A stretch of 64,000 bases of DNA, from sequence record SRR31156797_2307; one strand, written 5' to 3'. Numbering within the stretch: the stretch's first letter is position 1; the number at the start of each line of letters is the position of its first letter. The notes under the pieces are model-generated. The model searched no databases and was not told the origin of the DNA. It saw only the letters and a program-made list of their open reading frames with translations. The translations under genes and the position numbers were made by a program. Below are positions 1 through 64,000 of this stretch, in pieces.

Positions 1-171
1 TTTCATTAAGAATCGAACTCAGGTTAATAGAAAACAAACAGATATTACTTGGCTCAATTCCTATTCCAAGTATTTTAGATACATTAAACCTTTTTCAATA
101 GACTTCACAGCGTCAAACAGCAAGGAAAGATATTGAAAGTAATACTCCGTTGTTTTATAAAAATCAAAAAT

Positions 172-709
172 ATGATAACTATATTGCCAGATTTAAAGGA
201 TAAAATTCGAACTATAGAAGATTTTCCCCAAAAAGGTATCTCCTTTAAAGATATTACTCCTTTGTTACTGGATTCTTATTGCTTTAATGAAGTGATTAAT
301 TCGTTTTAATGAGTTTTATTTCAAGCATGGTATAACCAAAGTATGTGGTATTGAATCAAGAGGTTTTCTACTTGGGAGTGTTTTGGCAAATAGGTTAGAT
401 ACTGGTTTTGTTCCTATCCGTAAAGCAGGCAAGCTTCCTTATCAAACGTATAATGCGGAATATGAATTGGAATATGGAACAGATACAATCGAAATACATA
501 AGGATGCTATTGAGAGGCATGACACTGTGCTAATTCACGATGATTTACTTGCAACAGGTGGTACTATGAATGCAGCAATAAAACTCATAAATGAATATTT
601 TCAGCCCCAAAAGATTTATGTGAGTTTCATTATTGAATTATCAGAATTAAATGGTCGAGCTATACTACCAATTTCAACCGATGATATATTTTCTTTAATC
701 CGTTATTAA
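172..709 (+). pseudogene. apt: Adenine phosphoribosyltransferase, split by a +1 frameshift in TTTT at 304-307 (real lesion or sequencing error)
   Basis: ATG at 172 gives MITILPDLKDKIRTIEDFPQKGISFKDITPLL (the Apt N-terminal DFPxxGIxFKDITPLL motif) and stops at TAA 307-309. The frame from 308 reads ...GIESRGF... into ORF 383..709 with IRKAGKLP, YELEYG and the PRPP motif HDDLLATGGT. Confidence 0.9.
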
Positions 710-722
710 TCACACAAGCAAC

Positions 723-1427
723 TTGTTAAAAAAAAATCAAAAGATAGGCTTTGTTTTTGCAATGGAAGCAGAAGCGGAACAACTCATTAAACAGTTAGAC
801 CTAAAAAAATGTAATCAAATAAATTCAGTTCAGATTTTCAGTAATAAACAAGAAAATATATTTGTTTCACTTAATGGTAAGTGCAAGAAAACTGGTGTAG
901 ACCATATTGGGACGAATGGTGCTATATTAAACACCTATATTCTAAATGAGATTAATAAACCTGATCTTATAATTAATGCTGGTACAGCAGGGGGATTTAA
1001 AAGAAAAGGGGCAAATATTGGAGATGTATATTTGGCAAACTCCTTAGCTATATTTCATGATCGAAGGATTCCTTTACCGGTATTTGATAAATATGGAGAA
1101 GGCAGGTATCCATTGCCAGATAATCTGAATATAGCGGAGAAACTTCAATTAAAAAAAGGGGTGATTTCTACTGGAAATTCGTTGGATTACACACCAAAAG
1201 AATTGGATTTTTTCATTAAAGAAGACGTTTCACTAAAAGATATGGAAGCCGCTTCTATCGCATGGATTTGTCAGGAAATAAATAAACCTTTCTTTGCTAT
1301 AAAGTCAATTACAGATATTGTTGATAGCGAAATTGAATCCGCAGTAGAATTTGAAAGGAATTTTACTATGGCAGTAGAAAACTTAACCACAAAACTTATT
1401 GAATTAATAGAATTATTAAAAAATTAA
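723..1427 (+). CDS. mtnN: 5'-methylthioadenosine/S-adenosylhomocysteine nucleosidase
   Basis: [21 protein letters not shown] and KSITD motifs of the PNP/UDP-1 MTA/SAH nucleosidase family. Confidence 0.85.
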
Positions 1428-1432
1428 ACAAT

Positions 1433-2719
1433 ATGTCATATTTATTTACATCAGAGTCAGTTTCGGAAGGACACCCGGATAAAGTCTCAGATCAAATCTC
1501 AGATGCCATTTTAGATAATAATTTAGCATTTGATCCGCAGGCAAAAGTTGCAGTTGAAACGTTGGTAACGACAGATAACGTTGTGATTGCCGGAGAGGTA
1601 AAAGCATCTGAGAGTATTGATGAAATAGCCATATCAAGAAGCGTAATTGAAAAAATAGGTTATAACAAAAAGGAGTATATGTTTGATTTTACAAGTTGTG
1701 AAATTAACTCAATGCTCCATGAACAATCAGCAGATATAAACAGGGGCGTTGAAAGAGAAGTTTCGGAAGAACAAGGCGCTGGTGACCAAGGAATGATGTT
1801 TGGCTATGCATGTAAAGATACGGAAAACTTTATGCCTTTACCTCTTGAATTGTCTCACAGAATATTACTTGAATTGGCTGCAATTAGGAAAGAGAAAAAG
1901 GAAATGTTGTATTTAAGGCCAGATTCAAAATCGCAAGTAACGGTTGAGTATAATGAATTAAACAAGCCGATAAAAATTAATACAATTGTTGTATCTACCC
2001 AACATGATGAATTTGATGGGGATGAAATAATGGTAGAGCAAATTAAAAAAGATGTTAAACAGATATTACTTCCAAGAGTAATAAGTCAACTTCCAGAATG
2101 CATTCAGAAGCTTTTTACTAATGACTTCAAACTACATGTAAACCCAACAGGAAAATTTGTTATTGGAGGGCCACATGGTGATACAGGTTTAACCGGAAGA
2201 AAAATTATTGTTGACACATATGGAGGAAAAGGAGCCCATGGTGGTGGAGCCTTTTCAGGAAAAGACCCAAGTAAAGTAGACCGTTCTGCCGCGTACGCAG
2301 CCAGACATATCGCCAAGAATTTGGTAGCTGCTGGAATTGCAGACGAGTTACTATTGCAATTGTCTTATGCAATTGGTGTTGCTGAACCTATTAGCGTTAA
2401 TGTAAATACTTTCGGTTCCGCTAAAAATGGATTGAGTGATGTGGAAATTGCAGAAAAAGTAGTTGAGATTTTTGATTTACGTCCTAATGCTATTGAGAGA
2501 AGGCTTAAACTTAGAAATCCTATTTATTTTGAAACTGCTTCCTATGGACATTTTGGAAGAGTGCCTCAAACAAAAACAAAGAAATTTTATGCAAAAGAAG
2601 GAGATGTCTTGGAGAAAACTGTTGAGCTGTTTACATGGGAAAAGCTTGATCATGTTAGCAACATAAAGCAAAAATTTGAGAATATTTTAATAGCTCAAGT
2701 TGAAGTTGTCAAAAATTGA
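1433..2719 (+). CDS. metK: S-adenosylmethionine synthetase
   Basis: [20 protein letters not shown] and [16 protein letters not shown] signature motifs. Confidence 0.98.
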
Positions 2720-3191
2720 ATTGTTGGAAAGAATATACATTTGTCTGATAAGTAGTTAGCGTTTATCCTTTTCAAAACGTTAATGACACCTAACGCTAGA
2801 AAAAAGAAGAAACTTAACCTCATTATAAACAAATTGTTTTTTTTAAACCCACAAGTATGGCTTGAATCGAAAAGTCTTAACTACTACTTTTTCTAGAACA
2901 ATATTTGATAATAAATATCTGAACCAAAGTAATGACTCAATGCATGATCTTTTAATGAATTACTCAATAATTGTTAATTCTTCATTTAGAGAACAAATGT
3001 ATTGCTAAATGCTTTCATAGCAGAACTATACTTGTGCCCCAAGAAACAAACAAAATTTACTTCTAAGTCTTGAATATCATGATATTTAAAGAATACTTAG
3101 GCTTTTCTTATTTAATGGTTATCTAAAAACTTTATTTTTCATTAGTTAAAATGATAAACTTCTAGGAGAAGGTAGGTGTTGCAATCTTTTA

Positions 3192-3963
3192 ATGAAGTTA
3201 AGAAAGGATAACAAAATGACATGATCGATTTGCAATGGTCTAAAATAGAAGACTTTTTCGATAACAAACAAAAAAGGAAACATTCATTGCGTATGATACT
3301 TGATGTAATGTTCTATTTGTTAAAAATAGGTTGTCAATGGAGAAAGCTACCGAAAGACATTTCTTCGTATGGTACAGTTTACTATTGTTATAGCAACAGG
3401 TGAAAGAAGGCTTCTTGGATGTGATACATAACAGCCTAAGGGAAGATGTTAGAAGGAATATAAGCAAGGGCAAAACACCTACAGTAGCTTGTATTGATAG
3501 CCAGTCTGTAAAAACAACACGTTCTGGGTCTGAAGAAAAAAGTATTGATGGCGGTAAAAAATATAAGGGATAAAACGTCATATCATAACTGATTCTTAGT
3601 ATTGCTGCTTGATGTTCTTGTACATGGGGCGAATATCCATGATAGTAAATCCGCTGATAGGGTAATATCAAAGCTGGTCATTAGGTTCCCAAAACTCAAG
3701 ACTATATTTGCAGATGGGGAATACCTTGGAGAATTTACTGGAAGAATAAAAGAAATATATGGTTGGTTTATATCAATAACTTTGAGGTCTGATAAGGTGA
3801 CCAATTTTCAACCATTACATAGAAAGATGGGTAGTTGAAAGAACTTTTACCTAGTTCGAAAAGTACAGGAGGCTGAGTAAAGATTTTGAATATTTAATGG
3901 ATACAAGCGAAGCTATGGTCAAATTAGCATCAATTAGGCTCTTTTATTAACAGATTAACATAG
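3192..3963 (+). mobile_element. IS5-family transposase remnant (multiple stops and frameshifts)
   Basis: Fragments in different frames: DLQWSKIE...GCQWRKLPKD (N-terminal domain), IDSQSVKT, DGGKKYKG*KRHI, GANIHDS, ADGEY and RWVVERTFT*FEKYRRLSKDFE, all typical of IS5-family DDE transposases. Terminal inverted repeats were not convincingly found. Confidence 0.85.
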
Positions 3964-3993
3964 ATACAAACATTTTCTAATAATATATCGATT

Positions 3994-6432
3994 ATGAAAA
4001 ACGTTTTATTAATCCTGAATCTAATATTTCAATTCCATTTAGCAATCGGACAGCCTAATAGAGATTACAATTTTAACCTTGATTGGAAATTTCAAAAAGG
4101 TGACCAACAAGGAGTAGAAAAATATGATTTTGATGATTCGGTGTGGAGAAAATTAGATTTACCTCATGACTGGAGTATTGAGGATTTACCAATCACAAAA
4201 ACACCAACAAACAAAATAATAAGTGGACCTTTTGATTCAGAATCCAGTGGTGGAAAATACTCAGGATATACAATAGGCGGAATTGGATGGTACCGAAAAC
4301 ATTTTAAATTACCGAAAGCCAATCCCGATAGAATCGTCTATTTGAATTTTGACGGGATTTATATGAACTCTACTATCTGGATTAATGGAAAGCAAGTTAG
4401 TTCACAACCCTATGGCTATTCTGCATTTTGGATTGATATTTCAGAGTTTTTAAACTTTGGTGAAAAAGAAAATATTATTGCGGTTCAAGTTAAAAACGAC
4501 AAATTAGCAAGTCGGTGGTATGCTGGCTCAGGCATTTACCGTAACGTAACATTAAGTATAGTAGATAGAGTACATTTCAATCCGTGGGGCATTTTTGTTT
4601 CTTCTCCAAAGGTAAATAAGGAAACTGCTAATGTATCGGTTTCTGCCAACATTAAAAATGCAACAACTGAAAAACAAGATGTAGATATAAAATTTGATGT
4701 CATTGATAATCAAAACCAACTTGTTGAATCAAAACTAATTTCAACTCGGTTACATAATAAAATCGAGAATAAGGTTAATGTTAACTTTATTATTTCTGTA
4801 CCCAAACTTTGGTCTCCAAATCATCCGAATTTATACACATTAAAGGCTACGATTATAAACAACGGAAATATTTTGGATTCGTGCAATACATCATTTGGGA
4901 TAAAAACAATAGAGTATGATTCTGAAAAGGGAATGTTTTTGAATGGTGAAAATATTAAATTAAAAGGAGGTGCGGTTCATTCAAACAATGGATGCTTAGG
5001 AGCAGCAGCCTACGATGAAGCGGAAAAGAGAAGAGTGAGAATTTTAAAAGAAGCTGGTTTTAATGCGGTACGTTGTGCCCATAACCCCCCTTCAACTGCA
5101 TTCCTGAACGAATGCGACAAGCAAGGATTATTAGTAATTGATGAAGCGTTTGATGATTGGACAGCTGGTGTATTAAAGGATGATTATAAATTGTTTTTTA
5201 ATAATTGGTGGAAACATGATTTAGGTAATATGATTCTTCGGGATAGGAATCATCCATCTATTTTTTCTTGGGGCATTGGTAACCAAATTCGAAATGCAAG
5301 AGATAGTATCGCAATTGAAACAGCACACAAACTGTCAGATTATGTACATATTTTAGATCCTTCTCGTCCTGTAACTGCAAATATTGCAATGTTTATTTCA
5401 GGTAATTGGTTGGATGGTTCTTCTGATTACTGGAAAGATTATGATGCAATATTTGAAGCACTTGATATTTGTGGTTATAGTTACCAATCGGGACAATATG
5501 AAAATGTTCATAAACGTTTACCTGACCGAATTCAATTTTCAACGGAAATTAACCCAAAATACTGTTTTAAAAATTGGATGAGAGTGATTGATAACGATTA
5601 TGTAATTGGTAATTTTGCATGGACTGCTATGGATTATATGGGAGAAGCTGGCGATGGTTGGCTAGGTTTCAGACCACAACAAATTTTCCCTTTTCACTCA
5701 ACTTATTGTGGAGATATTGATATCTGTGGATTTCGCAAGCCCCGTTCTTATTATCGAAATATTCTTTTTGAAGAAGGTAAACAAATCTCTATGTTTGTTC
5801 ATGCCCCAAAACCATCGTTTTTAGGTAAAAATGAATCGCTTTGGGGATGGGATGATGTAAAATCAAGTTGGAGTTGGAATGGCTTTGAAAATGATACATT
5901 TAAAGTAGATGTTTATTCAGCTTCAGGTAATGTTGAACTATTTCTTAATAATAATTCGCTTGGAGCTAAAGTTGTTTCAAGAGAAAGTGAATATAAAGTC
6001 AGTTGGGATGTTCCATACAAACAAGGAACTTTAATGGCAATAAGAAATATTCAATCAGGTGTTTCAGATACTTGTATTCTTAGTACAACTGATAAGGCTT
6101 ATGCAATAAGATTAACACCAGAAAAAGAAACTATGTTTGCAGACAGACAGGATTTATGCTTTATCACCGTTGAGATTGTTGATAAAGATGGAAACCTTGT
6201 TCCATACGCAGATAATTTGGTGAATTTTGAAATTAAAGGAGAAGGACTTTTGGTTGGTGTAGGAAATGCTGATCCGACTAGTCTAGAAAGTTATCAGAAA
6301 CCATACAGAACTGCATATGAAGGTAGATGTATAATTGTGATTAAAGCTTCCGATGCTTCGGAAAACATAGCCATAAATGCTGAAAGTGATGGCTTGAAAG
6401 GAACAAAGCTAACCATTTTGACCAAAGAGTAA
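3994..6432 (+). CDS. Glycoside hydrolase family 2 (beta-galactosidase-like), secreted, with acid/base Glu replaced by Gln
   Basis: Signal peptide, LPHDWSIE, GWYRKHF, RWYAGSGIYR, GFNAVRCAHNPP, RDRNHPSIFSWGIGNQ, WTAMDYMGE and C-terminal GVGNADP motifs. Confidence 0.9.
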   Translation: MKNVLLILNLIFQFHLAIGQPNRDYNFNLDWKFQKGDQQGVEKYDFDDSVWRKLDLPHDWSIEDLPITKTPTNKIISGPFDSESSGGKYSGYTIGGIGWYRKHFKLPKANPDRIVYLNFDGIYMNSTIWINGKQVSSQPYGYSAFWIDISEFLNFGEKENIIAVQVKNDKLASRWYAGSGIYRNVTLSIVDRVHFNPWGIFVSSPKVNKETANVSVSANIKNATTEKQDVDIKFDVIDNQNQLVESKLISTRLHNKIENKVNVNFIISVPKLWSPNHPNLYTLKATIINNGNILDSCNTSFGIKTIEYDSEKGMFLNGENIKLKGGAVHSNNGCLGAAAYDEAEKRRVRILKEAGFNAVRCAHNPPSTAFLNECDKQGLLVIDEAFDDWTAGVLKDDYKLFFNNWWKHDLGNMILRDRNHPSIFSWGIGNQIRNARDSIAIETAHKLSDYVHILDPSRPVTANIAMFISGNWLDGSSDYWKDYDAIFEALDICGYSYQSGQYENVHKRLPDRIQFSTEINPKYCFKNWMRVIDNDYVIGNFAWTAMDYMGEAGDGWLGFRPQQIFPFHSTYCGDIDICGFRKPRSYYRNILFEEGKQISMFVHAPKPSFLGKNESLWGWDDVKSSWSWNGFENDTFKVDVYSASGNVELFLNNNSLGAKVVSRESEYKVSWDVPYKQGTLMAIRNIQSGVSDTCILSTTDKAYAIRLTPEKETMFADRQDLCFITVEIVDKDGNLVPYADNLVNFEIKGEGLLVGVGNADPTSLESYQKPYRTAYEGRCIIVIKASDASENIAINAESDGLKGTKLTILTKE

Positions 6433-6453
6433 TTAATAATCCATACCTGAGTC

Positions 6454-6474
6454 AGCTAATCAATAGCTTTTTTT
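6454..6474 (+). terminator. Possible weak intrinsic terminator after the GH2 gene
   Basis: AGCTA-ATCAA-TAGCT hairpin followed by a T run; the stem is only 5 bp. Confidence 0.25.
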
Positions 6475-6529
6475 GAGACCGATGAATTATGAAAACCACT
6501 ATTTTTTTAAAAATAATATTCTCTGATTG

Positions 6530-7597
6530 ATGAATAAGTTAGGCAAACCGTATTATCCAAGTCTTAATGGATGGCGGGGAATAAGTGTAATTCTTGTTAT
6601 CTTACTTCATATTAAATATAAGTATTTTCCAGAAGTAAGTGAAACATTTTCATTGTTTTATGACGGTAAATTAGGCGTAAATATCTTTTTTGTAATATCT
6701 GGTTTCTTAATTACTTCTTTAATTATATATGAGGAAGAATCTTCAGGTAATATATCATTGCAAAATTTCTACATACGCAGGATATTTCGGATTTTTCCTG
6801 CATATTATACTTTGCTTATTGGATATTTAATTCTTCAGAAAACAGGTTTTATTTCTCTTAGCAAAGAATCTTGGATAACATCATTAACCTATACAAAATG
6901 TTTTAATATAATGAACGATTGGGAAACTGGTCATCTTTGGTCACTTTCAATCGAAGAACAGTTTTATATAATATGGCCAATTGTATATAAATTCTTTAAA
7001 AAACATCGAAACAAATTTGTTATATTTATCATAATCTCCACACCGATAATAAGACATTTCTATTATAATACCCACAACCCATGGATAAGTCAATTCACCA
7101 TTTTTCAGCGAAGTGATGCCATGATGTGGGGTTGTTTTTTGGCCATTCACTATGGAAAGATTTTTTACTTTGTAAATAAGGTAATTAAGAAATATAAGTT
7201 TGCGATTTATATTCCCTTTCTTATAATACCATTATTAGATATTATATCAAAAATCAATGTACGATATTCACTAGGTCTTGAGTTTTTTACTAAGTCAGTT
7301 GGTGGTACAACGTGTACGTTGTCTAGTATTAGTATTGGTCTAATGTTGATTGTAACCATTAATTATTCGCAAAACATTTTGTACAAAATTTTGAATTCGT
7401 CAGTATTAAATTTTTTGGGGAAAATATCGTATAGTGTGTACTTATGGCAACATATATTTCTGTCAAGGAAGTTGGGCTTTTTCTCAACATTACCTTATAA
7501 TATAATATTTATTTTTTGTGCTGCCATTCTTTCCTATTACTTCGTTGAAATACCATTCTTAAAATTGAAAAATAAATTCAATAAATCACAAACATAA
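6530..7597 (+). CDS. Acyltransferase family 3 (OafA/YrhL-like membrane O-acyltransferase)
   Basis: LNGWRG, GVNIFFVISGFLIT, FYIRRIFRIFP, HLWSLSIEEQFY and GKISYSVYLW motifs; multiple hydrophobic segments. Confidence 0.9.
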   Translation: MNKLGKPYYPSLNGWRGISVILVILLHIKYKYFPEVSETFSLFYDGKLGVNIFFVISGFLITSLIIYEEESSGNISLQNFYIRRIFRIFPAYYTLLIGYLILQKTGFISLSKESWITSLTYTKCFNIMNDWETGHLWSLSIEEQFYIIWPIVYKFFKKHRNKFVIFIIISTPIIRHFYYNTHNPWISQFTIFQRSDAMMWGCFLAIHYGKIFYFVNKVIKKYKFAIYIPFLIIPLLDIISKINVRYSLGLEFFTKSVGGTTCTLSSISIGLMLIVTINYSQNILYKILNSSVLNFLGKISYSVYLWQHIFLSRKLGFFSTLPYNIIFIFCAAILSYYFVEIPFLKLKNKFNKSQT

Positions 7598-7733
7598 ATA
7601 TAGAAGACTATTTTAAAACATCCATCTATTTGCGAATAATATAGATAGCACGAGTCATAAGGTGTTTGTTGTACAGCAAATAAGATGGGAAATGCATCTT
7701 GAATACAAATTGATCCACATTTTTATATAATCA

Positions 7734-9062
7734 ATGGACGATCGTTCTAAACTTGTTTTTGGAAATTTTAATTCAGAAGAGTATTGGAGAGACATAAATT
7801 ATGCCGAACTCCCTTCTTATAAAGATTTGCAAATTGAAAATATTGTTTCGGCTATGGACGAGATATTATTTCCATTTTGTAACGTGTCGAACGATACGCT
7901 CATAACACGGTATCCGATGGAGCAAATGCATTACGATTATTTAAACGAAATTGGCTTTTGTTTTCAAAACAAATCGATATTTAAAGAAAACGCTCAAAGT
8001 AATTACTGCAACTCTATAGAAAGTCAGGTGATTAAAGATGCGCAGAATCGGCTAAATAATATTGTGCCCAAAATATTTCGAATTGAACCTTTTTCAATAA
8101 TCCCAGATACAAAAGAGTTTTGTCGCATTTTTAATTCTCAAAATCTGTTTCCAAATATCGATGATGTAGTTAAAGTTAATTCCAAGATATTTTCTCATAA
8201 AATATCACACGAATTATTGGGAGAAAACCATGCAACTATTGTTTATTCAAGTGAAGAATTTGCAACCATAGGAACAAAAATGTTGGCTGATTCGAAAGCA
8301 GTTTTAGCAAAAGACCCTTATGGAGTATCTGGTAAAGGTAACTTTCTTATAGAATCGAAAGCAATGCTAAAGAGCTTATCGATGTTTATACTGAAACAGG
8401 AGAAAAAGGGAAAAGAAGTATGTTTTTTACTTGAAAAATTATTGGATAAGTATATTGATTTTTCATTCCAATTCGAAATTTCAGAAAACAATGATTTTCG
8501 AACTATTGCAATTCACGAAATGGAAAATAACAATTTTTGTTTCTCCGGTATCCGGGCAGCATCTGATAATTTAAAAAATATTTTGGAAAAAACACGTTAT
8601 TACGATACTGTTGTGAAAATTTCAGATTGTTTGTTCAATTCAGGTTATTTTGGGCCTGTTTGTCTCGACTCAATGATTACTTCTGATGGATTGGTAATTC
8701 CTATAATAGAGATAAATGCCAGAAGTTCAATGGGATTTATTAATCGTGCAATCGACCAGAGATTATCAGCCTCTAATTTGTCTAGCAAGCTATCATATTT
8801 TTCATTAGGCATAACCAAAAATTTCTCAATAAGTGAATTTTTATCTTGTTTAGAGAAATCAGAATTGCTGTTTCAAAAAAGTCGTCCATATGGAATAATA
8901 CCATTAACTACAACCACAATAACAATTAATGCAAAGTTGAACGAATATCCTTATAAAGGAAGGTTTTATTTCTCTATAGTGCCTAGTAAGCAATTCGATG
9001 AAACCATTATTTTAAAAATGCTAAAGGAGCAGTTTAACAAACTCGGAGCAAAGGTTTATTAA
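7734..9062 (+). CDS. ATP-grasp ligase (pre-ATP-grasp type seen in secondary-metabolite clusters)
   Basis: VNSK, KDPYGVSGKG loop, GYFGPVCLD and IEINAR motifs. Confidence 0.75.
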   Translation: MDDRSKLVFGNFNSEEYWRDINYAELPSYKDLQIENIVSAMDEILFPFCNVSNDTLITRYPMEQMHYDYLNEIGFCFQNKSIFKENAQSNYCNSIESQVIKDAQNRLNNIVPKIFRIEPFSIIPDTKEFCRIFNSQNLFPNIDDVVKVNSKIFSHKISHELLGENHATIVYSSEEFATIGTKMLADSKAVLAKDPYGVSGKGNFLIESKAMLKSLSMFILKQEKKGKEVCFLLEKLLDKYIDFSFQFEISENNDFRTIAIHEMENNNFCFSGIRAASDNLKNILEKTRYYDTVVKISDCLFNSGYFGPVCLDSMITSDGLVIPIIEINARSSMGFINRAIDQRLSASNLSSKLSYFSLGITKNFSISEFLSCLEKSELLFQKSRPYGIIPLTTTTITINAKLNEYPYKGRFYFSIVPSKQFDETIILKMLKEQFNKLGAKVY

Positions 9063-9064
9063 AT

Positions 9065-10174
9065 ATGAAAAAACAAGTTACAGCAATATTATGTTCGGGT
9101 GTTACTCTTGGAGCTTATAACCCTGCATTAATTTTACACCGAAAGTTTTCGGCATTAGGAATTGCTTCTGAATTGCAAACTTGTGAAACTCTCTTTTTTC
9201 AAGATAAGAAATTGAAGATTCTTGAGATGAAAAAAATGTTCCACAACAATTTCAAATTTGCATTGATGGGACAGAAAGTTTCAGGTACAGTACAAAACAA
9301 TTTCGATCCGTTTTTGCTGGAACAATTGTATGATAGATGGTATAGAAATGAAGTGCGAAATTTTATATTGTTTTCCGGATTTTGGATGGAAATAATAGAA
9401 GTTTTTTTCAAGAAATTTCCCAGTAACGATTACAATGTGAAAATATGCCACATGGACGCTGTTGAATCGGCTTCATGGAAATTGAAAAACTACAACCTGG
9501 AAGATTACGATAATATTTGGCTTTTTAATTGGGAACAGAAATCTATAAATAACTATATCTCCATTTCCGAAGACGATATAGTTCCTTTCGATGATCGAGA
9601 TAAAAGGTTGGTTATTCATGGAGGAGGATGGGGACTTGGTACTTATAAAGAAAAAATTGCATTTTTGGAATCGCAGAATATAAAACTAGATATTATCAAC
9701 TATGAGTATCGAGATATTACCAATTATAATTCTTCAAATCGGTATTTTATAATCAATCCCGATTGGAAAGCATGGGAGCCCAATGATTTAGGCGAATACA
9801 GCTTTCCTCCCTTTGGACGGTTCATACCTGGCTCAGAAGTTGAGTATACAACCCACAAAAATTATCCGGGTGTATATAATCTTATAATGAACAACGTTGG
9901 AATAATTAGCAAACCAGGAGGAGGAACAATAATCGATTCTTTATCGTCGGCAACGCCTATAATATTCCTTGATCCGTACGGTGACTATGAAAAAAAGAAT
10001 GCCGAATTAATTACCGATTTAGGATTGGGGATCTGGTTTGATGATTGGCAAAAATCTTCTTACTCTTTTGATCTACTTAAACAATGCCACGAAAATTTGG
10101 CTATCAAGAGAGAAGGACTTATTGATATAATGGATTTGTTTAAAGAAAAAAATCACGAAATAATAATTCAATAA
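9065..10174 (+). CDS. GT-B fold glycosyltransferase (UDP-glucuronosyltransferase/GT28-like)
   Basis: HGGGWGLG and ISKPGGGTIIDS...P...YE.KNA...LG.G nucleotide-sugar-binding C-terminal motifs. Confidence 0.65.
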   Translation: MKKQVTAILCSGVTLGAYNPALILHRKFSALGIASELQTCETLFFQDKKLKILEMKKMFHNNFKFALMGQKVSGTVQNNFDPFLLEQLYDRWYRNEVRNFILFSGFWMEIIEVFFKKFPSNDYNVKICHMDAVESASWKLKNYNLEDYDNIWLFNWEQKSINNYISISEDDIVPFDDRDKRLVIHGGGWGLGTYKEKIAFLESQNIKLDIINYEYRDITNYNSSNRYFIINPDWKAWEPNDLGEYSFPPFGRFIPGSEVEYTTHKNYPGVYNLIMNNVGIISKPGGGTIIDSLSSATPIIFLDPYGDYEKKNAELITDLGLGIWFDDWQKSSYSFDLLKQCHENLAIKREGLIDIMDLFKEKNHEIIIQ

Positions 10175-10177
10175 AAT

Positions 10178-10429
10178 ATGAGCGTAGAAGAAAAAGTTAA
10201 AGCTGTACTTGTAGAAGTCAAATCATTGAATGGTAATGATGTTAAATGGAACGGTGATATAGACATTATCAACGATATTGGAATGGATTCACTTCAAATC
10301 ATTAATTTCTTATTAAAACTTGAAGATCACTTAGATATTGAGATCGATTTTGAAGAGTTCAATTACAACCATCTCCGTTCGCTGGAAAAATTCTGTAGTT
10401 TTCTTCAAAAAAACTATGATTTAAACTAA
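10178..10429 (+). CDS. Free-standing acyl/peptidyl carrier protein
   Basis: 83 aa, acidic, DIGMDSLQ phosphopantetheine attachment motif. Confidence 0.9.
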   Translation: MSVEEKVKAVLVEVKSLNGNDVKWNGDIDIINDIGMDSLQIINFLLKLEDHLDIEIDFEEFNYNHLRSLEKFCSFLQKNYDLN

Positions 10430-10436
10430 TGGCATA

Positions 10437-11615
10437 ATGGCAGATTATCCACAGACAAAACGATTGATAGACAGTGATTCATTTGAGCGTGTAAGAAACA
10501 CGGTTAAAAACATTGCTTTATCACGTAAAATGCGTAAAGAAAATCCTTCGTATGCCCTCGATGTACCCGAAGAAGTAGGAATACAAGTAACTTATCGATG
10601 CAATCTGCGATGTAAGCATTGTTTCCAGTTGGGTGAAAGCGGTTTTTTTCATCACTATTCCGATAAGGTGAAAAATTCAGATTTGGATATCAAGGTAATC
10701 AAAAAAATCCTTGATTCTACTCAGCTCAATAATTCTAAGTTATATATATGGGGAGGTGAACCTTTTGTACATCGCGACTGGGATAATATAGCGCAAATGC
10801 TTAAAGATTATAACCGATGGATTGTTTTATGCACAAATGGATTGTTATTAAAAGACAAAATCGACACAATACTTGATGTGTCAGAAAATCTCGTTTTGTT
10901 GGTAAGTCTTGAGGGATTTGAAAAAGAACAGGATGCTTTACGGGGAAGAGGAACATACCAGCGTTTGATGCATAATCTGGAATATATTTTCGAGTTAAAA
11001 AGGAAAGGTTTATACAAAGGTCTTGTATCACTACATTTGGTTATTTCCGATGAAATGGCTCCTCGTCTTAACGAGTTTATGGAATATTGGGATCAAAAAG
11101 ATATCGATACTATTTATTTTTGTTTTCCCTGGTACATATCCGATTCAACTGCCGAAATGATGGACAACTATTATGAAACTAATTTTAATTGGTTGAACAA
11201 ATTGCCTGAAAATAAAAGTGCCAGTTGGTACGGTTATTCCTATAATCTAAAAAGTGAATCGCTTGAAGTTATGAAAGAGCAGTTTGCTTTATTGTCTTCA
11301 AAGGTTTGGAATGCCCGTATACGGTTCAATCCTCCTATTGGGCCCAACGAGTTTAAAGATTTCATCGAAGGAAGTCATATTCCCGGGTGTAACATTTCTA
11401 ATTGTTATGCTATTTCAAACCGAATGGATGTTCTTGCCGATGGTTCGGTAACATCATGCCAGTTATTTCCAGAATTCAGTATAGACAATTTATACGATAA
11501 TGAAGTGTTAGAGGTATGGAAGGGAGAAAAGTTCAATAATGCCCGGGAAATAATAAACAAGGGCTTAATGCCAATTTGTTCTAAATGTGCCTTATTGTAT
11601 CTAAATAGCAGATAA
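10437..11615 (+). CDS. Radical SAM enzyme with SPASM/twitch domain
   Basis: CNLRCKHC, GGEP, TNG; C-terminal C...C...CSKC auxiliary-cluster cysteines. Confidence 0.9.
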   Translation: MADYPQTKRLIDSDSFERVRNTVKNIALSRKMRKENPSYALDVPEEVGIQVTYRCNLRCKHCFQLGESGFFHHYSDKVKNSDLDIKVIKKILDSTQLNNSKLYIWGGEPFVHRDWDNIAQMLKDYNRWIVLCTNGLLLKDKIDTILDVSENLVLLVSLEGFEKEQDALRGRGTYQRLMHNLEYIFELKRKGLYKGLVSLHLVISDEMAPRLNEFMEYWDQKDIDTIYFCFPWYISDSTAEMMDNYYETNFNWLNKLPENKSASWYGYSYNLKSESLEVMKEQFALLSSKVWNARIRFNPPIGPNEFKDFIEGSHIPGCNISNCYAISNRMDVLADGSVTSCQLFPEFSIDNLYDNEVLEVWKGEKFNNAREIINKGLMPICSKCALLYLNSR

Positions 11616-11620
11616 TCAGA

Positions 11621-12703
11621 TTGGAAATGTTACCAAAGTGGATAGTTTTTCAGTTAACTAAAAGATGCAACCTTAGGTGTGAGATGTGCTATGAGTGGGG
11701 TAAAAATGGTACTTATTCTAAATCCGAAAACTTGGTAGATCTTGATTACAATGTTATTGAACAATCAATACTTGATACCGCATCTGCAAAGCCCAAATAC
11801 GAATTTTTTGGTGGTGAACCATTGTTATATCCCAAAATTTTTGATGTTATAGAACTCATCAAACAGAGGGAATGTATGGTTGATTTTCCTACAAACGGTT
11901 TTTTATTAAAGAAGCTAAAACACGAGATTGTAGATTCGGGGCCCGACTGCATTTGGGTGTCTATTGATGGCCCACGTGAAATTAATGACAAGCAAAGAGG
12001 CAATGGGGTATACAATAAAGCTATTGAGGGTATTAATGCCATTCAGGAGTTAAAAAGAGAAAAAAACAAGTTATTTCCCAAAATTGGTGTTACAACTGTA
12101 GTAACCAATAATAATTGGCAATTCATATCCGAATTTTTTAAAAACGATTTCGATTTAAAAACGGTCGATTTTGTAAATATTGAACTTCAGAGGTATTTAA
12201 CCCAGCATGAAATAGAATTATTTTCAAAAAGGTTAAACAACGAATTTAATATTCATTCAACATGTTCGGCAAATGGATATGTTGTTCCATCCGATTATTT
12301 TAAAGGAATAAATTTTGCGGAATTGTCTCGGCAACTCAAAGATTTAAAAGAAATTTGTCGTCAACAAAATGTAATGTTGAATTTTACGCCTAACATTGTT
12401 GAAGCAAATGACTTGCAAAATTACTTCTCAGGTAACTGGACGAAAATACCTGTTTGGGATGAAAAATGTTTCCTGCCATGGATTTATCTCGAGATTGCAG
12501 CAAACGGCAATGTTACAACATGTCCCACATTTTATGATGTTTCACTAGGTAATGTTTACGAAAAAAAATTGCTTGAAATATTTAAAGGCGATATGATGAA
12601 AAAAATGCGCAAAAGCGTAAGAAAAGAACTCTTTTCGATCTGTTACGCCTGTTGCAGACACTATCAAGAATCCCAGAAAAAAACGGGGCTTACTTATAAT
12701 TAA
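11621..12703 (+). CDS. Radical SAM enzyme with SPASM/twitch domain (start may be ATG 11627)
   Basis: CNLRCEMC, FGGEP, SIDG; CFLPW...C...CYACC. Confidence 0.9.
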   Translation: MEMLPKWIVFQLTKRCNLRCEMCYEWGKNGTYSKSENLVDLDYNVIEQSILDTASAKPKYEFFGGEPLLYPKIFDVIELIKQRECMVDFPTNGFLLKKLKHEIVDSGPDCIWVSIDGPREINDKQRGNGVYNKAIEGINAIQELKREKNKLFPKIGVTTVVTNNNWQFISEFFKNDFDLKTVDFVNIELQRYLTQHEIELFSKRLNNEFNIHSTCSANGYVVPSDYFKGINFAELSRQLKDLKEICRQQNVMLNFTPNIVEANDLQNYFSGNWTKIPVWDEKCFLPWIYLEIAANGNVTTCPTFYDVSLGNVYEKKLLEIFKGDMMKKMRKSVRKELFSICYACCRHYQESQKKTGLTYN

Positions 12704-12711
12704 TCTTAATT

Positions 12712-13683
12712 ATGAACATAGGTATACTAGGTGCTTCAAGAATAGCTCCTGATTCTATAATTTCACCTGCAAAAAAATTACTGGGTATTAATATTGTCGA
12801 TATTGCAGCAAGTAATAGCCAAAGAGCAGAAAAGTTTGCCCTCGATTATGGAATCCCCAGTTTTAAAACTAGTTACGATGAATTGATTGGTAGTCAGAAT
12901 ATTGACGTTGTATATATATCATTGAAAAATGACATGCACTTTGAATATGCTTTAAAGGCAATTGATAACAAAAAGCATGTTCTTATAGAAAAACCCATTT
13001 GTCTATCATACGAAGAGTTCAAAGTCATTGCTAAACTGGCAGAAAAACAAAAAGTTGTAGCTGTTGAAGCTATGATGGTAGAACATCACCCGTGGCAAAA
13101 TGCTATTTTAAACATTATCGATGAAAGGGAATATGGCTCAATTTTGAAAATTGATACGGTGAATGAATTTGTATTGGAGGGCCAAAACGATTACCGGTTT
13201 ACATCAGAACGTGGGGCAGGGGCCATTTACGATCTTGGGTGTTACTGTTTACAGTTTATCCAGAAAATGGTAGGACTTGAACATTCCGATATCAACTGTA
13301 ATTACAAAAGTAATAATGGTGGACGAGTAGATACTGAGTTTAATGCCGAAATGATAATTAATAATGTACAGGTAAATATTTCATGTTCTTTTAATAAACC
13401 ATTTAAAGCTTACCATCGTGTTGAGTGCGAAAAGGGTATTGTAGAAGTGAAGAACTTTTTTAGGGCTGGATTTGGGTATAATAAAATGAACATTCACTGC
13501 ACTGATAAAGTTTCGGAGAAAACCGATAAAGTCTCGTTCGATCCCATGAACTTTTACCACAATCAATTAAAAGATTTACAAGAAAATATTTATAACCGGA
13601 AACCGAATAAGTCGCTAGAAGAATCAGGCGAACGAGTACGAATTATGGAAATTTTGCATGATATAAAGCAATTGGTAAACTAA
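12712..13683 (+). CDS. Gfo/Idh/MocA family NAD(P)-dependent oxidoreductase
   Basis: IGILGASRIA Rossmann motif, KHVLIEKP and GGAxxDxGxY-like GAGAIYDLGCY. Confidence 0.9.
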   Translation: MNIGILGASRIAPDSIISPAKKLLGINIVDIAASNSQRAEKFALDYGIPSFKTSYDELIGSQNIDVVYISLKNDMHFEYALKAIDNKKHVLIEKPICLSYEEFKVIAKLAEKQKVVAVEAMMVEHHPWQNAILNIIDEREYGSILKIDTVNEFVLEGQNDYRFTSERGAGAIYDLGCYCLQFIQKMVGLEHSDINCNYKSNNGGRVDTEFNAEMIINNVQVNISCSFNKPFKAYHRVECEKGIVEVKNFFRAGFGYNKMNIHCTDKVSEKTDKVSFDPMNFYHNQLKDLQENIYNRKPNKSLEESGERVRIMEILHDIKQLVN

Positions 13684-13870
13684 CTGTTTTTTGTAAATAT
13701 AGACAAAAACTCAAAAGTTGTCGTCAACAGATACTTTCTTTATGGCTTATTTATCAGATAAATACAAATCCTGAACCTTTAAATAGGCGAAGCTAATCAA
13801 GCAATCAATGACAAGTTTACCTAATTCAGGAGATGCCTGTTTGCACAGTCATAATGTATAAACGAAAGAT

Positions 13871-13956
13871 ATCCCGGATGCAGCGTAGCGGAATTCAGGG
13901 ATTTTTTGTTATTAACTTATTATTCCCAAAATTTTGGGCTGATTCTTCGGATGACA
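13871..13956. repeat. REP-like palindromic element in the long intergenic gap
   Basis: ATCCCGGAT...ATTCAGGGAT imperfect hairpin (13871-13902), perfect palindrome CCCAAAATTTTGGG (13925-13938) and a GATTCTTCGGATGACA end that recalls Bacteroidota REP-type repeats. Confidence 0.4.
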
Positions 13957-14101
13957 AAACAGCTACTTTTTAGACCCCAGCAATAGAAATTGGGATAAAC
14001 GATAAGTAACTGAATTTGCTATTGTTGCAAAAGAGTTACATGTAAAACATACACAACTAAACATCATCTATTCAACAATTCTAATATAGATCAAACACAA
14101 T

Positions 14102-15145
14102 ATGAACAGTCCTAAGTGGATACAATTGCAACTTACCGAAAAATGCAATCTTAATTGTACAATGTGTTACGAGCGTAATTCCGATGCCTATCGAAATGAA
14201 GCTGTCGAGCTCGATATTAACGCGTTGTATCGTGTTGTTGAAGAATGTGCACAATACCTACCGCATTATGAGTTGTTTGGTGGCGAGCCACTAATGTATT
14301 CGAATTTAGAAAGTCTGTTGAATTATATACATAAAACCGGAAGTAAGGTAACCATTCCCACCAATGGGATGCTTCTGGCAAAAAAGTCAGGTATACTTGT
14401 TGGAAAATCTGTTGAAAAGGTGTGGGTGTCGCTCGACGGACCTCCTATGATAAACGACAAGCAACGGGGCTCAAATGCTTATAAAACAGCTATTAAAGGA
14501 ATTATAGCGTTGTATGATGAAAGAGCAAAACAAACATCAGGTTTGTCACCTAGAATAGGAGTGCATTGCGTGGTTACAGCACATAATTACAGGTACTTGG
14601 AGCAGTTGCTGAACGATCCTGTTTTATTTGAACATGTCGACGATTTTAGTTTTGAATTGCAAAAATATCTCCTGCCTCACCAATACGAACGTTATACCAA
14701 AATAATCGGGAAAAAGGATGCCCGGTTTGCTCAGGGATATGTGCAAGAAGTAAGCGATTTTTCAGCAATTGATTTTAAAATATTGGATAGCTTGTTAAAT
14801 AAGATACAACAGATGTGTAACGAAAAGGGAAAAGGTTTTTTTACCAATCCCGATAAGCTATGTTTAAGCGATATTGAGCATTATTTCACAGGCAATTGGG
14901 AAAAAATGTCGGTAGCGCATAAATCTTGTATTTTTCCTTTTATATATGCAGAAATTACAGCACGTGGAAATGTTGTGCTCTGCCATAGTTTTTACGATGA
15001 CTTTCTAGGGAATATTAATCAGGAAAGCTTTTTGCAGATTTGGAACAATACAAAAGCTAAAGAATTTCGAAAATCGATTCGAAAAGAATTGCTGCCAGTA
15101 TGCTATGCATGTTGTAGTTATTTTAATAGTGAAAATAGGGTCTAA
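14102..15145 (+). CDS. Radical SAM enzyme with SPASM/twitch domain, paralogue of 11621..12703
   Basis: CNLNCTMC; shares PKWI.LQLT, WVS.DGP..INDKQRG, ELQ.YL, YF.GNW and RKEL...CYACC with 11621..12703. Confidence 0.9.
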   Translation: MNSPKWIQLQLTEKCNLNCTMCYERNSDAYRNEAVELDINALYRVVEECAQYLPHYELFGGEPLMYSNLESLLNYIHKTGSKVTIPTNGMLLAKKSGILVGKSVEKVWVSLDGPPMINDKQRGSNAYKTAIKGIIALYDERAKQTSGLSPRIGVHCVVTAHNYRYLEQLLNDPVLFEHVDDFSFELQKYLLPHQYERYTKIIGKKDARFAQGYVQEVSDFSAIDFKILDSLLNKIQQMCNEKGKGFFTNPDKLCLSDIEHYFTGNWEKMSVAHKSCIFPFIYAEITARGNVVLCHSFYDDFLGNINQESFLQIWNNTKAKEFRKSIRKELLPVCYACCSYFNSENRV

Positions 15146-15163
15146 CAAATAATAGAATACAAA

Positions 15164-18100
15164 ATGTCATCAAAAGACATTGCAATTATAGGTATGGCAG
15201 CTCGTTTGCCTGAATGCGACAATATTCATCATTACTGGGATAATATTGTTTTAGGTAAAGAAATGATTTCAACCTTTAAAAGGGAAGACTTTAAGGAGGA
15301 ATATCAGAAAACTTTATTTGACAACGAGAGGTATATAAAACGGTCTTCTGTAATTCGGGATATTGATTGTTTTGACGCACGTTTTTTTGATTTCAGCCCA
15401 AGAGAAGCAGAACTTACCGATCCTCAATTTAGGCTATGTCTAGAAACAGCTTGGGAAGCGATCGAAGATAGTGGTTTCAATCCTAATAAAAACAGTGAAT
15501 GTGTTGGGGTTTACCTCGCTTCCAATATGTCAGATTATCAATTAAAACACTTGTATGACCAAATACACGGTGAAATGGTCTCTGAAAATGAGTTTCCTTT
15601 GGTTTACCAATCATGTATGGATTATTTGGCAACCAATGTGGCATACAAACTCAATTTAAAAGGGCCTTGTATGAATGTGCAAAACTGGTGTACATCGGGT
15701 TTAAGTTCAATACATCTAGCTTGCAGGTCTTTACTGTTCGATGATTGCGATGTGGCATTAGCTGGTGGCGTGCACATAAAATTACCACAAGAAGGCTACT
15801 TTAGCCAAGGTTCAGTTTCTGATTCTTCTGAAGGTGTATGCATGTCGTTTAATAAAGAGGCTAATGGAACTGTTCCGGCAAATGGGGTAGGTATTTTTAT
15901 TCTGAAAAAATTGGACGATGCCCTTCGCGACAACGATAACATTTATGCGATTATAAAAGGTTCTGCAATAAATAACGACGGAGTCGGTAAAAATAAGTTG
16001 AGCTATCACTCACCATCTATAAAAGGTCAGGATGAGGTAATAAAAAAAGCCTTAAAAAATGCAGGTGTAGATCCCGACACTATTTCGTTTATCGAAGCGC
16101 ATGGTGGTGCCACCGAATTTGGCGATAGGGCTGAATTAACGGCATTGGCTAAAAACTATGGGCTCAGCGGGCGTCAAACATTTCTTGGTTGCGTTAAGCC
16201 CAATATCGGGCACATGGGTAATATTTCGGGTATTCCCGGATTTATTAAAACTATAATGGCTCTTAAAACCAAACAATGGCCTCCTACTATTAATTTTTCC
16301 GAAATGTCTTCGAAAAATAAAAAAATAGGTCGGAATTTTACAGTTAATATAAAGCCTGTCGATTGGAAGTCTTCAATAGATTATAAACTGCGTGCCTGTG
16401 TACATAATTACGCTGTTGGAGGTTCGAATGCTCATATAATACTCGAAGAACCACCGGTTCAGAATGCTATTGAAAGTTGTGATTATAACAGTGTTGTTTT
16501 GGCTTTTTCGGCAAAAAACAACAAGTCCCTAAAAAAGCAAATAGAAAACATTGAATTGTTCCATGTTCATAATAGTTCAGTATTAAATTTGATTGACATT
16601 GCTTACAATCTTAATACAGGAAGAAAGGAATTTGAATATAGGCATTTTATGGTTTTGGATACAAACAAAAAAGCAACTTCAATTTCGGCTTCTAAAATTT
16701 ATGATGCAATAGGAACAATTTCTGGTGACTTTCAAGGGGAACAAACACTATTTTTAGGAAATAACAAGCATAATTGCAGGACTTTTAGTAAGATTTTAGC
16801 GAAAAGGTATAAAAGTTATAAAACAGATTTAATGACCTGTATTCTTGATATTGAAAAGCTACAGAATAGTAAAATATATTTTGATAGTATTAGTAATACT
16901 GCAGTCGGTACTTTTTATACTAGTATCGAAGAAAAGCTAATCGATATGGCGTGCCAGGTATCATTGTATCGATATTTGAATAGGTTAGGCATTGGTAAAA
17001 CTAATATTTTGGCAGATAATAGTGGCGAATTTATAGCACTTCATCTTTCAGGCTTTTCTTCCTTTAAAAAAATGGCAGAGCTATATATTAAAGCCTCTGA
17101 AGCCAACAGTTCTTTCGAAGATGAAGAAATTACAAGTTATTTCGATCTTCCCGATGCCAAATATGCATCTTATAAAAACTTCGATGGAAAAGTATCATAC
17201 AAAACAGAAGAAATAAGTAAACTGGCCTATTGGTCGAAACTTATAGATAAAGGAAATGATACTATTCAAAATAATTCAGAAGTTGATTGCGAAATATTAG
17301 ATCTTTCGGCATTAAAAATAAGCACCCTATCAGAAGCTATATCAAGTAAAACGAACGATTTTACTTCTTATGATTTTGATATTCTGGTAGGCCAATTATG
17401 GTTGAAAATTCCCAATTTAAATTGGAATGCATATTTCGATGAACGAAAGATGAAAAGAATGTCGTTGCCCACCTATCCTTTTCAAAAGGAGAAATTCTGG
17501 GTGTCTTCGCCTTTACTTGACGAAAAGCAACCGGTAGTATCAACTGAATTTCAAACAGAGGTATCGCAAGATAACATTCGGGAAAATCTGGTAACATTGT
17601 GGAAGAAAATTATAGGTTTAAAAGAAGTTAGCCCAGATGACGATTTCTATACTATAGGTGGAAATTCGTTTATTGCTGTAACATTGTTAAACAAATTGGC
17701 CAATATCTATAAAGGTCTCGATGTTTCTATAAAAGATTTGAACGACCATTCCAATATACAATTACTTACAACGTTTATTTATAAAGAATTGTCAAACAAC
17801 TCAGACGACAATCATTTTGATATTCAAAAAACACCGGTAGAAAAACTCGTTGAAAACGGATTGTTAGAGAAATATATCGAGCGATTGCTAAATAAACTGT
17901 TTCAGGGTAAATACAATTCCGACGAATTTAGTCTTATTGATATTGTTAAAGATGTATGCTTTTACTTTAAAAAGGATCTCGGATTAGTGGTTTTCACGCA
18001 TGAAATTGAGAACTTTTCAAGTACAGAAGTTTTGGTGAAATTTGTACGAGATGCTTTGTTAAATACACTTAATCCAAAGGGTGTAGGTTCGGGGTTATCT

Positions 18101-19003
18101 ACCAATAACTTTAAATGGTTGCCTAAAAACCTCGATTTCACAAAAAACAAGATATCACAAAAGAACAAAAGGGCTGTATTTATTTTATCTACACCACGGT
18201 CAGGATCAACTCTTTTAAGGGTGATGCTAAACAGCCATTCCACATTTTTTGCTCCACCCGAGTTAGGATTGTTGGTTTATAATAATCTGGAAGAATGGAA
18301 TCAATTCTATAATGTTTCCGAGGTGTCGAGAGATGGATTGACGTATGCTTTTTCTGCCATGCGTGATATTTCGTTTACCGAGGCCCGACAACAAGTAATG
18401 TCACTAGTTTCTGAAAAAAGGAGTGTTCAGGATATTTATTCATTATTACAGGAAGAAATAGGGGATAAGCTATTGGTTGACAAAACCCCTTACTATGGTT
18501 ATAGCAAAGAAATATTAGAAAGGGCCGAACAAATGTTCGATAATCCTTATTATATCTTTTTACACAAACATCCCTATAGTATGATCGAATCGTTTGTTCG
18601 TAATCGGTTCGATAAGCTTGTAGATAAGGGTGCTACCGATCCTTATATGATGGCTGAAAATGAATGGACAGAGATTAACCACAATATTATTGCTTTCTCA
18701 GAAAAGATTGATAGAAAACGATTTTTTCAATTATCGTTTGAAGAATTAGTTTCGGATCCTAAACGAGTAATGTCCGATCTGTTTCAGAAATTAAACATAG
18801 ATTTTCAAGACAGTGTTGTCGATCCATATAAAAACAGCTCAATGTTGGTTGGTCCTGGCGATTTTAACCTGCTTTCGCACGAAGGAATAGATAGCTCACT
18901 AGGCAATAAATGGAAAAATATTCAATTACCAATCGAGTTGAAGGATAGTACAAAAGATATTGCTTTAAAACTCGAATATTCTTTAGTGACGCATCACTTA
19001 TAG
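15164..19003 (+). CDS. Type I PKS: KS - inactive AT - ACP - vestigial ACP - sulfotransferase
   Basis: KS Cys-His-His (QNWCTSG, EAHGGAT, NIGH); AT remnant with ADNSGE where GHSxGE is expected; LPTYPFQ linker; ACP GGNSF; sulfotransferase FILSTPRSGSTLLR, PPE, DKTPY. No thioesterase. Confidence 0.9.
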   Translation: MSSKDIAIIGMAARLPECDNIHHYWDNIVLGKEMISTFKREDFKEEYQKTLFDNERYIKRSSVIRDIDCFDARFFDFSPREAELTDPQFRLCLETAWEAIEDSGFNPNKNSECVGVYLASNMSDYQLKHLYDQIHGEMVSENEFPLVYQSCMDYLATNVAYKLNLKGPCMNVQNWCTSGLSSIHLACRSLLFDDCDVALAGGVHIKLPQEGYFSQGSVSDSSEGVCMSFNKEANGTVPANGVGIFILKKLDDALRDNDNIYAIIKGSAINNDGVGKNKLSYHSPSIKGQDEVIKKALKNAGVDPDTISFIEAHGGATEFGDRAELTALAKNYGLSGRQTFLGCVKPNIGHMGNISGIPGFIKTIMALKTKQWPPTINFSEMSSKNKKIGRNFTVNIKPVDWKSSIDYKLRACVHNYAVGGSNAHIILEEPPVQNAIESCDYNSVVLAFSAKNNKSLKKQIENIELFHVHNSSVLNLIDIAYNLNTGRKEFEYRHFMVLDTNKKATSISASKIYDAIGTISGDFQGEQTLFLGNNKHNCRTFSKILAKRYKSYKTDLMTCILDIEKLQNSKIYFDSISNTAVGTFYTSIEEKLIDMACQVSLYRYLNRLGIGKTNILADNSGEFIALHLSGFSSFKKMAELYIKASEANSSFEDEEITSYFDLPDAKYASYKNFDGKVSYKTEEISKLAYWSKLIDKGNDTIQNNSEVDCEILDLSALKISTLSEAISSKTNDFTSYDFDILVGQLWLKIPNLNWNAYFDERKMKRMSLPTYPFQKEKFWVSSPLLDEKQPVVSTEFQTEVSQDNIRENLVTLWKKIIGLKEVSPDDDFYTIGGNSFIAVTLLNKLANIYKGLDVSIKDLNDHSNIQLLTTFIYKELSNNSDDNHFDIQKTPVEKLVENGLLEKYIERLLNKLFQGKYNSDEFSLIDIVKDVCFYFKKDLGLVVFTHEIENFSSTEVLVKFVRDALLNTLNPKGVGSGLSTNNFKWLPKNLDFTKNKISQKNKRAVFILSTPRSGSTLLRVMLNSHSTFFAPPELGLLVYNNLEEWNQFYNVSEVSRDGLTYAFSAMRDISFTEARQQVMSLVSEKRSVQDIYSLLQEEIGDKLLVDKTPYYGYSKEILERAEQMFDNPYYIFLHKHPYSMIESFVRNRFDKLVDKGATDPYMMAENEWTEINHNIIAFSEKIDRKRFFQLSFEELVSDPKRVMSDLFQKLNIDFQDSVVDPYKNSSMLVGPGDFNLLSHEGIDSSLGNKWKNIQLPIELKDSTKDIALKLEYSLVTHHL

Positions 19004-19101
19004 TATGGAGAAATTTAATCTCTCTTTTAAGCATTCTCCCATATTTGTTTATGTGTCATTTTGTTAGTCGCATTGCATTATTTAAATAATTTTTTATTCT
19101 T

Positions 19102-20442
19102 TTGAAAAATAAGCTAGTAATACTATTAGTCGAAGGTGCCAGTAAAAAACTAATTAATAAGTGGCAAGATAAACTTCCGTATTTAAGTAATTTATTAAGC
19201 AAAAATGGAGGAACCTTAACCACTAACGTAGTTCCGTATGAAGCACCAAACCTAATCTCGGCATTTACAGGGCTTCCGCCCGAAGAGCACGGTGTATATT
19301 CCTATTGGCACGTACATAACAACGACTATATTCCTAAAACATGGGATGCCCCGGATATTAAAGTACCAATGCTGTGGCAGTTACCGGAAATGGAGCAATA
19401 TAAGTTTTCGTTATTAAACTTATTCTGCACTTTTCCGGCATATCCCATAAATGGTAAAATGATATCATATTTGCAACAGCCTTCGTTAAGAGGGTGTTAC
19501 CCAGAGGGATACATAAAGGAACTTTTGCGAAACGGACATAAGTATACTTCCGATGTATTTGTTGGACTTGGCTATGGACAAGACAAACCAATTTCTGGAA
19601 AAAATATTTCACCTAGAGAAGAGTATTACAGGTTGTTTGAAGAAACAGAAAGGGCAAGGGTAAATATAGCCTCTGAAATGATGGAAGAATCAGATGTGCT
19701 TATAGCAAATTTTACTATAATTGACAGGCTTTCTCATTTTTTTTGGCACGAAATAGAATACGATTCACCTATAACCGAAGAGGATTCATTACTATTTAAA
19801 GCATATCGGTTTATCGATGAGGTTGTCGGACAATTTGCCGATAAAATTGGAACAGCATCCAACCTGTTGGTTTTTTCAGAGATTGGTTATGGCCCCTTAA
19901 TCAATTTTGTTTCTATCAACAATTATCTCGAAACTGGCAAGTTTTTGTCTCGGGAGAATTCTTCTACTAGTTGGCAAAAAACATTGACATTTGAGAGTGT
20001 TCAGGGAGCCCATGGAGTTAATATCAATAAAAAAGACAGATACCTAAATGGCCTGGTAAACGACGACGATTACCAAAAGGTGCGGATTGATACAATGGAT
20101 TATTTAAAGAGCCTGATCAATCCCAAAACAAGTCTTCCAATGTTCCGTTTTGTTAAAGAACGCGAAGAGGTATATAATGGAACATACATGCAACAAGCTC
20201 CCGATATAATTGTTGAAATGGCCGATAGAAGATTTGTACCCTTAGGTGATGAATATTGGTCGAGTAAGGTACATCGGATTAATCAAAGCGGATGGCACCG
20301 AAAAGAAGGATTTTGGACCGGATATGGTGATAAATTCAATGGAAAACTTATGGATGCATCTATACTTGATATAGCTCCTACGGTTTTCAAAATTTTAGAC
20401 AAGGAAATAAATACAGAGTTTGTGGGAAAACCTATCATTTAA
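19102..20442 (+). CDS. Alkaline phosphatase superfamily protein (type I phosphodiesterase/nucleotide pyrophosphatase-like) with atypical ligands
   Basis: LLVEGA, TG..PEEHGVY, DRLSHFFW, VFSEIGYG, APDII, SGWHRKEG and DIAPT align with the AlkP/NPP-like family. Confidence 0.75.
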   Translation: MKNKLVILLVEGASKKLINKWQDKLPYLSNLLSKNGGTLTTNVVPYEAPNLISAFTGLPPEEHGVYSYWHVHNNDYIPKTWDAPDIKVPMLWQLPEMEQYKFSLLNLFCTFPAYPINGKMISYLQQPSLRGCYPEGYIKELLRNGHKYTSDVFVGLGYGQDKPISGKNISPREEYYRLFEETERARVNIASEMMEESDVLIANFTIIDRLSHFFWHEIEYDSPITEEDSLLFKAYRFIDEVVGQFADKIGTASNLLVFSEIGYGPLINFVSINNYLETGKFLSRENSSTSWQKTLTFESVQGAHGVNINKKDRYLNGLVNDDDYQKVRIDTMDYLKSLINPKTSLPMFRFVKEREEVYNGTYMQQAPDIIVEMADRRFVPLGDEYWSSKVHRINQSGWHRKEGFWTGYGDKFNGKLMDASILDIAPTVFKILDKEINTEFVGKPII

Positions 20443-20470
20443 TCAGGTTAGGTTATATAAAAATGAAAAA

Positions 20471-21277
20471 ATGGGAAAGCTAGCTTCTAAACTAAAGTCT
20501 TTTAAATTAATTCGATGGTTTTTGTGGTATGTCAAAGTACAGAATAAGTTGCCGCTGGTGCTTGAAATAGAATTAGACTCGCTTTGCAATCGTAAATGCA
20601 CCTATTGTCCTAATTATAAACACGAAAGGGCACATCATACTTTAAGTTCTGATACATATAAAGGTATTATTGGCCAATTACACGAAATGGGTTGGAAGGG
20701 TGTTATTTCACCGCATTTTTACAACGAACCTTTGCTCGATAAACGATTAGAAGAATTGTTATTGTATACAAAACAAAAACTAGGTAAAAGAGCATGTATC
20801 AAACTATTTACAAACGGCGATTTGCTAACAACTGAATTAGCAAAGAAGTGGCTATTCGATTCTAAAATAGTAGACGAATTTGTGGTTACAGTCCATGAAA
20901 AAGATTTGTCGGATAGGAAAGATTTGGTGGATTTATCCAAACTTCCCGAGTATCAAAGAAAACTGTATGTTAGATCAACTGAGAATATTGAAAAACAATA
21001 TTTAAACAGGGGTGGTATCATGGATTTTGATTATGTAAACTGGGGGGAGGAGTTTCAAAAACTCGGTTGTTCATTAACACAAAGAATGATTATAACCTCA
21101 AAGGGTAATCATGTGTTATGTTGCAACGACTATTTCGAAAAAACTGCATTTGGAAATGTCAGTGATACAAGTATCCAGAAACTATGGAGCAAATCTAAAA
21201 AAACAAGAAAAGACACCTATATAGGTAATTTCAAATTACCAATTTGTAAAGTATGCGTAGGCATTTCAAAAAACTAA
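20471..21277 (+). CDS. Radical SAM enzyme with twitch/SPASM domain
   Basis: CNRKCTYC, NEPLL, TNG, NRGG, C...CCNDY...FGN...CKVC. ATG 20471 is preferred to the overlapping start at 20420. Confidence 0.88.
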   Translation: MGKLASKLKSFKLIRWFLWYVKVQNKLPLVLEIELDSLCNRKCTYCPNYKHERAHHTLSSDTYKGIIGQLHEMGWKGVISPHFYNEPLLDKRLEELLLYTKQKLGKRACIKLFTNGDLLTTELAKKWLFDSKIVDEFVVTVHEKDLSDRKDLVDLSKLPEYQRKLYVRSTENIEKQYLNRGGIMDFDYVNWGEEFQKLGCSLTQRMIITSKGNHVLCCNDYFEKTAFGNVSDTSIQKLWSKSKKTRKDTYIGNFKLPICKVCVGISKN

Positions 21278-21294
21278 AATAAAAAAATAATAAT

Positions 21295-22749
21295 ATGAAC
21301 AACGAAAATTCAATGAACAGTAACGTATATGTTGTATTTGGAGCACAAACGTGTATACTAAATAGGACCCACACCCAAAGAATGAGGAATTACTTGGAAA
21401 AAAATGGTTATAATTTAACATCAAATATAGCTGAGGCAGGAACTATATTTTTTTCAGGATGTGCAGCTACTGGATCAGCTGAGTTATATAACTTGAACGA
21501 ACTGGCCTATTTAGAAAAAAGAGTTGAAGAGAATAATTCAGGGCAAAGAATAATATTGTTTAGCTGTTTACCCATTATAAATAAAAGAACGCAGGGAGAA
21601 TATAAAGACAGTGCGAATAATCAGAAAAACATTATTTTAGAAGGGAAATATAAAAATGATCCCAATTCAAGATATGTTTATATAGACACCTATGATTTCA
21701 CAATGTTGGATGATATGTTTGCTCATAAGGTTAAATTCAAGGATGTACCTGTTCCAAACCAAATAACTCCAGATTCAGGAATGGAGTCCATGCAATTGGC
21801 GCTAAGAGCATTAAAGAATTGCCAATACGGTGGAATTGAAGATTTTAAGGATTCCTATGTTAAGCAAGCAGGTTTACAATCGCAGTTAAAGCAATTGGGC
21901 CAGTTTTTTCCTATTACGTGTGATTTTTTACAAAGTTATGGGTACTACTCTGTTACCATAGGAAATGGATGTATTCACAAATGCGCCTTTTGTTCTGTCA
22001 AGTTTGGTAAATACTTGTTAAAAAGTGAACCACTTGATCAGATCTTGAGAGATATAAAGAAACTGGAAGAAAAGGGTATAAACAAATATTTATTGTTGTG
22101 TGACGATTTGGGTTCATGGGGACGCGACACAAAATCACATTTCACCGTTCTGTTAGATGCCATTGCCGATTTAAATATAGAAGGTATGAAATTGGCACTT
22201 TATAACGTAAAAATTAATGATGTAATAGAAAATAGGGAGTTTTTCGATAATATGGTAGACAAAGGGCTGATAAGCTACATGGGGATTATGAACCAGCATG
22301 TTGACGAAAATATTATTGAAAGCATGAACCGGAAGCCATTTGATGAGGAAGTCTTCCTAGACATTATTAATACCTATGGAGATAAAGATGTTAACATGCA
22401 TGCGCATCATATTATAGGATTCCCGGGTGAAACTGAGGAACAATTCCAGCGCTTGCTCAATTTTATTTCAAAAATAAAAACTAAGAACTGTGGTATTTTA
22501 AACCTTCCTTATTCTCCAAGGAAAGGAACTAAGGCATATGAATATACCAATGTAGTTCCAGAAGATATAAAAATGGAAAGGGTACAACGTATGAATATTC
22601 ATAACTTAAATGTTGCATCCGAAAGATTTAAGGGATTCAATGAAGAGATAAGAGCAACCTTACTTGAATTAATGCGATTGTTTTTTGCAGGTAAAGAAAT
22701 CCAGGAATACTTGATGAACAAGAACGAAACTACAGAGAAAGAAGCATAG
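21295..22749 (+). CDS. MiaB/RimO-like radical SAM methylthiotransferase-family protein lacking an evident TRAM domain
   Basis: UPF0004-like N-terminus with three cysteines (QTCILN, SGCAAT, FSCLP); GCIHKCAFC; IIGFPGETEEQF; YSPRKGT.A. Confidence 0.8.
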   Translation: MNNENSMNSNVYVVFGAQTCILNRTHTQRMRNYLEKNGYNLTSNIAEAGTIFFSGCAATGSAELYNLNELAYLEKRVEENNSGQRIILFSCLPIINKRTQGEYKDSANNQKNIILEGKYKNDPNSRYVYIDTYDFTMLDDMFAHKVKFKDVPVPNQITPDSGMESMQLALRALKNCQYGGIEDFKDSYVKQAGLQSQLKQLGQFFPITCDFLQSYGYYSVTIGNGCIHKCAFCSVKFGKYLLKSEPLDQILRDIKKLEEKGINKYLLLCDDLGSWGRDTKSHFTVLLDAIADLNIEGMKLALYNVKINDVIENREFFDNMVDKGLISYMGIMNQHVDENIIESMNRKPFDEEVFLDIINTYGDKDVNMHAHHIIGFPGETEEQFQRLLNFISKIKTKNCGILNLPYSPRKGTKAYEYTNVVPEDIKMERVQRMNIHNLNVASERFKGFNEEIRATLLELMRLFFAGKEIQEYLMNKNETTEKEA

Positions 22750-22885
22750 TTTACGGTTGGCTGTGTGAGCCTACTATTATTTTAGGTGCAAAAAAATACT
22801 TGATGACAAATAAATATTATTTGTAGGTGTTTTGTTTTGTAATAACCTGTTCTTTAAAATCACATTAATTTACAACCAATTTAGA

Positions 22886-25800
22886 ATGAAAGATATAGCA
22901 GTTATAGGGGTGTCTTGCCATTTTCCGGGTGCTGAAAATAAAGATCAATTTTGGAACAATCTTAAACAAGGGGTAGATTCAACAACCAGGTTTACCAGGC
23001 AAGAATTACTGGATGCAGGAGAAAAGCCTGAATTGCTTAATGATCCTGATTATGTTATGGCAGCTCCAATTGTCAAAGACTATGACAAATTTGATGCTAA
23101 CTTTTTTGGTTATAGCCCAAGTGTGGCAGAGTTGATGAATCCTGAAGCCAGGTTAATGCTTCAATGTGCATGGGAAACGTTAGAAGATGCAGGCTATGTA
23201 TCGGAAAAATATAAAGGAGCAATTGGTGTATATGCAGGGGCATTAATGCATAATTATTATAAAGACAACATCTGTTCAACCATCGATTTTGAAAAATGGT
23301 CGGAATCTATAAGGGCTTTTTCTTTAAACGAAAAAGAATACTTAACAACAATAATAGCCGATCGACTTCATCTTAAAGGGCCTGCTGTTACGCTGCAGTC
23401 TTTTTGTTCAACATCCTTAATGGTTATCCACTATGCATGCCAGGATATTATTTCTGGTACTAGTGATATAGCCTTAGCCGGTGGGATAAACATCAGAATA
23501 CCTCATGAGAGGGGTCATATCTATGAAGAAGGTGGAATGCAGGGCCCGTATGACCATTGTAAAGTATTCGACGAGAAGGCGGCGGGTACAATATTTGGAA
23601 GCGGATATGGCATGGTTGCATTAAAAAGGCTTGATCGTGCTATAGAAGATAACGACCATATTTATGCTGTAATTAAAGGGACGAGTGTAAACAATGATGG
23701 AGGTAATAAGTTAAGCTTTATGGGGCCGAGTATTTCCGGCCAGAGTGAAGTAACAAAAAAATGCATTAATATTTCAGGCATCGACCCTCAAACAATTGGC
23801 TATGTCGAGGCTCATGGAACAGGTACTGATGTCGGAGATCGTATAGAATATATCGCCTTATCAAAGGCACTTAAATCTTTGAAAAAGAACCAACATAAAT
23901 GTCCAATAGGTTCGGTGAAAACAAATATTGGGCACTTGGGTATATCTTCGGGTATTGCCGGATTTATAAAAACGGTTTTAACAATACATCATAAGGGAAT
24001 ACCTGCAAATTTATATTTCGACAAGCCGAATCCCCATATTCGGTATGAAGAAAGTCCTTTTTATGTTAATACAGAGTTTATAGATTGGGAAAAACAGGAA
24101 TATCCGAGAAGGGCAGTGGTTTGTTCTCAGGGAGTTGGGGGTACAAATGCTTGTGCAGTTTTAGAAGAGGCTCCTGAAATAAGGCTTGAGAATAAAAAAG
24201 ATGGTCTTTTCATTTTGCCTTTCTCTGCTAAAACAAATTCGGCGTTAAAAGCTGTAAATAAAAACTTGGAAGTTTTTATTAAAGAAAACGAAATTGAATC
24301 GGAACCCCTTTCTTATACCCTGTGCTGTGGAAGGAAACAACAGGAGAAAAGAAATTTTGTTATTGGGAAAGACCGGCAAGAGTTACTGTCAAATCTTGGC
24401 ATGATCTGTAATAAAGATATCGTAGAAGCTAAGAAAGCGAATCAATCGGTTGTGTTTATGTTTCCGGGTCAGGGATCTCAACATATTGATATGGGATATG
24501 ATCTTTATCTTAAATATACGAATTTCAGAAAATATTACGATCAGTGTGCAGATATATTGAACGATTTGCTAAATAAAGATATCAGGAATATAGTTTTTAA
24601 TCATAGTGAAGATCATGAAACGGCTACGGAAAAATTAAAAACTACTCGTTATGCCCAGCCTGCTATTTTCTCGCTTGAGTATTCGCTGGCCAGATTTTTA
24701 GTGGATTTAGGCATTGAACCGGCAGCCTTGATAGGTCACAGTGTTGGTGAATTTGTAGCAGCTACCCTAGCAGGAACTATTGGGTTGGAAGATGCTTTGA
24801 GGTTAATAGTTAAAAGAGGTGAATTATGTAACCGTGCAGAAGCCGGAGGAATGCTGTCCGTGTCATTGGGATATAGTGCAATACAGCCTTATCTGCATGA
24901 TAAAGTATCGGTAGGTGCAATTAATTCTCCTTTTCTAACCATTGTTTCGGGTCCATACAGAGAATTGGAAAAACTGAAGGAACAGCTCGAAAAAGATGGT
25001 AAAAACTGTAACTATCTTCATGCATCGCACGCATTCCATTCTTATATGATGCAGCCGATGTTGGATGAATTTATAAGTCTCTTTGAAAGGGTTACATTAC
25101 AAAAACCAGGAATACCAATAATGTCGACCGTAACAGGTCAATGGCTAAACATGGAGGAAGCCATTTCGCCACAGCATTGGGCCGATAATGTACGTAACAC
25201 GGTAAGGTTTTCAGAGGGGATTACAAAATTATTGGAAGAAACCGATCATATGCTTCTTGAAGTTGGTCCGGGAACCACCTTGGCAACCCTCACAAAATGT
25301 CATAAAGATCCGTTTCCAGAAAGAACTATTGTAACATCTTTAAAGCACGCTTCGGACAATATACACGATGACAAAATATTTTTAACATCTCTTGGGAAAA
25401 TATGGTCAGCTGGCATAAAAATAAACTGGGATTTGTTGTTCGACACAAAAAATAGCCAAAAGATATCACTGCCAACTTATCCTTTTGAGAAAAAGAGGTT
25501 TTGGATCGATATTAATCCTACAAACAAAATACTTCCTGTTCAACAAGAAATAAATCCACGATATTACTACAGACCAAGTTGGAAAGAGGGTTATATTGAC
25601 AAACCAACTGTAAGCGAAAAATCGTGTGTACTATTTAACGATGGCTCGGACTTATCCAAAGAATTGTCTGAACAATTAAGCCAAAACAATTCGGTAATCA
25701 ACGTTTTCTACCAAAAAGAATTATATAAACAAGAAAAAGGCAATTATCTGGTCGATACATGCGACAAAGATGCCTTTAAAAAATTGTTTGATATCATAAT

Positions 25801-28800
25801 CACGGAACATGCCAAACCTGATCAGGTAGTATATTTATGGAACAAAAAAAGTGTAGATAGCAATAATCCATACAATGATTTTTTCACTTTGCTTGGAATG
25901 GTTAAAGCATTGGGCAAACTTTCTTCGGGTCGCGAAATAAATATGTTGGTTGTTTCTGTCGAGTCAGAAAATATTAGCGGCAACGAAACAGTTGAGCCAT
26001 TGTTGTCTCTTTCTAAAGGAATAGTGAAAGTAGCCGCAACCGAGTATAGCGGTTTGCAATGCAAGCATATCGATGTGCAAAAACTATCGGATATAAAAAG
26101 TACTACACAAAACATTTTAATAGAAATGTCTTTATCCCAAAATGGTAGTACTGTTGCTTATCGTAACAATAAACGGTGGGAAAGATATTATGAAACCACA
26201 GATTTTAATCCGTATGGCAGTAATCTAGAATATAAAGATTCTGATATTTACCTGGTTACTGGAGGTCTTGGAGGTTTGGGTTTCGAAATGGCAAAGCATA
26301 TTGCTTCGTCAAGCCGCTCAAAAATAATTTTAACAGGAAGAACCGATATCGATAATCAAAATGATTCTATTAAGCAAGAAAGGTTCAAACAATTAAAATC
26401 GTTAAACAATGAAATCGAATACCATGCTTTAGATATTGCTAATGATAAACAGGTAGGTGATTTTGCCAGGGAAGTAATTAAAAAACACCATCATATCAAA
26501 GGTATCTTTCATTGTGCAGGAAATCCTGGAGGAGGTATAATAGAACTCAAAACAAAGGAAATGGCTTTGAAAGTTTTAGATCCTAAGGTTATTGGCACCT
26601 CTGTTTTGTACAAGTATTTTAAAGACAGTTTAACGGATTTTCTGTTGTTGTTTTCATCCGTGGCTTCAATAAAAAGTTTGGTGGGTCAGGTAGAATATAC
26701 AGCGGCTAATGCCTTTTTAGATGCTTTTGCCCAATCAGTAAATGACCCAAGGGTAGTAAATATTAATTGGGATTTGTGGGGACAAACCGGTATGGGCTTT
26801 ATCGATGTGCCCGCATCAATGAAAAAACAAAGAGGAATTGACCTTGCAAAGGGAATAAAAACCGCGGAGGGTATTTCAACCATAGAAAATGTACTTAGTT
26901 CGCGACACTATAATAACTTAATAGTATTGAACGAACCGCTGGAAGGAACAAGTGATACAAATGCAAGAATACAGCCAGCATCCAGAAGTATAGTCGAAAA
27001 TGTACCAGAGAAATCTGTAATTGAGAAAAATCCCGATATTGAAAAGTGGTTTTATACACAAACGTGGAACAAATCTCATTTTCCTTTTTCAGGAATTGAG
27101 AATGGAGACCAAACATGGCTCGTGTTTGCGGGTAATTCGCAAATATGTCGTAATCTGATAGAAAATATTGGAAACAGAGGTCATAAAGTAATTACTGTAA
27201 ATATTGGAGATGAATATAATACTATCGACGCGTACAATTATGTATTGAACCCAGGAGATAAGTCAGGTTATGTTTCGCTTGTAAACAGCTTGAAAGAAAA
27301 TGATTTGGTTCCTGGTCATATACTGCATTTTTGGACAGTAAATGACGAAATTAAAGATGAAGTAATTATTAAAAAAAATACATTTAGGGAATTACAATCA
27401 ATTGGTATTTATAGCGCTGTTGAATTGTTACAGGAATTGAATACGTCGTGCTATATCGAAGAACTTAAATTTACTCTGATAACCCGAAATATATACAATG
27501 TAACAGGATACGAAAAGTTAAATCCTCAAAATGCTACTATTCTCGGATTGCTTAAGGTTACTTCTCTTGAATATCCAAACATTATAATCAGAAATATAGA
27601 TTTAGACAGCGATTCGCAAAATGCTCTTCAGTTGTATAACGAATTGTACAATGGCGAATACAAGAAAATTAAAGCTGTACGAAACGATAAATGTTGGGTA
27701 CAATCGTATGATCATATCAATTTGCAAAATCTGGTTCCTGGCAATTCAATTGTTAAAGATGGAGGTGTTTATTTAATTTCTGGTGGACTTGATGTTGTAG
27801 GCTATCGTGTTGCCGAGTTTATGTCCCGTACCTTTAAGATAAAACTTGCTCTTGTGGGTGAAATGAAAACTCACAAATGGGATAAGTGGAACAACCTTGA
27901 TCTGGAGGATGATTCTTCGGATGCTATTAGAGCGCATAAATTAGAAGGGTTGAAAAAATTCAATCCCGATATCGACTATTACAGTATCGATATTACATCG
28001 GCCGAAGCATGGAACGAAACTATTGATGCCGTTACCGCGAAATGGGGTACCATTGATGGAATAGTACATGCAGCCGCAACTTTAGATCCTTCATCGTTTA
28101 AACCTATAAACAATGTTACAAGCAACGAGTTCGAAGAGCATTTTAATACCAAGGTATACGCGTCTTTAATTATTACCGATATTATTGAAAAACACGCTAT
28201 TCAACAATGTTTGTTCGTGTCTTCTGTTTCTTCAATTCTGGGTGGTATTGAGTTTGTAACTTATTCATCGGTAAACAATTTCCTCGATAATTTTGTGAAT
28301 TATCTGAAATACCGGTTTAAAGAAAAAACCATAGCGTTATTAAATCTTGATGAATTACAATTCAACGAGAAAGAAGAAAAAATTACACGTTATGGAAAAG
28401 AATTACAGCGATTGTCGATATCAGGTAACGAATTGCACAAAATATTCTCTTATTTTTTAACTGAAATCAGAGAAAACCAACTTGTAATTTCTACTAGTGA
28501 GCTGTTACCAAGACTCGAGAAATGGCACGGGTTGCATAAAAAAGTCGAAACAGTACCTGAAACTTCTGTAAGCTCAAATCTAGTAACAACTACCTACGAT
28601 ATCAAACAAGAGCTTGTAAATATTTGGCAGGAAATATTGGGATTTGATACAATTCAAATAACCGATAATTTTTATGCCTTGGGTGGTGATTCGTTGTTGG
28701 CCACAAGTATGGTAAACAGAATGAGGAAGAAGTTTGGCAATATAAATATCTCCATTGGCGATATTCTTGACAAACCTACCATAGAGCAGCAAGAAGAATT

Positions 28801-30367
28801 GGTAAAACAATACTATAAACCCACACAAATTAGTACAACTCTTACAGGCAATGCAATTTTTGACGTTAAAGACGAAATTATATCTATCTGGAAACAGACG
28901 CTGGGTTTTGATTCTATCGATCCTAATTCAAACTTCTATGCTTTAGGTGGTGATTCATTGCTTGCCACAAGTATTGTGAATAAGTTAAGGCAGAAATTTA
29001 GTAATATTGATATTTCTATTGGCGATATTCTTGATAATCCGACAGTTGAGAAACAAGAAAAATTAATTGGCCAGTTATCCAATATTGAAGATGAAGAACC
29101 GAAGGATGTTTACTCGCAATATATAGAAAGCGAAAAGGCCGAACGGTTTGAAATTGTAACCAATTATTTTATTTCGCTTTTAAAACAATCGGGTATTATT
29201 GAAACAAACAACGATATCGACAAATCGATAAATCGATCGTTAAAACTAAATGGTATAATCTATTCAGGTTTTGTTAAAGATTTTAAAATTCCGATATACG
29301 AAAACGAAATTTTACTTCATACTTCATATCGCGAATTGCTTTCGGCTATTTTCACGGAATTAGAGAAATTCAATGGGTTTGCCGACTTGGGTGCAGACAT
29401 TGAGTTCGAAGCCGCAATACCTGACTTAAAACCTGGCAAAAGAATAATCCTAGGCAAAAAGAAAAATCCATCCATGGTATTTGTGCATTCTGCACCACGG
29501 TCTGGTTCAACCTTATTTAGACTAATGCTCGAGGGACACGAAAAGTTGTTTAGTCCTCCGGAATTTCAGCTTTTAAATTATAATGATTTAGCTCATTGGA
29601 ATTCAGATCGGGTTAAAATAACCAAAAATTATAGTGGCTTGGCATTTTCGCTGGCTAAAATTCATAATACAAATATGAGTTCTGCTAATAGTACTTTGGA
29701 TCAGATGGTTGCTAAGTCGCTATCAATAAAAGATGCTTATAAAACTATACAGTCAGGTTTAGAGGGAGTTACATTGGTAGATAAATCGCCAAATTATGCT
29801 ATCGACATAAATCATCTGGCAAAGGCAGAAGAAATATTCGACAGGCCCAAACATATTCATTTAGTTCGACATCCTTTCCCGGTTATAGAATCATTTGTGC
29901 GCAATCGTATGTTTGCATGGTTCAACAATAGTGAAGGTATTAACCCGTACAAGTTTGCCGAAAAAATATGGTATCTCAATAATTTCAATTTGTTTCATTT
30001 TAAAGAGATGGTTTCGGCCGATCAGTATTTATTGGTGTGTTACGAAAATCTTGTCAGCAATCCTGAAGATGAAATGAAAAAAATATGTTCATTCCTTGAT
30101 ATTGAATTTAACAAGGATATGCTTTCTCCATATACAGGGCAAAAAATGATCGACGGTTGTGGAGACCCAACTGTTGGTACAAGAAATAACATTGATAAAA
30201 ATCTTGCTGAAATCTGGAAAACTATTGATCTGCCTATATCGTTATCAAAGTGTACCATTGAACTGATGGGGAAATTTGGCTACACTCAACCCGAAAGCAA
30301 TGAAGCCGATCTCTCTCAATTGTTACAGGAAGAAATTTTCAGGGAAATGAATAACGGATTACAATAA
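22886..30367 (+). CDS. Type I PKS: KS - AT (malonyl-type) - KR - KR - ACP - ACP - vestigial ACP - sulfotransferase
   Basis: KS QSFCSTS/EAHGTGT/NIGH; AT FPGQG, GHSVG, HAFHS; KR1 GGLGGLG...YTAAN; KR2 GGLDVVG...YSSVN; two LGGDSL ACPs; sulfotransferase SAPRSGSTL, PPE, DKSPNY, VRHP. ATG 22886 (MKDIAVIG) is the likely start. Confidence 0.92.
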   Translation: MKDIAVIGVSCHFPGAENKDQFWNNLKQGVDSTTRFTRQELLDAGEKPELLNDPDYVMAAPIVKDYDKFDANFFGYSPSVAELMNPEARLMLQCAWETLEDAGYVSEKYKGAIGVYAGALMHNYYKDNICSTIDFEKWSESIRAFSLNEKEYLTTIIADRLHLKGPAVTLQSFCSTSLMVIHYACQDIISGTSDIALAGGINIRIPHERGHIYEEGGMQGPYDHCKVFDEKAAGTIFGSGYGMVALKRLDRAIEDNDHIYAVIKGTSVNNDGGNKLSFMGPSISGQSEVTKKCINISGIDPQTIGYVEAHGTGTDVGDRIEYIALSKALKSLKKNQHKCPIGSVKTNIGHLGISSGIAGFIKTVLTIHHKGIPANLYFDKPNPHIRYEESPFYVNTEFIDWEKQEYPRRAVVCSQGVGGTNACAVLEEAPEIRLENKKDGLFILPFSAKTNSALKAVNKNLEVFIKENEIESEPLSYTLCCGRKQQEKRNFVIGKDRQELLSNLGMICNKDIVEAKKANQSVVFMFPGQGSQHIDMGYDLYLKYTNFRKYYDQCADILNDLLNKDIRNIVFNHSEDHETATEKLKTTRYAQPAIFSLEYSLARFLVDLGIEPAALIGHSVGEFVAATLAGTIGLEDALRLIVKRGELCNRAEAGGMLSVSLGYSAIQPYLHDKVSVGAINSPFLTIVSGPYRELEKLKEQLEKDGKNCNYLHASHAFHSYMMQPMLDEFISLFERVTLQKPGIPIMSTVTGQWLNMEEAISPQHWADNVRNTVRFSEGITKLLEETDHMLLEVGPGTTLATLTKCHKDPFPERTIVTSLKHASDNIHDDKIFLTSLGKIWSAGIKINWDLLFDTKNSQKISLPTYPFEKKRFWIDINPTNKILPVQQEINPRYYYRPSWKEGYIDKPTVSEKSCVLFNDGSDLSKELSEQLSQNNSVINVFYQKELYKQEKGNYLVDTCDKDAFKKLFDIIITEHAKPDQVVYLWNKKSVDSNNPYNDFFTLLGMVKALGKLSSGREINMLVVSVESENISGNETVEPLLSLSKGIVKVAATEYSGLQCKHIDVQKLSDIKSTTQNILIEMSLSQNGSTVAYRNNKRWERYYETTDFNPYGSNLEYKDSDIYLVTGGLGGLGFEMAKHIASSSRSKIILTGRTDIDNQNDSIKQERFKQLKSLNNEIEYHALDIANDKQVGDFAREVIKKHHHIKGIFHCAGNPGGGIIELKTKEMALKVLDPKVIGTSVLYKYFKDSLTDFLLLFSSVASIKSLVGQVEYTAANAFLDAFAQSVNDPRVVNINWDLWGQTGMGFIDVPASMKKQRGIDLAKGIKTAEGISTIENVLSSRHYNNLIVLNEPLEGTSDTNARIQPASRSIVENVPEKSVIEKNPDIEKWFYTQTWNKSHFPFSGIENGDQTWLVFAGNSQICRNLIENIGNRGHKVITVNIGDEYNTIDAYNYVLNPGDKSGYVSLVNSLKENDLVPGHILHFWTVNDEIKDEVIIKKNTFRELQSIGIYSAVELLQELNTSCYIEELKFTLITRNIYNVTGYEKLNPQNATILGLLKVTSLEYPNIIIRNIDLDSDSQNALQLYNELYNGEYKKIKAVRNDKCWVQSYDHINLQNLVPGNSIVKDGGVYLISGGLDVVGYRVAEFMSRTFKIKLALVGEMKTHKWDKWNNLDLEDDSSDAIRAHKLEGLKKFNPDIDYYSIDITSAEAWNETIDAVTAKWGTIDGIVHAAATLDPSSFKPINNVTSNEFEEHFNTKVYASLIITDIIEKHAIQQCLFVSSVSSILGGIEFVTYSSVNNFLDNFVNYLKYRFKEKTIALLNLDELQFNEKEEKITRYGKELQRLSISGNELHKIFSYFLTEIRENQLVISTSELLPRLEKWHGLHKKVETVPETSVSSNLVTTTYDIKQELVNIWQEILGFDTIQITDNFYALGGDSLLATSMVNRMRKKFGNINISIGDILDKPTIEQQEELVKQYYKPTQISTTLTGNAIFDVKDEIISIWKQTLGFDSIDPNSNFYALGGDSLLATSIVNKLRQKFSNIDISIGDILDNPTVEKQEKLIGQLSNIEDEEPKDVYSQYIESEKAERFEIVTNYFISLLKQSGIIETNNDIDKSINRSLKLNGIIYSGFVKDFKIPIYENEILLHTSYRELLSAIFTELEKFNGFADLGADIEFEAAIPDLKPGKRIILGKKKNPSMVFVHSAPRSGSTLFRLMLEGHEKLFSPPEFQLLNYNDLAHWNSDRVKITKNYSGLAFSLAKIHNTNMSSANSTLDQMVAKSLSIKDAYKTIQSGLEGVTLVDKSPNYAIDINHLAKAEEIFDRPKHIHLVRHPFPVIESFVRNRMFAWFNNSEGINPYKFAEKIWYLNNFNLFHFKEMVSADQYLLVCYENLVSNPEDEMKKICSFLDIEFNKDMLSPYTGQKMIDGCGDPTVGTRNNIDKNLAEIWKTIDLPISLSKCTIELMGKFGYTQPESNEADLSQLLQEEIFREMNNGLQ
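28595..29074 (+). repeat. Tandem duplicated ACP domains within the large PKS (264-nt spacing)
   Basis: IW..ILGFD.I...NFYALGGDSLLATS.VN..R.KF.NI.ISIGDILD.PT.E.QE occurs twice. Confidence 0.9.
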
Positions 30368-30396
30368 TTTCAATAAAGACTTTAAAAAAGTTTTAA

Positions 30397-33300
30397 ATGA
30401 ACGATAGTACCACTTCAAATACTATAGGATATAAAATAAACAAACCAACAGATCTTAAAATATACCCGGTTTCGCCACCTCAAAAAAGGTTGTGGTTCAA
30501 CGATCTTTTAAATGCCGAAAGTGAAGCTTACAATCTTCATCGAATATACAAGGTAAAGGGTAATCTTAAGATTGATTTGTTGGAGCAAAGTATTAATATT
30601 CTGTTTAGTAAGCAAAAATCATTTTTTACCATATTTCGCGAAAAAGCCGGAAAACTGTTCCAGGTTGTTTTGCCTCCCAATTATATTAAGTTGCAGGTAA
30701 CCGATTTGACCGATATGACATTCGAACAGGTTGTGGATCCTTCATCTCTCGTACTAAATGAAATTATTAGTACACAGTTCGATATTTCAAAATGGCCTAT
30801 TTTTCGTATTCGTTTATTAAGACTGAAAAACAATATATCACTATTTTGTTTTGTTCAGCATCATATTATTTCCGATTGGTGGTCAATAGGTTTGACATTC
30901 GGTCAGCTTTCAGAGATTTACAATACGTTAGAATCTGGCAGAGAATTTGAATATCCGGAATTGAAACTTCAATATTGCGATTTTTCTATAAAAAGAGATA
31001 TGGAGTTGAGCAATGGAATTTATGGTGAACAATTAGATTTCTGGAAAAATAAACTGAGACATTCATCGGATTTTAACTTTCCTTACGACTATAAGAGACT
31101 TGAGAATTCGAAACGAATAGGGCAACTGGTAAACAAAGAGGTACCGTCGGAAATTACACGAGCAATAAATAGTATCTGTAAGGAAGAAAACGTTTCGTTA
31201 TATGTGTTCCTATTATCAGCCTTTGGGGCATATATAAATAAGCTTACCGGAAGCAGAAAAATAAATATAGGATTACCAATCGCCAATAGAAATAATTCCG
31301 ACTTGGAAGATATTATTGGCTTTTTTGTTAACATTATTGTTGCACAGGTAAATGTAATGGAAAACGCCTCTTTTGCTGAATGTTTGCGCAGCGTTCGAAA
31401 AGAAATGTATAAGGGGTATGATAATCAGGATATTCCGTTTGATAAAATTGTTGAAGCAATAAATCCTTCGCGAAACAACAATAAAAATCCTCTGTTTCAG
31501 GTGTTTTTCAATATGTTGAATAAAAACGACAACGCATTTTCTTTAAACAATCTTGAAATTGAACGGATTAATTATGAGGTGAATATAAAATCATATTTCG
31601 ATTTTACTATTTATATTACTGACAAAACTGATACTATTCTGCTGACTTGTTTGTACGATACCGATTTAATGAAGCGTAGTACCGTTGAAAAAATGCTCGA
31701 TCAGTATGTGTTTATTTTATCGCAGATATCGCAAAATGTTAATGGACAAATTTCTGGTTTAACTTTAAGAAGTGAAGAAGATTACCAACTTTTACCCGAT
31801 CCTACAAAAAATATTGATCCATCGTTGGGTGGTTATAATTTGTTAGACCGTGTTTTCGAAAATAAAGGATTGAACATAGCACTTGTTTTTAATAACCAGG
31901 AATGGGATTATAATGCTATCGATGAGGTTTGCAATAAAATGGTTTCTTGTTTTAAATCATCGGGAATAAAACAGGGCGACCATGTAGCTATTTATGCTAC
32001 AAGAAGCGCGGTTTCAGTGATAGCCGTGCTCGCGGTTTTAAAGTTTGAATGTGTTTTTTGTATAATAGACCTTTCGGAACAACCAGTCGATAAAATAGTA
32101 GAACAAATTGATTGGAGCAATCCTCAGTCAGCTATTTATATTGAAACATCAGACAATGGTAATGCAACGAAATGGGAGGAGTTGAAACAAAAAACTGCTA
32201 TTAACATAGAATTGCCCGAAAGTAAAGATGAGTTGACTTCGTTTTTACAAGAATATAAATACGAAAATCATCCAAATATTAATAAGCCGGATAGCGAAAG
32301 TTACATACTTTTTACTTCGGGAACTACCGGAAAACCAAAAGCTGTTGTCGGAACCATGAGGCCTATTGCATGTTTCATCAGCAGGCATATAAAATCCTTT
32401 GATCTTAACAATAAATATAACTATGCTTTATTGTCGGGACTAACGCACGATCCTTTAATTCGCGATATATTTGTTCCGTTATGTGTTGGAGCAACTCTTT
32501 ATATTCCCGACAATGATTTACTGCGGTCACTAAAACTAGCCGAATGGCTTGAAAATTATAATATCAATACAATAAACATTACACCAGCATTAATTAGCGT
32601 TCTTACAAATGATACCGAACATGCTATAAAATGTGTAAAACATATTTTTTGCGGAGGCGACATACTCAGTATTGATATGGTAAAAAAACTAAAAACCAAA
32701 TTTCCAGATGCAAACATTATTAATTGCTATGGAGCTACTGAAACTCCTCAAATTATAAGTTATTTCACGATAACGGATGCTTTGTATGAAGATTTCGAAA
32801 AAAATAAGATTGGAAAAATATTGATAGGATCGGAAACCGAATCGACTCAATTAATTCTAGTAAATAATAATAAGCTTGCCGGAGTTGGCGAAATTGGCGA
32901 GATATGTGTGCGGAGTCCGTATTTGTCGAAAGGTTATCTAAAGCAAAAACATGAAACAAAAGAACGTTATATTACCAATGTTTTTACAGGAAACAGCAAC
33001 GATATTATATATAAAACGGGCGATTTGGGCAGGTATACTGTTGATGGAAATATTGAGTTTATTGGCAGGGCCGACTCGCAGGTGAAAATTAGAGGATACC
33101 GATTTGATATAAAAGAAATTGAATATATACTTAAACAACATACATTCATCGAAAGTGCCGTAGCAATTATAAAATCTGAATCCGGTAATGATGACAAGAA
33201 AATAGTAGCATATTATGTTTCCGACAGAAATATTTCGTCGCTTGAAATAAAGGGGTTTTTAAGAAGAAAATTACCCGAGTATATGATTCCTTCTTCGTTG

Positions 33301-33636
33301 TTCAGAATCGATTCTATTCCTGTAAATCGAAACGGAAAAATTAATTATGCAGAACTTAAGAAGCAGGAAGGGACAAACAATAAAGCCATTTCAAAAATGT
33401 ATCCACGCACCGATTTTGAAAAACAAATTGCGTATTATTGGATGCAAAGTATTGGATTAAAAAATGTTTCGCTAGTAGATAATTTCTTCGATATTGGCGG
33501 ACATTCATTAAAAGCGCTTGAGGTTATTTCTACAATAAAAAGCAATTTTGATATCGAAATTGTGTTTCGCGATTTTATCAATAATAATCTTGGGCAGTTT
33601 TGTAAAATGTGTGAAGAAAAATTAAGTATGAGGTAA
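30397..33636 (+). CDS. Single-module NRPS C-A-T with no thioesterase
   Basis: C domain HHIISDWWS; A domain FTSGTTGKPK, LSGLTHDPLIRD, YGATE, YKTGDLG, QVKIRG, LPEYMIP, NGK; T domain GGHSL. Confidence 0.93.
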   Translation: MNDSTTSNTIGYKINKPTDLKIYPVSPPQKRLWFNDLLNAESEAYNLHRIYKVKGNLKIDLLEQSINILFSKQKSFFTIFREKAGKLFQVVLPPNYIKLQVTDLTDMTFEQVVDPSSLVLNEIISTQFDISKWPIFRIRLLRLKNNISLFCFVQHHIISDWWSIGLTFGQLSEIYNTLESGREFEYPELKLQYCDFSIKRDMELSNGIYGEQLDFWKNKLRHSSDFNFPYDYKRLENSKRIGQLVNKEVPSEITRAINSICKEENVSLYVFLLSAFGAYINKLTGSRKINIGLPIANRNNSDLEDIIGFFVNIIVAQVNVMENASFAECLRSVRKEMYKGYDNQDIPFDKIVEAINPSRNNNKNPLFQVFFNMLNKNDNAFSLNNLEIERINYEVNIKSYFDFTIYITDKTDTILLTCLYDTDLMKRSTVEKMLDQYVFILSQISQNVNGQISGLTLRSEEDYQLLPDPTKNIDPSLGGYNLLDRVFENKGLNIALVFNNQEWDYNAIDEVCNKMVSCFKSSGIKQGDHVAIYATRSAVSVIAVLAVLKFECVFCIIDLSEQPVDKIVEQIDWSNPQSAIYIETSDNGNATKWEELKQKTAINIELPESKDELTSFLQEYKYENHPNINKPDSESYILFTSGTTGKPKAVVGTMRPIACFISRHIKSFDLNNKYNYALLSGLTHDPLIRDIFVPLCVGATLYIPDNDLLRSLKLAEWLENYNINTINITPALISVLTNDTEHAIKCVKHIFCGGDILSIDMVKKLKTKFPDANIINCYGATETPQIISYFTITDALYEDFEKNKIGKILIGSETESTQLILVNNNKLAGVGEIGEICVRSPYLSKGYLKQKHETKERYITNVFTGNSNDIIYKTGDLGRYTVDGNIEFIGRADSQVKIRGYRFDIKEIEYILKQHTFIESAVAIIKSESGNDDKKIVAYYVSDRNISSLEIKGFLRRKLPEYMIPSSLFRIDSIPVNRNGKINYAELKKQEGTNNKAISKMYPRTDFEKQIAYYWMQSIGLKNVSLVDNFFDIGGHSLKALEVISTIKSNFDIEIVFRDFINNNLGQFCKMCEEKLSMR

Positions 33637-34421
33637 TGGAACCATTATTTTTCAACGAGCATAATAATAGACTATTCGGGGTTTTTCATGAAGCCAAAGG
33701 CTATGATACGAATATTGGTATAATAATGTGTTACCCGTTAGGCTATGAATATCAAAGGTCGCATCGTACTTTTTATACATTGAGCGAACAACTGTCAAAC
33801 GAAGGTTTTGATGTTTTGCGTTTCGATTTTTCGGGTTGCGGCGATTCTGCTGGATATTTAAATGAAGCAAATCTAGATTTATGGATCAATGATATTGTTG
33901 CAGCTAAAGAAATGATGGAAAACAGCAAAGCCTATTCAAAAATTGTGCTTGTTGGAAATCGTATGGGGGCAACATTAGCTTTTATGGCTTCAAACAGTAG
34001 ACTAACAGATATTAAAAATATTGTATTGTGGGATCCAATTTTAAATGGGCATATATATCTTAATCAGTTACAAAATGCTCACGAAAAATGGTTAGTACAA
34101 TCGTTTTCGTTACATAATTCTAATGCAACAAATGAATTTATAGGTTATAAGGTAGAAGAACCTCTTCTTTCAGCAATAAAAAACATTAACCTGACCGATA
34201 CCGGGAAAATAAATATTCAAAAGGTGCTGTACATCGAAACAGGTCCGGATATTGAAGACAATATGTTTAAAAAATATCTTCAAAATAATATTGAAAAGTA
34301 TACATATTCACATTTACTCGGAAACCAAAATTGGGATAAAATGAAGGACGAAGATAACCAGTACATGGTTCAGCTTAACGTGGTTGAAAAAATAGTTGAT
34401 TGGATAAAGGAAGTGTTGTAG
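33636..34421 (+). CDS. Alpha/beta hydrolase-fold protein (GxRxG elbow, exosortase-associated hydrolase-2-like)
   Basis: LRFDFSGCGDSAG, VGNRMGA and LWDP motifs. Confidence 0.75.
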   Translation: MEPLFFNEHNNRLFGVFHEAKGYDTNIGIIMCYPLGYEYQRSHRTFYTLSEQLSNEGFDVLRFDFSGCGDSAGYLNEANLDLWINDIVAAKEMMENSKAYSKIVLVGNRMGATLAFMASNSRLTDIKNIVLWDPILNGHIYLNQLQNAHEKWLVQSFSLHNSNATNEFIGYKVEEPLLSAIKNINLTDTGKINIQKVLYIETGPDIEDNMFKKYLQNNIEKYTYSHLLGNQNWDKMKDEDNQYMVQLNVVEKIVDWIKEVL

Positions 34422-34443
34422 ACTAAATACTAGAACTGTTTTA

Positions 34444-35274
34444 ATGGAAGAAGTAATTGCTCAATTTGGGGAAACCCGTAACCTTCATGGTATAGTAACC
34501 CTGCCGGCTCAAAACGGCAATAATATCGGAGTAATATTAGTCAATGCGGGTTTTGTGCATAAGGTGGGGCCAAATAGGGTTTATGTTAAAATGGCCAGAG
34601 AACTTTCTAATATAGGCCATACAGTAATGCGTTTCGATTTTTCAGGTATTGGCGATAGTGAAGCTTCTAACGAAAGTAAAAGCGCGGTAAAAAGAAAAGA
34701 TGATGAAATAAAATCGTGCATAGATTACCTTGAACGGAATTATAATACCGAAGAATTTATTTTGGTAGGAATATGTTCCGGGGCCGACGCGGCATTTAAC
34801 TATGCAGGTTACAATGCCAGGGTTTGTGGCTATGTTTTAATAAATGGTTATCTGGTCGATGATGGCGATATGGGGTATGTGTACCAAAAAGCGCAGGTAA
34901 GTCTCCAAAAACGATATTACTCTCAGAGTGTTTATCAACCACAAAGAATCAAACGATTATTAACAGGAAAAAGCAATTATAAAGGCATTATAAAATCGCT
35001 GATAAAAACGAAACAAAAGGGGCAACAAATAAATATTGAAAAGTGGAAGGAAATAGAAAATAATAGTCAAATAAGCCTGCTGCTGATCTATTCGATGGGA
35101 AGTGTCTCATTTGATATTTACAACGATTTTTTAAGAAATAATATTGAAAAGAAAGAACATAAGTGTAAGGTTACGTGTGAGATTGCAAAAAATACCGATC
35201 ACCTTTTTACGCTTACAGAAAGTCAGAATTTTCTTATCAAAACAACCATTAATTATATTCATTCAATATTCTAA
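34444..35274 (+). CDS. Alpha/beta hydrolase-fold protein (GxCxG elbow, exosortase-associated hydrolase-1-like)
   Basis: NAGFVHKVGPNR, MRFDFSGIGDS, GICSGA and a C-terminal DHLF motif. Confidence 0.75.
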   Translation: MEEVIAQFGETRNLHGIVTLPAQNGNNIGVILVNAGFVHKVGPNRVYVKMARELSNIGHTVMRFDFSGIGDSEASNESKSAVKRKDDEIKSCIDYLERNYNTEEFILVGICSGADAAFNYAGYNARVCGYVLINGYLVDDGDMGYVYQKAQVSLQKRYYSQSVYQPQRIKRLLTGKSNYKGIIKSLIKTKQKGQQINIEKWKEIENNSQISLLLIYSMGSVSFDIYNDFLRNNIEKKEHKCKVTCEIAKNTDHLFTLTESQNFLIKTTINYIHSIF

Positions 35275-35305
35275 TTATTAATACACCCAGTAATACATAA
35301 TATTT

Positions 35306-37711
35306 ATGATAACAAATCATTTAAAAACTGTTTATAGAAATATAAAGAAAAACAAAGGATTGTCGTTCTTAAATACAATGGGATTGTCAATTGGTATTCT
35401 TTGTTTTATGATAATACTTTATTATTTTATTTCAGAGATAAGCTATGACAGGTTTTATAAAGATCAAGGCGATATATATCGTGTTGAAACTAAGATGTAT
35501 AGCCATGGAGAATTGCATAATCACTGGGCAACTTCGCCAGTAAGAATGGGAGAATCCCTTAAGCAAGAGTTTCCTGAAGTAATAAATAGTACTAAAATTT
35601 GTCGTACCAACGAGGCAACATTAATAAAATACGATGAGCGTACAATACGGGCAGATAAAATTTATTACGTCGATTCATGCTTCTTAAAAGTTTTTTCTTT
35701 CGAATTAAGCGAAGGAGATCCATTAACGGCATTAAAAAACCCAAATAGTGCAGTAATAACAACCAAATACGCAAAAAAAATATTTGGAAATGAGAATCCA
35801 ATGGGCAAAGTTATAGAATTGAGTAACCGTAACAAAAATAGTTACACTGCCACCATAACCGGGATAATAGAATATGTGCCAAAAAATACGCACTTAGATT
35901 TTGAGGTGTTGTCATCAGAAAAAAATTACTTCGATTTTACAGGTTCTTGGGTTCAAAATTGGCCAGTGCATGCAGCTTTTACTTTTATAAAAGTTAATCA
36001 TGGCACCGATGTTAAACAATTAGAACAGAAATTTAAAATTTTAGTTGACAAATACTTAGGTGATTTTGCTGAAAAAATGGGACGTAAATATGTGTATTAC
36101 CTTAAACCGTTGAACAGAATTCACCTTTATAGTAATTTAACGTATGACACTAAAAACGGAAGTGCATCGAATGTGTACCTGTTATTGGTTTCGGGTATTT
36201 TTATCTTTATTATTTCGTGGATAAACTATGTAAACCTTACTATTGCCCAATCGTTAGAAAGGGCTAAAGAAATTGCCATACGGAAATTTGCAGGTGGTTA
36301 CCGAATTAACATTATGAAACAGGCAATTATTGAAACATTACTTTATACATTAATACCTGTAATTATTTCTTTTGTAATCTACTTTTTGCTTTATCCGTTC
36401 ATTACTAAAATTATAGGAAGCAGTCTTGAACAATACTTTCCAACAATTTATTGGATTAGTATATTGTCTATAATTATTGTTACAGCGTTAATCGCATCAC
36501 TGTATCCAGCATACGTTATTTCATCGTATAAACCGGCCCTTGCTCTTAAAGGGAAAATGAATAAATCAAGCAATGGTATATTTTTCAGGAAATCTCTTAC
36601 GGTAGTGCAGTTTATCTCGGCCGGCTTACTTATTTTCAGTATTATAGCAATAAACAGGCAGATTAAGTTAATACAAAATACAAACGTTGGAGTTGATATT
36701 TCTAATATTTTAATAGTTGATTATCCTATACTCGAAAATGATTCCATTTCATATTCACGAAACCGGTTATTTAAAGACGAGTTAAAAAAATACACAGGTA
36801 TAGAAACCATATCCAGCTCGGCTTCATATCCCGGAAAAGAATTAATGAAATGGATATATAGGCTTAAAGACCAGAAAGATATAGAAAAAACATCGTATCC
36901 AACCTGTGAAATCGATTACGATTTTTTCAATATTTATAATCCGAAATTTTTGGCTGGAAGAAACTTTTCACTCGATTTTGGTGCTGATAGAAATGCAGCA
37001 ATTATTAGTAAGTCAGCTCTAAAATTGTTGGGTTTAAATACTCCGGAAGAGGCGATTGGAAAAATTATTGAGGGATCAGGCGAGCGGGAGATTATCGGTG
37101 TAATAGACGATTACCATCATTTATCTTTAAAAAACGGGTATTTGCCAATTATCTTTATAAATCAACCAGATCGGTTTTCGTCGTTTTCTATAAAAATTGA
37201 AAATGGAAATTTTAAAAAAACCTTACCATTAGTTCAAGAAAAATGGAAAGAAATATTTCCGGGAAATCCATTCAACTATAGTATTCAGGAAGAATATTAT
37301 GCAAGCCAGTATAAATCTGATTATATATTTGGTAAATTATTTCTCATTTTTACAATAATATCTATTATCATATCATGTATTGGGTTGTTTAGTTTATCGC
37401 ATTACGATACATCTTTACGGATTAAAGAGGTAGCAATTAGAAAATTACTTGGCTCACCTGTCCCCAAACTTTTTATTGTGCTAAGCAAAGATATTATGAA
37501 AATGAGTGTTTTTTCACTAACTATTTCAAGTTTAGTCGGCTATTTTTTGATTACTAGTTGGTTGCAGAATTTTCAATTTCAAACAAAACTTACCATTGAT
37601 CTTTTTATAATTCCATTTACACTGCTTATTGTTATTAATCTGCTTATAGTTAGTTACGATATATTAAAAGTTGCAACTGTAAAACCTGCTCGAATTATTA
37701 AAGATGAATAG
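35306..37711 (+). CDS. ABC transporter permease (MacB/FtsX-like, duplicated)
   Basis: N-terminal TM helix plus periplasmic domain, INYVNL...ERAKEIAIRK and a second R.KE.AIRK.LG repeat. Confidence 0.9.
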   Translation: MITNHLKTVYRNIKKNKGLSFLNTMGLSIGILCFMIILYYFISEISYDRFYKDQGDIYRVETKMYSHGELHNHWATSPVRMGESLKQEFPEVINSTKICRTNEATLIKYDERTIRADKIYYVDSCFLKVFSFELSEGDPLTALKNPNSAVITTKYAKKIFGNENPMGKVIELSNRNKNSYTATITGIIEYVPKNTHLDFEVLSSEKNYFDFTGSWVQNWPVHAAFTFIKVNHGTDVKQLEQKFKILVDKYLGDFAEKMGRKYVYYLKPLNRIHLYSNLTYDTKNGSASNVYLLLVSGIFIFIISWINYVNLTIAQSLERAKEIAIRKFAGGYRINIMKQAIIETLLYTLIPVIISFVIYFLLYPFITKIIGSSLEQYFPTIYWISILSIIIVTALIASLYPAYVISSYKPALALKGKMNKSSNGIFFRKSLTVVQFISAGLLIFSIIAINRQIKLIQNTNVGVDISNILIVDYPILENDSISYSRNRLFKDELKKYTGIETISSSASYPGKELMKWIYRLKDQKDIEKTSYPTCEIDYDFFNIYNPKFLAGRNFSLDFGADRNAAIISKSALKLLGLNTPEEAIGKIIEGSGEREIIGVIDDYHHLSLKNGYLPIIFINQPDRFSSFSIKIENGNFKKTLPLVQEKWKEIFPGNPFNYSIQEEYYASQYKSDYIFGKLFLIFTIISIIISCIGLFSLSHYDTSLRIKEVAIRKLLGSPVPKLFIVLSKDIMKMSVFSLTISSLVGYFLITSWLQNFQFQTKLTIDLFIIPFTLLIVINLLIVSYDILKVATVKPARIIKDE

Positions 37712-37751
37712 AATCTTTAAGTTATCTGACATTTTTAATCCTTGAGAAAAA

Positions 37752-39261
37752 ATGATTTATATTATTAATCCAGCAAGCCGAAAGCACAAGGAAGTAATGC
37801 ATACGTATGATCAGCCATCGTTGCGTTTACCCTATGGCTCTGCAGTATTAACAACATATTTGAAAAGTATTGGCCATGATGTTAAATTGATAGACCTGAG
37901 ACAAGAGGTCGATCAGAAAAGTGTACATAAGCTTACGGACAATGATTTTTTAGATTGGATAGATAACGACAATATGTCCAAGAATCTTAAAAACTATCTA
38001 TTGGAATGTGAAATCTACATTAATAATTTGGAATCAATTAAAATATTTGGGATATCAATTTTTTCATACATGGAATATGGAGTGGGCATTTCATTGGCCA
38101 AATATGTGAAAAGATTGTTCCCCGATATTACAATATGCATTGGTGGGCCACACATAACTATAAAAGAAATCCCCGATTTTGATTTTGTCGATTTTAGTAT
38201 TAGAGGTTTTGGTAATAAGCCTTTGGGACATATTGCCAATCATATATTAAAAAAGTAAAAAACTGGATGAGTCTTTTCCTAGATTAACCTTTCGCAACAA
38301 TGGCATCCGAATTAATAACAAACCCAATCTTGAAAAAGCAGATAATGAATTAATGCCCGATTTCTCAGATTTAGATATTACCAAATATGTTTATAAAAGA
38401 GAAAATCAGCCTGATATTTTAACAATTCCTTACAGAATTAATATAGGATGTTATAATTCGTGTTCATTTTGCGCGTTTAGGCTTGGTTATGGAATTAGTT
38501 ATAAGGATGTTAATAAAATAATTGAGGAAATGTCGGAGTTGAGTAAAATACACGAAAATGTATATTTTGCTTTTGCCGATTGCACGATAACCAATAACTT
38601 AGAATATATAAATGAATTATTGGATATTATTATATCCAATAAACTTAAGTTCAGTTGGCAAGCTTGTGCCAACATTGATAAATTGTCAAAGGACTTATTA
38701 GATAAGTTGTCAAAGCCTGGGTGTAGAAGTATTCATTGGGGACTTGAACATACAAGCTCAAAAATGCAACAGGTATTTAACAAAACATATGACCTTAAAA
38801 ATGCATTTAAAATGATTAAATATGCTTCATCTGTAAATATTCAAAACGAGATATCCTTTATTTTTAACGGGCCTACTGAAAATGTAAACGATTTAAAGAT
38901 ACAAACTAAAAGTATTAAAAAATTGCTGGGATATTCAACGGTTATTGTACGGAACTATTTTTTCAAATTAAATGAAAACACGTTGATGTATAGAAATCCA
39001 GAAAAATATGCCCTGAAAATATTGGATGAACCTTCACCTCTTGCCGAATCTATAAATTGGGCATCTAAAGACATGGGTGACCAGAAATTTCAAAAACGAT
39101 GTTTGAAGTATGATAAAACAAGGCAGCAACTAACAATTCTGAACGATATAGTTGTTAAAATGACAAAGAAATCAATGTATAAATTGATTCCTCTAACAAT
39201 GCCGCTTCTTTTTATAATAAGTAAACTGTATTTACGAACTTTAAAGAAAGATTACATGTAA
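37752..39261 (+). pseudogene. Cobalamin-binding radical SAM enzyme split by a +1 frameshift in the A-run at 38249-38254
   Basis: N-terminal B12-binding-like part (LPYGSAVL..YL, IGGPH); removing one A joins it via KSKKLDESFPRLTF...ADNEL to MPDFSDL and GCYNSCSFC. Confidence 0.8.
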
Positions 39262-39323
39262 AAAGAGATTGTGATACAAATCAACAATATTCAAACTCCG
39301 TTATTTAAAAATAAGTTTCGTTT

Positions 39324-40577
39324 TTGATGATTTTAATAATTAATTCTCCTGGCGATGTAAAGTTTGTCTTAACAGATCTGGAAAAAACATTGTTACCTTA
39401 TGGACCAGCTATTGTTACAAAAGCTTTAAGGGATAACGGATTCAAGGTTAAACTAGTTGAATTACGTTTGCAAATAAAAATTATTGAGCAAGATATAGAT
39501 TATAAAGAAACTATTAAATGGTTGTAAAAAGGTGTTAAGAGCCATAGTATTAAGAAGTACATTAATAATTGCTATACAAAGTTGCCTGATCTTAGTAAAA
39601 TTACTATGATCGGTCTATCAGCTCCTGGTGGCATAAACCTTAAGCATGCATTAATTCTAGCCAAAGCCATAAAACAAGATTATCCGGCTATGAAAATATG
39701 TGTAAGGGGTGCTGCTGTTACTTCTTCACATAACGGAGTGCCCGAATATATAGACTTTATGGTGAAGGGTCATGGCGGAAAAGCAATAGTTCATCTTGCT
39801 AATGATATAATTGAGAAAAAAGAATTGAATGAAAAATTATCTGGTATATGGTTTAATACCAAAGAGGGGCCAGTATTTAACGGTCTTAATAATGAAATTG
39901 CTGACGATGAATGTTTACCCGATTATGCTGATCTGGATTTAAACCATAATTTAAACACCGTAAAAACGTATGCATGGCAAAAAGGTGAGAAGATACTTTA
40001 TTCTATGTATAGAAAAAGTTTTGGGTGTCCGAGTAAATGCTCTTACTGTACCTATCGAATAATAGAAGATATTATTTTTAAGAATATTCCGAAGGTAATT
40101 GCAGAGTTAAGAGAAATTAGTACGTCCCATCCAAATGTGGTAATTAAATTTGTCGACTCAATGTTCAATATGAAACCCACCCATTATAACGAATTGCTTC
40201 AGGAAATAATTAACCAAAAAATTAAAATAAAATGGTGGGTATTGGCTTCAATTAAAGGTATGACCAAAAGATTGTTGGAGAAAATGGCCGAAGCCGGATG
40301 TGTATATGTTTTTTGGGGTGTTGAGCATTTTTCACATAAAATGCTTAAGGTTTATAATAAGTTGTATTTGAACGAGAATGTTAATGAATTGGTTGTATAC
40401 GCTACAAAGCTGGGCATGCATTCGGAGGTTTCGCTAATATTAAACGGACCGCACGAAAATATTGGTGATTTAAGAATTATGAAGAAGAATATTTTTAATT
40501 TATCAAAATTATAGAAAGATTACATTTTCACTGAATCAATTTGTTCTTTTAAAAGATTCATTTTTTTATCGCGATCA
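39324..40577 (+). pseudogene. Second cobalamin-binding radical SAM paralogue: in-frame stop at 39525-39527, frameshift near 40510, C-terminus deleted
   Basis: ORFs 39324..39527 and 39582..40514 share a frame and are separated only by TAA; GCPSKCSYC; the shifted frame from 40513 reads RKITFSLNQFVLLKDSFFYRD, aligning with STVIVRNYFFKLNENTLMYRN of the upstream paralogue. Confidence 0.8.
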
Positions 40578-40766
40578 AAATACAGTGTTGCTATTCTCAC
40601 CAGAGAGCTGACACCAACACTTACTGTTTCTGATGATGGAAGATATGTCGTGCTTGGTTTAGCTCATAAATATTTGTTCTATGACATGGAAAAAGACGAA
40701 GTACTCGATTGTATTATCCAGTTTGGTGAAAGAGGAAGGGGGCATGCAATTAATTTTTATAAATAA
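40578..40766 (+). pseudogene. Unannotated C-terminal remnant of a fourth His-rich propeller-family paralogue
   Basis: Translates as KYSVAILTRELTPTLTVSDDGRYVVLGLAHKYLFYDMEKDEVLDCIIQFGERGRGHAINFYK*, closely matching the C-terminus of 40801..42246. Confidence 0.9.
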
Positions 40767-40800
40767 AATTGCTTTCCAGTAATATCATAATGCTTTAAAT

Positions 40801-42246
40801 ATGAGAAATATAAAAAAAATAATTAAGTCCAGCAGCTTTCTCGAAAACAATGTTTTTTCGTTACGTTATCGACTAAGAGAATTATTGTTTTCTAAAGCTC
40901 CCGGTCATTTAGAAAAAGAGGTTATCCCTTTTCCCGAATCAGATTCGTTATTAAATACGTTTGACGATCTTCCTGACCTAAAAATTAAGTTTACCAAAAT
41001 TGATTTGTGCAATTCGTATAGTTTCAATGGTCTGTTTATCGATTTAGTAGATTTTTATTCAAAGACCAGAATTAGGTACAAGTTTTCGGTGCCATACATG
41101 ACCAAGATGATTAAACGTATGAGGTGCAAAATGCCAAAGACAAACTTGCCCAAAAATTTTAATTATTATTTTTTCTTTTTCGATTACGGAAATTTTAGAA
41201 TACCCCACACCGCGCATATTAGTCCCGATGGTTATTTAATGACAACCAACACCTATTATATAGCGCATATTGATACAAATACGGATAAAATAACTTACCT
41301 TCCTGAGAATTACGATAAAGAATTGTGGCTTTACAATGCCATGGGTGGCTTTTCGGCCGATTACAAATACTATTATTTTGTACGTTGGCCATATCAAGAC
41401 TTCTTTAAAATACGTAAAGATCATGCCAATAGAGCCAATGCACAGTTGGGGAGGATACATCTTGAAACAAAAAAAACAGAAATACTTAGCGAGCTAGCCA
41501 TTAGTGATCTTATTCATCAGATTGTTACTACCAAGGATGATAGATACGTTGTGTTTGTTACATTTTCGCATCAGTCAATTGAAAAATATCCTGATGTTTG
41601 GCCACACGAAGCCCCCGAGGCATATAAAAAATGTACAGATGCCGGTATAAAACTGGGCGATATAGTTACGTATGATTTAAAAACCGGTAAGCATTGGGAA
41701 GTACAATTACCTATTCCTTGTTTGGCACATGCCGAATTCGACCCTGGAGAACCATATGTTATGTACGCATCGGCTCATAACTTCTGTTATCATTGGATAG
41801 GGAATTATTGGGCAAGGTTAATTCCCGGGCCAGGTGGTATTTATAAACTAAGAATAAAAGATGAAAAAACCGAAATAGAAGGTTTATATACCGATGACGA
41901 CTTTTTTAGAGTTACCCAGCATCAGGTGTTTAGCTACAAGGGCAAAACGTTAATTGTTGCTACTACTACGGTATACAGACTCGTGATAATAGATGCTGAA
42001 ACTATGACTGTGTGGAGAAAAATTAAATACGGGGTTGATCCTCTTCCAAATCCAAAGAAATATGGTGTTACTATTGTTTCAGAGGAGGCTCCGCCAACAA
42101 TTTGCGTGTCTGACGATAGTAGATATATTGTTTTGGGGCTAACACATAAATACCTGTTTTATGATATTGAAAACGATAAAATGCTAGATTGTATCATACA
42201 CCTTGGTAAAAGAGGAAGAGGACACGCAATTAATTTTTATAAGTAA
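40801..42246 (+). CDS. Uncharacterised His-rich putative beta-propeller protein (paralogue A)
   Basis: 481 aa, beta-strand-like aromatic pattern with repeated S.DG/FS.D/DD.Y turns; clear paralogy to 44771..46186 and 42760..43593. Confidence 0.7.
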   Translation: MRNIKKIIKSSSFLENNVFSLRYRLRELLFSKAPGHLEKEVIPFPESDSLLNTFDDLPDLKIKFTKIDLCNSYSFNGLFIDLVDFYSKTRIRYKFSVPYMTKMIKRMRCKMPKTNLPKNFNYYFFFFDYGNFRIPHTAHISPDGYLMTTNTYYIAHIDTNTDKITYLPENYDKELWLYNAMGGFSADYKYYYFVRWPYQDFFKIRKDHANRANAQLGRIHLETKKTEILSELAISDLIHQIVTTKDDRYVVFVTFSHQSIEKYPDVWPHEAPEAYKKCTDAGIKLGDIVTYDLKTGKHWEVQLPIPCLAHAEFDPGEPYVMYASAHNFCYHWIGNYWARLIPGPGGIYKLRIKDEKTEIEGLYTDDDFFRVTQHQVFSYKGKTLIVATTTVYRLVIIDAETMTVWRKIKYGVDPLPNPKKYGVTIVSEEAPPTICVSDDSRYIVLGLTHKYLFYDIENDKMLDCIIHLGKRGRGHAINFYK

Positions 42247-42419
42247 TACATGATTGTATTATTTCGAATTATTAAAAAAAATCAGGAAAATGAAACAAGC
42301 ATGGTTAAAATAATTATTAGCAAACGCTAAAATGATTGTTTTTATTATATGTTTCCATCTGACAATCAGTTAACTAATAATAAAATACAACCAGGTGAAA
42401 AAACATTTAAAATACATCA

Positions 42420-43593
42420 AACGAAGGACAATTGAAACGTTTTATAACAAAAAAACCGGGGCTCTTGTAGTTACTAAATTACCATTCCCGAAAGGAATGA
42501 ATTTACTAAATCGTACGCCTTCGAAAGTTATTTTAATGGACACAGAATTGTACCTCATCAATGTCATGTAAACAAAGATGGTATAGTTTGCACGGCGAAT
42601 GCAATTCATCTTGTACATATCGATACCAATACAAACGAGTGTACTTTTCTACCAAAAAATTACGACTCGGAACTTTATGTTTATACTGCCAGTAGTGATT
42701 TTTCTCCTGACCATAAATATTGGTATTTTATAAGGTGTAATTTCACTGATTATGTCGATATGTTAAACAAGGATAAAGAATATGCCGAATATGAGATATG
42801 TAAGCTTAATGTAATAACAAAGGAAATTGAGGTAATACGAAAGTTCAATAATAATTTGTCTATTCATCATGTTGGCTGTTGCCACAACAACAGATACCTT
42901 TCATTTGCGCCGTCGCCTACCAATGCCAAAAAAAAGTATCCGCAAGTATTTAAAGAAGATGATATTGAAGGGTACAAAGAAGTACATGATGCTGGTATTG
43001 AAAAAGGGAAAATTGTAATATACGATATGCAAGAAGAGCAATTTATGGAAAAGGAGGTTTCGGCTCCAATACCTGGGCATACTGAATTTGATCCGTTTGA
43101 AAGAAATATCGTTTATTTATTCTGTCATAATTTTCTTTTTAATATAGTTAATAAAGAGTTTTACAGGGTTTTAGAAGGCCTAGGTGCAATATATAAATAC
43201 AAAATCGATAATGGAAATCTTGAACTGTTGGGAGAATATACCGACTATGATTTTTACCGACTAACACAATATTCTCTTTATCGGTACAAAAGCAAAGATC
43301 TTATAGCTGTAAGTACTACACCTTTCAGACTTTCAATTATTGATGCGAATAAAATGGATTTGGATCGCAGGATTAAAGTGCGACCTTTTCCTATTCCTGA
43401 TATTAGTAAAACAGGTAGCAATATTGCTGTAAAAGAGCCTCCTCTAACTATTAATCTCTCATCTAACAAGCGGTATATATTATTGGGCTGGGCACATGGT
43501 CACTGTATTTACGATTATGAAACCGACGATTTTCTCGATTTAAGTTTCACAATAGGTAAAAGAGGCATTGGGCATACGACCGATTTTGCTTAA
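42420..43593 (+). pseudogene. Eroded His-rich propeller paralogue B (5' end disrupted; left boundary approximate)
   Basis: The frame of ORF 42760 is open from 42478 (HRIVPHQCHVNKDG...FLPKNYD...FSPDHKYWYFIR) and homologous to the paralogues; further upstream homology (EGQLKRFITKKPGLL*) is in another frame and contains a stop. Confidence 0.75.
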
Positions 43594-43662
43594 AAAAGCA
43601 ATCATTGTATAAGTATTTAAGATTATTCTATTAATAATAAACCCATTAAAATAATATAAGAT

Positions 43663-44763
43663 ATGACAGCGGAGATACAAGTAAAAAAAAATAGGCAAGT
43701 TATAGTAAAAGAGGCTATTAATGAAGTTTATATTTCTTCAAACATAAACTCACAAGAAGATTTTGATGAGTTTGCTGAATTATTGTTGGAGCTAATTGAA
43801 AAGGAAAATATCTCTATTGTTCAAAGCTTTGTTTTTGCAGGAACTAATCACTATCAAAATTATATTGATACTTTTAAAAATAAAGGAATAGATGTTCCTC
43901 CTTTTACGTGGATTTCAAATGGAGATCAAAACAGTATTTATGGTATACAAATGTTGGGAATAAAAGATGGTGTTCAAGCAACAATTAAAGAAAACAATCA
44001 ACTACTTGGGTTCGAATATTCTGATGATTTTGTTGAGTATTGCCATTTTAATGGTATAGTTCCTAAAGATGGTATTTCTTCTGGAGCAGATCATACTACA
44101 TCGGTACTTACCCAAACAGCTGATTTGTTGGAAAAACAAGGCATGCAATGGACTGATGTAATTCGTACATGGTTTTATAATAAAGATATTTTAGATTGGT
44201 ACGATGTATTTAACAAGGTTAGAACAGACTATTATAATGGTAAAAAGATATTTGAAAATATTATACCTGCCAGTACCGGTATCGATGGTTGTAATCATAA
44301 AGAAAAGCACCTTACATTAGGTTTGTTGTCGGTGAAGAAACGAAACGATCAGGTTGTTTTCAAAGAAGTTGATTCTCCTTTACAAGGATCGGCTTGTGAT
44401 TATGGTAGTTCGTTTAGCAGAGCTACTGAAATAAATACACCGCAGTATCGGAAGGTGTATGTTTCAGGTACAGCTAGTATCGACAAAATTGGTGATACCA
44501 TTCATTTAAATGATACAGTGAAACAGGTTCAACAAACAATGGCTACAGTTAAGGAAATTTTGGAAACTGTTGAAATGTCGTTCGAAAACATCACGAGGGC
44601 TACTGCATATTGCAAAACAATTGAGGTTTTCGATTATATGAAAAAATATGTTCAAAAAAACAATATCGATCATTTACCAATTGTTGTTACCAGAAATATT
44701 ATTTGTCGCGATAATTTGCTGTTTGAACTTGAGGTTGATGCCATAAGTCTTAAAACAACATAA
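43663..44763 (+). CDS. Rid/YjgF-superfamily multidomain protein, FkbO/Hyg5 chorismatase-like
   Basis: RTWFY...Y..FN.VR, PASTGI, SFSRA, VSGTASID and ICR..LLFE.E motifs. Confidence 0.7.
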   Translation: MTAEIQVKKNRQVIVKEAINEVYISSNINSQEDFDEFAELLLELIEKENISIVQSFVFAGTNHYQNYIDTFKNKGIDVPPFTWISNGDQNSIYGIQMLGIKDGVQATIKENNQLLGFEYSDDFVEYCHFNGIVPKDGISSGADHTTSVLTQTADLLEKQGMQWTDVIRTWFYNKDILDWYDVFNKVRTDYYNGKKIFENIIPASTGIDGCNHKEKHLTLGLLSVKKRNDQVVFKEVDSPLQGSACDYGSSFSRATEINTPQYRKVYVSGTASIDKIGDTIHLNDTVKQVQQTMATVKEILETVEMSFENITRATAYCKTIEVFDYMKKYVQKNNIDHLPIVVTRNIICRDNLLFELEVDAISLKTT

Positions 44764-44770
44764 AAATTTC

Positions 44771-46186
44771 ATGATTGCATATGTTAAAAAGTTGGTAAAT
44801 AATAATGTAGTTCTGCACGATCTGAAATCGTTATTGGTTTTCAGAGCTAAGGAATTTCTATATGCAAAGAAAGTAGGTAGTCTTTCTAAAGTCGTATTTG
44901 ATTTCCCTACGGTTAAAGGATTGCCCAAGATCGATTGCAAATTTCTTAATTCAGATATCTGTCATGATTTTAGTTTCAACGGATCGGCCATAGATGTTAT
45001 CGATTTCAACAATAAAAAAGTAGAACGTTATTTAACCACAGCTCCCAGACTTTCACGTGCAATTAAACTTAGTAAAAAGACTGTAAAACGGGGCAATATG
45101 CCAAAAGGATTGGGTTATTTTGCATATTTTGATGCACATAAAATTACCCCGCATACTTGTCATTTATCTCCAAATGGTTATTTATTGGCAACCAATAAAT
45201 ACTATATCTATTTTATCGATACAAAAAGCAATAAGCTATATATTCTGCCGGGAAATTACGATAAACGGTTGATGCTTTATTGCGATACAGGAGGTTTTTC
45301 GCCAGACTATAAATATTGGTATTTTGTTCGTTGGCCTTATGAAGATACCATGGCAATACGAGCCAATAAAAGAGAAAGGGCACGTTGTGAGATTTGTCGT
45401 GTTGAATTAGAAACCCGCGAAATTGAAATAATTGATGTAATTGATTATTTCGACGATGTGCATCAAGTTGCCTTATCGAGCGACAATAAATATCTTTTGT
45501 TTACAACCTTTATGCAAGTACCGCATGTGCCGTATCCAAACGATATTTCTATTGAAAAGAATGCCAATGGATACAAAAAAAGCCATCAGAGTGGTTTAAA
45601 GATGGCAACCATGGTAACTTATAACCTGGAAACAAAGAGTTATAAAGAAACAGATGTTCCGGTACCTGTTCCGGCTCATTTTGAGTTCGACCCAAATCTT
45701 ATACATGTATGTTACTTATCTGCACATAACTTTGTCTTTCATAAAAACAAGGTAGTTCTCGAAGGTTCAGGCAAACTTTTTAGGGTTCAGATTAACGACG
45801 GTAAGGTGCTTTTAACACATGGATACTCAAACCAGGAATTTTTTCGGATACAAAACCATACAGTATTTATGTACAATGGTAAAACGTATGTGGGCATCTC
45901 AACCACTCCTTTTAAATTCGAACTAATTGATGCAGAGGATTTAACGGTGTGGAGAAAAATACGTATTTTCCCTGATCCTCCGCCTGATTTGAGCCTTACA
46001 GGAAACGCGTTATGGAAAGGTGGTCCGCCACTAACCCTAAACACTTCTTCTGATGGTAAATATATAGTGTGTGGTATGCAACAGTTTTTTGGAATTTATG
46101 ACGTTGAAAACGAGGCAATGTTAGACGTTTTATTGCCACTTCCAAAAGGACGGGGACAAGGACATACAAGAGATTTGGGTAAATAA
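44771..46186 (+). CDS. Uncharacterised His-rich putative beta-propeller protein (paralogue C)
   Basis: 471 aa; PHTCH, GGFSPDYKYWYFVRWPY, HQ, PAHFEFDP, SAHNF and GRGQGH shared with paralogue A. Confidence 0.7.
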   Translation: MIAYVKKLVNNNVVLHDLKSLLVFRAKEFLYAKKVGSLSKVVFDFPTVKGLPKIDCKFLNSDICHDFSFNGSAIDVIDFNNKKVERYLTTAPRLSRAIKLSKKTVKRGNMPKGLGYFAYFDAHKITPHTCHLSPNGYLLATNKYYIYFIDTKSNKLYILPGNYDKRLMLYCDTGGFSPDYKYWYFVRWPYEDTMAIRANKRERARCEICRVELETREIEIIDVIDYFDDVHQVALSSDNKYLLFTTFMQVPHVPYPNDISIEKNANGYKKSHQSGLKMATMVTYNLETKSYKETDVPVPVPAHFEFDPNLIHVCYLSAHNFVFHKNKVVLEGSGKLFRVQINDGKVLLTHGYSNQEFFRIQNHTVFMYNGKTYVGISTTPFKFELIDAEDLTVWRKIRIFPDPPPDLSLTGNALWKGGPPLTLNTSSDGKYIVCGMQQFFGIYDVENEAMLDVLLPLPKGRGQGHTRDLGK

Positions 46187-46271
46187 TTGTAACCAGCAAT
46201 TTATAAATTCAATTCGTATTCAAATTTTATAAATTTAATTATATTTAAAACACGTATAAAATATAAAAAAT

Positions 46272-46949
46272 ATGATAAAGATAGAAAATCTCACCAAGGT
46301 GTTTTTAACCGACGAGGTAGAAACAACCGCGTTAAATGATATAAAAATACATATTAAAGAAAAAGAGTTTGTAGCAATAATGGGACCTTCGGGGTGTGGA
46401 AAATCAACAATGCTTAATATTTTAGGTTTAATAGATAATCCAACAAGTGGTCTTTATTATTTTGGCGGAGTTGAAGTTTCAAAATTTAATGAAAGACAAT
46501 GCGCCAATATGAGAAAAGGAAACATCGGGTTTATATTTCAAAGTTTTAACTTAATTGATGAATTGTCTGTTTATGATAATGTTGAACTTCCTCTATTGTA
46601 TTTAAAAGTACCGAAATCTGAACGAAAAGAACGTGTTTATCAAGTACTCGACAGGATGGATATTACACATCGTACAAAACATTTTCCACAGCAATTGTCA
46701 GGAGGTCAGCAGCAAAGGGTAGCTGTTGCTAGGGCATTGGTTACAAACCCCAAAGTAATTCTTGCTGATGAGCCAACTGGTAATCTCGATTCGAAAAATG
46801 GAGATGAGGTTATGAGAATGTTGGAAGAATTGAACCAGGAAGGTACAACTATAGTAATGGTAACCCACTCGAAATCGCATGCAGAAAGGGCACACAGAAC
46901 CATTAACCTGTTTGATGGAAAAGTTTCAGACAATTCAATCGAAATATAA
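46272..46949 (+). CDS. ABC transporter ATP-binding protein (MacB/LolD-like)
   Basis: GPSGCGKST, LSGGQQQR, ADEPTGNLD and VTH. Confidence 0.95.
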   Translation: MIKIENLTKVFLTDEVETTALNDIKIHIKEKEFVAIMGPSGCGKSTMLNILGLIDNPTSGLYYFGGVEVSKFNERQCANMRKGNIGFIFQSFNLIDELSVYDNVELPLLYLKVPKSERKERVYQVLDRMDITHRTKHFPQQLSGGQQQRVAVARALVTNPKVILADEPTGNLDSKNGDEVMRMLEELNQEGTTIVMVTHSKSHAERAHRTINLFDGKVSDNSIEI

Positions 46950-47023
46950 AAATTGGAAAATTACCTGTGTATATTAGTATTTATACACGAAATAGTATTT
47001 TTTTGGCTTAAAAAGGTGTCAAA

Positions 47024-47803
47024 GTGACGAATCAAATTAAAATTTTATTTACTAATTTTGATGAACCTCTTTCTGATGTTTTATATGGAAAATATTTCGA
47101 TCTGCTACCAATAGATCAGAAAGAAAAAAATGAACGATTTATACGATGGCAAGACAGACATTCACATTTATTTGGAAGGCTATTGTTAAGAACCGGATTA
47201 GAATTGTATGTTCAAGAACCTAATTGTTTGGACGACCTGCAGTATAACAAATATAATCGACCTTTCATTAACGAAGAAATTGATTTCAATATTTCACATT
47301 CAGGAATCTATGTGATATGTGCATTTGGTAAAGGTTTAAATCTTGGTGTTGACATTGAGAAAGTTCAAATTTTGGAATTAGAAGACTTCAATAAAGTAAT
47401 GACACAGGATCAATGGCAGGATATTAACAAAGATATGAATCCCATGTGGACTTTCTTTAAATATTGGACAATAAAGGAAAGCGTAATTAAAGCAGATAGT
47501 CGCGGATTGTCAATCCCTCTTGAGGATATACATGTTAAAAATAATCAAGTTTCTTATGATAATTCTACATGGTATCTCCATCAGTTAGATTTTGATCAGG
47601 AGTATTGCGCTTGTTTGGCAACGAATGTTCAAAATGTCGATGTTTCTTTCAAGTATATTGATTTTTATTCGGAGAATGGAGAATGGAACAAGGACAACGA
47701 CCCCACTTACGCTAAAGCTTTGGTGGAGGAAGAGATTAAGGCGACGGAAAACTGGAGACAAATAGTTTGTGCTAGATCAATGACTACTAATAACCGTATA
47801 TGA
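47024..47803 (+). CDS. Sfp-type 4'-phosphopantetheinyl transferase
   Basis: FNISHSG, GVDIE and WTIKESVIKA motifs; the last ~40 aa probably read through repeat-like DNA. Confidence 0.92.
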   Translation: MTNQIKILFTNFDEPLSDVLYGKYFDLLPIDQKEKNERFIRWQDRHSHLFGRLLLRTGLELYVQEPNCLDDLQYNKYNRPFINEEIDFNISHSGIYVICAFGKGLNLGVDIEKVQILELEDFNKVMTQDQWQDINKDMNPMWTFFKYWTIKESVIKADSRGLSIPLEDIHVKNNQVSYDNSTWYLHQLDFDQEYCACLATNVQNVDVSFKYIDFYSENGEWNKDNDPTYAKALVEEEIKATENWRQIVCARSMTTNNRI

Positions 47804-47824
47804 CAGCGAAGCCAAAAGATCAAT

Positions 47825-47860
47825 TATCCAATGACAAATAACAACTTTAGCTCACTCGTA
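47825..47860 (+). repeat. 36-nt direct repeat, copy 1 (upstream of the ABC-2 ATPase)
   Basis: TATCCAATGACAAATAACAACTTTAGCTCACTCGTA; 33/36 identical to 48791..48826. Confidence 0.85.
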
Positions 47861-47882
47861 TTTCAAAACTTGTAACTTAAAA

Positions 47883-48761
47883 ATGATTACCGCCGAAAAT
47901 ATATACATGCATTATCCAGTGCCTAAAAAGTACATTGAGTATATAACCAAACCATTTAAACAAGATAGTTTTACTGCCCTTCATGGACTGAATTTGAAAA
48001 TAGATACTGGAGACCGTGTAGCTTTCTTGGGCACAAACGGAGCAGGGAAAACAACCTTTTTAAAAATTATCGGAGGTCTTTTATATCCTACTTCGGGTAC
48101 ACTCGCTGTTAATGGGTATGATACGACCAAAGAAAATTTGAAAGCTCGCAATAATGTAGGTTTTGTGCTTAATGAAGAACGTAGCTTTTATTGGAGATTA
48201 ACAGGTAAGCAGAATTTAGAATTTTTCGGAACATTGGATAATTTGCAGGGTAATGAATTTCAACATAAAGTGCAAGAATTAATTAAACTTGTTGGTTTGG
48301 AAGATGCACAACACAAGTTATTTGCAGGATATTCTTCCGGTATGAAACAACGGTTGGCTATTGCCCGTGGATTATTATCTGACCCTGATATTCTGATTTT
48401 GGATGAACCAACCCGAACCTTAGATCCTATATCGGCAGAAGATATTTCCCACATTATTTCAGACCGAATACATAGCAAGAAAGGAAGAACCCTATTAATT
48501 GCCACACATAATTTAACAGAAGCACAAGCGCTATGCAATAAAGCATGTATAATGAAAAAAGGCAAAATATTGGTTTATTCAGAAATCGTAAAACTATTAG
48601 CTGAATATGGTTCATTGGAAAGATGTTATAAAACATTAATTGGGTCGGAGAAGAAAGACAGGAACATAAAGAAAGTGTTAGAGGAGAAAAGAGCATGGAA
48701 ACAGGAGACAGAAACTCCCATTACAATCAATGACATAATGACAAACAATGTCAACAAATGA
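47883..48761 (+). CDS. ABC-2 type exporter ATP-binding protein
   Basis: GTNGAGKTT, YSSGMKQR, LDEPT and ATH. Confidence 0.93.
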   Translation: MITAENIYMHYPVPKKYIEYITKPFKQDSFTALHGLNLKIDTGDRVAFLGTNGAGKTTFLKIIGGLLYPTSGTLAVNGYDTTKENLKARNNVGFVLNEERSFYWRLTGKQNLEFFGTLDNLQGNEFQHKVQELIKLVGLEDAQHKLFAGYSSGMKQRLAIARGLLSDPDILILDEPTRTLDPISAEDISHIISDRIHSKKGRTLLIATHNLTEAQALCNKACIMKKGKILVYSEIVKLLAEYGSLERCYKTLIGSEKKDRNIKKVLEEKRAWKQETETPITINDIMTNNVNK

Positions 48762-48790
48762 CTATCCATGACCAGTAACTAATGACCAAA

Positions 48791-48826
48791 TATCCAATAA
48801 CAAAAAATAACTTTAGCTCACTCGTA
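48791..48826 (+). repeat. 36-nt direct repeat, copy 2 (upstream of the ABC-2 permease)
   Basis: TATCCAATAACAAAAAATAACTTTAGCTCACTCGTA, preceded by AATGAC/ATGAC iterations and followed by (T/C)GTAAC iterations. Confidence 0.85.
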
Positions 48827-48855
48827 ATTTGTAACTTTTAACTCGTAACTTTTTT

Positions 48856-49671
48856 ATGACTAAATTATACAAAGCAAAAGCCTTTATAAAACGTGATTTC
48901 ACCATTCTACTAAGCTATAAAATGGCTCTCATCACAACAACAATGGGAACAATTTTCCCTTTATTGACTTATTTTTTTATTTCAAAATTAGTTCCGGACG
49001 GAACTTCACAAGTAGGACTAGCCCAATTTGGTGGCGATTACTTTTCATTTACGTTAATAGGCATTGCATTTACAACTTATTTTGTCATGGCTGTTCAGGA
49101 ATTTTCAGCAACTACGCGACGCGATCAAATGGCTGGCTGTTTGGAAGCTCTGTTAAGTTCGCAAACAGATATGAAATCAATAATTTTCATGTCGGCCTTA
49201 TTTAAATTTATCCACAACGGAACCGTCCTGATATTTATGTTTCTGGTGTCTGCATTGTTTTTAGGTTTTGATTTTTCTAATACTAATATCCCTTCCTTGC
49301 TAATCACAATATTCCTTTCCATGATTGTATTTATTAGCTTAGGTATTTTTTCAGCTGCTGGTACAATCATATTTAAGCAAGGAGAGCCGTTTGGATTGAT
49401 TTTTGGGTCATTAAGTTCCCTGCTGGGAGGAGCTGTATTCCCAATTGCACTTTTGCCTGCCGGATTAAAGATCGTATCAGTTATTATCCCCATTACTTAT
49501 TCATTAGATGCGTTACGTTTATCCATTTTAAAAGGATATTCAATAGCAATGCTCTCTAAAGAACTAATAATTCTTGGATCTATAGCATTAATAATTCTTC
49601 CAATGAGTTTAATCTTTTTTGAATGGGCTGTGGAAAAAGGCAAAAGAGAGGGGACATTGATGCAATACTAA
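48856..49671 (+). CDS. ABC-2 type exporter permease
   Basis: About six TM helices, G.LE.LL, GGAVFPIALLP, PITYSLDALR and C-terminal REGTL..Y. Confidence 0.9.
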   Translation: MTKLYKAKAFIKRDFTILLSYKMALITTTMGTIFPLLTYFFISKLVPDGTSQVGLAQFGGDYFSFTLIGIAFTTYFVMAVQEFSATTRRDQMAGCLEALLSSQTDMKSIIFMSALFKFIHNGTVLIFMFLVSALFLGFDFSNTNIPSLLITIFLSMIVFISLGIFSAAGTIIFKQGEPFGLIFGSLSSLLGGAVFPIALLPAGLKIVSVIIPITYSLDALRLSILKGYSIAMLSKELIILGSIALIILPMSLIFFEWAVEKGKREGTLMQY

Positions 49672-49732
49672 TTAAAATAAACCCAAATAAGTACAGCTTG
49701 TTTACTTAAGCTATAAATATAAACCTACAGGA

Positions 49733-50986
49733 ATGGATAAATTAAGAAAAAAGAAACCCTGGATACAACGATATATCTGGTATGTAATTATTAGTGCAGC
49801 TATATTAGTCTTAACAATAAACCAGTTAGCTTTCGCTGATCATAGTTCTAAACTAAATGTTGACATTGAAAAATTAAGTGTTAAGAGTGTTAAGTATGAT
49901 ACATTTCAAGAATATATAAGTTTGAATGGTACGGTTGAACCCATTAGAGCAATAAGTATTTTGCCATTAGTAGGAGGAAAAGTTGAAGAGAAACTAAAAG
50001 AGGAGGGTGATACAGTAAAGCGGAATGATGTTATTTTGAGATTAAAAAATCCCGAACTTGAGCAGATGATAATTGACCTTAGGGCCGAATTAGATAGAGA
50101 AAAAGTAGGCTTGCGCCAAAGTGTGATTAATGAGGAAAAGAAAAGGGCAGACTTAAAAAGTCAATTATTGGAGATGGAGTTTTCAATAAATAATGAGAGG
50201 AGAAGTTTTGAAGAAAGAGAGTATGAGTTTAATAAAGGAATGATTCCTAAAAATAGTTATTTAAAGGCTAAAGAATCCTATGAATACGCTCTAAAGAAGA
50301 ATAATATATTAATTAAGAATATTCAAAGAGATTCTATACTTAGTGAATTAAATATTGAATTACTAAAAAATAAACTAAAACAAAAAGAAGAAAATTTCAG
50401 AATCGAGGAACGAAAGTTAGATAACCTTAATGTTAAGGTTCCTTTAGATGGTCGATTAAGTTCGTTGGAAGTGGAGTTAGGAGGTCAATTGGTAAAAAAC
50501 CAAAAGATTGGTTATATAAGAGATTTATCAGATTTGAAAATAGTTGCTTCTATAGATGAGCATTATTCAAGTAGAATTAGTGAAGAATTGAGAGCAACTT
50601 GTGAGGTAAATAATCAACCCTATAGTGTTTACATTGACAAAGTATCTTCGGAAGTTGTTAATGGTAAGTTTCAGATAGAATTATTATTTGATAAGGAACG
50701 ACCCGATATGATAAGAGTAGGACAATCGTATAGGATTATATTACAGCTAGGAGAGCCAAAGCAGTCCCTGCTTATCCCAAGGGGAGGATTTTATCAAAGT
50801 ACAGGAGGTCAATGGATTTTTGTAATAGATAAAACAGAAGAATATGCCTATAAAAAAGAGATAAAATTAGGCAGGCAAAACCCATCTTGCTATGAAGTCA
50901 TAGAAGGATTAGAATCAGGAGATAAAGTTATCGTGTCCGGTTATGAGAATTATGGTGATGTTGAAAAACTAGTGTTAAAGAAATGA
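49733..50986 (+). CDS. Efflux transporter periplasmic adaptor subunit (HlyD/MacA-like)
   Basis: N-terminal TM helix, lipoyl-like GGKVEE...EGD.V, coiled coil, GGFYQSTGGQWIFV and GLESGDKVIVSGY. Confidence 0.9.
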   Translation: MDKLRKKKPWIQRYIWYVIISAAILVLTINQLAFADHSSKLNVDIEKLSVKSVKYDTFQEYISLNGTVEPIRAISILPLVGGKVEEKLKEEGDTVKRNDVILRLKNPELEQMIIDLRAELDREKVGLRQSVINEEKKRADLKSQLLEMEFSINNERRSFEEREYEFNKGMIPKNSYLKAKESYEYALKKNNILIKNIQRDSILSELNIELLKNKLKQKEENFRIEERKLDNLNVKVPLDGRLSSLEVELGGQLVKNQKIGYIRDLSDLKIVASIDEHYSSRISEELRATCEVNNQPYSVYIDKVSSEVVNGKFQIELLFDKERPDMIRVGQSYRIILQLGEPKQSLLIPRGGFYQSTGGQWIFVIDKTEEYAYKKEIKLGRQNPSCYEVIEGLESGDKVIVSGYENYGDVEKLVLKK

Positions 50987-52467
50987 TAAATATGAAGGTA
51001 GTAGTAGGTTTATTGTTTCTAATATATTGCTCAATAAATAGCTCTTTTTCTCAAGAAGTTAGGACGATTACTCTTGAAGAGGCGATTAATCTAGCACAGG
51101 ACAAATCGTTAGATGCATTTATCTCGAAGCATATGTATTTGAAAAGTTATTGTGAGTTTAAAGCATATCAAGCCTCCAGAAAGCCTTGGTTAAGTCTATA
51201 TGCAGATCCTGTTATTTATAATAATTCGATTTCAAAAGTTACAGAAACTAGCGGAACTTCTCTTGTAAGATCTGAAAGTTTTGAAACTAATGGTAATATA
51301 TCATTATCACAAACAATTGCCCCAACAGGTGGAAATGTTTTCATTAATTCAAGCTTTGATAGATTACTAGATTATGAATATGATAATACGTATTATAGTT
51401 CAGTTCCTGTTTCTATTGGTTTTTCCCAACCTCTATTTCAGTTTAACAAATACAAGTGGGAAAGAAAGTTGGAACCATTAAAATTTGAGAAAGCTAAGTT
51501 GGAATATATTTCATCATCCGAGGAGTTAGCCATAAAAACAATTGGGTATTACTTTAATCTAATTGATGCAAAACTATCATACAATATTGCGTTAGGTAAT
51601 AGTGGTGCTGCTGATTCCTTATATTACAAGAGTAAAGGAAGATTTGAAAGAGGAGCAATATCTTTTAATGATCTTCAGCGTTTGGAATTAAATAAAATAA
51701 ATGCAAAAATTGTTTGTGACAAGTCTAAATTATACTTACAACAAGTAGATTTCCAATTCAAAACTTTTTTGCGACTTCCGACAGATATCAATTTAGAATT
51801 GATATTACCATTAGATATTCCAAAGATTAAAATTAATCCCCAAGAAGCACTGGAAAAGTCTTTGATAAATAACCCTATTGTAATTGGATTTAAACAATCT
51901 ATGATTCAAGCTGATCGAGAAATAGCAAAAGTTAAAGGAGATTATGGTATAACATCAACAATAACAAGTAAATTCGGATTTAGTCAATCTGGAAATTCAG
52001 TACATGAAGCATATAATGATTTGGACAAAGACAGAAGGGTGTCATTAGGATTGTATATCCCAATAATAAATTGGGGGATGAGAGATAAGCAGTTAGAATT
52101 GCGGAAATCAAATAAAGAAATAGTTACTGCGCAAATAGAAATGGACAGGATTAGTTTTGAACAAAATGTGATAATGAGTACACTAGAGTTTAATATGAAG
52201 GAATCTATTTTGGAAAGTGCTCAGAAAGCAAATATTATTTCCGAAAAGACATATACAACAACCGAAGAAAGTTTTTTATTAGGTAAATCAAATCTCGAGA
52301 CACTCTATGCTGCAAGGAATGAGAGGGATAATGCTTTAAGAGCATATTATAATTCAATCAGAGAATCTTGGAATAGTTATTATTTAATAAGGTATATTAC
52401 TTTATATGATTTTTGGGGGATGAAAAGTCTTTCAAAAGAATTTGATGACAAATTAGATATTAAATAA
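50983..52467 (+). CDS. TolC-family outer membrane efflux protein
   Basis: Signal peptide, ITLEEAI.LA, QPLFQFN..KW..KLEPL and LYIPIINWG; adjacent to the adaptor gene. Confidence 0.88.
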   Translation: MINMKVVVGLLFLIYCSINSSFSQEVRTITLEEAINLAQDKSLDAFISKHMYLKSYCEFKAYQASRKPWLSLYADPVIYNNSISKVTETSGTSLVRSESFETNGNISLSQTIAPTGGNVFINSSFDRLLDYEYDNTYYSSVPVSIGFSQPLFQFNKYKWERKLEPLKFEKAKLEYISSSEELAIKTIGYYFNLIDAKLSYNIALGNSGAADSLYYKSKGRFERGAISFNDLQRLELNKINAKIVCDKSKLYLQQVDFQFKTFLRLPTDINLELILPLDIPKIKINPQEALEKSLINNPIVIGFKQSMIQADREIAKVKGDYGITSTITSKFGFSQSGNSVHEAYNDLDKDRRVSLGLYIPIINWGMRDKQLELRKSNKEIVTAQIEMDRISFEQNVIMSTLEFNMKESILESAQKANIISEKTYTTTEESFLLGKSNLETLYAARNERDNALRAYYNSIRESWNSYYLIRYITLYDFWGMKSLSKEFDDKLDIK

Positions 52468-52615
52468 ATTATTAGAGATCCCATATCTCATGACCTGTGT
52501 ATCTATAATCCATAGATATGTAATAATCTGATCGAAACTAATAATTTCATCTTTAATTAAATACAATACAGTTGAAATAATATTTATTTCAAAATGTAAA
52601 TAATAAAATATCAGA

Positions 52616-53239
52616 ATGATAAAGACAATTAGTAAAGCAATTGAGATAATATTGATTGCAGTTTTATTAATACCTCTATTTAATTGCGACCAGCTTGATC
52701 TACAAAAATGCATTTTCTTATCGATTATAGGTTTTTTTTGTGCTGTAATACTTGTTACCAAAAGCTATTCTGTTAGTAGGTCACAATGGATGAATATTGT
52801 TATTAGTATTTTTTTTATTTTTTCTTTCGAATTGACAGAAAAGAGTAACTATATAATTGTTTGTGGATATAGCGGAGATATAAAGAGTAGTTTGCCACTT
52901 TCAACTATTTTATTGTTGTTTGCTCTATTACTTTTTATCATGAAGGTATGGTTACGTAAGGAAATGAAATACATAAAACATATCATTTCAGACACCTATT
53001 TAATAGTTGGTTTGTTATTGATCTCTCTACAACTATTAATTTTATTCATTCTGAACTTTTATTATCCAATTGGTTATAATAAGCTAATTTTATTATTAAG
53101 TCGTTTGGTTATATACGCAATAATATTCTTGCTGATTTCTGATTTATTGAAAGATGATATCAAAATTAAAAGATTTAATATTTTGCTTTTACTAAGCTCG
53201 TTGTTAACAATTATAATTTTTATATCACAAAGTTTTTAG
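52616..53239 (+). CDS. Hypothetical integral membrane protein
   Basis: 207 aa with several hydrophobic helices; ends 1 nt before the next gene. Confidence 0.55.
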   Translation: MIKTISKAIEIILIAVLLIPLFNCDQLDLQKCIFLSIIGFFCAVILVTKSYSVSRSQWMNIVISIFFIFSFELTEKSNYIIVCGYSGDIKSSLPLSTILLLFALLLFIMKVWLRKEMKYIKHIISDTYLIVGLLLISLQLLILFILNFYYPIGYNKLILLLSRLVIYAIIFLLISDLLKDDIKIKRFNILLLLSSLLTIIIFISQSF

Positions 53240-53240
53240 C

Positions 53241-54635
53241 ATGAAGCGTTTAATCCAAGGAATAGTCGATTATGGTTTAATCATTTCTTTAATAATTTTT
53301 CCAGTTTCAATAAATATTGCTTTGGTCTCTCCTAGGGATCCTATTCATCCATTACTGGCTTTAAACTTGTCAATAGCTGATTTATTAATAGGATTGCTTT
53401 TATTTTTGTGGGGATTAAAAATTGTAATATTTAAGGAATTGCGTGAAATAATTTTTCCTCCTAAACCTGTTTTAGTGTTGGTTCTTATAGTAATTCTATC
53501 ATTTGTAAATGCCAGTTCATTGGTTAATTGGGGCAAAGACACGATACAATTTATAGAATATCTCATATTTTATTATATCCTATTGCTTAATAATTTAAAT
53601 ACTCTTAATACAAAAGCATATTTAATCTTAATATATGCTCTGAGTTCTGTAGTTTTGATTATAGGATTTATACAATGGTTGGATTTTTCAGTAGATCCAT
53701 ATTTAATAAGAGGTGTATTTGAGAACCGGAATATTTTAGGAATGTATTTATGCATGATTACACCTATCTTATTTACGGGTTTTTTATCTCAAAAAAAATT
53801 AGTCAGTAAATTGGCAATTGTAATTCTACTTATCCTAATAACAATAGTAATTACTTCGGGAAGTGCAATATTCTCAATTCTAATAAGTCTTATAATTATT
53901 TCAAAAATTTATAGTAATAAATTATTATTAAGATTATCAGGGATTTTTTTAGTAATTACTATTTGCTATCCAATTGTAATGCCACGTAATAATGTAGAAT
54001 CAATAGAAGATTTTCTAACAATATTTGAGAAAGGTAGTGTAAGTGATAATTATTATAGGAGGCTTTCTTTATTAAATGGTAAAGTTAGTAATGTTCTTTT
54101 ACAAAAGAAGGTAGGAGAAAATAATTTACGAGTGTCTATTACTGATATGTTTAGCACTAAATCAAGTGAAATTCCAAAAGGAAATGCATATGAAGAATTT
54201 GAAAATACTTTACAAGTAAAGAATCGGTATTTAGAAATGCAAGCTGCACTAAATGTTATTTCTGATAATACTCTTTTAGGTTATGGAATGGGGAATTATA
54301 ATACCCACTTAGGAGATGGGTTTAGAATATTTCCTAAAATAAACACAGGAGAACCTAATCAACATAATACATATCTTTTAGTAACCTTATCAACAGGTAT
54401 TCTTGGATTAACTGTTCTAGTTTGGTTATTAGTATTTTATATTAGAAGAACATACTATTTATATAAAGCCAATCAAAACGATAAGAGATTGTTTTACTTA
54501 GGGCTTATGGCCAGTATTATCGCCTGCTCAATTGAGGCTTTTTTTTCAAATTTATTTGTTGCAGGGCTTTTTGTGCCATTGATTTTTATTCTGTTTTTGT
54601 CGTCAAAAGATCAAATTAAATATGAGAATAACTAG
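53241..54635 (+). CDS. O-antigen ligase/polymerase family (Wzy_C-like) membrane protein
   Basis: Many TM helices, RGVFENRNILG, a large loop, GYGMGNY and HNTYL...STGILG. Confidence 0.8.
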   Translation: MKRLIQGIVDYGLIISLIIFPVSINIALVSPRDPIHPLLALNLSIADLLIGLLLFLWGLKIVIFKELREIIFPPKPVLVLVLIVILSFVNASSLVNWGKDTIQFIEYLIFYYILLLNNLNTLNTKAYLILIYALSSVVLIIGFIQWLDFSVDPYLIRGVFENRNILGMYLCMITPILFTGFLSQKKLVSKLAIVILLILITIVITSGSAIFSILISLIIISKIYSNKLLLRLSGIFLVITICYPIVMPRNNVESIEDFLTIFEKGSVSDNYYRRLSLLNGKVSNVLLQKKVGENNLRVSITDMFSTKSSEIPKGNAYEEFENTLQVKNRYLEMQAALNVISDNTLLGYGMGNYNTHLGDGFRIFPKINTGEPNQHNTYLLVTLSTGILGLTVLVWLLVFYIRRTYYLYKANQNDKRLFYLGLMASIIACSIEAFFSNLFVAGLFVPLIFILFLSSKDQIKYENN

Positions 54636-56790
54636 TTTACAATCAAAATTATTACTTGTATTAACTACGATTCTAGCTTCAGCTATAATTATTTCAACTT
54701 CTATTATAACAATGGGATTGAAAGAATATATTTGGATGGAGGCAGAAGATGCAGTAGAAATAGATCCAAAACTTGAGATAAAAAGAAGCGTTGACGCTTC
54801 TGGTGAAAAATTTATTGAGAGTCAAATTCCAAGTCACTATATTGAAGCCTTTGCATCATATAAATTTAATACATTACACTCTGGAAATTATAAGACCTGG
54901 ATAAGAGCATATTGGCCTGGAGGGTGTAGTAATGCTTATCAAATAAAATGTGATGATTCTGGAAGACAAATTATTGGTAATGATAATATGATATTTTTGT
55001 GGCATTGGGTACCAGGTCCAACATACTCTTTTAATTCTGGAGATCATGAATTAGTAATATGGAATGATGAATATAATGCTAAAATTGATAAAATTTTAGT
55101 TACATCGGATTTATATTATACTCCAACAGGACTAGGTGATATTTATGATAATTTTAATATTGATTTTGAAAATGGTATTCCAAATATTATTCAAACTCTA
55201 ACTCCTTCAATATGGCATTTGGATTCAATAAATCGAAATAAGACCCTATATCTTCAAAGAATAGAGGGTGGAAATACAGAAGTATCAATTTTTGATTTAT
55301 GTGCTGTAAAAAAAGGGGCTTTTTCATTTATAGTGGAAAAGGATTCTATTGATATCAATACAGAAGTATCTTTGTTTTATAATTATATAAATAAAGAAAA
55401 CTATAATCGGTTAAGCATAGGAGATAGTGATATAAGATTTATAGAAAATGTAAATAATAAAGAAAGAGTATTACAAATTGTACACTGTGAAGACAATTTG
55501 TCAAAAAGCAATATGAATAAATATATGACAGTATTTGAAGATTCAGTTATATATCTAAAGAAAAATGGAAGGAACATTGCTAAGAGAGATTTTATTCCTT
55601 TAAATAATGGAAAGTTAGGATTAGGATCTACAACAGGAGGAATACATGTAGACGCTTTGTTATTTGAAAATGATTTGTCGGCTCAATTAAGGGAGAATTT
55701 CTTTTGGGTTTGGACAAACGATTTGATGCAAGGTAGAAATACTTTATTTAAATGGTATGTCGAAAAAGGGCATTGGGAGTCACATATTGGCTCAAAGATT
55801 AAGTCTTTAGAAGGAAATACAACTAAAGGCAAAGAAGCGTTAATTACGACAGGAAAGGAATACTGGAAGAATTACAATTTTACATCTGCAGTAAATACAT
55901 CAGGAGAGGCAGGAATCTGTTTTAATTTACAAGATAAGAATAACTATTACTTGTGTAAATTAGTAACTAATAAAAACAATAATGGAGAATTACAATTATT
56001 AAAAGTTATAGACAACATTTCAACTGTTTTAGGATGTGAGGCTGTAAATATATGCAAGGATGAATGGAATAAGCTTACTGTTCAAACAAATAAAAATGAA
56101 ATTGAAGCTATCCTAAATGATAGGTCAATTCTTACTTGTAAGGATGAAAAGTTTCAAGATGGTAGAATCGGTTTTTGGTGTTTAGGCAATGATACCATTA
56201 GCTTATTTGATGATATTAAAATAAGCCCAATCCAGAAGAGTTTTAATGAAAAAAGTGATTATAAGTTTGATCGAACCTATGAATTTGAGGAGAGAACAAA
56301 AATAGCCATAGATTTTTGCGATTGGAAAAATTCAAGCAAGATCTTTATTAAAAAAGAATCACCTAAAATATATAAACACCTATTAAAAGATGTTCAACTT
56401 ATAAATAGGAAAACTTTTAATGGGGATTTTATTCTTTCATATAAACAGGTAAATCAATTGCCTGATGATATTGATTCTAATATATTACTAGAGATAGATA
56501 AAGGAGAGAAAGTGGACATATATAAAGTCGTTATAAGTAATGAGAAAATACTATTAATACGAAATACTGAAATAATAGAATCCGTTGAAATAAACTTAAA
56601 ACGTAAAAGTTATAAAGTCCAATGTATTGAGGGTAAATTAAATTTATTCATTGATAATATATGCTATCTGAATTTTCCATTGGAATTGGGAGAGTACTTT
56701 TATAAACTAGGATTTGGATTTGAAGGAATTGGGAAAGGGTATTTTGCGCCATATGAAGTAAAAGTAAAAGCAAAGAATTACAAAAATTAG
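54622..56790 (+). CDS. Membrane-anchored beta-sandwich protein (CBM-like plus LamG/DUF1080-like domains)
   Basis: N-terminal TM helix; WMEAEDA...ASG...G.Y..W.R CBM-like start; W.NY.F...G.AGI.F...NYY...W..L...G.IG....FDDI pattern. Confidence 0.5.
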   Translation: MRITSLQSKLLLVLTTILASAIIISTSIITMGLKEYIWMEAEDAVEIDPKLEIKRSVDASGEKFIESQIPSHYIEAFASYKFNTLHSGNYKTWIRAYWPGGCSNAYQIKCDDSGRQIIGNDNMIFLWHWVPGPTYSFNSGDHELVIWNDEYNAKIDKILVTSDLYYTPTGLGDIYDNFNIDFENGIPNIIQTLTPSIWHLDSINRNKTLYLQRIEGGNTEVSIFDLCAVKKGAFSFIVEKDSIDINTEVSLFYNYINKENYNRLSIGDSDIRFIENVNNKERVLQIVHCEDNLSKSNMNKYMTVFEDSVIYLKKNGRNIAKRDFIPLNNGKLGLGSTTGGIHVDALLFENDLSAQLRENFFWVWTNDLMQGRNTLFKWYVEKGHWESHIGSKIKSLEGNTTKGKEALITTGKEYWKNYNFTSAVNTSGEAGICFNLQDKNNYYLCKLVTNKNNNGELQLLKVIDNISTVLGCEAVNICKDEWNKLTVQTNKNEIEAILNDRSILTCKDEKFQDGRIGFWCLGNDTISLFDDIKISPIQKSFNEKSDYKFDRTYEFEERTKIAIDFCDWKNSSKIFIKKESPKIYKHLLKDVQLINRKTFNGDFILSYKQVNQLPDDIDSNILLEIDKGEKVDIYKVVISNEKILLIRNTEIIESVEINLKRKSYKVQCIEGKLNLFIDNICYLNFPLELGEYFYKLGFGFEGIGKGYFAPYEVKVKAKNYKN

Positions 56791-56834
56791 TTAAACCTTG
56801 ATTTTTAATTAGAAATATAGATTAAGATAATAAT

Positions 56835-58766
56835 ATGCTATTAAGGAAATTATATATATTTTTTTTTGTTGCTTTTTCATTATGGTCTTGTGTTGAGAAA
56901 AGAAAAGCAAATGATAAAGAATTTATTAAAATTGGTAATTATACAGTAACTAAAAGTCAATTTCTTCAAAAATGGAATGAATCTGACCGAATTAACAGCA
57001 AGCAGATTCTTTTTGATAATTATATTAGTACTGGTATCTTAATAAATAATTTGTATCGAATATATGAAAATGAAGATGAATTTAATATGATTATCAATCA
57101 TAGCGAATTAGAAAGTCAGATTAAGGTTATAAAGAAACGATTATTAGATGACGAGAACCTAAAAATTAATGATATAAAAACTACCTACTCTACATCAAAA
57201 AATAAGATACTTCGTATCGATTATATCATGATTCCATCAGATAAACAAGATTTATACAATGATATACTAAATCTTAGTAATGCAGGGAGTACAATTTGGC
57301 AAATTGTAAATATGTCATCAGCTGACAAGTGGAAGAATGAAGGTGCAGTTTTCGTAACTCCAGCGATTGTTTATCCAGGATATTTTTTACCAAATATCGC
57401 GGAAAAAGTATACAATATGAAAAGAGGAGACAAACTAGTTCTTGAAACAAAATCACATAATTATATAATAGAAAATCTTCAGATTTACAAGTCGAATAAC
57501 TTACACGAATTATTTATTGAAAAGAAAGTACGAAATAATTTAAATATAGCTAATGCCATTAAAACAGGTAAACTACTTTACCCAGATAGTTATATTTTAA
57601 AAAATATTAAGATTGACGACAGAATATTATCATCTTTGGATTTTTCTTTAAGTCCTCTTAAAGAAAGTTCTTCAAATCAAGATCTCATTGCAATTGTAGG
57701 TAGGGATTCAATATCTAAAGAGGACTTTTTAGATAAGGTTTTATCATTGCCATTTGATATTCAATTACTATTTAGCAATAAAACAAGCTGTAAAAAAGCT
57801 TCAATTGCTCTTTTAAAGAATATGTTTGAAAATAGGGTTGCTCAAGTCTCAACAAATGTTAGTTTAAAAGATGAAGTCTTGGAGCAAGTAAAGCTTAAAC
57901 TCAACAAATCAGAGAATAAAGATACAATTGCCATAATAGATGAGTGGGTAAATAGTCATTGGTTAAAGCCTCCTCCAGAATATGAAACAAAAAATGTTGT
58001 TATAAACTTTAATAAGATAGATACATTACTAATTCCCATAAGTAAAAATTATTTAAAACAAACACTAGCAAGAAGTAAGAATTGGGAATTAACAATGGCT
58101 CAATTTCAAAAGATTTTTGATGGTTTATCAGAAATATCTAAACAAGAAGTTCTGTTAAATAATAATTCTCAAAAATTGATTAATTATCTAATTCCATCAG
58201 ACATTGATCGTCGAGATATTGTTTTTAACAATAAACTATTGAAACAATTCGTTAAAATTAATTCAGATATCTTAGGTTCAAGAAATGGTTTTTTTAGTGA
58301 ATCAGACACGATTGCAGAGTTTGGTGGTGTAATTTTCACGGTAGGTGATTTAAGGTGGAAAATTTACAATTTGCCTGAAGATTTAAGGACTGATTTTTAT
58401 GATGAAAAGAAAAAAAGTAGTGCTTTAAGAAAATTGGTATTAAATGAATACTGGTTAAATATAGGAAAATCACAAGGTTTTTATGATAATCCAGAATTTC
58501 TTACTCAGGTTAACTGTGAAATGAAAAATATTTTAGTAAAGGTATTGTATGAACATTTTATAAGGCTTGATCAAATTAATGTAAGTGATGAAGCTATCAA
58601 TTTATATTTACGGAGATCTATTGACGTAACAAATCAGCAACATTTAAAAGATTTTTTACTTAATGATACTTCTTCAATAAGTATAGATAAGGAGGTTGTG
58701 GATAATCTGGGAATTAATTATGCTAAGTCAGTATTTCTAAATAAGATTAAACTATATGAAAATTAA
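56835..58766 (+). CDS. Lipoprotein with repeated SurA/PrsA N-terminal-like segments
   Basis: Lipobox-like SLWSC; repeated motifs FIKIGNYTVTKSQF, IAIVGRDSISKEDF, LARSKNWELTMAQF and IAEFGGVIFTVGDL; G..DNPEF. Confidence 0.5.
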   Translation: MLLRKLYIFFFVAFSLWSCVEKRKANDKEFIKIGNYTVTKSQFLQKWNESDRINSKQILFDNYISTGILINNLYRIYENEDEFNMIINHSELESQIKVIKKRLLDDENLKINDIKTTYSTSKNKILRIDYIMIPSDKQDLYNDILNLSNAGSTIWQIVNMSSADKWKNEGAVFVTPAIVYPGYFLPNIAEKVYNMKRGDKLVLETKSHNYIIENLQIYKSNNLHELFIEKKVRNNLNIANAIKTGKLLYPDSYILKNIKIDDRILSSLDFSLSPLKESSSNQDLIAIVGRDSISKEDFLDKVLSLPFDIQLLFSNKTSCKKASIALLKNMFENRVAQVSTNVSLKDEVLEQVKLKLNKSENKDTIAIIDEWVNSHWLKPPPEYETKNVVINFNKIDTLLIPISKNYLKQTLARSKNWELTMAQFQKIFDGLSEISKQEVLLNNNSQKLINYLIPSDIDRRDIVFNNKLLKQFVKINSDILGSRNGFFSESDTIAEFGGVIFTVGDLRWKIYNLPEDLRTDFYDEKKKSSALRKLVLNEYWLNIGKSQGFYDNPEFLTQVNCEMKNILVKVLYEHFIRLDQINVSDEAINLYLRRSIDVTNQQHLKDFLLNDTSSISIDKEVVDNLGINYAKSVFLNKIKLYEN

Positions 58767-59583
58767 GAATATGAAGATAGGAATTTTCTGCTTATTTTAT
58801 TTATTAGCTTTCAATTATACATATGGCCAGTTTCATGCAGTACATATACCTGATGATCTTTTATCTTCAGTGATTATTGATGGAGATACTACGGATTGGA
58901 ATTGGGTTCCAGAGAAGTATTTTATTTATGGAGAAGATTTAATTAATGTTGCTCCAGAATCTCAGAATCCAAATATTATGAATTGTAAGGTTATTATCGG
59001 ATGGAATGACGTTTCTAATAAGTTATATATATTGGCTCATATATTTGATGATATAAATATCACCAAATCGCCCGTTTTTTGGCAAAACGATATTATACAA
59101 TTTGCATTATGTCCATTAAATATGGAAGGATATTATGGAAATGGTTCGAATACATTTAATAATGTAATATCTGGGCGTTTTGTAGATATCGTTTCAGAGA
59201 ATAGAAAAGGTCTTCAAATTGGTCATGGTCCCAAATGGTTAATAAATGAAAATGGTCATATAAATTGGCGTTATAAAAAAATAGTACATCAGGAGAGTCC
59301 ATATTTTGAATATATATATGAGATATCTATGTCACTTTGGGATAAGTGGGATGAATTTTCTGCACAAGAAAGTAATAGATGCAATTTAGTTCCCAATAAG
59401 GCCTTTTGGCTTAACTTAATAATTAATGATGCAGATACTATCAATATGAGAAAAGCGGAGTGGACTTTCTCAGATGATTTTAATTGGTGGAATAGAGTAA
59501 TTGATTACCCAAGGTGTATATTGGATCCGGCTATTTGTAATAGTATATCATGGGATGGTGTTGAGTATATTATAGAGGATTAG
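58756..59583 (+). CDS. Secreted CBM9/DOMON-like carbohydrate-binding protein
   Basis: Signal peptide, IDGDTTDW, W....LY....DD, YEI and INDAD pattern. Confidence 0.5.
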   Translation: MKIKNMKIGIFCLFYLLAFNYTYGQFHAVHIPDDLLSSVIIDGDTTDWNWVPEKYFIYGEDLINVAPESQNPNIMNCKVIIGWNDVSNKLYILAHIFDDINITKSPVFWQNDIIQFALCPLNMEGYYGNGSNTFNNVISGRFVDIVSENRKGLQIGHGPKWLINENGHINWRYKKIVHQESPYFEYIYEISMSLWDKWDEFSAQESNRCNLVPNKAFWLNLIINDADTINMRKAEWTFSDDFNWWNRVIDYPRCILDPAICNSISWDGVEYIIED

Positions 59584-59635
59584 TAAATCTTATCAATTTA
59601 AAAGCTGTTTTACCTAACAAATTGATAAGTAAACC

Positions 59636-60760
59636 TTGAGAAAGAATATCTTAATTATTTCAAATTCTATTAGGTATAGTGGGGCAGAAAAGAGTTTATT
59701 GGATTTATTGTTAAGTACACATATGTGTCAGTATAACTTCTTTGTTATAATCCCGAATAAGGCAACCTATATAAGCTTATTTCCAAGTTCATGCATTATT
59801 CTCAAACTTCCATTATTATTTTTTCAAAGATCATATAATCCGGTTCTTTGGTTTATTTATTTGATAAATATACCTTATGTAATCATACGAATGCTATTTA
59901 TTATAAAACGCTATAAAATTGATATTATATATTCAAATACAATAAAGGCGGCTATTTATGGTACATTATCTGCTTTATTCTCAAAAAGAAAGAGTATATG
60001 GCATGTTAGGGATAATAATAATAGTATAGTAGAACAGGCTTTAGCTTCTTTGAATCATAAATTGATTTGTATCTCTCATTATATTTATAGACAGCTACGT
60101 GTAGAGAAGGCAAAAAAAACATTAATTTATGGCGGGATTGATACAGAGACCTGGAATTGTAATCTATTTAAGGATCATTTGACTAGCGGTACTGAAAACA
60201 GTAAGGTAAATGGAAAATTAGTTGTAAATATCAGTCAAATTACTCCATGGAAAAATCAGATAGATTTTATTCGAGCTGCAAGGAAAATAAAAGATGAATA
60301 CTCAGATGTGCATTTTCTAATTATAGGGGACGTATTAAATAGTAAAGATTTGGATTATAAAATCCAAATTCAAAAGGAGATATTGAAATTTGATTTGCAA
60401 AATGATGTTAAAATGATTGGTTTTAGAGCGGATATCATGGCAATCGTTTCTAAAGCGGATATAGTTATCCATCCTGCATTAGGAGAGCCTTTAGGTAGAG
60501 TTGTATTAGAGGCTATGTCAATGAAAAAGCCTGTGGTAGCATACGATTGTGGAGGGCCAAAAGAAATAATTATTAATGGAAAGACAGGTTATCTTGTTGA
60601 AGAAAGAAATTCTAATCAATTAGCACAAATGGCTATTAAACTTTTAAACGATTCCAACTTAGCAGATGAGATGGGGAAGTGGGGAAGACAAAGAATTGTA
60701 GAACTATTTGATATAAAAAACAATATTAATTCCATAATGACAACTCTGGATAACTTGTAG
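59636..60760 (+). CDS. Glycosyltransferase family 4
   Basis: GAEKS, WKNQ, EPLGRVVLEAM..KPVV...GG..EII..G.TG. Confidence 0.92.
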   Translation: MRKNILIISNSIRYSGAEKSLLDLLLSTHMCQYNFFVIIPNKATYISLFPSSCIILKLPLLFFQRSYNPVLWFIYLINIPYVIIRMLFIIKRYKIDIIYSNTIKAAIYGTLSALFSKRKSIWHVRDNNNSIVEQALASLNHKLICISHYIYRQLRVEKAKKTLIYGGIDTETWNCNLFKDHLTSGTENSKVNGKLVVNISQITPWKNQIDFIRAARKIKDEYSDVHFLIIGDVLNSKDLDYKIQIQKEILKFDLQNDVKMIGFRADIMAIVSKADIVIHPALGEPLGRVVLEAMSMKKPVVAYDCGGPKEIIINGKTGYLVEERNSNQLAQMAIKLLNDSNLADEMGKWGRQRIVELFDIKNNINSIMTTLDNL

Positions 60761-60796
60761 TATCAATCTTAAAGTAATTATTTTTCTTATTTGTAA

Positions 60797-61885
60797 ATGA
60801 AAGTATTGTTAAATGGATCTCAATTATGCGACACTAATTCAGGTGTACAATATTACTGTAAGCATCTTTTTAATTCATTCCAAAATTTAAATGAACAAGG
60901 TATAACGATTAATTTGTATAGGAGAACCTTAATTGAAAAACATAAGTATTTGTTTCGATTAATTAATAATAGTCGGATATTAAGAATAGTTAAAGAAAAT
61001 TTGTCATTACCTATTTTTTTGAAAAGAAATCGTTTTGATTTATATCATTCACCTAATTATGTTCTTCCGTTGTATTGTAGAATAAATTCTGTTGTTACTG
61101 TCCACGATCTAATTACATTTGATTTTCCTAGATATTGCAAAATAGAATCTGTAATTTATTTTAGATTATTTCTTCCAATTAGTTTAAAGAAGGCCAATAC
61201 AGTAATAGTTGTGTCTAATAAAACAAAGCAAGACATTTTAAAAAGGTTTAAAATATCAGGAGAGAAAATTGAAGTTGTCCACCTAGGTATTTCCTCAATT
61301 TATAGGAAAGTAATAAAGCCAAGTATATTAACAAAATATGATATTCCTTCAAAGTATATTCTCTTTGTTGGAAATATAGAGCCTAAAAAGAATTTAGTAA
61401 GATTGATTAATGCATATTACAAAATTTACTTAAAAAGAGAAATTACTCACAAACTTGTAATTGTAGGAAAAAGAGGTTGGAAATGTAACGATGTATTTAA
61501 AACTGTTAAAGATCTTAAGCTTGAAAATTATGTGATTTTTACAGGGTATATTCCAGAAAGAGATATGCCTGTATTATATTCTATGGCTGATTTATTTGCT
61601 TTCCCTTCTTTATATGAAGGTTTTGGTATTCCTCCGTTAGAAGCAATGGCATGCGAAACTCCGGTCCTTACATCAAATGCCGGTGCATTACCTGAAACTA
61701 CAGGAGGAAATTGTTTAATGGTTGATCCATATAATATAGATCAAATTGCAGATGGCATATACGCTTTATTAACAAATAATAAAATACGAATGGAATATAT
61801 TGAAAAGGGAAAGATGTGGTCATTGAAATTTGATTGGAAGAAAACGGCAAAAAATACATTGGATATCTATAAAAAAGTTAAATAA
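60797..61885 (+). CDS. Glycosyltransferase family 4 (mannosyltransferase-like)
   Basis: VTVHDL, VGNIEPKKN and FPSLYEGFGIPPLEAMAC. Confidence 0.93.
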   Translation: MKVLLNGSQLCDTNSGVQYYCKHLFNSFQNLNEQGITINLYRRTLIEKHKYLFRLINNSRILRIVKENLSLPIFLKRNRFDLYHSPNYVLPLYCRINSVVTVHDLITFDFPRYCKIESVIYFRLFLPISLKKANTVIVVSNKTKQDILKRFKISGEKIEVVHLGISSIYRKVIKPSILTKYDIPSKYILFVGNIEPKKNLVRLINAYYKIYLKREITHKLVIVGKRGWKCNDVFKTVKDLKLENYVIFTGYIPERDMPVLYSMADLFAFPSLYEGFGIPPLEAMACETPVLTSNAGALPETTGGNCLMVDPYNIDQIADGIYALLTNNKIRMEYIEKGKMWSLKFDWKKTAKNTLDIYKKVK

Positions 61886-61951
61886 TTAGTTCATATACAG
61901 TATGGACTAGTTGTAAATTCGTGTATTTAGATAGTAAACTAACATTATAAA

Positions 61952-63499
61952 ATGAAGCAATATCTATTGAAAATTAAATTTTTATGTACCAACACAATTC
62001 TTAAATCATCAGCAGGAGTTTTGCTAATTACACTTTTTGTGAAATTGTTTGGTTATGCAGAAAAATTGATTTTGGCTAAATACTTTGGTACTAGTGATCA
62101 GGTTGATGTTTACTTATTAGTTTTGACTATAGTATTAAGTATATTTTACTTTTTTAGGGAGGTGATTGAACCAGGGGTTTTAAATGTTTTTCTTAAATGT
62201 ATTGGAAACAATAAAGAAACGGAAGCATGGGTTATTTTTAATAAAGTTTTTCAATTGATCTTAGGATTAACAATTGCTTTGAGTTTTATAGCTATATTAT
62301 TTCCACAATTATTTACTAGTGTCTTTGCACCTGGATTTGAAGGTGAAAAATTATTACTTGTTAACCAATTAGTCCCAATAGTTATTCCTGCTGGAATATT
62401 TCTTTCCTTATCGACCTTAACTAGTATAACCCTTAATGGACTTAAGTTATTTGTATTGCCAGCTTCAGGAGAACTTGCTTTTAAAGGAGCAATTGTTATT
62501 TGTATGATTTTATTTTATAAGGAATACGGAATTGTAGGAGCGAGTATAGGTATTGTCTTAGGCTCAATTGGAAAATTAGTTGTTCACATAACTAAATTAT
62601 ATAAAAAAGTTACATTTCGTAGAGTTAAAATCAACGCCAAGTATAAAAAACAGATCTGGCAACTAACATGGCCTCTTCTAGTTGGAGTGAGTTTTTCGCA
62701 ATTAAGCGGATTAGTTGATAATATTTTTGCATCTTATCTTCAAGAAGGAGCCATTGCAGCATTGAGTTATGCAAAAAAAGTTGTTGAATTACCTGTTATA
62801 TTATTTCCCTACGTTATAAGCATAGTTATTTTTCCATTTTTTACTCAGTTATCTGTGGAAAAACAAACCTTTAAATTAAATAAACTTTTGTTAGACTCAT
62901 TAAAGTGGATTGTTATAGCTTTTATTCCTATTTCGATATTTTTTGTTATTTATTCAAGGCCAATCATTGAGATTGTTTTTCAGCGAGGTGCATTTGATGT
63001 AAATTCCACATTGTTAACTGCAGATCCGTTTCTTATATATTCTACAGGACTAGTTTTTTTTGCAATAGAAACGATTCTTGTAGTTTTCTATTATTCGAAA
63101 GCAGATACTATTACTCCTGTCTTTGTAGGAATAGTTTGTGTGATTATAAATATATTGTTAACATGGATATTTATTCAATATATGGAGTACTTAGGAATTG
63201 CAATAGCCTTTGTTGTTCAAAAGTGTATTAAAAATATAGTGTTATTATTTCTTTTAAAACGTAAAATTACTATTGCAAATCAAGGTCTTTGGAGAAAGTT
63301 ATTTAAAATTATTATTGGATCAACCATATTCGCATTTTTTGTTGTTATAAGCAAATTGTTGTATATGAATCTGGAAATTAGTCTCTTGTTAAAGTTAAGT
63401 ACAATGGGATTATTTTTCATAATATCTGGATTAATTTATATTGTCGTTTTGGTTTATCTTAATGTAATAGATTTTCGTATAGTAGGCCAAAACGAGTAA
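61952..63499 (+). CDS. MurJ/MviN-family lipid-linked glycan flippase
   Basis: FG.S...D, FAPGF, VD..FAS.L..G.IAAL.YA, FQRGAFD and YY...DT.TP motifs; many TM helices. Confidence 0.85.
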   Translation: MKQYLLKIKFLCTNTILKSSAGVLLITLFVKLFGYAEKLILAKYFGTSDQVDVYLLVLTIVLSIFYFFREVIEPGVLNVFLKCIGNNKETEAWVIFNKVFQLILGLTIALSFIAILFPQLFTSVFAPGFEGEKLLLVNQLVPIVIPAGIFLSLSTLTSITLNGLKLFVLPASGELAFKGAIVICMILFYKEYGIVGASIGIVLGSIGKLVVHITKLYKKVTFRRVKINAKYKKQIWQLTWPLLVGVSFSQLSGLVDNIFASYLQEGAIAALSYAKKVVELPVILFPYVISIVIFPFFTQLSVEKQTFKLNKLLLDSLKWIVIAFIPISIFFVIYSRPIIEIVFQRGAFDVNSTLLTADPFLIYSTGLVFFAIETILVVFYYSKADTITPVFVGIVCVIINILLTWIFIQYMEYLGIAIAFVVQKCIKNIVLLFLLKRKITIANQGLWRKLFKIIIGSTIFAFFVVISKLLYMNLEISLLLKLSTMGLFFIISGLIYIVVLVYLNVIDFRIVGQNE

Positions 63500-63602
63500 G
63501 ATTATTTTTCGTAATAGGGTTGTGTTGAAAATATTATGTTTGTATCATTTTATAGGAACTAATGCTCAAATCATAGAACCAATTAAAGATTTATTCAAAT
63601 AA

Positions 63603-64000
63603 ATGAAAATTGTATTCATAATTGAAAGGTTTCCGTCTCCTACAGAATATTTTATACTAAATGAAATATTACTATTAGAAAAATATAATTATGATATTCA
63701 AATAGTAGCATTAAGAAAACAGAAAAAATTTCCGAATATACCAGATTTAAAGAAACTTAAAGCTGAAATTCATTATATACCTTTATTTCATTTTTACTTC
63801 CCAATTGTATCAATTCTGCGTTCTCTTAAATGCTTAATAGCTTTCTTATTTTCGATAGATAACTCTATTGTACGTTATAATTTTAAATTTTTAAAATCAA
63901 TACGATATTTTGGAATTAGTCAATATTTGGCTAAAAGAGTATTGTCTTGTGATCATATACACGCACATTTTGCTTTTATTCCTATTGATATAGCTTATTA
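63603..64000 (+). CDS. Glycosyltransferase family 4 (WcaL-like), partial, runs off the window end
   Basis: Not in the ORF track. ATG 63603 opens MKIVFIIERFPSPTEYFILNEI...DHIHAHFA with no stop before 64000. Confidence 0.8.
   Translation, partial: MKIVFIIERFPSPTEYFILNEILLLEKYNYDIQIVALRKQKKFPNIPDLKKLKAEIHYIPLFHFYFPIVSILRSLKCLIAFLFSIDNSIVRYNFKFLKSIRYFGISQYLAKRVLSCDHIHAHFAFIPIDIAY

Follow-up and report, generated by a model that had tools for sequence, protein, structure and literature searches.

The closest described relatives of the enzyme treated here are the radical SAM methylthiotransferases (MTTases) MiaB, MtaB and RimO, which put a methylthio group (SCH3) on tRNA adenosines or on ribosomal protein S12 and hold the substrate with a TRAM domain. 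To our knowledge, tRNA A37 and ribosomal protein S12 are the substrates known for radical SAM methylthiotransferases. Two Fe-S clusters are also present in LipA and BioB, where the auxiliary cluster gives sulfur to an unactivated carbon; the substrate is a carrier-bound octanoyl chain in LipA and a small molecule in BioB. Among papers that can be read without subscription, we found no characterized TRAM-less MTTase, no MTTase acting in a biosynthetic cluster and no PKS cluster of Bacteroidales that combines sulfotransferase with radical SAM genes. A 2023 study sought a small-molecule methylthiotransferase responsible for methylthio-F430 and did not find it (PMC10702137), and according to a 2026 paper gut microbes have no known enzyme that moves methylthio groups onto small metabolites (PMC13389010).

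We have analyzed a window of 64,000 nucleotides (the whole stretch of DNA under study) from an uncultured Bacteroidales-like bacterium, in which an ORF for an MTTase-like protein of 484 aa lies in a PKS/NRPS cluster. Our main reading, to which we give about an even chance (roughly 0.5), is that this protein is a cluster-dedicated member of the MTTase superfamily, belonging to a TRAM-less branch, that carries out two-cluster chemistry on an intermediate of its own cluster.

Domain architecture of the MTTase-like protein

The coordinates of the gene, its domains and its neighbours are presented in Table 1. Pfam places UPF0004 (PF00919) at residues 20-97 of the protein, with 29.3 bits (gathering score 27), and Radical_SAM (PF04055) at residues 221-391, with 57.4 bits. 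The three auxiliary-cluster cysteines and the three cysteines of the CxxxCxxC motif, whose codons were checked, are all invariant in an alignment of 47 sequences that includes relatives of MiaB, RimO and MtaB.

Table 1. Position of the MTTase-like gene, its parts and the neighbouring genes within the window
Feature	Position	Strand	Basis and remarks
Free-standing acyl carrier protein (ACP), 83 aa	10178..10429	+	Pfam PP-binding, E 1.2e-8; precedes three radical SAM/SPASM genes
PKS-like KS-(no AT motif found)-ACP-sulfotransferase, 1279 aa	15164..19003	+	Pfam
Type I phosphodiesterase / nucleotide pyrophosphatase family gene	19102..20442	+	PF01663, 92.5 bits
Upstream radical SAM/SPASM gene, 285 aa	20420..21277	+	Pfam SPASM and Radical_SAM
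TRAM-less methylthiotransferase-like radical SAM gene, 484 aa, ATG start	21295..22749	+	ORF call, Pfam, fold match
N-terminal UPF0004 (auxiliary [4Fe-4S]) domain, residues about 10-100	21322..21594	+	Pfam, alignment
Auxiliary-cluster Cys codons C20, C56, C91	21352-21354, 21460-21462, 21565-21567	+	Direct translation
Expanded linker/insertion, residues 92-215	21568..21939	+	Linker-length comparison, AF2 model
Radical SAM core, residues 216-422	21940..22560	+	Pfam; aligned to RimO residues 137-369
CxxxCxxC (C226, C230, C233)	21970-21993	+	Direct translation
All-helical C-terminal tail in TRAM position, residues 423-484	22561..22746	+	DSSP on AF2 model, Pfam, hhalign
Downstream PKS KS-AT-KR-KR-ACP-ACP-sulfotransferase, 2511 aa	22832..30367	+	Pfam; ACP serines 1954, 2042
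NRPS module C-A-T	30397..33636	+	Pfam

Between the third auxiliary cysteine and the first radical SAM cysteine the protein spans 135 residues; the medians for this distance are 75 in 34 relatives with TRAM and 104 in 50 rows counted as TRAM-less (no Pfam TRAM hit, after removal of 17 rows that fell into the MtaB/MiaB clades of the tree). The expanded linker contains a subfamily motif, LD..(x)..F..VP.P, at residues 138-154, in which L138, D139 and P152 are nearly invariant across the subfamily. The insertion is poorly modelled by AlphaFold2 (pLDDT <50 at residues 103-114 and 177-209), and the linker helices predicted at 159-174 and 182-200 are of low confidence.

After the barrel, DSSP assigns helices only (423-447, 450-462 and 467-483) in the AlphaFold2 model, which has a pLDDT of 79.7 and a pTM of 0.81. 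Pfam scans of the whole protein, and of its last 62 residues alone, gave no match to TRAM or TRAM_2 up to E=1. Taken alone, a missing Pfam TRAM hit is weak evidence, because Pfam misses the TRAM of genuine MtaB proteins too. Profile-profile comparison by hhalign (probability 100%) aligned the subfamily profile to columns 3-375 of the 452 RimO columns and left the TRAM part of RimO unaligned; VIA-align ranges mark just the two ends of an alignment, and hhalign was used for this comparison instead. Overall, the architecture described in a sequence-only reading of this DNA, with both sets of cysteines kept, a long insertion ahead of the radical SAM motif and a helical tail replacing TRAM, is corroborated, and the Pfam scan which that reading had proposed found UPF0004 and no TRAM.

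Relationship to the housekeeping methylthiotransferases

Membership of the MTTase superfamily, also claimed from the letters of the sequence, is borne out by domains, profile scores and fold. The protein matches TIGR00089 (MiaB/RimO family; SFLD subgroup 12) with 160.5 bits and an E value of 5.7e-47, below the cut-off of 251. It scores 137.2 bits with the RimO model TIGR01125 (cut-off 357), 111.1 bits with the MiaB model TIGR01574 and 130.2 bits with the MtaB model TIGR01579 (cut-offs about 355-357), and 110.4 bits with the e-MtaB/CDKAL1-type model TIGR01578 (cut-off 314.7), and thus lies below all of these NCBIfam cut-offs. The nearest solved folds are those of MtaB (Z 27.5), MiaB (Z 26.4) and RimO (Z 26.3), over 366-372 aligned residues, and Foldseek matches RimO with an E value of 1e-20.

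Among the 39 family-conserved columns, defined by conservation of at least 90% in 39 housekeeping-type relatives, 27 are kept, including S244, Q334, M344, R346, GFPGET, S407, G411, T412 and R429. The other 12 are altered; four of the changes (G19T, N54S, T55G and G90S) flank the auxiliary cysteines, and another five, P236K, R239K, G240Y, E264K and R301A, are core substitutions. These 12 substitutions could change the environment of the cluster or its chemistry, and not the substrate alone.

In a tree of 52 rows, 23 rows comprising RimO, MiaB and MtaB form a single clade with an SH-aLRT support of 100, from which the protein is excluded; its own subfamily is a group of 8 rows, also with a support of 100. 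The split recurs in a FastTree phylogeny of 108 rows. The housekeeping rows in this comparison are RimO, MiaB and MtaB. By these scores and trees, the 484-aa protein is neither a housekeeping MiaB nor a RimO nor an MtaB, in agreement with the placement outside the housekeeping clades that the first description of the gene had implied.

TRAM-less proteins share one side of both trees with the protein described here. Of the 30 nearest Atlas clusters, 23 are of the TRAM-less UPF0004-radical SAM type, and 49 of the best 60 representatives have no TRAM hit. The subfamily itself is very sparsely represented, with 10 members among 1.84 billion representatives at E<=1e-30, and all 8 clusters examined from the subfamily and its sister group are singletons. 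A scan of metagenomes with an alignment of three sequences, which used generic patterns (ETEEQFQ and one other), kept 80 loci that were all at most 32% identical and yielded no new close relative. Distant TRAM-less relatives in other Bacteroidales are found in non-translation contexts: a series of 11 consecutive radical SAM genes, a pairing with a B12-radical SAM gene and two triples of methyltransferase, FtsX-MacB and MTTase-like genes.

The gene cluster and its ortholog in a second genome

The cluster comprises seven radical SAM genes, two PKSs with terminal sulfotransferase domains, an NRPS module and a free ACP. The location of the gene in a natural-product cluster, as originally proposed, is thus confirmed by the Pfam domains of its neighbours. 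Between the stop codon of the upstream radical SAM/SPASM gene and the MTTase-like ORF there are 18 nt, and 82 nt separate the ORF from the downstream PKS. In the shorter PKS-like ORF the KS Cys is present, and a GHSxG motif was not found. The downstream PKS has its second ACP at residues 2003-2088, and a predicted complex of this ACP with the enzyme scored 0.00, which is evidence neither way.

The top PDB match of the NRPS A domain is LgrA, with 328 bits. It first looked like a match to the second LgrA adenylation domain, but the score adds up two hits of similar strength (161 and 164 bits) that together cover both adenylation domains of LgrA, and no specificity was therefore inferred from it. 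The phosphodiesterase-family gene has no assignment closer than family, and searches of the PDB by sequence gave no match for its product or for a 471-aa protein. An MTA/SAH-nucleosidase-like gene and metK (723-2719) were considered as members of the cluster and set aside, because IS4/5 transposase fragments and a GH2 gene intervene.

Four of the radical SAM genes are of the SPASM type, a class often used in peptide maturation, and RimO is the top sequence match of the enzyme among solved structures (E 2.1e-19, compared with 1.4e-12 for MiaB). Both observations would fit a RimO-like modification of a peptide or protein residue, located either in a ribosomally made precursor peptide or in one of the cluster's proteins. 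We regard this as improbable, since the intergenic gaps contain no conserved precursor-like small ORF (nor a stand-alone TRAM), the two gaps that adjoin the gene being those short ones of 18 and 82 nt, and since the protein falls outside the RimO clade and lacks the TRAM by which RimO binds S12.

An ortholog was found in one genome only, the Bacteroidales MAG G001, in a search of 401 order-level and 401 phylum-level genomes. The two proteins are 72% identical (343 of 477 aligned residues), and their genes differ with a pN of 0.175 and a pS of 0.839; to go by this comparison, the MTTase-like gene is real and under constraint. The order SPASM, MTTase-like, PKS is common to both genomes. At the G001 locus (L001) the C-terminus of a SPASM gene lies upstream of the ortholog and a PKS with 63% identity occupies the matching position. 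G001 also keeps the phosphodiesterase ortholog (63% identity) after the sulfotransferase end, and the NRPS followed by the same two hydrolases. This gene order upholds the view that the gene is fixed within the PKS/NRPS cluster, and it is well supported that the gene is dedicated to this cluster and co-inherited with the assembly line.

The conservation of this arrangement also bears on whether the gene encodes an ordinary tRNA or ribosomal-protein methylthiotransferase that stands beside PKS genes by chance, its TRAM being degenerate or undetected. One source annotates a 76%-identical protein as 'tRNA A37 methylthiotransferase MiaB', and the blindness of Pfam to the TRAM of genuine MtaB proteins would allow for an overlooked domain. 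Against this, the predicted tail is all helical and the TRAM columns of RimO stay unaligned, the scores are under every curated cut-off and the protein is outside the fully supported housekeeping clade. Moreover, the subfamily occurs in none of 800 other Bacteroidota genomes sampled, and G001 already encodes an MtaB (436.5 bits) and a RimO (460.9 bits), both above their cut-offs, as well as a MiaB-type gene with 352 bits, 3 bits under the cut-off of 355.3. With the position in the cluster conserved as well, an ordinary housekeeping role is largely refuted and appears extremely improbable.

Proposed reaction and comparison with known systems

The enzyme probably modifies the product of its own cluster, a kind of target not yet shown for the MTTase family. 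From the retained two-cluster architecture and the 27 of 39 conserved positions, we infer that the modification may be insertion of sulfur or a methylthio group. SAM would first methylate a sulfide on the auxiliary cluster; a 5'-deoxyadenosyl radical would then take a hydrogen from an unactivated carbon, which would capture SCH3 (or S alone). The target would be a cluster intermediate, most likely an acyl or peptidyl chain, either carrier-tethered or just released, and the new linker and the helical tail would have taken over substrate binding. We advance only tentatively, at somewhat less than even odds, the full proposal that this is the first MTTase-family enzyme to place sulfur or SCH3 on an unactivated polyketide or lipopeptide carbon, with linker and tail replacing TRAM. 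The chemistry of the enzyme is an extrapolation, because no member of the TRAM-less branch with a known reaction was found in the literature searched. An adenine moiety, named as a possible substrate in the sequence-only reading, is unsupported; the cluster offers no sign of a nucleobase substrate, and no metabolite with a methylthio group has been connected with the cluster.

The same architecture could instead serve cluster-dedicated radical chemistry in which no sulfur is moved; the polyketide or lipopeptide might, for example, be C-methylated, desaturated or epimerised, or undergo C-C bond formation or cyclisation. The auxiliary cluster would then transfer electrons or anchor the substrate. 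Within the uncharacterised TRAM-less branch, some members elsewhere adjoin B12-radical SAM methylase-like genes. The fold of UPF0004 domain plus core also matches the B12-radical SAM enzymes MgmA (Z 19.5), AprD4 (Z 17.8), TsrM (Z 15.8) and CysS (Z 15.6), and the structure entries of CysS and TokK contain pantetheinylated substrates. The neighbours of the auxiliary cysteines and several core positions are unlike those of all housekeeping MTTases, and neither Pfam nor NCBIfam names a sulfur-mobilising gene in the cluster. However, the three auxiliary cysteines are strictly conserved throughout the TRAM-less branch, and the MTTase folds match with Z of 26-27.5, against at most 19.5 for the B12 enzymes. 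The B12-type NCBIfam models match the radical SAM core only, with 25-40 bits and an E value of 1e-10, many orders of magnitude weaker than the match to TIGR00089, and the B12-binding domain PF02310 gave no match at E<=1 in the 484-aa protein. We consider chemistry without sulfur less likely than the main reading, but more likely than a peptide or protein target.

If the proposed sulfur chemistry is true, it would represent a new route of C-H functionalisation in polyketides; applied to a polyketide or lipopeptide, it would explain what the large TRAM-less branch does and how assembly-line products can acquire C-S bonds. If it is false, a two-cluster MTTase scaffold would have been recruited to other radical chemistry. 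The location in the cluster supplies defined candidate substrates (carrier proteins and assembly-line intermediates), and therefore the function of the TRAM-less branch can be tested.

Among known systems, RimO (the uS12 Asp beta-methylthiotransferase; TIGR01125; PDB 4JC0) shares with the enzyme a UPF0004 domain with three cysteines, the radical SAM core and the motif GFPGETEE. The enzyme differs from RimO in having no TRAM, in a linker that is about 60-70 residues longer and in its position outside the RimO clade; its gene is part of a PKS/NRPS cluster, whereas RimO is a lone housekeeping gene. MiaB and MtaB (tRNA A37 C2-methylthiotransferases; PDB 7MJV and 9A6D) have in common with it the three-part core fold (Z 25-27.5) and the six cysteines, but it lacks their RNA-binding TRAM, falls outside both clades and has substitutions at the housekeeping-conserved positions P236, R239, G240, E264 and R301. 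LipA and BioB resemble the enzyme only weakly in fold and sequence (Foldseek E values between 1e-5 and 1e-6, a much lower similarity than that to the MTTases), and they differ in their auxiliary-cluster domains and motifs and in the absence of methyl transfer. The TRAM-less UPF0004-radical SAM proteins of metagenomes (370-470 aa) have the same pair of domains without TRAM. Compared with these proteins the enzyme has the longer linker (135 residues, against the median of 104) and a tail that is about 30 residues longer, and it represents a separate, very rare subfamily that is embedded in a PKS/NRPS assembly line.

Domain structure and affinities of the query protein

In Pfam the query, a 484-residue methylthiotransferase (MTTase)-like protein of an uncultured Bacteroidales-like bacterium, matches UPF0004 at residues 20-97 (29.3 bits; gathering score 27) and Radical_SAM at residues 221-391 (57.4 bits). 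Its architecture is that of a two-cluster enzyme: the auxiliary-cluster cysteines (C20, C56 and C91) and those of the CxxxCxxC motif (C226, C230 and C233) do not vary across an alignment of 47 sequences with RimO, MiaB and MtaB relatives, and a codon-by-codon check agrees. The third auxiliary cysteine and the first radical SAM cysteine are separated by a new linker of 135 residues; the 34 TRAM-bearing relatives have a median distance of 75, and the 50 rows treated as TRAM-less a median of 104, the latter being those that lack a Pfam TRAM match minus 17 placed by the tree in the MtaB/MiaB clades. The TRAM domain of the C-terminus is lost. Pfam found no TRAM in the whole protein up to E=1, nor in the last 62 residues scanned separately at E<=1. 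Query residues 215-448 align to RimO 137-369 by phmmer, leaving 36 residues after the barrel, and in an AlphaFold2 model whose input was the 47-sequence alignment (pLDDT 79.7, pTM 0.81; insertion poorly modelled at 103-114 and 177-209) the post-barrel part is a new tail of helices only (423-447, 450-462 and 467-483). When the subfamily alignment was compared, profile to profile, with an alignment of 12 RimO sequences, RimO columns 3-375 of 452 were covered and the TRAM columns stayed unmatched. The TRAM of genuine MtaB proteins is also missed by Pfam, so the absence of the domain from the query rests on the model and the profile-profile comparison (hhalign). The sequence-only reading had noticed the retained cysteines, the long insertion, the helical-looking tail and the missing TRAM, and all four sightings are therefore confirmed.

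MTTases are the nearest NCBIfam family, yet the query scores below every curated cut-off: 160.5 bits against 251 for TIGR00089 (the MiaB/RimO family model), 137.2 against 357 for RimO, 130.2 against 357 for MtaB, 111.1 against 355 for MiaB and 110.4 against 315 for the e-MtaB type. The fold is that of an MTTase (Z 27.5 to MtaB, 26.4 to MiaB and 26.3 to RimO); the next class, B12-type radical SAM enzymes, reaches Z 19.5 or less. A 108-row FastTree phylogeny, with the fragments P0123, P0127 and P0128 omitted, separates 54 rows without a Pfam TRAM match from 54 RimO/MtaB/MiaB rows (split support 100); the former count the query and its two orthologues, which as tree rows were not Pfam-scanned. 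In a 52-row IQ-TREE phylogeny (quick search, mixture model), RimO, MiaB and MtaB form one clade of 23 rows (SH-aLRT 100) and the query lies outside it, within its own subfamily of 8 rows (support 100). The two trees, both built without e-MtaB sequences, concur on a placement outside the housekeeping clades.

Gene content and limits of the cluster

Between about 6.5 and 52.5 kb every gene is on the + strand.

Genes of the cluster in order along the window (nucleotide positions)
Product	Position	Strand	Remark
Acyltransferase_3, then two unknown proteins		+	First in cluster order; Pfam/NCBIfam
Free ACP	10178-10429	+	Pfam/NCBIfam
Three radical SAM/SPASM proteins	10437, 11621, 14102	+	Pfam/NCBIfam
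GFO/IDH/MocA oxidoreductase	12712	+	Between second and third radical SAM/SPASM genes
KS-ACP-sulfotransferase protein	15164-19003	+	Pfam/NCBIfam
Type I phosphodiesterase-family protein		+	Between KS-ACP-sulfotransferase and fourth radical SAM/SPASM genes
Fourth radical SAM/SPASM protein	20420-21277	+	Directly before MTTase-like gene
MTTase-like protein	21295-22749	+	ATG start, 484 aa
PKS KS-AT-KR-KR-ACP-ACP-sulfotransferase	22832-30367	+	After MTTase-like gene
NRPS C-A-T module		+	After PKS; Pfam/NCBIfam
Two alpha/beta hydrolases	33636-35274	+	After NRPS; Pfam/NCBIfam
MacB/FtsX permease		+	After hydrolases
Two further radical SAM proteins	38353, 39582	+	After permease
Phosphopantetheinyl transferase, ABC transporters, HlyD, outer-membrane factor		+	End of cluster order

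The seven radical SAM genes (10437-15145, 20420-22749 and 38353-40514) comprise four of SPASM type, the MTTase-like gene and two resembling B12-type lipid-biosynthesis radical SAM proteins (54 and 78 bits on TIGR04072, under the cut-off). Such a density is unusual in an assembly-line cluster of a Bacteroidales-like genome (33% GC). The two B12-type genes (37752-39261 and 39324-40514) appear split: upstream of the radical SAM core at 38353 (302 aa) lies a 168-aa ORF whose B12-binding match is weak (E 1.4e-4), and a 67-aa B12-binding-like piece (E 0.06) shares the frame of the 310-aa radical SAM ORF at 39582, a stop at 39525-39527 coming between them. In both PKS proteins Sulfotransfer_3 is terminal, after the ACP(s), with no thioesterase domain; ACP-sulfotransferase-thioesterase ends occur in CurM-type terminal-olefin formation. 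The first of these proteins (15164-19003) has the KS cysteine and lacks the GHSxG acyltransferase motif. Three paralogous proteins inside the cluster (40801-42246, 42760-43593 and 44771-46186) belong to no Pfam or NCBIfam family and gave no sequence match in the PDB; all three match one region of contig C493 of G001, an uncultured Bacteroidales MAG.

Between metK and a GH2 glycosidase gene, IS4/5-family transposase fragments occupy 3221-3838 in at least three frames (DUF4096, E 2.4e-13; DDE_Tnp_1, E 2e-4). They resemble a decayed insertion sequence and probably delimit the cluster from the metK/nucleosidase pair. The earlier suggestion of an adenine moiety as substrate finds no support, the nucleosidase-like gene and metK (723-2719) being cut off by these fragments and the GH2 gene. 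Downstream of the efflux genes, GC drops to 27-29% over 52616-64000, which looks like a surface-polysaccharide locus, with a Wzy_C O-antigen-ligase-like protein, two GT4 glycosyltransferases, a MurJ/MatE-type flippase and several proteins without family.

Conservation and relatives

G001 carries pieces of this cluster on separate short contigs, with the local gene order kept: a SPASM end, the MTTase-like gene (72%) and the PKS (63%); a sulfotransferase end and the phosphodiesterase (63%); the NRPS (50%) and both hydrolases; and the 168-aa protein with the radical SAM genes and their unknown neighbours. The query gene and its G001 orthologue differ by pN 0.175 and pS 0.839 (saturated). Shared order and pN/pS thus make the MTTase-like gene a conserved, constrained component, inherited together with the assembly line; its placement inside a natural-product cluster is confirmed. 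G001 (6.3 Mb) matches the NRPS module 89 separate times at E<=1e-20, on many contigs, and is therefore unusually NRPS-rich for its order.

In a word-indexed search the close relatives were P0001 (76%) and P0002 (72%; the G001 orthologue, on a 4474-bp contig), with identity of at most 27% thereafter. Exhaustive search of 1.84 billion representatives gave 10,164 proteins at E<=1e-3 and only 10 at E<=1e-30: P0001, P0121 (41%, 484 aa), P0122 (35%), P0123 (36%), P0124-P0127 (32-34%), P0128 (48%, a 185-aa fragment) and P0129 (31%). The subfamily alignment comprises the query, P0002, P0001 and P0121-P0128, and all eight clusters looked up are singletons. When the subfamily profile was run against sampled genomes, a true member (741 bits) turned up in 1 of 401 from the order and in 1 of 401 from the phylum, both times the centre genome G001; the next best match reached 167 bits. 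G001 also encodes MtaB (436.5 bits) and RimO (460.9 bits), both exceeding their cut-offs, and a MiaB-type gene (352.0 bits, slightly under the 355.3 cut-off; 365 bits on TIGR00089). That the query is itself a housekeeping enzyme is highly improbable, being largely refuted by curated scores, trees, rarity and cluster linkage; it is very probable that the gene is dedicated to the cluster and that its enzyme does not act on tRNA or S12.

TRAM or TRAM_2 was present in 11 of the 60 best representatives and neither in the other 49, and 23 of the 30 nearest clusters in an Atlas search combine UPF0004 with Radical_SAM and lack TRAM (395-413 aa). TRAM-less MTTase-like proteins of four other Bacteroidales genomes stand in non-translation contexts. 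One (L106, G397:C22:56000-75900) consists of 11 radical SAM genes in a row (six B12-type, three TRAM-less UPF0004, one SPASM and one other) followed by an ABC ATPase; a second pairs the MTTase-like gene with a B12-type radical SAM gene, and two have methyltransferase/FtsX-MacB/MTTase-like triples. The representatives, the FastTree phylogeny, these contexts and the Atlas search agree on a large TRAM-less branch without ties to translation genes. The query is one more instance of this unstudied branch, distinguished within it by a very rare subfamily and a fixed PKS/NRPS place.

Proposed chemistry and known methylthiotransferases

In MiaB and RimO, a first SAM methylates a sulfide on the auxiliary cluster, and a second yields a 5'-deoxyadenosyl radical that abstracts hydrogen from an unactivated carbon, which captures SCH3. 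By analogy, a SAM-derived methyl would be transferred to a sulfide of the query's auxiliary cluster, and the radical from a second SAM would abstract hydrogen so that the substrate carbon takes SCH3. The target may be an acyl or peptidyl intermediate of the same cluster, and a trans-acting enzyme could plausibly dock at the tandem ACPs of the PKS at 22832-30367. We give MTTase-type chemistry on such an intermediate a probability of about one half. A cluster-dedicated, non-housekeeping role, as first proposed from the sequence, is well supported; the sulfur insertion proposed with it is extrapolated from MiaB/RimO.

The query keeps 27 of the 39 positions conserved in housekeeping relatives; the changes are G19T, N54S, T55G, G90S, P236K, R239K, G240Y, E264K, R301A, P307I, L341I and F404L, several of which (236, 264 and 301) are altered in other TRAM-less proteins too. 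Changed residues beside the auxiliary cysteines, a cluster without sulfur-handling genes, B12-radical SAM genes adjoining TRAM-less relatives in other genomes and the lack of a characterised TRAM-less member favour cluster-dedicated radical chemistry without sulfur, a possible but less probable alternative. A RimO-like peptide or protein target, to which the best PDB sequence match (RimO) and the abundance of SPASM enzymes point, is doubtful, as a precursor ORF was looked for in the intergenic gaps but none was found.

Methylthio transfer to an assembly-line intermediate may be set beside the known systems. TRAM is present in each of the four MTTase subgroups of PMC2952846, and PMC9477430 lists the MTTase subgroup by its three N-terminal cysteines only. 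In PMC10702137 the known targets are tRNA and S12, and methylthio-F430 is reported not to be made by the single ANME-1 MTTase; according to PMC13389010, methylthio transfer to small metabolites by gut microbes had not been reported. Our search of literature outside subscription journals yielded no publication that describes an MTTase lacking TRAM or embedded in a cluster. Beside these systems the query offers concrete candidate substrates, because its gene is fixed in a PKS/NRPS assembly line.
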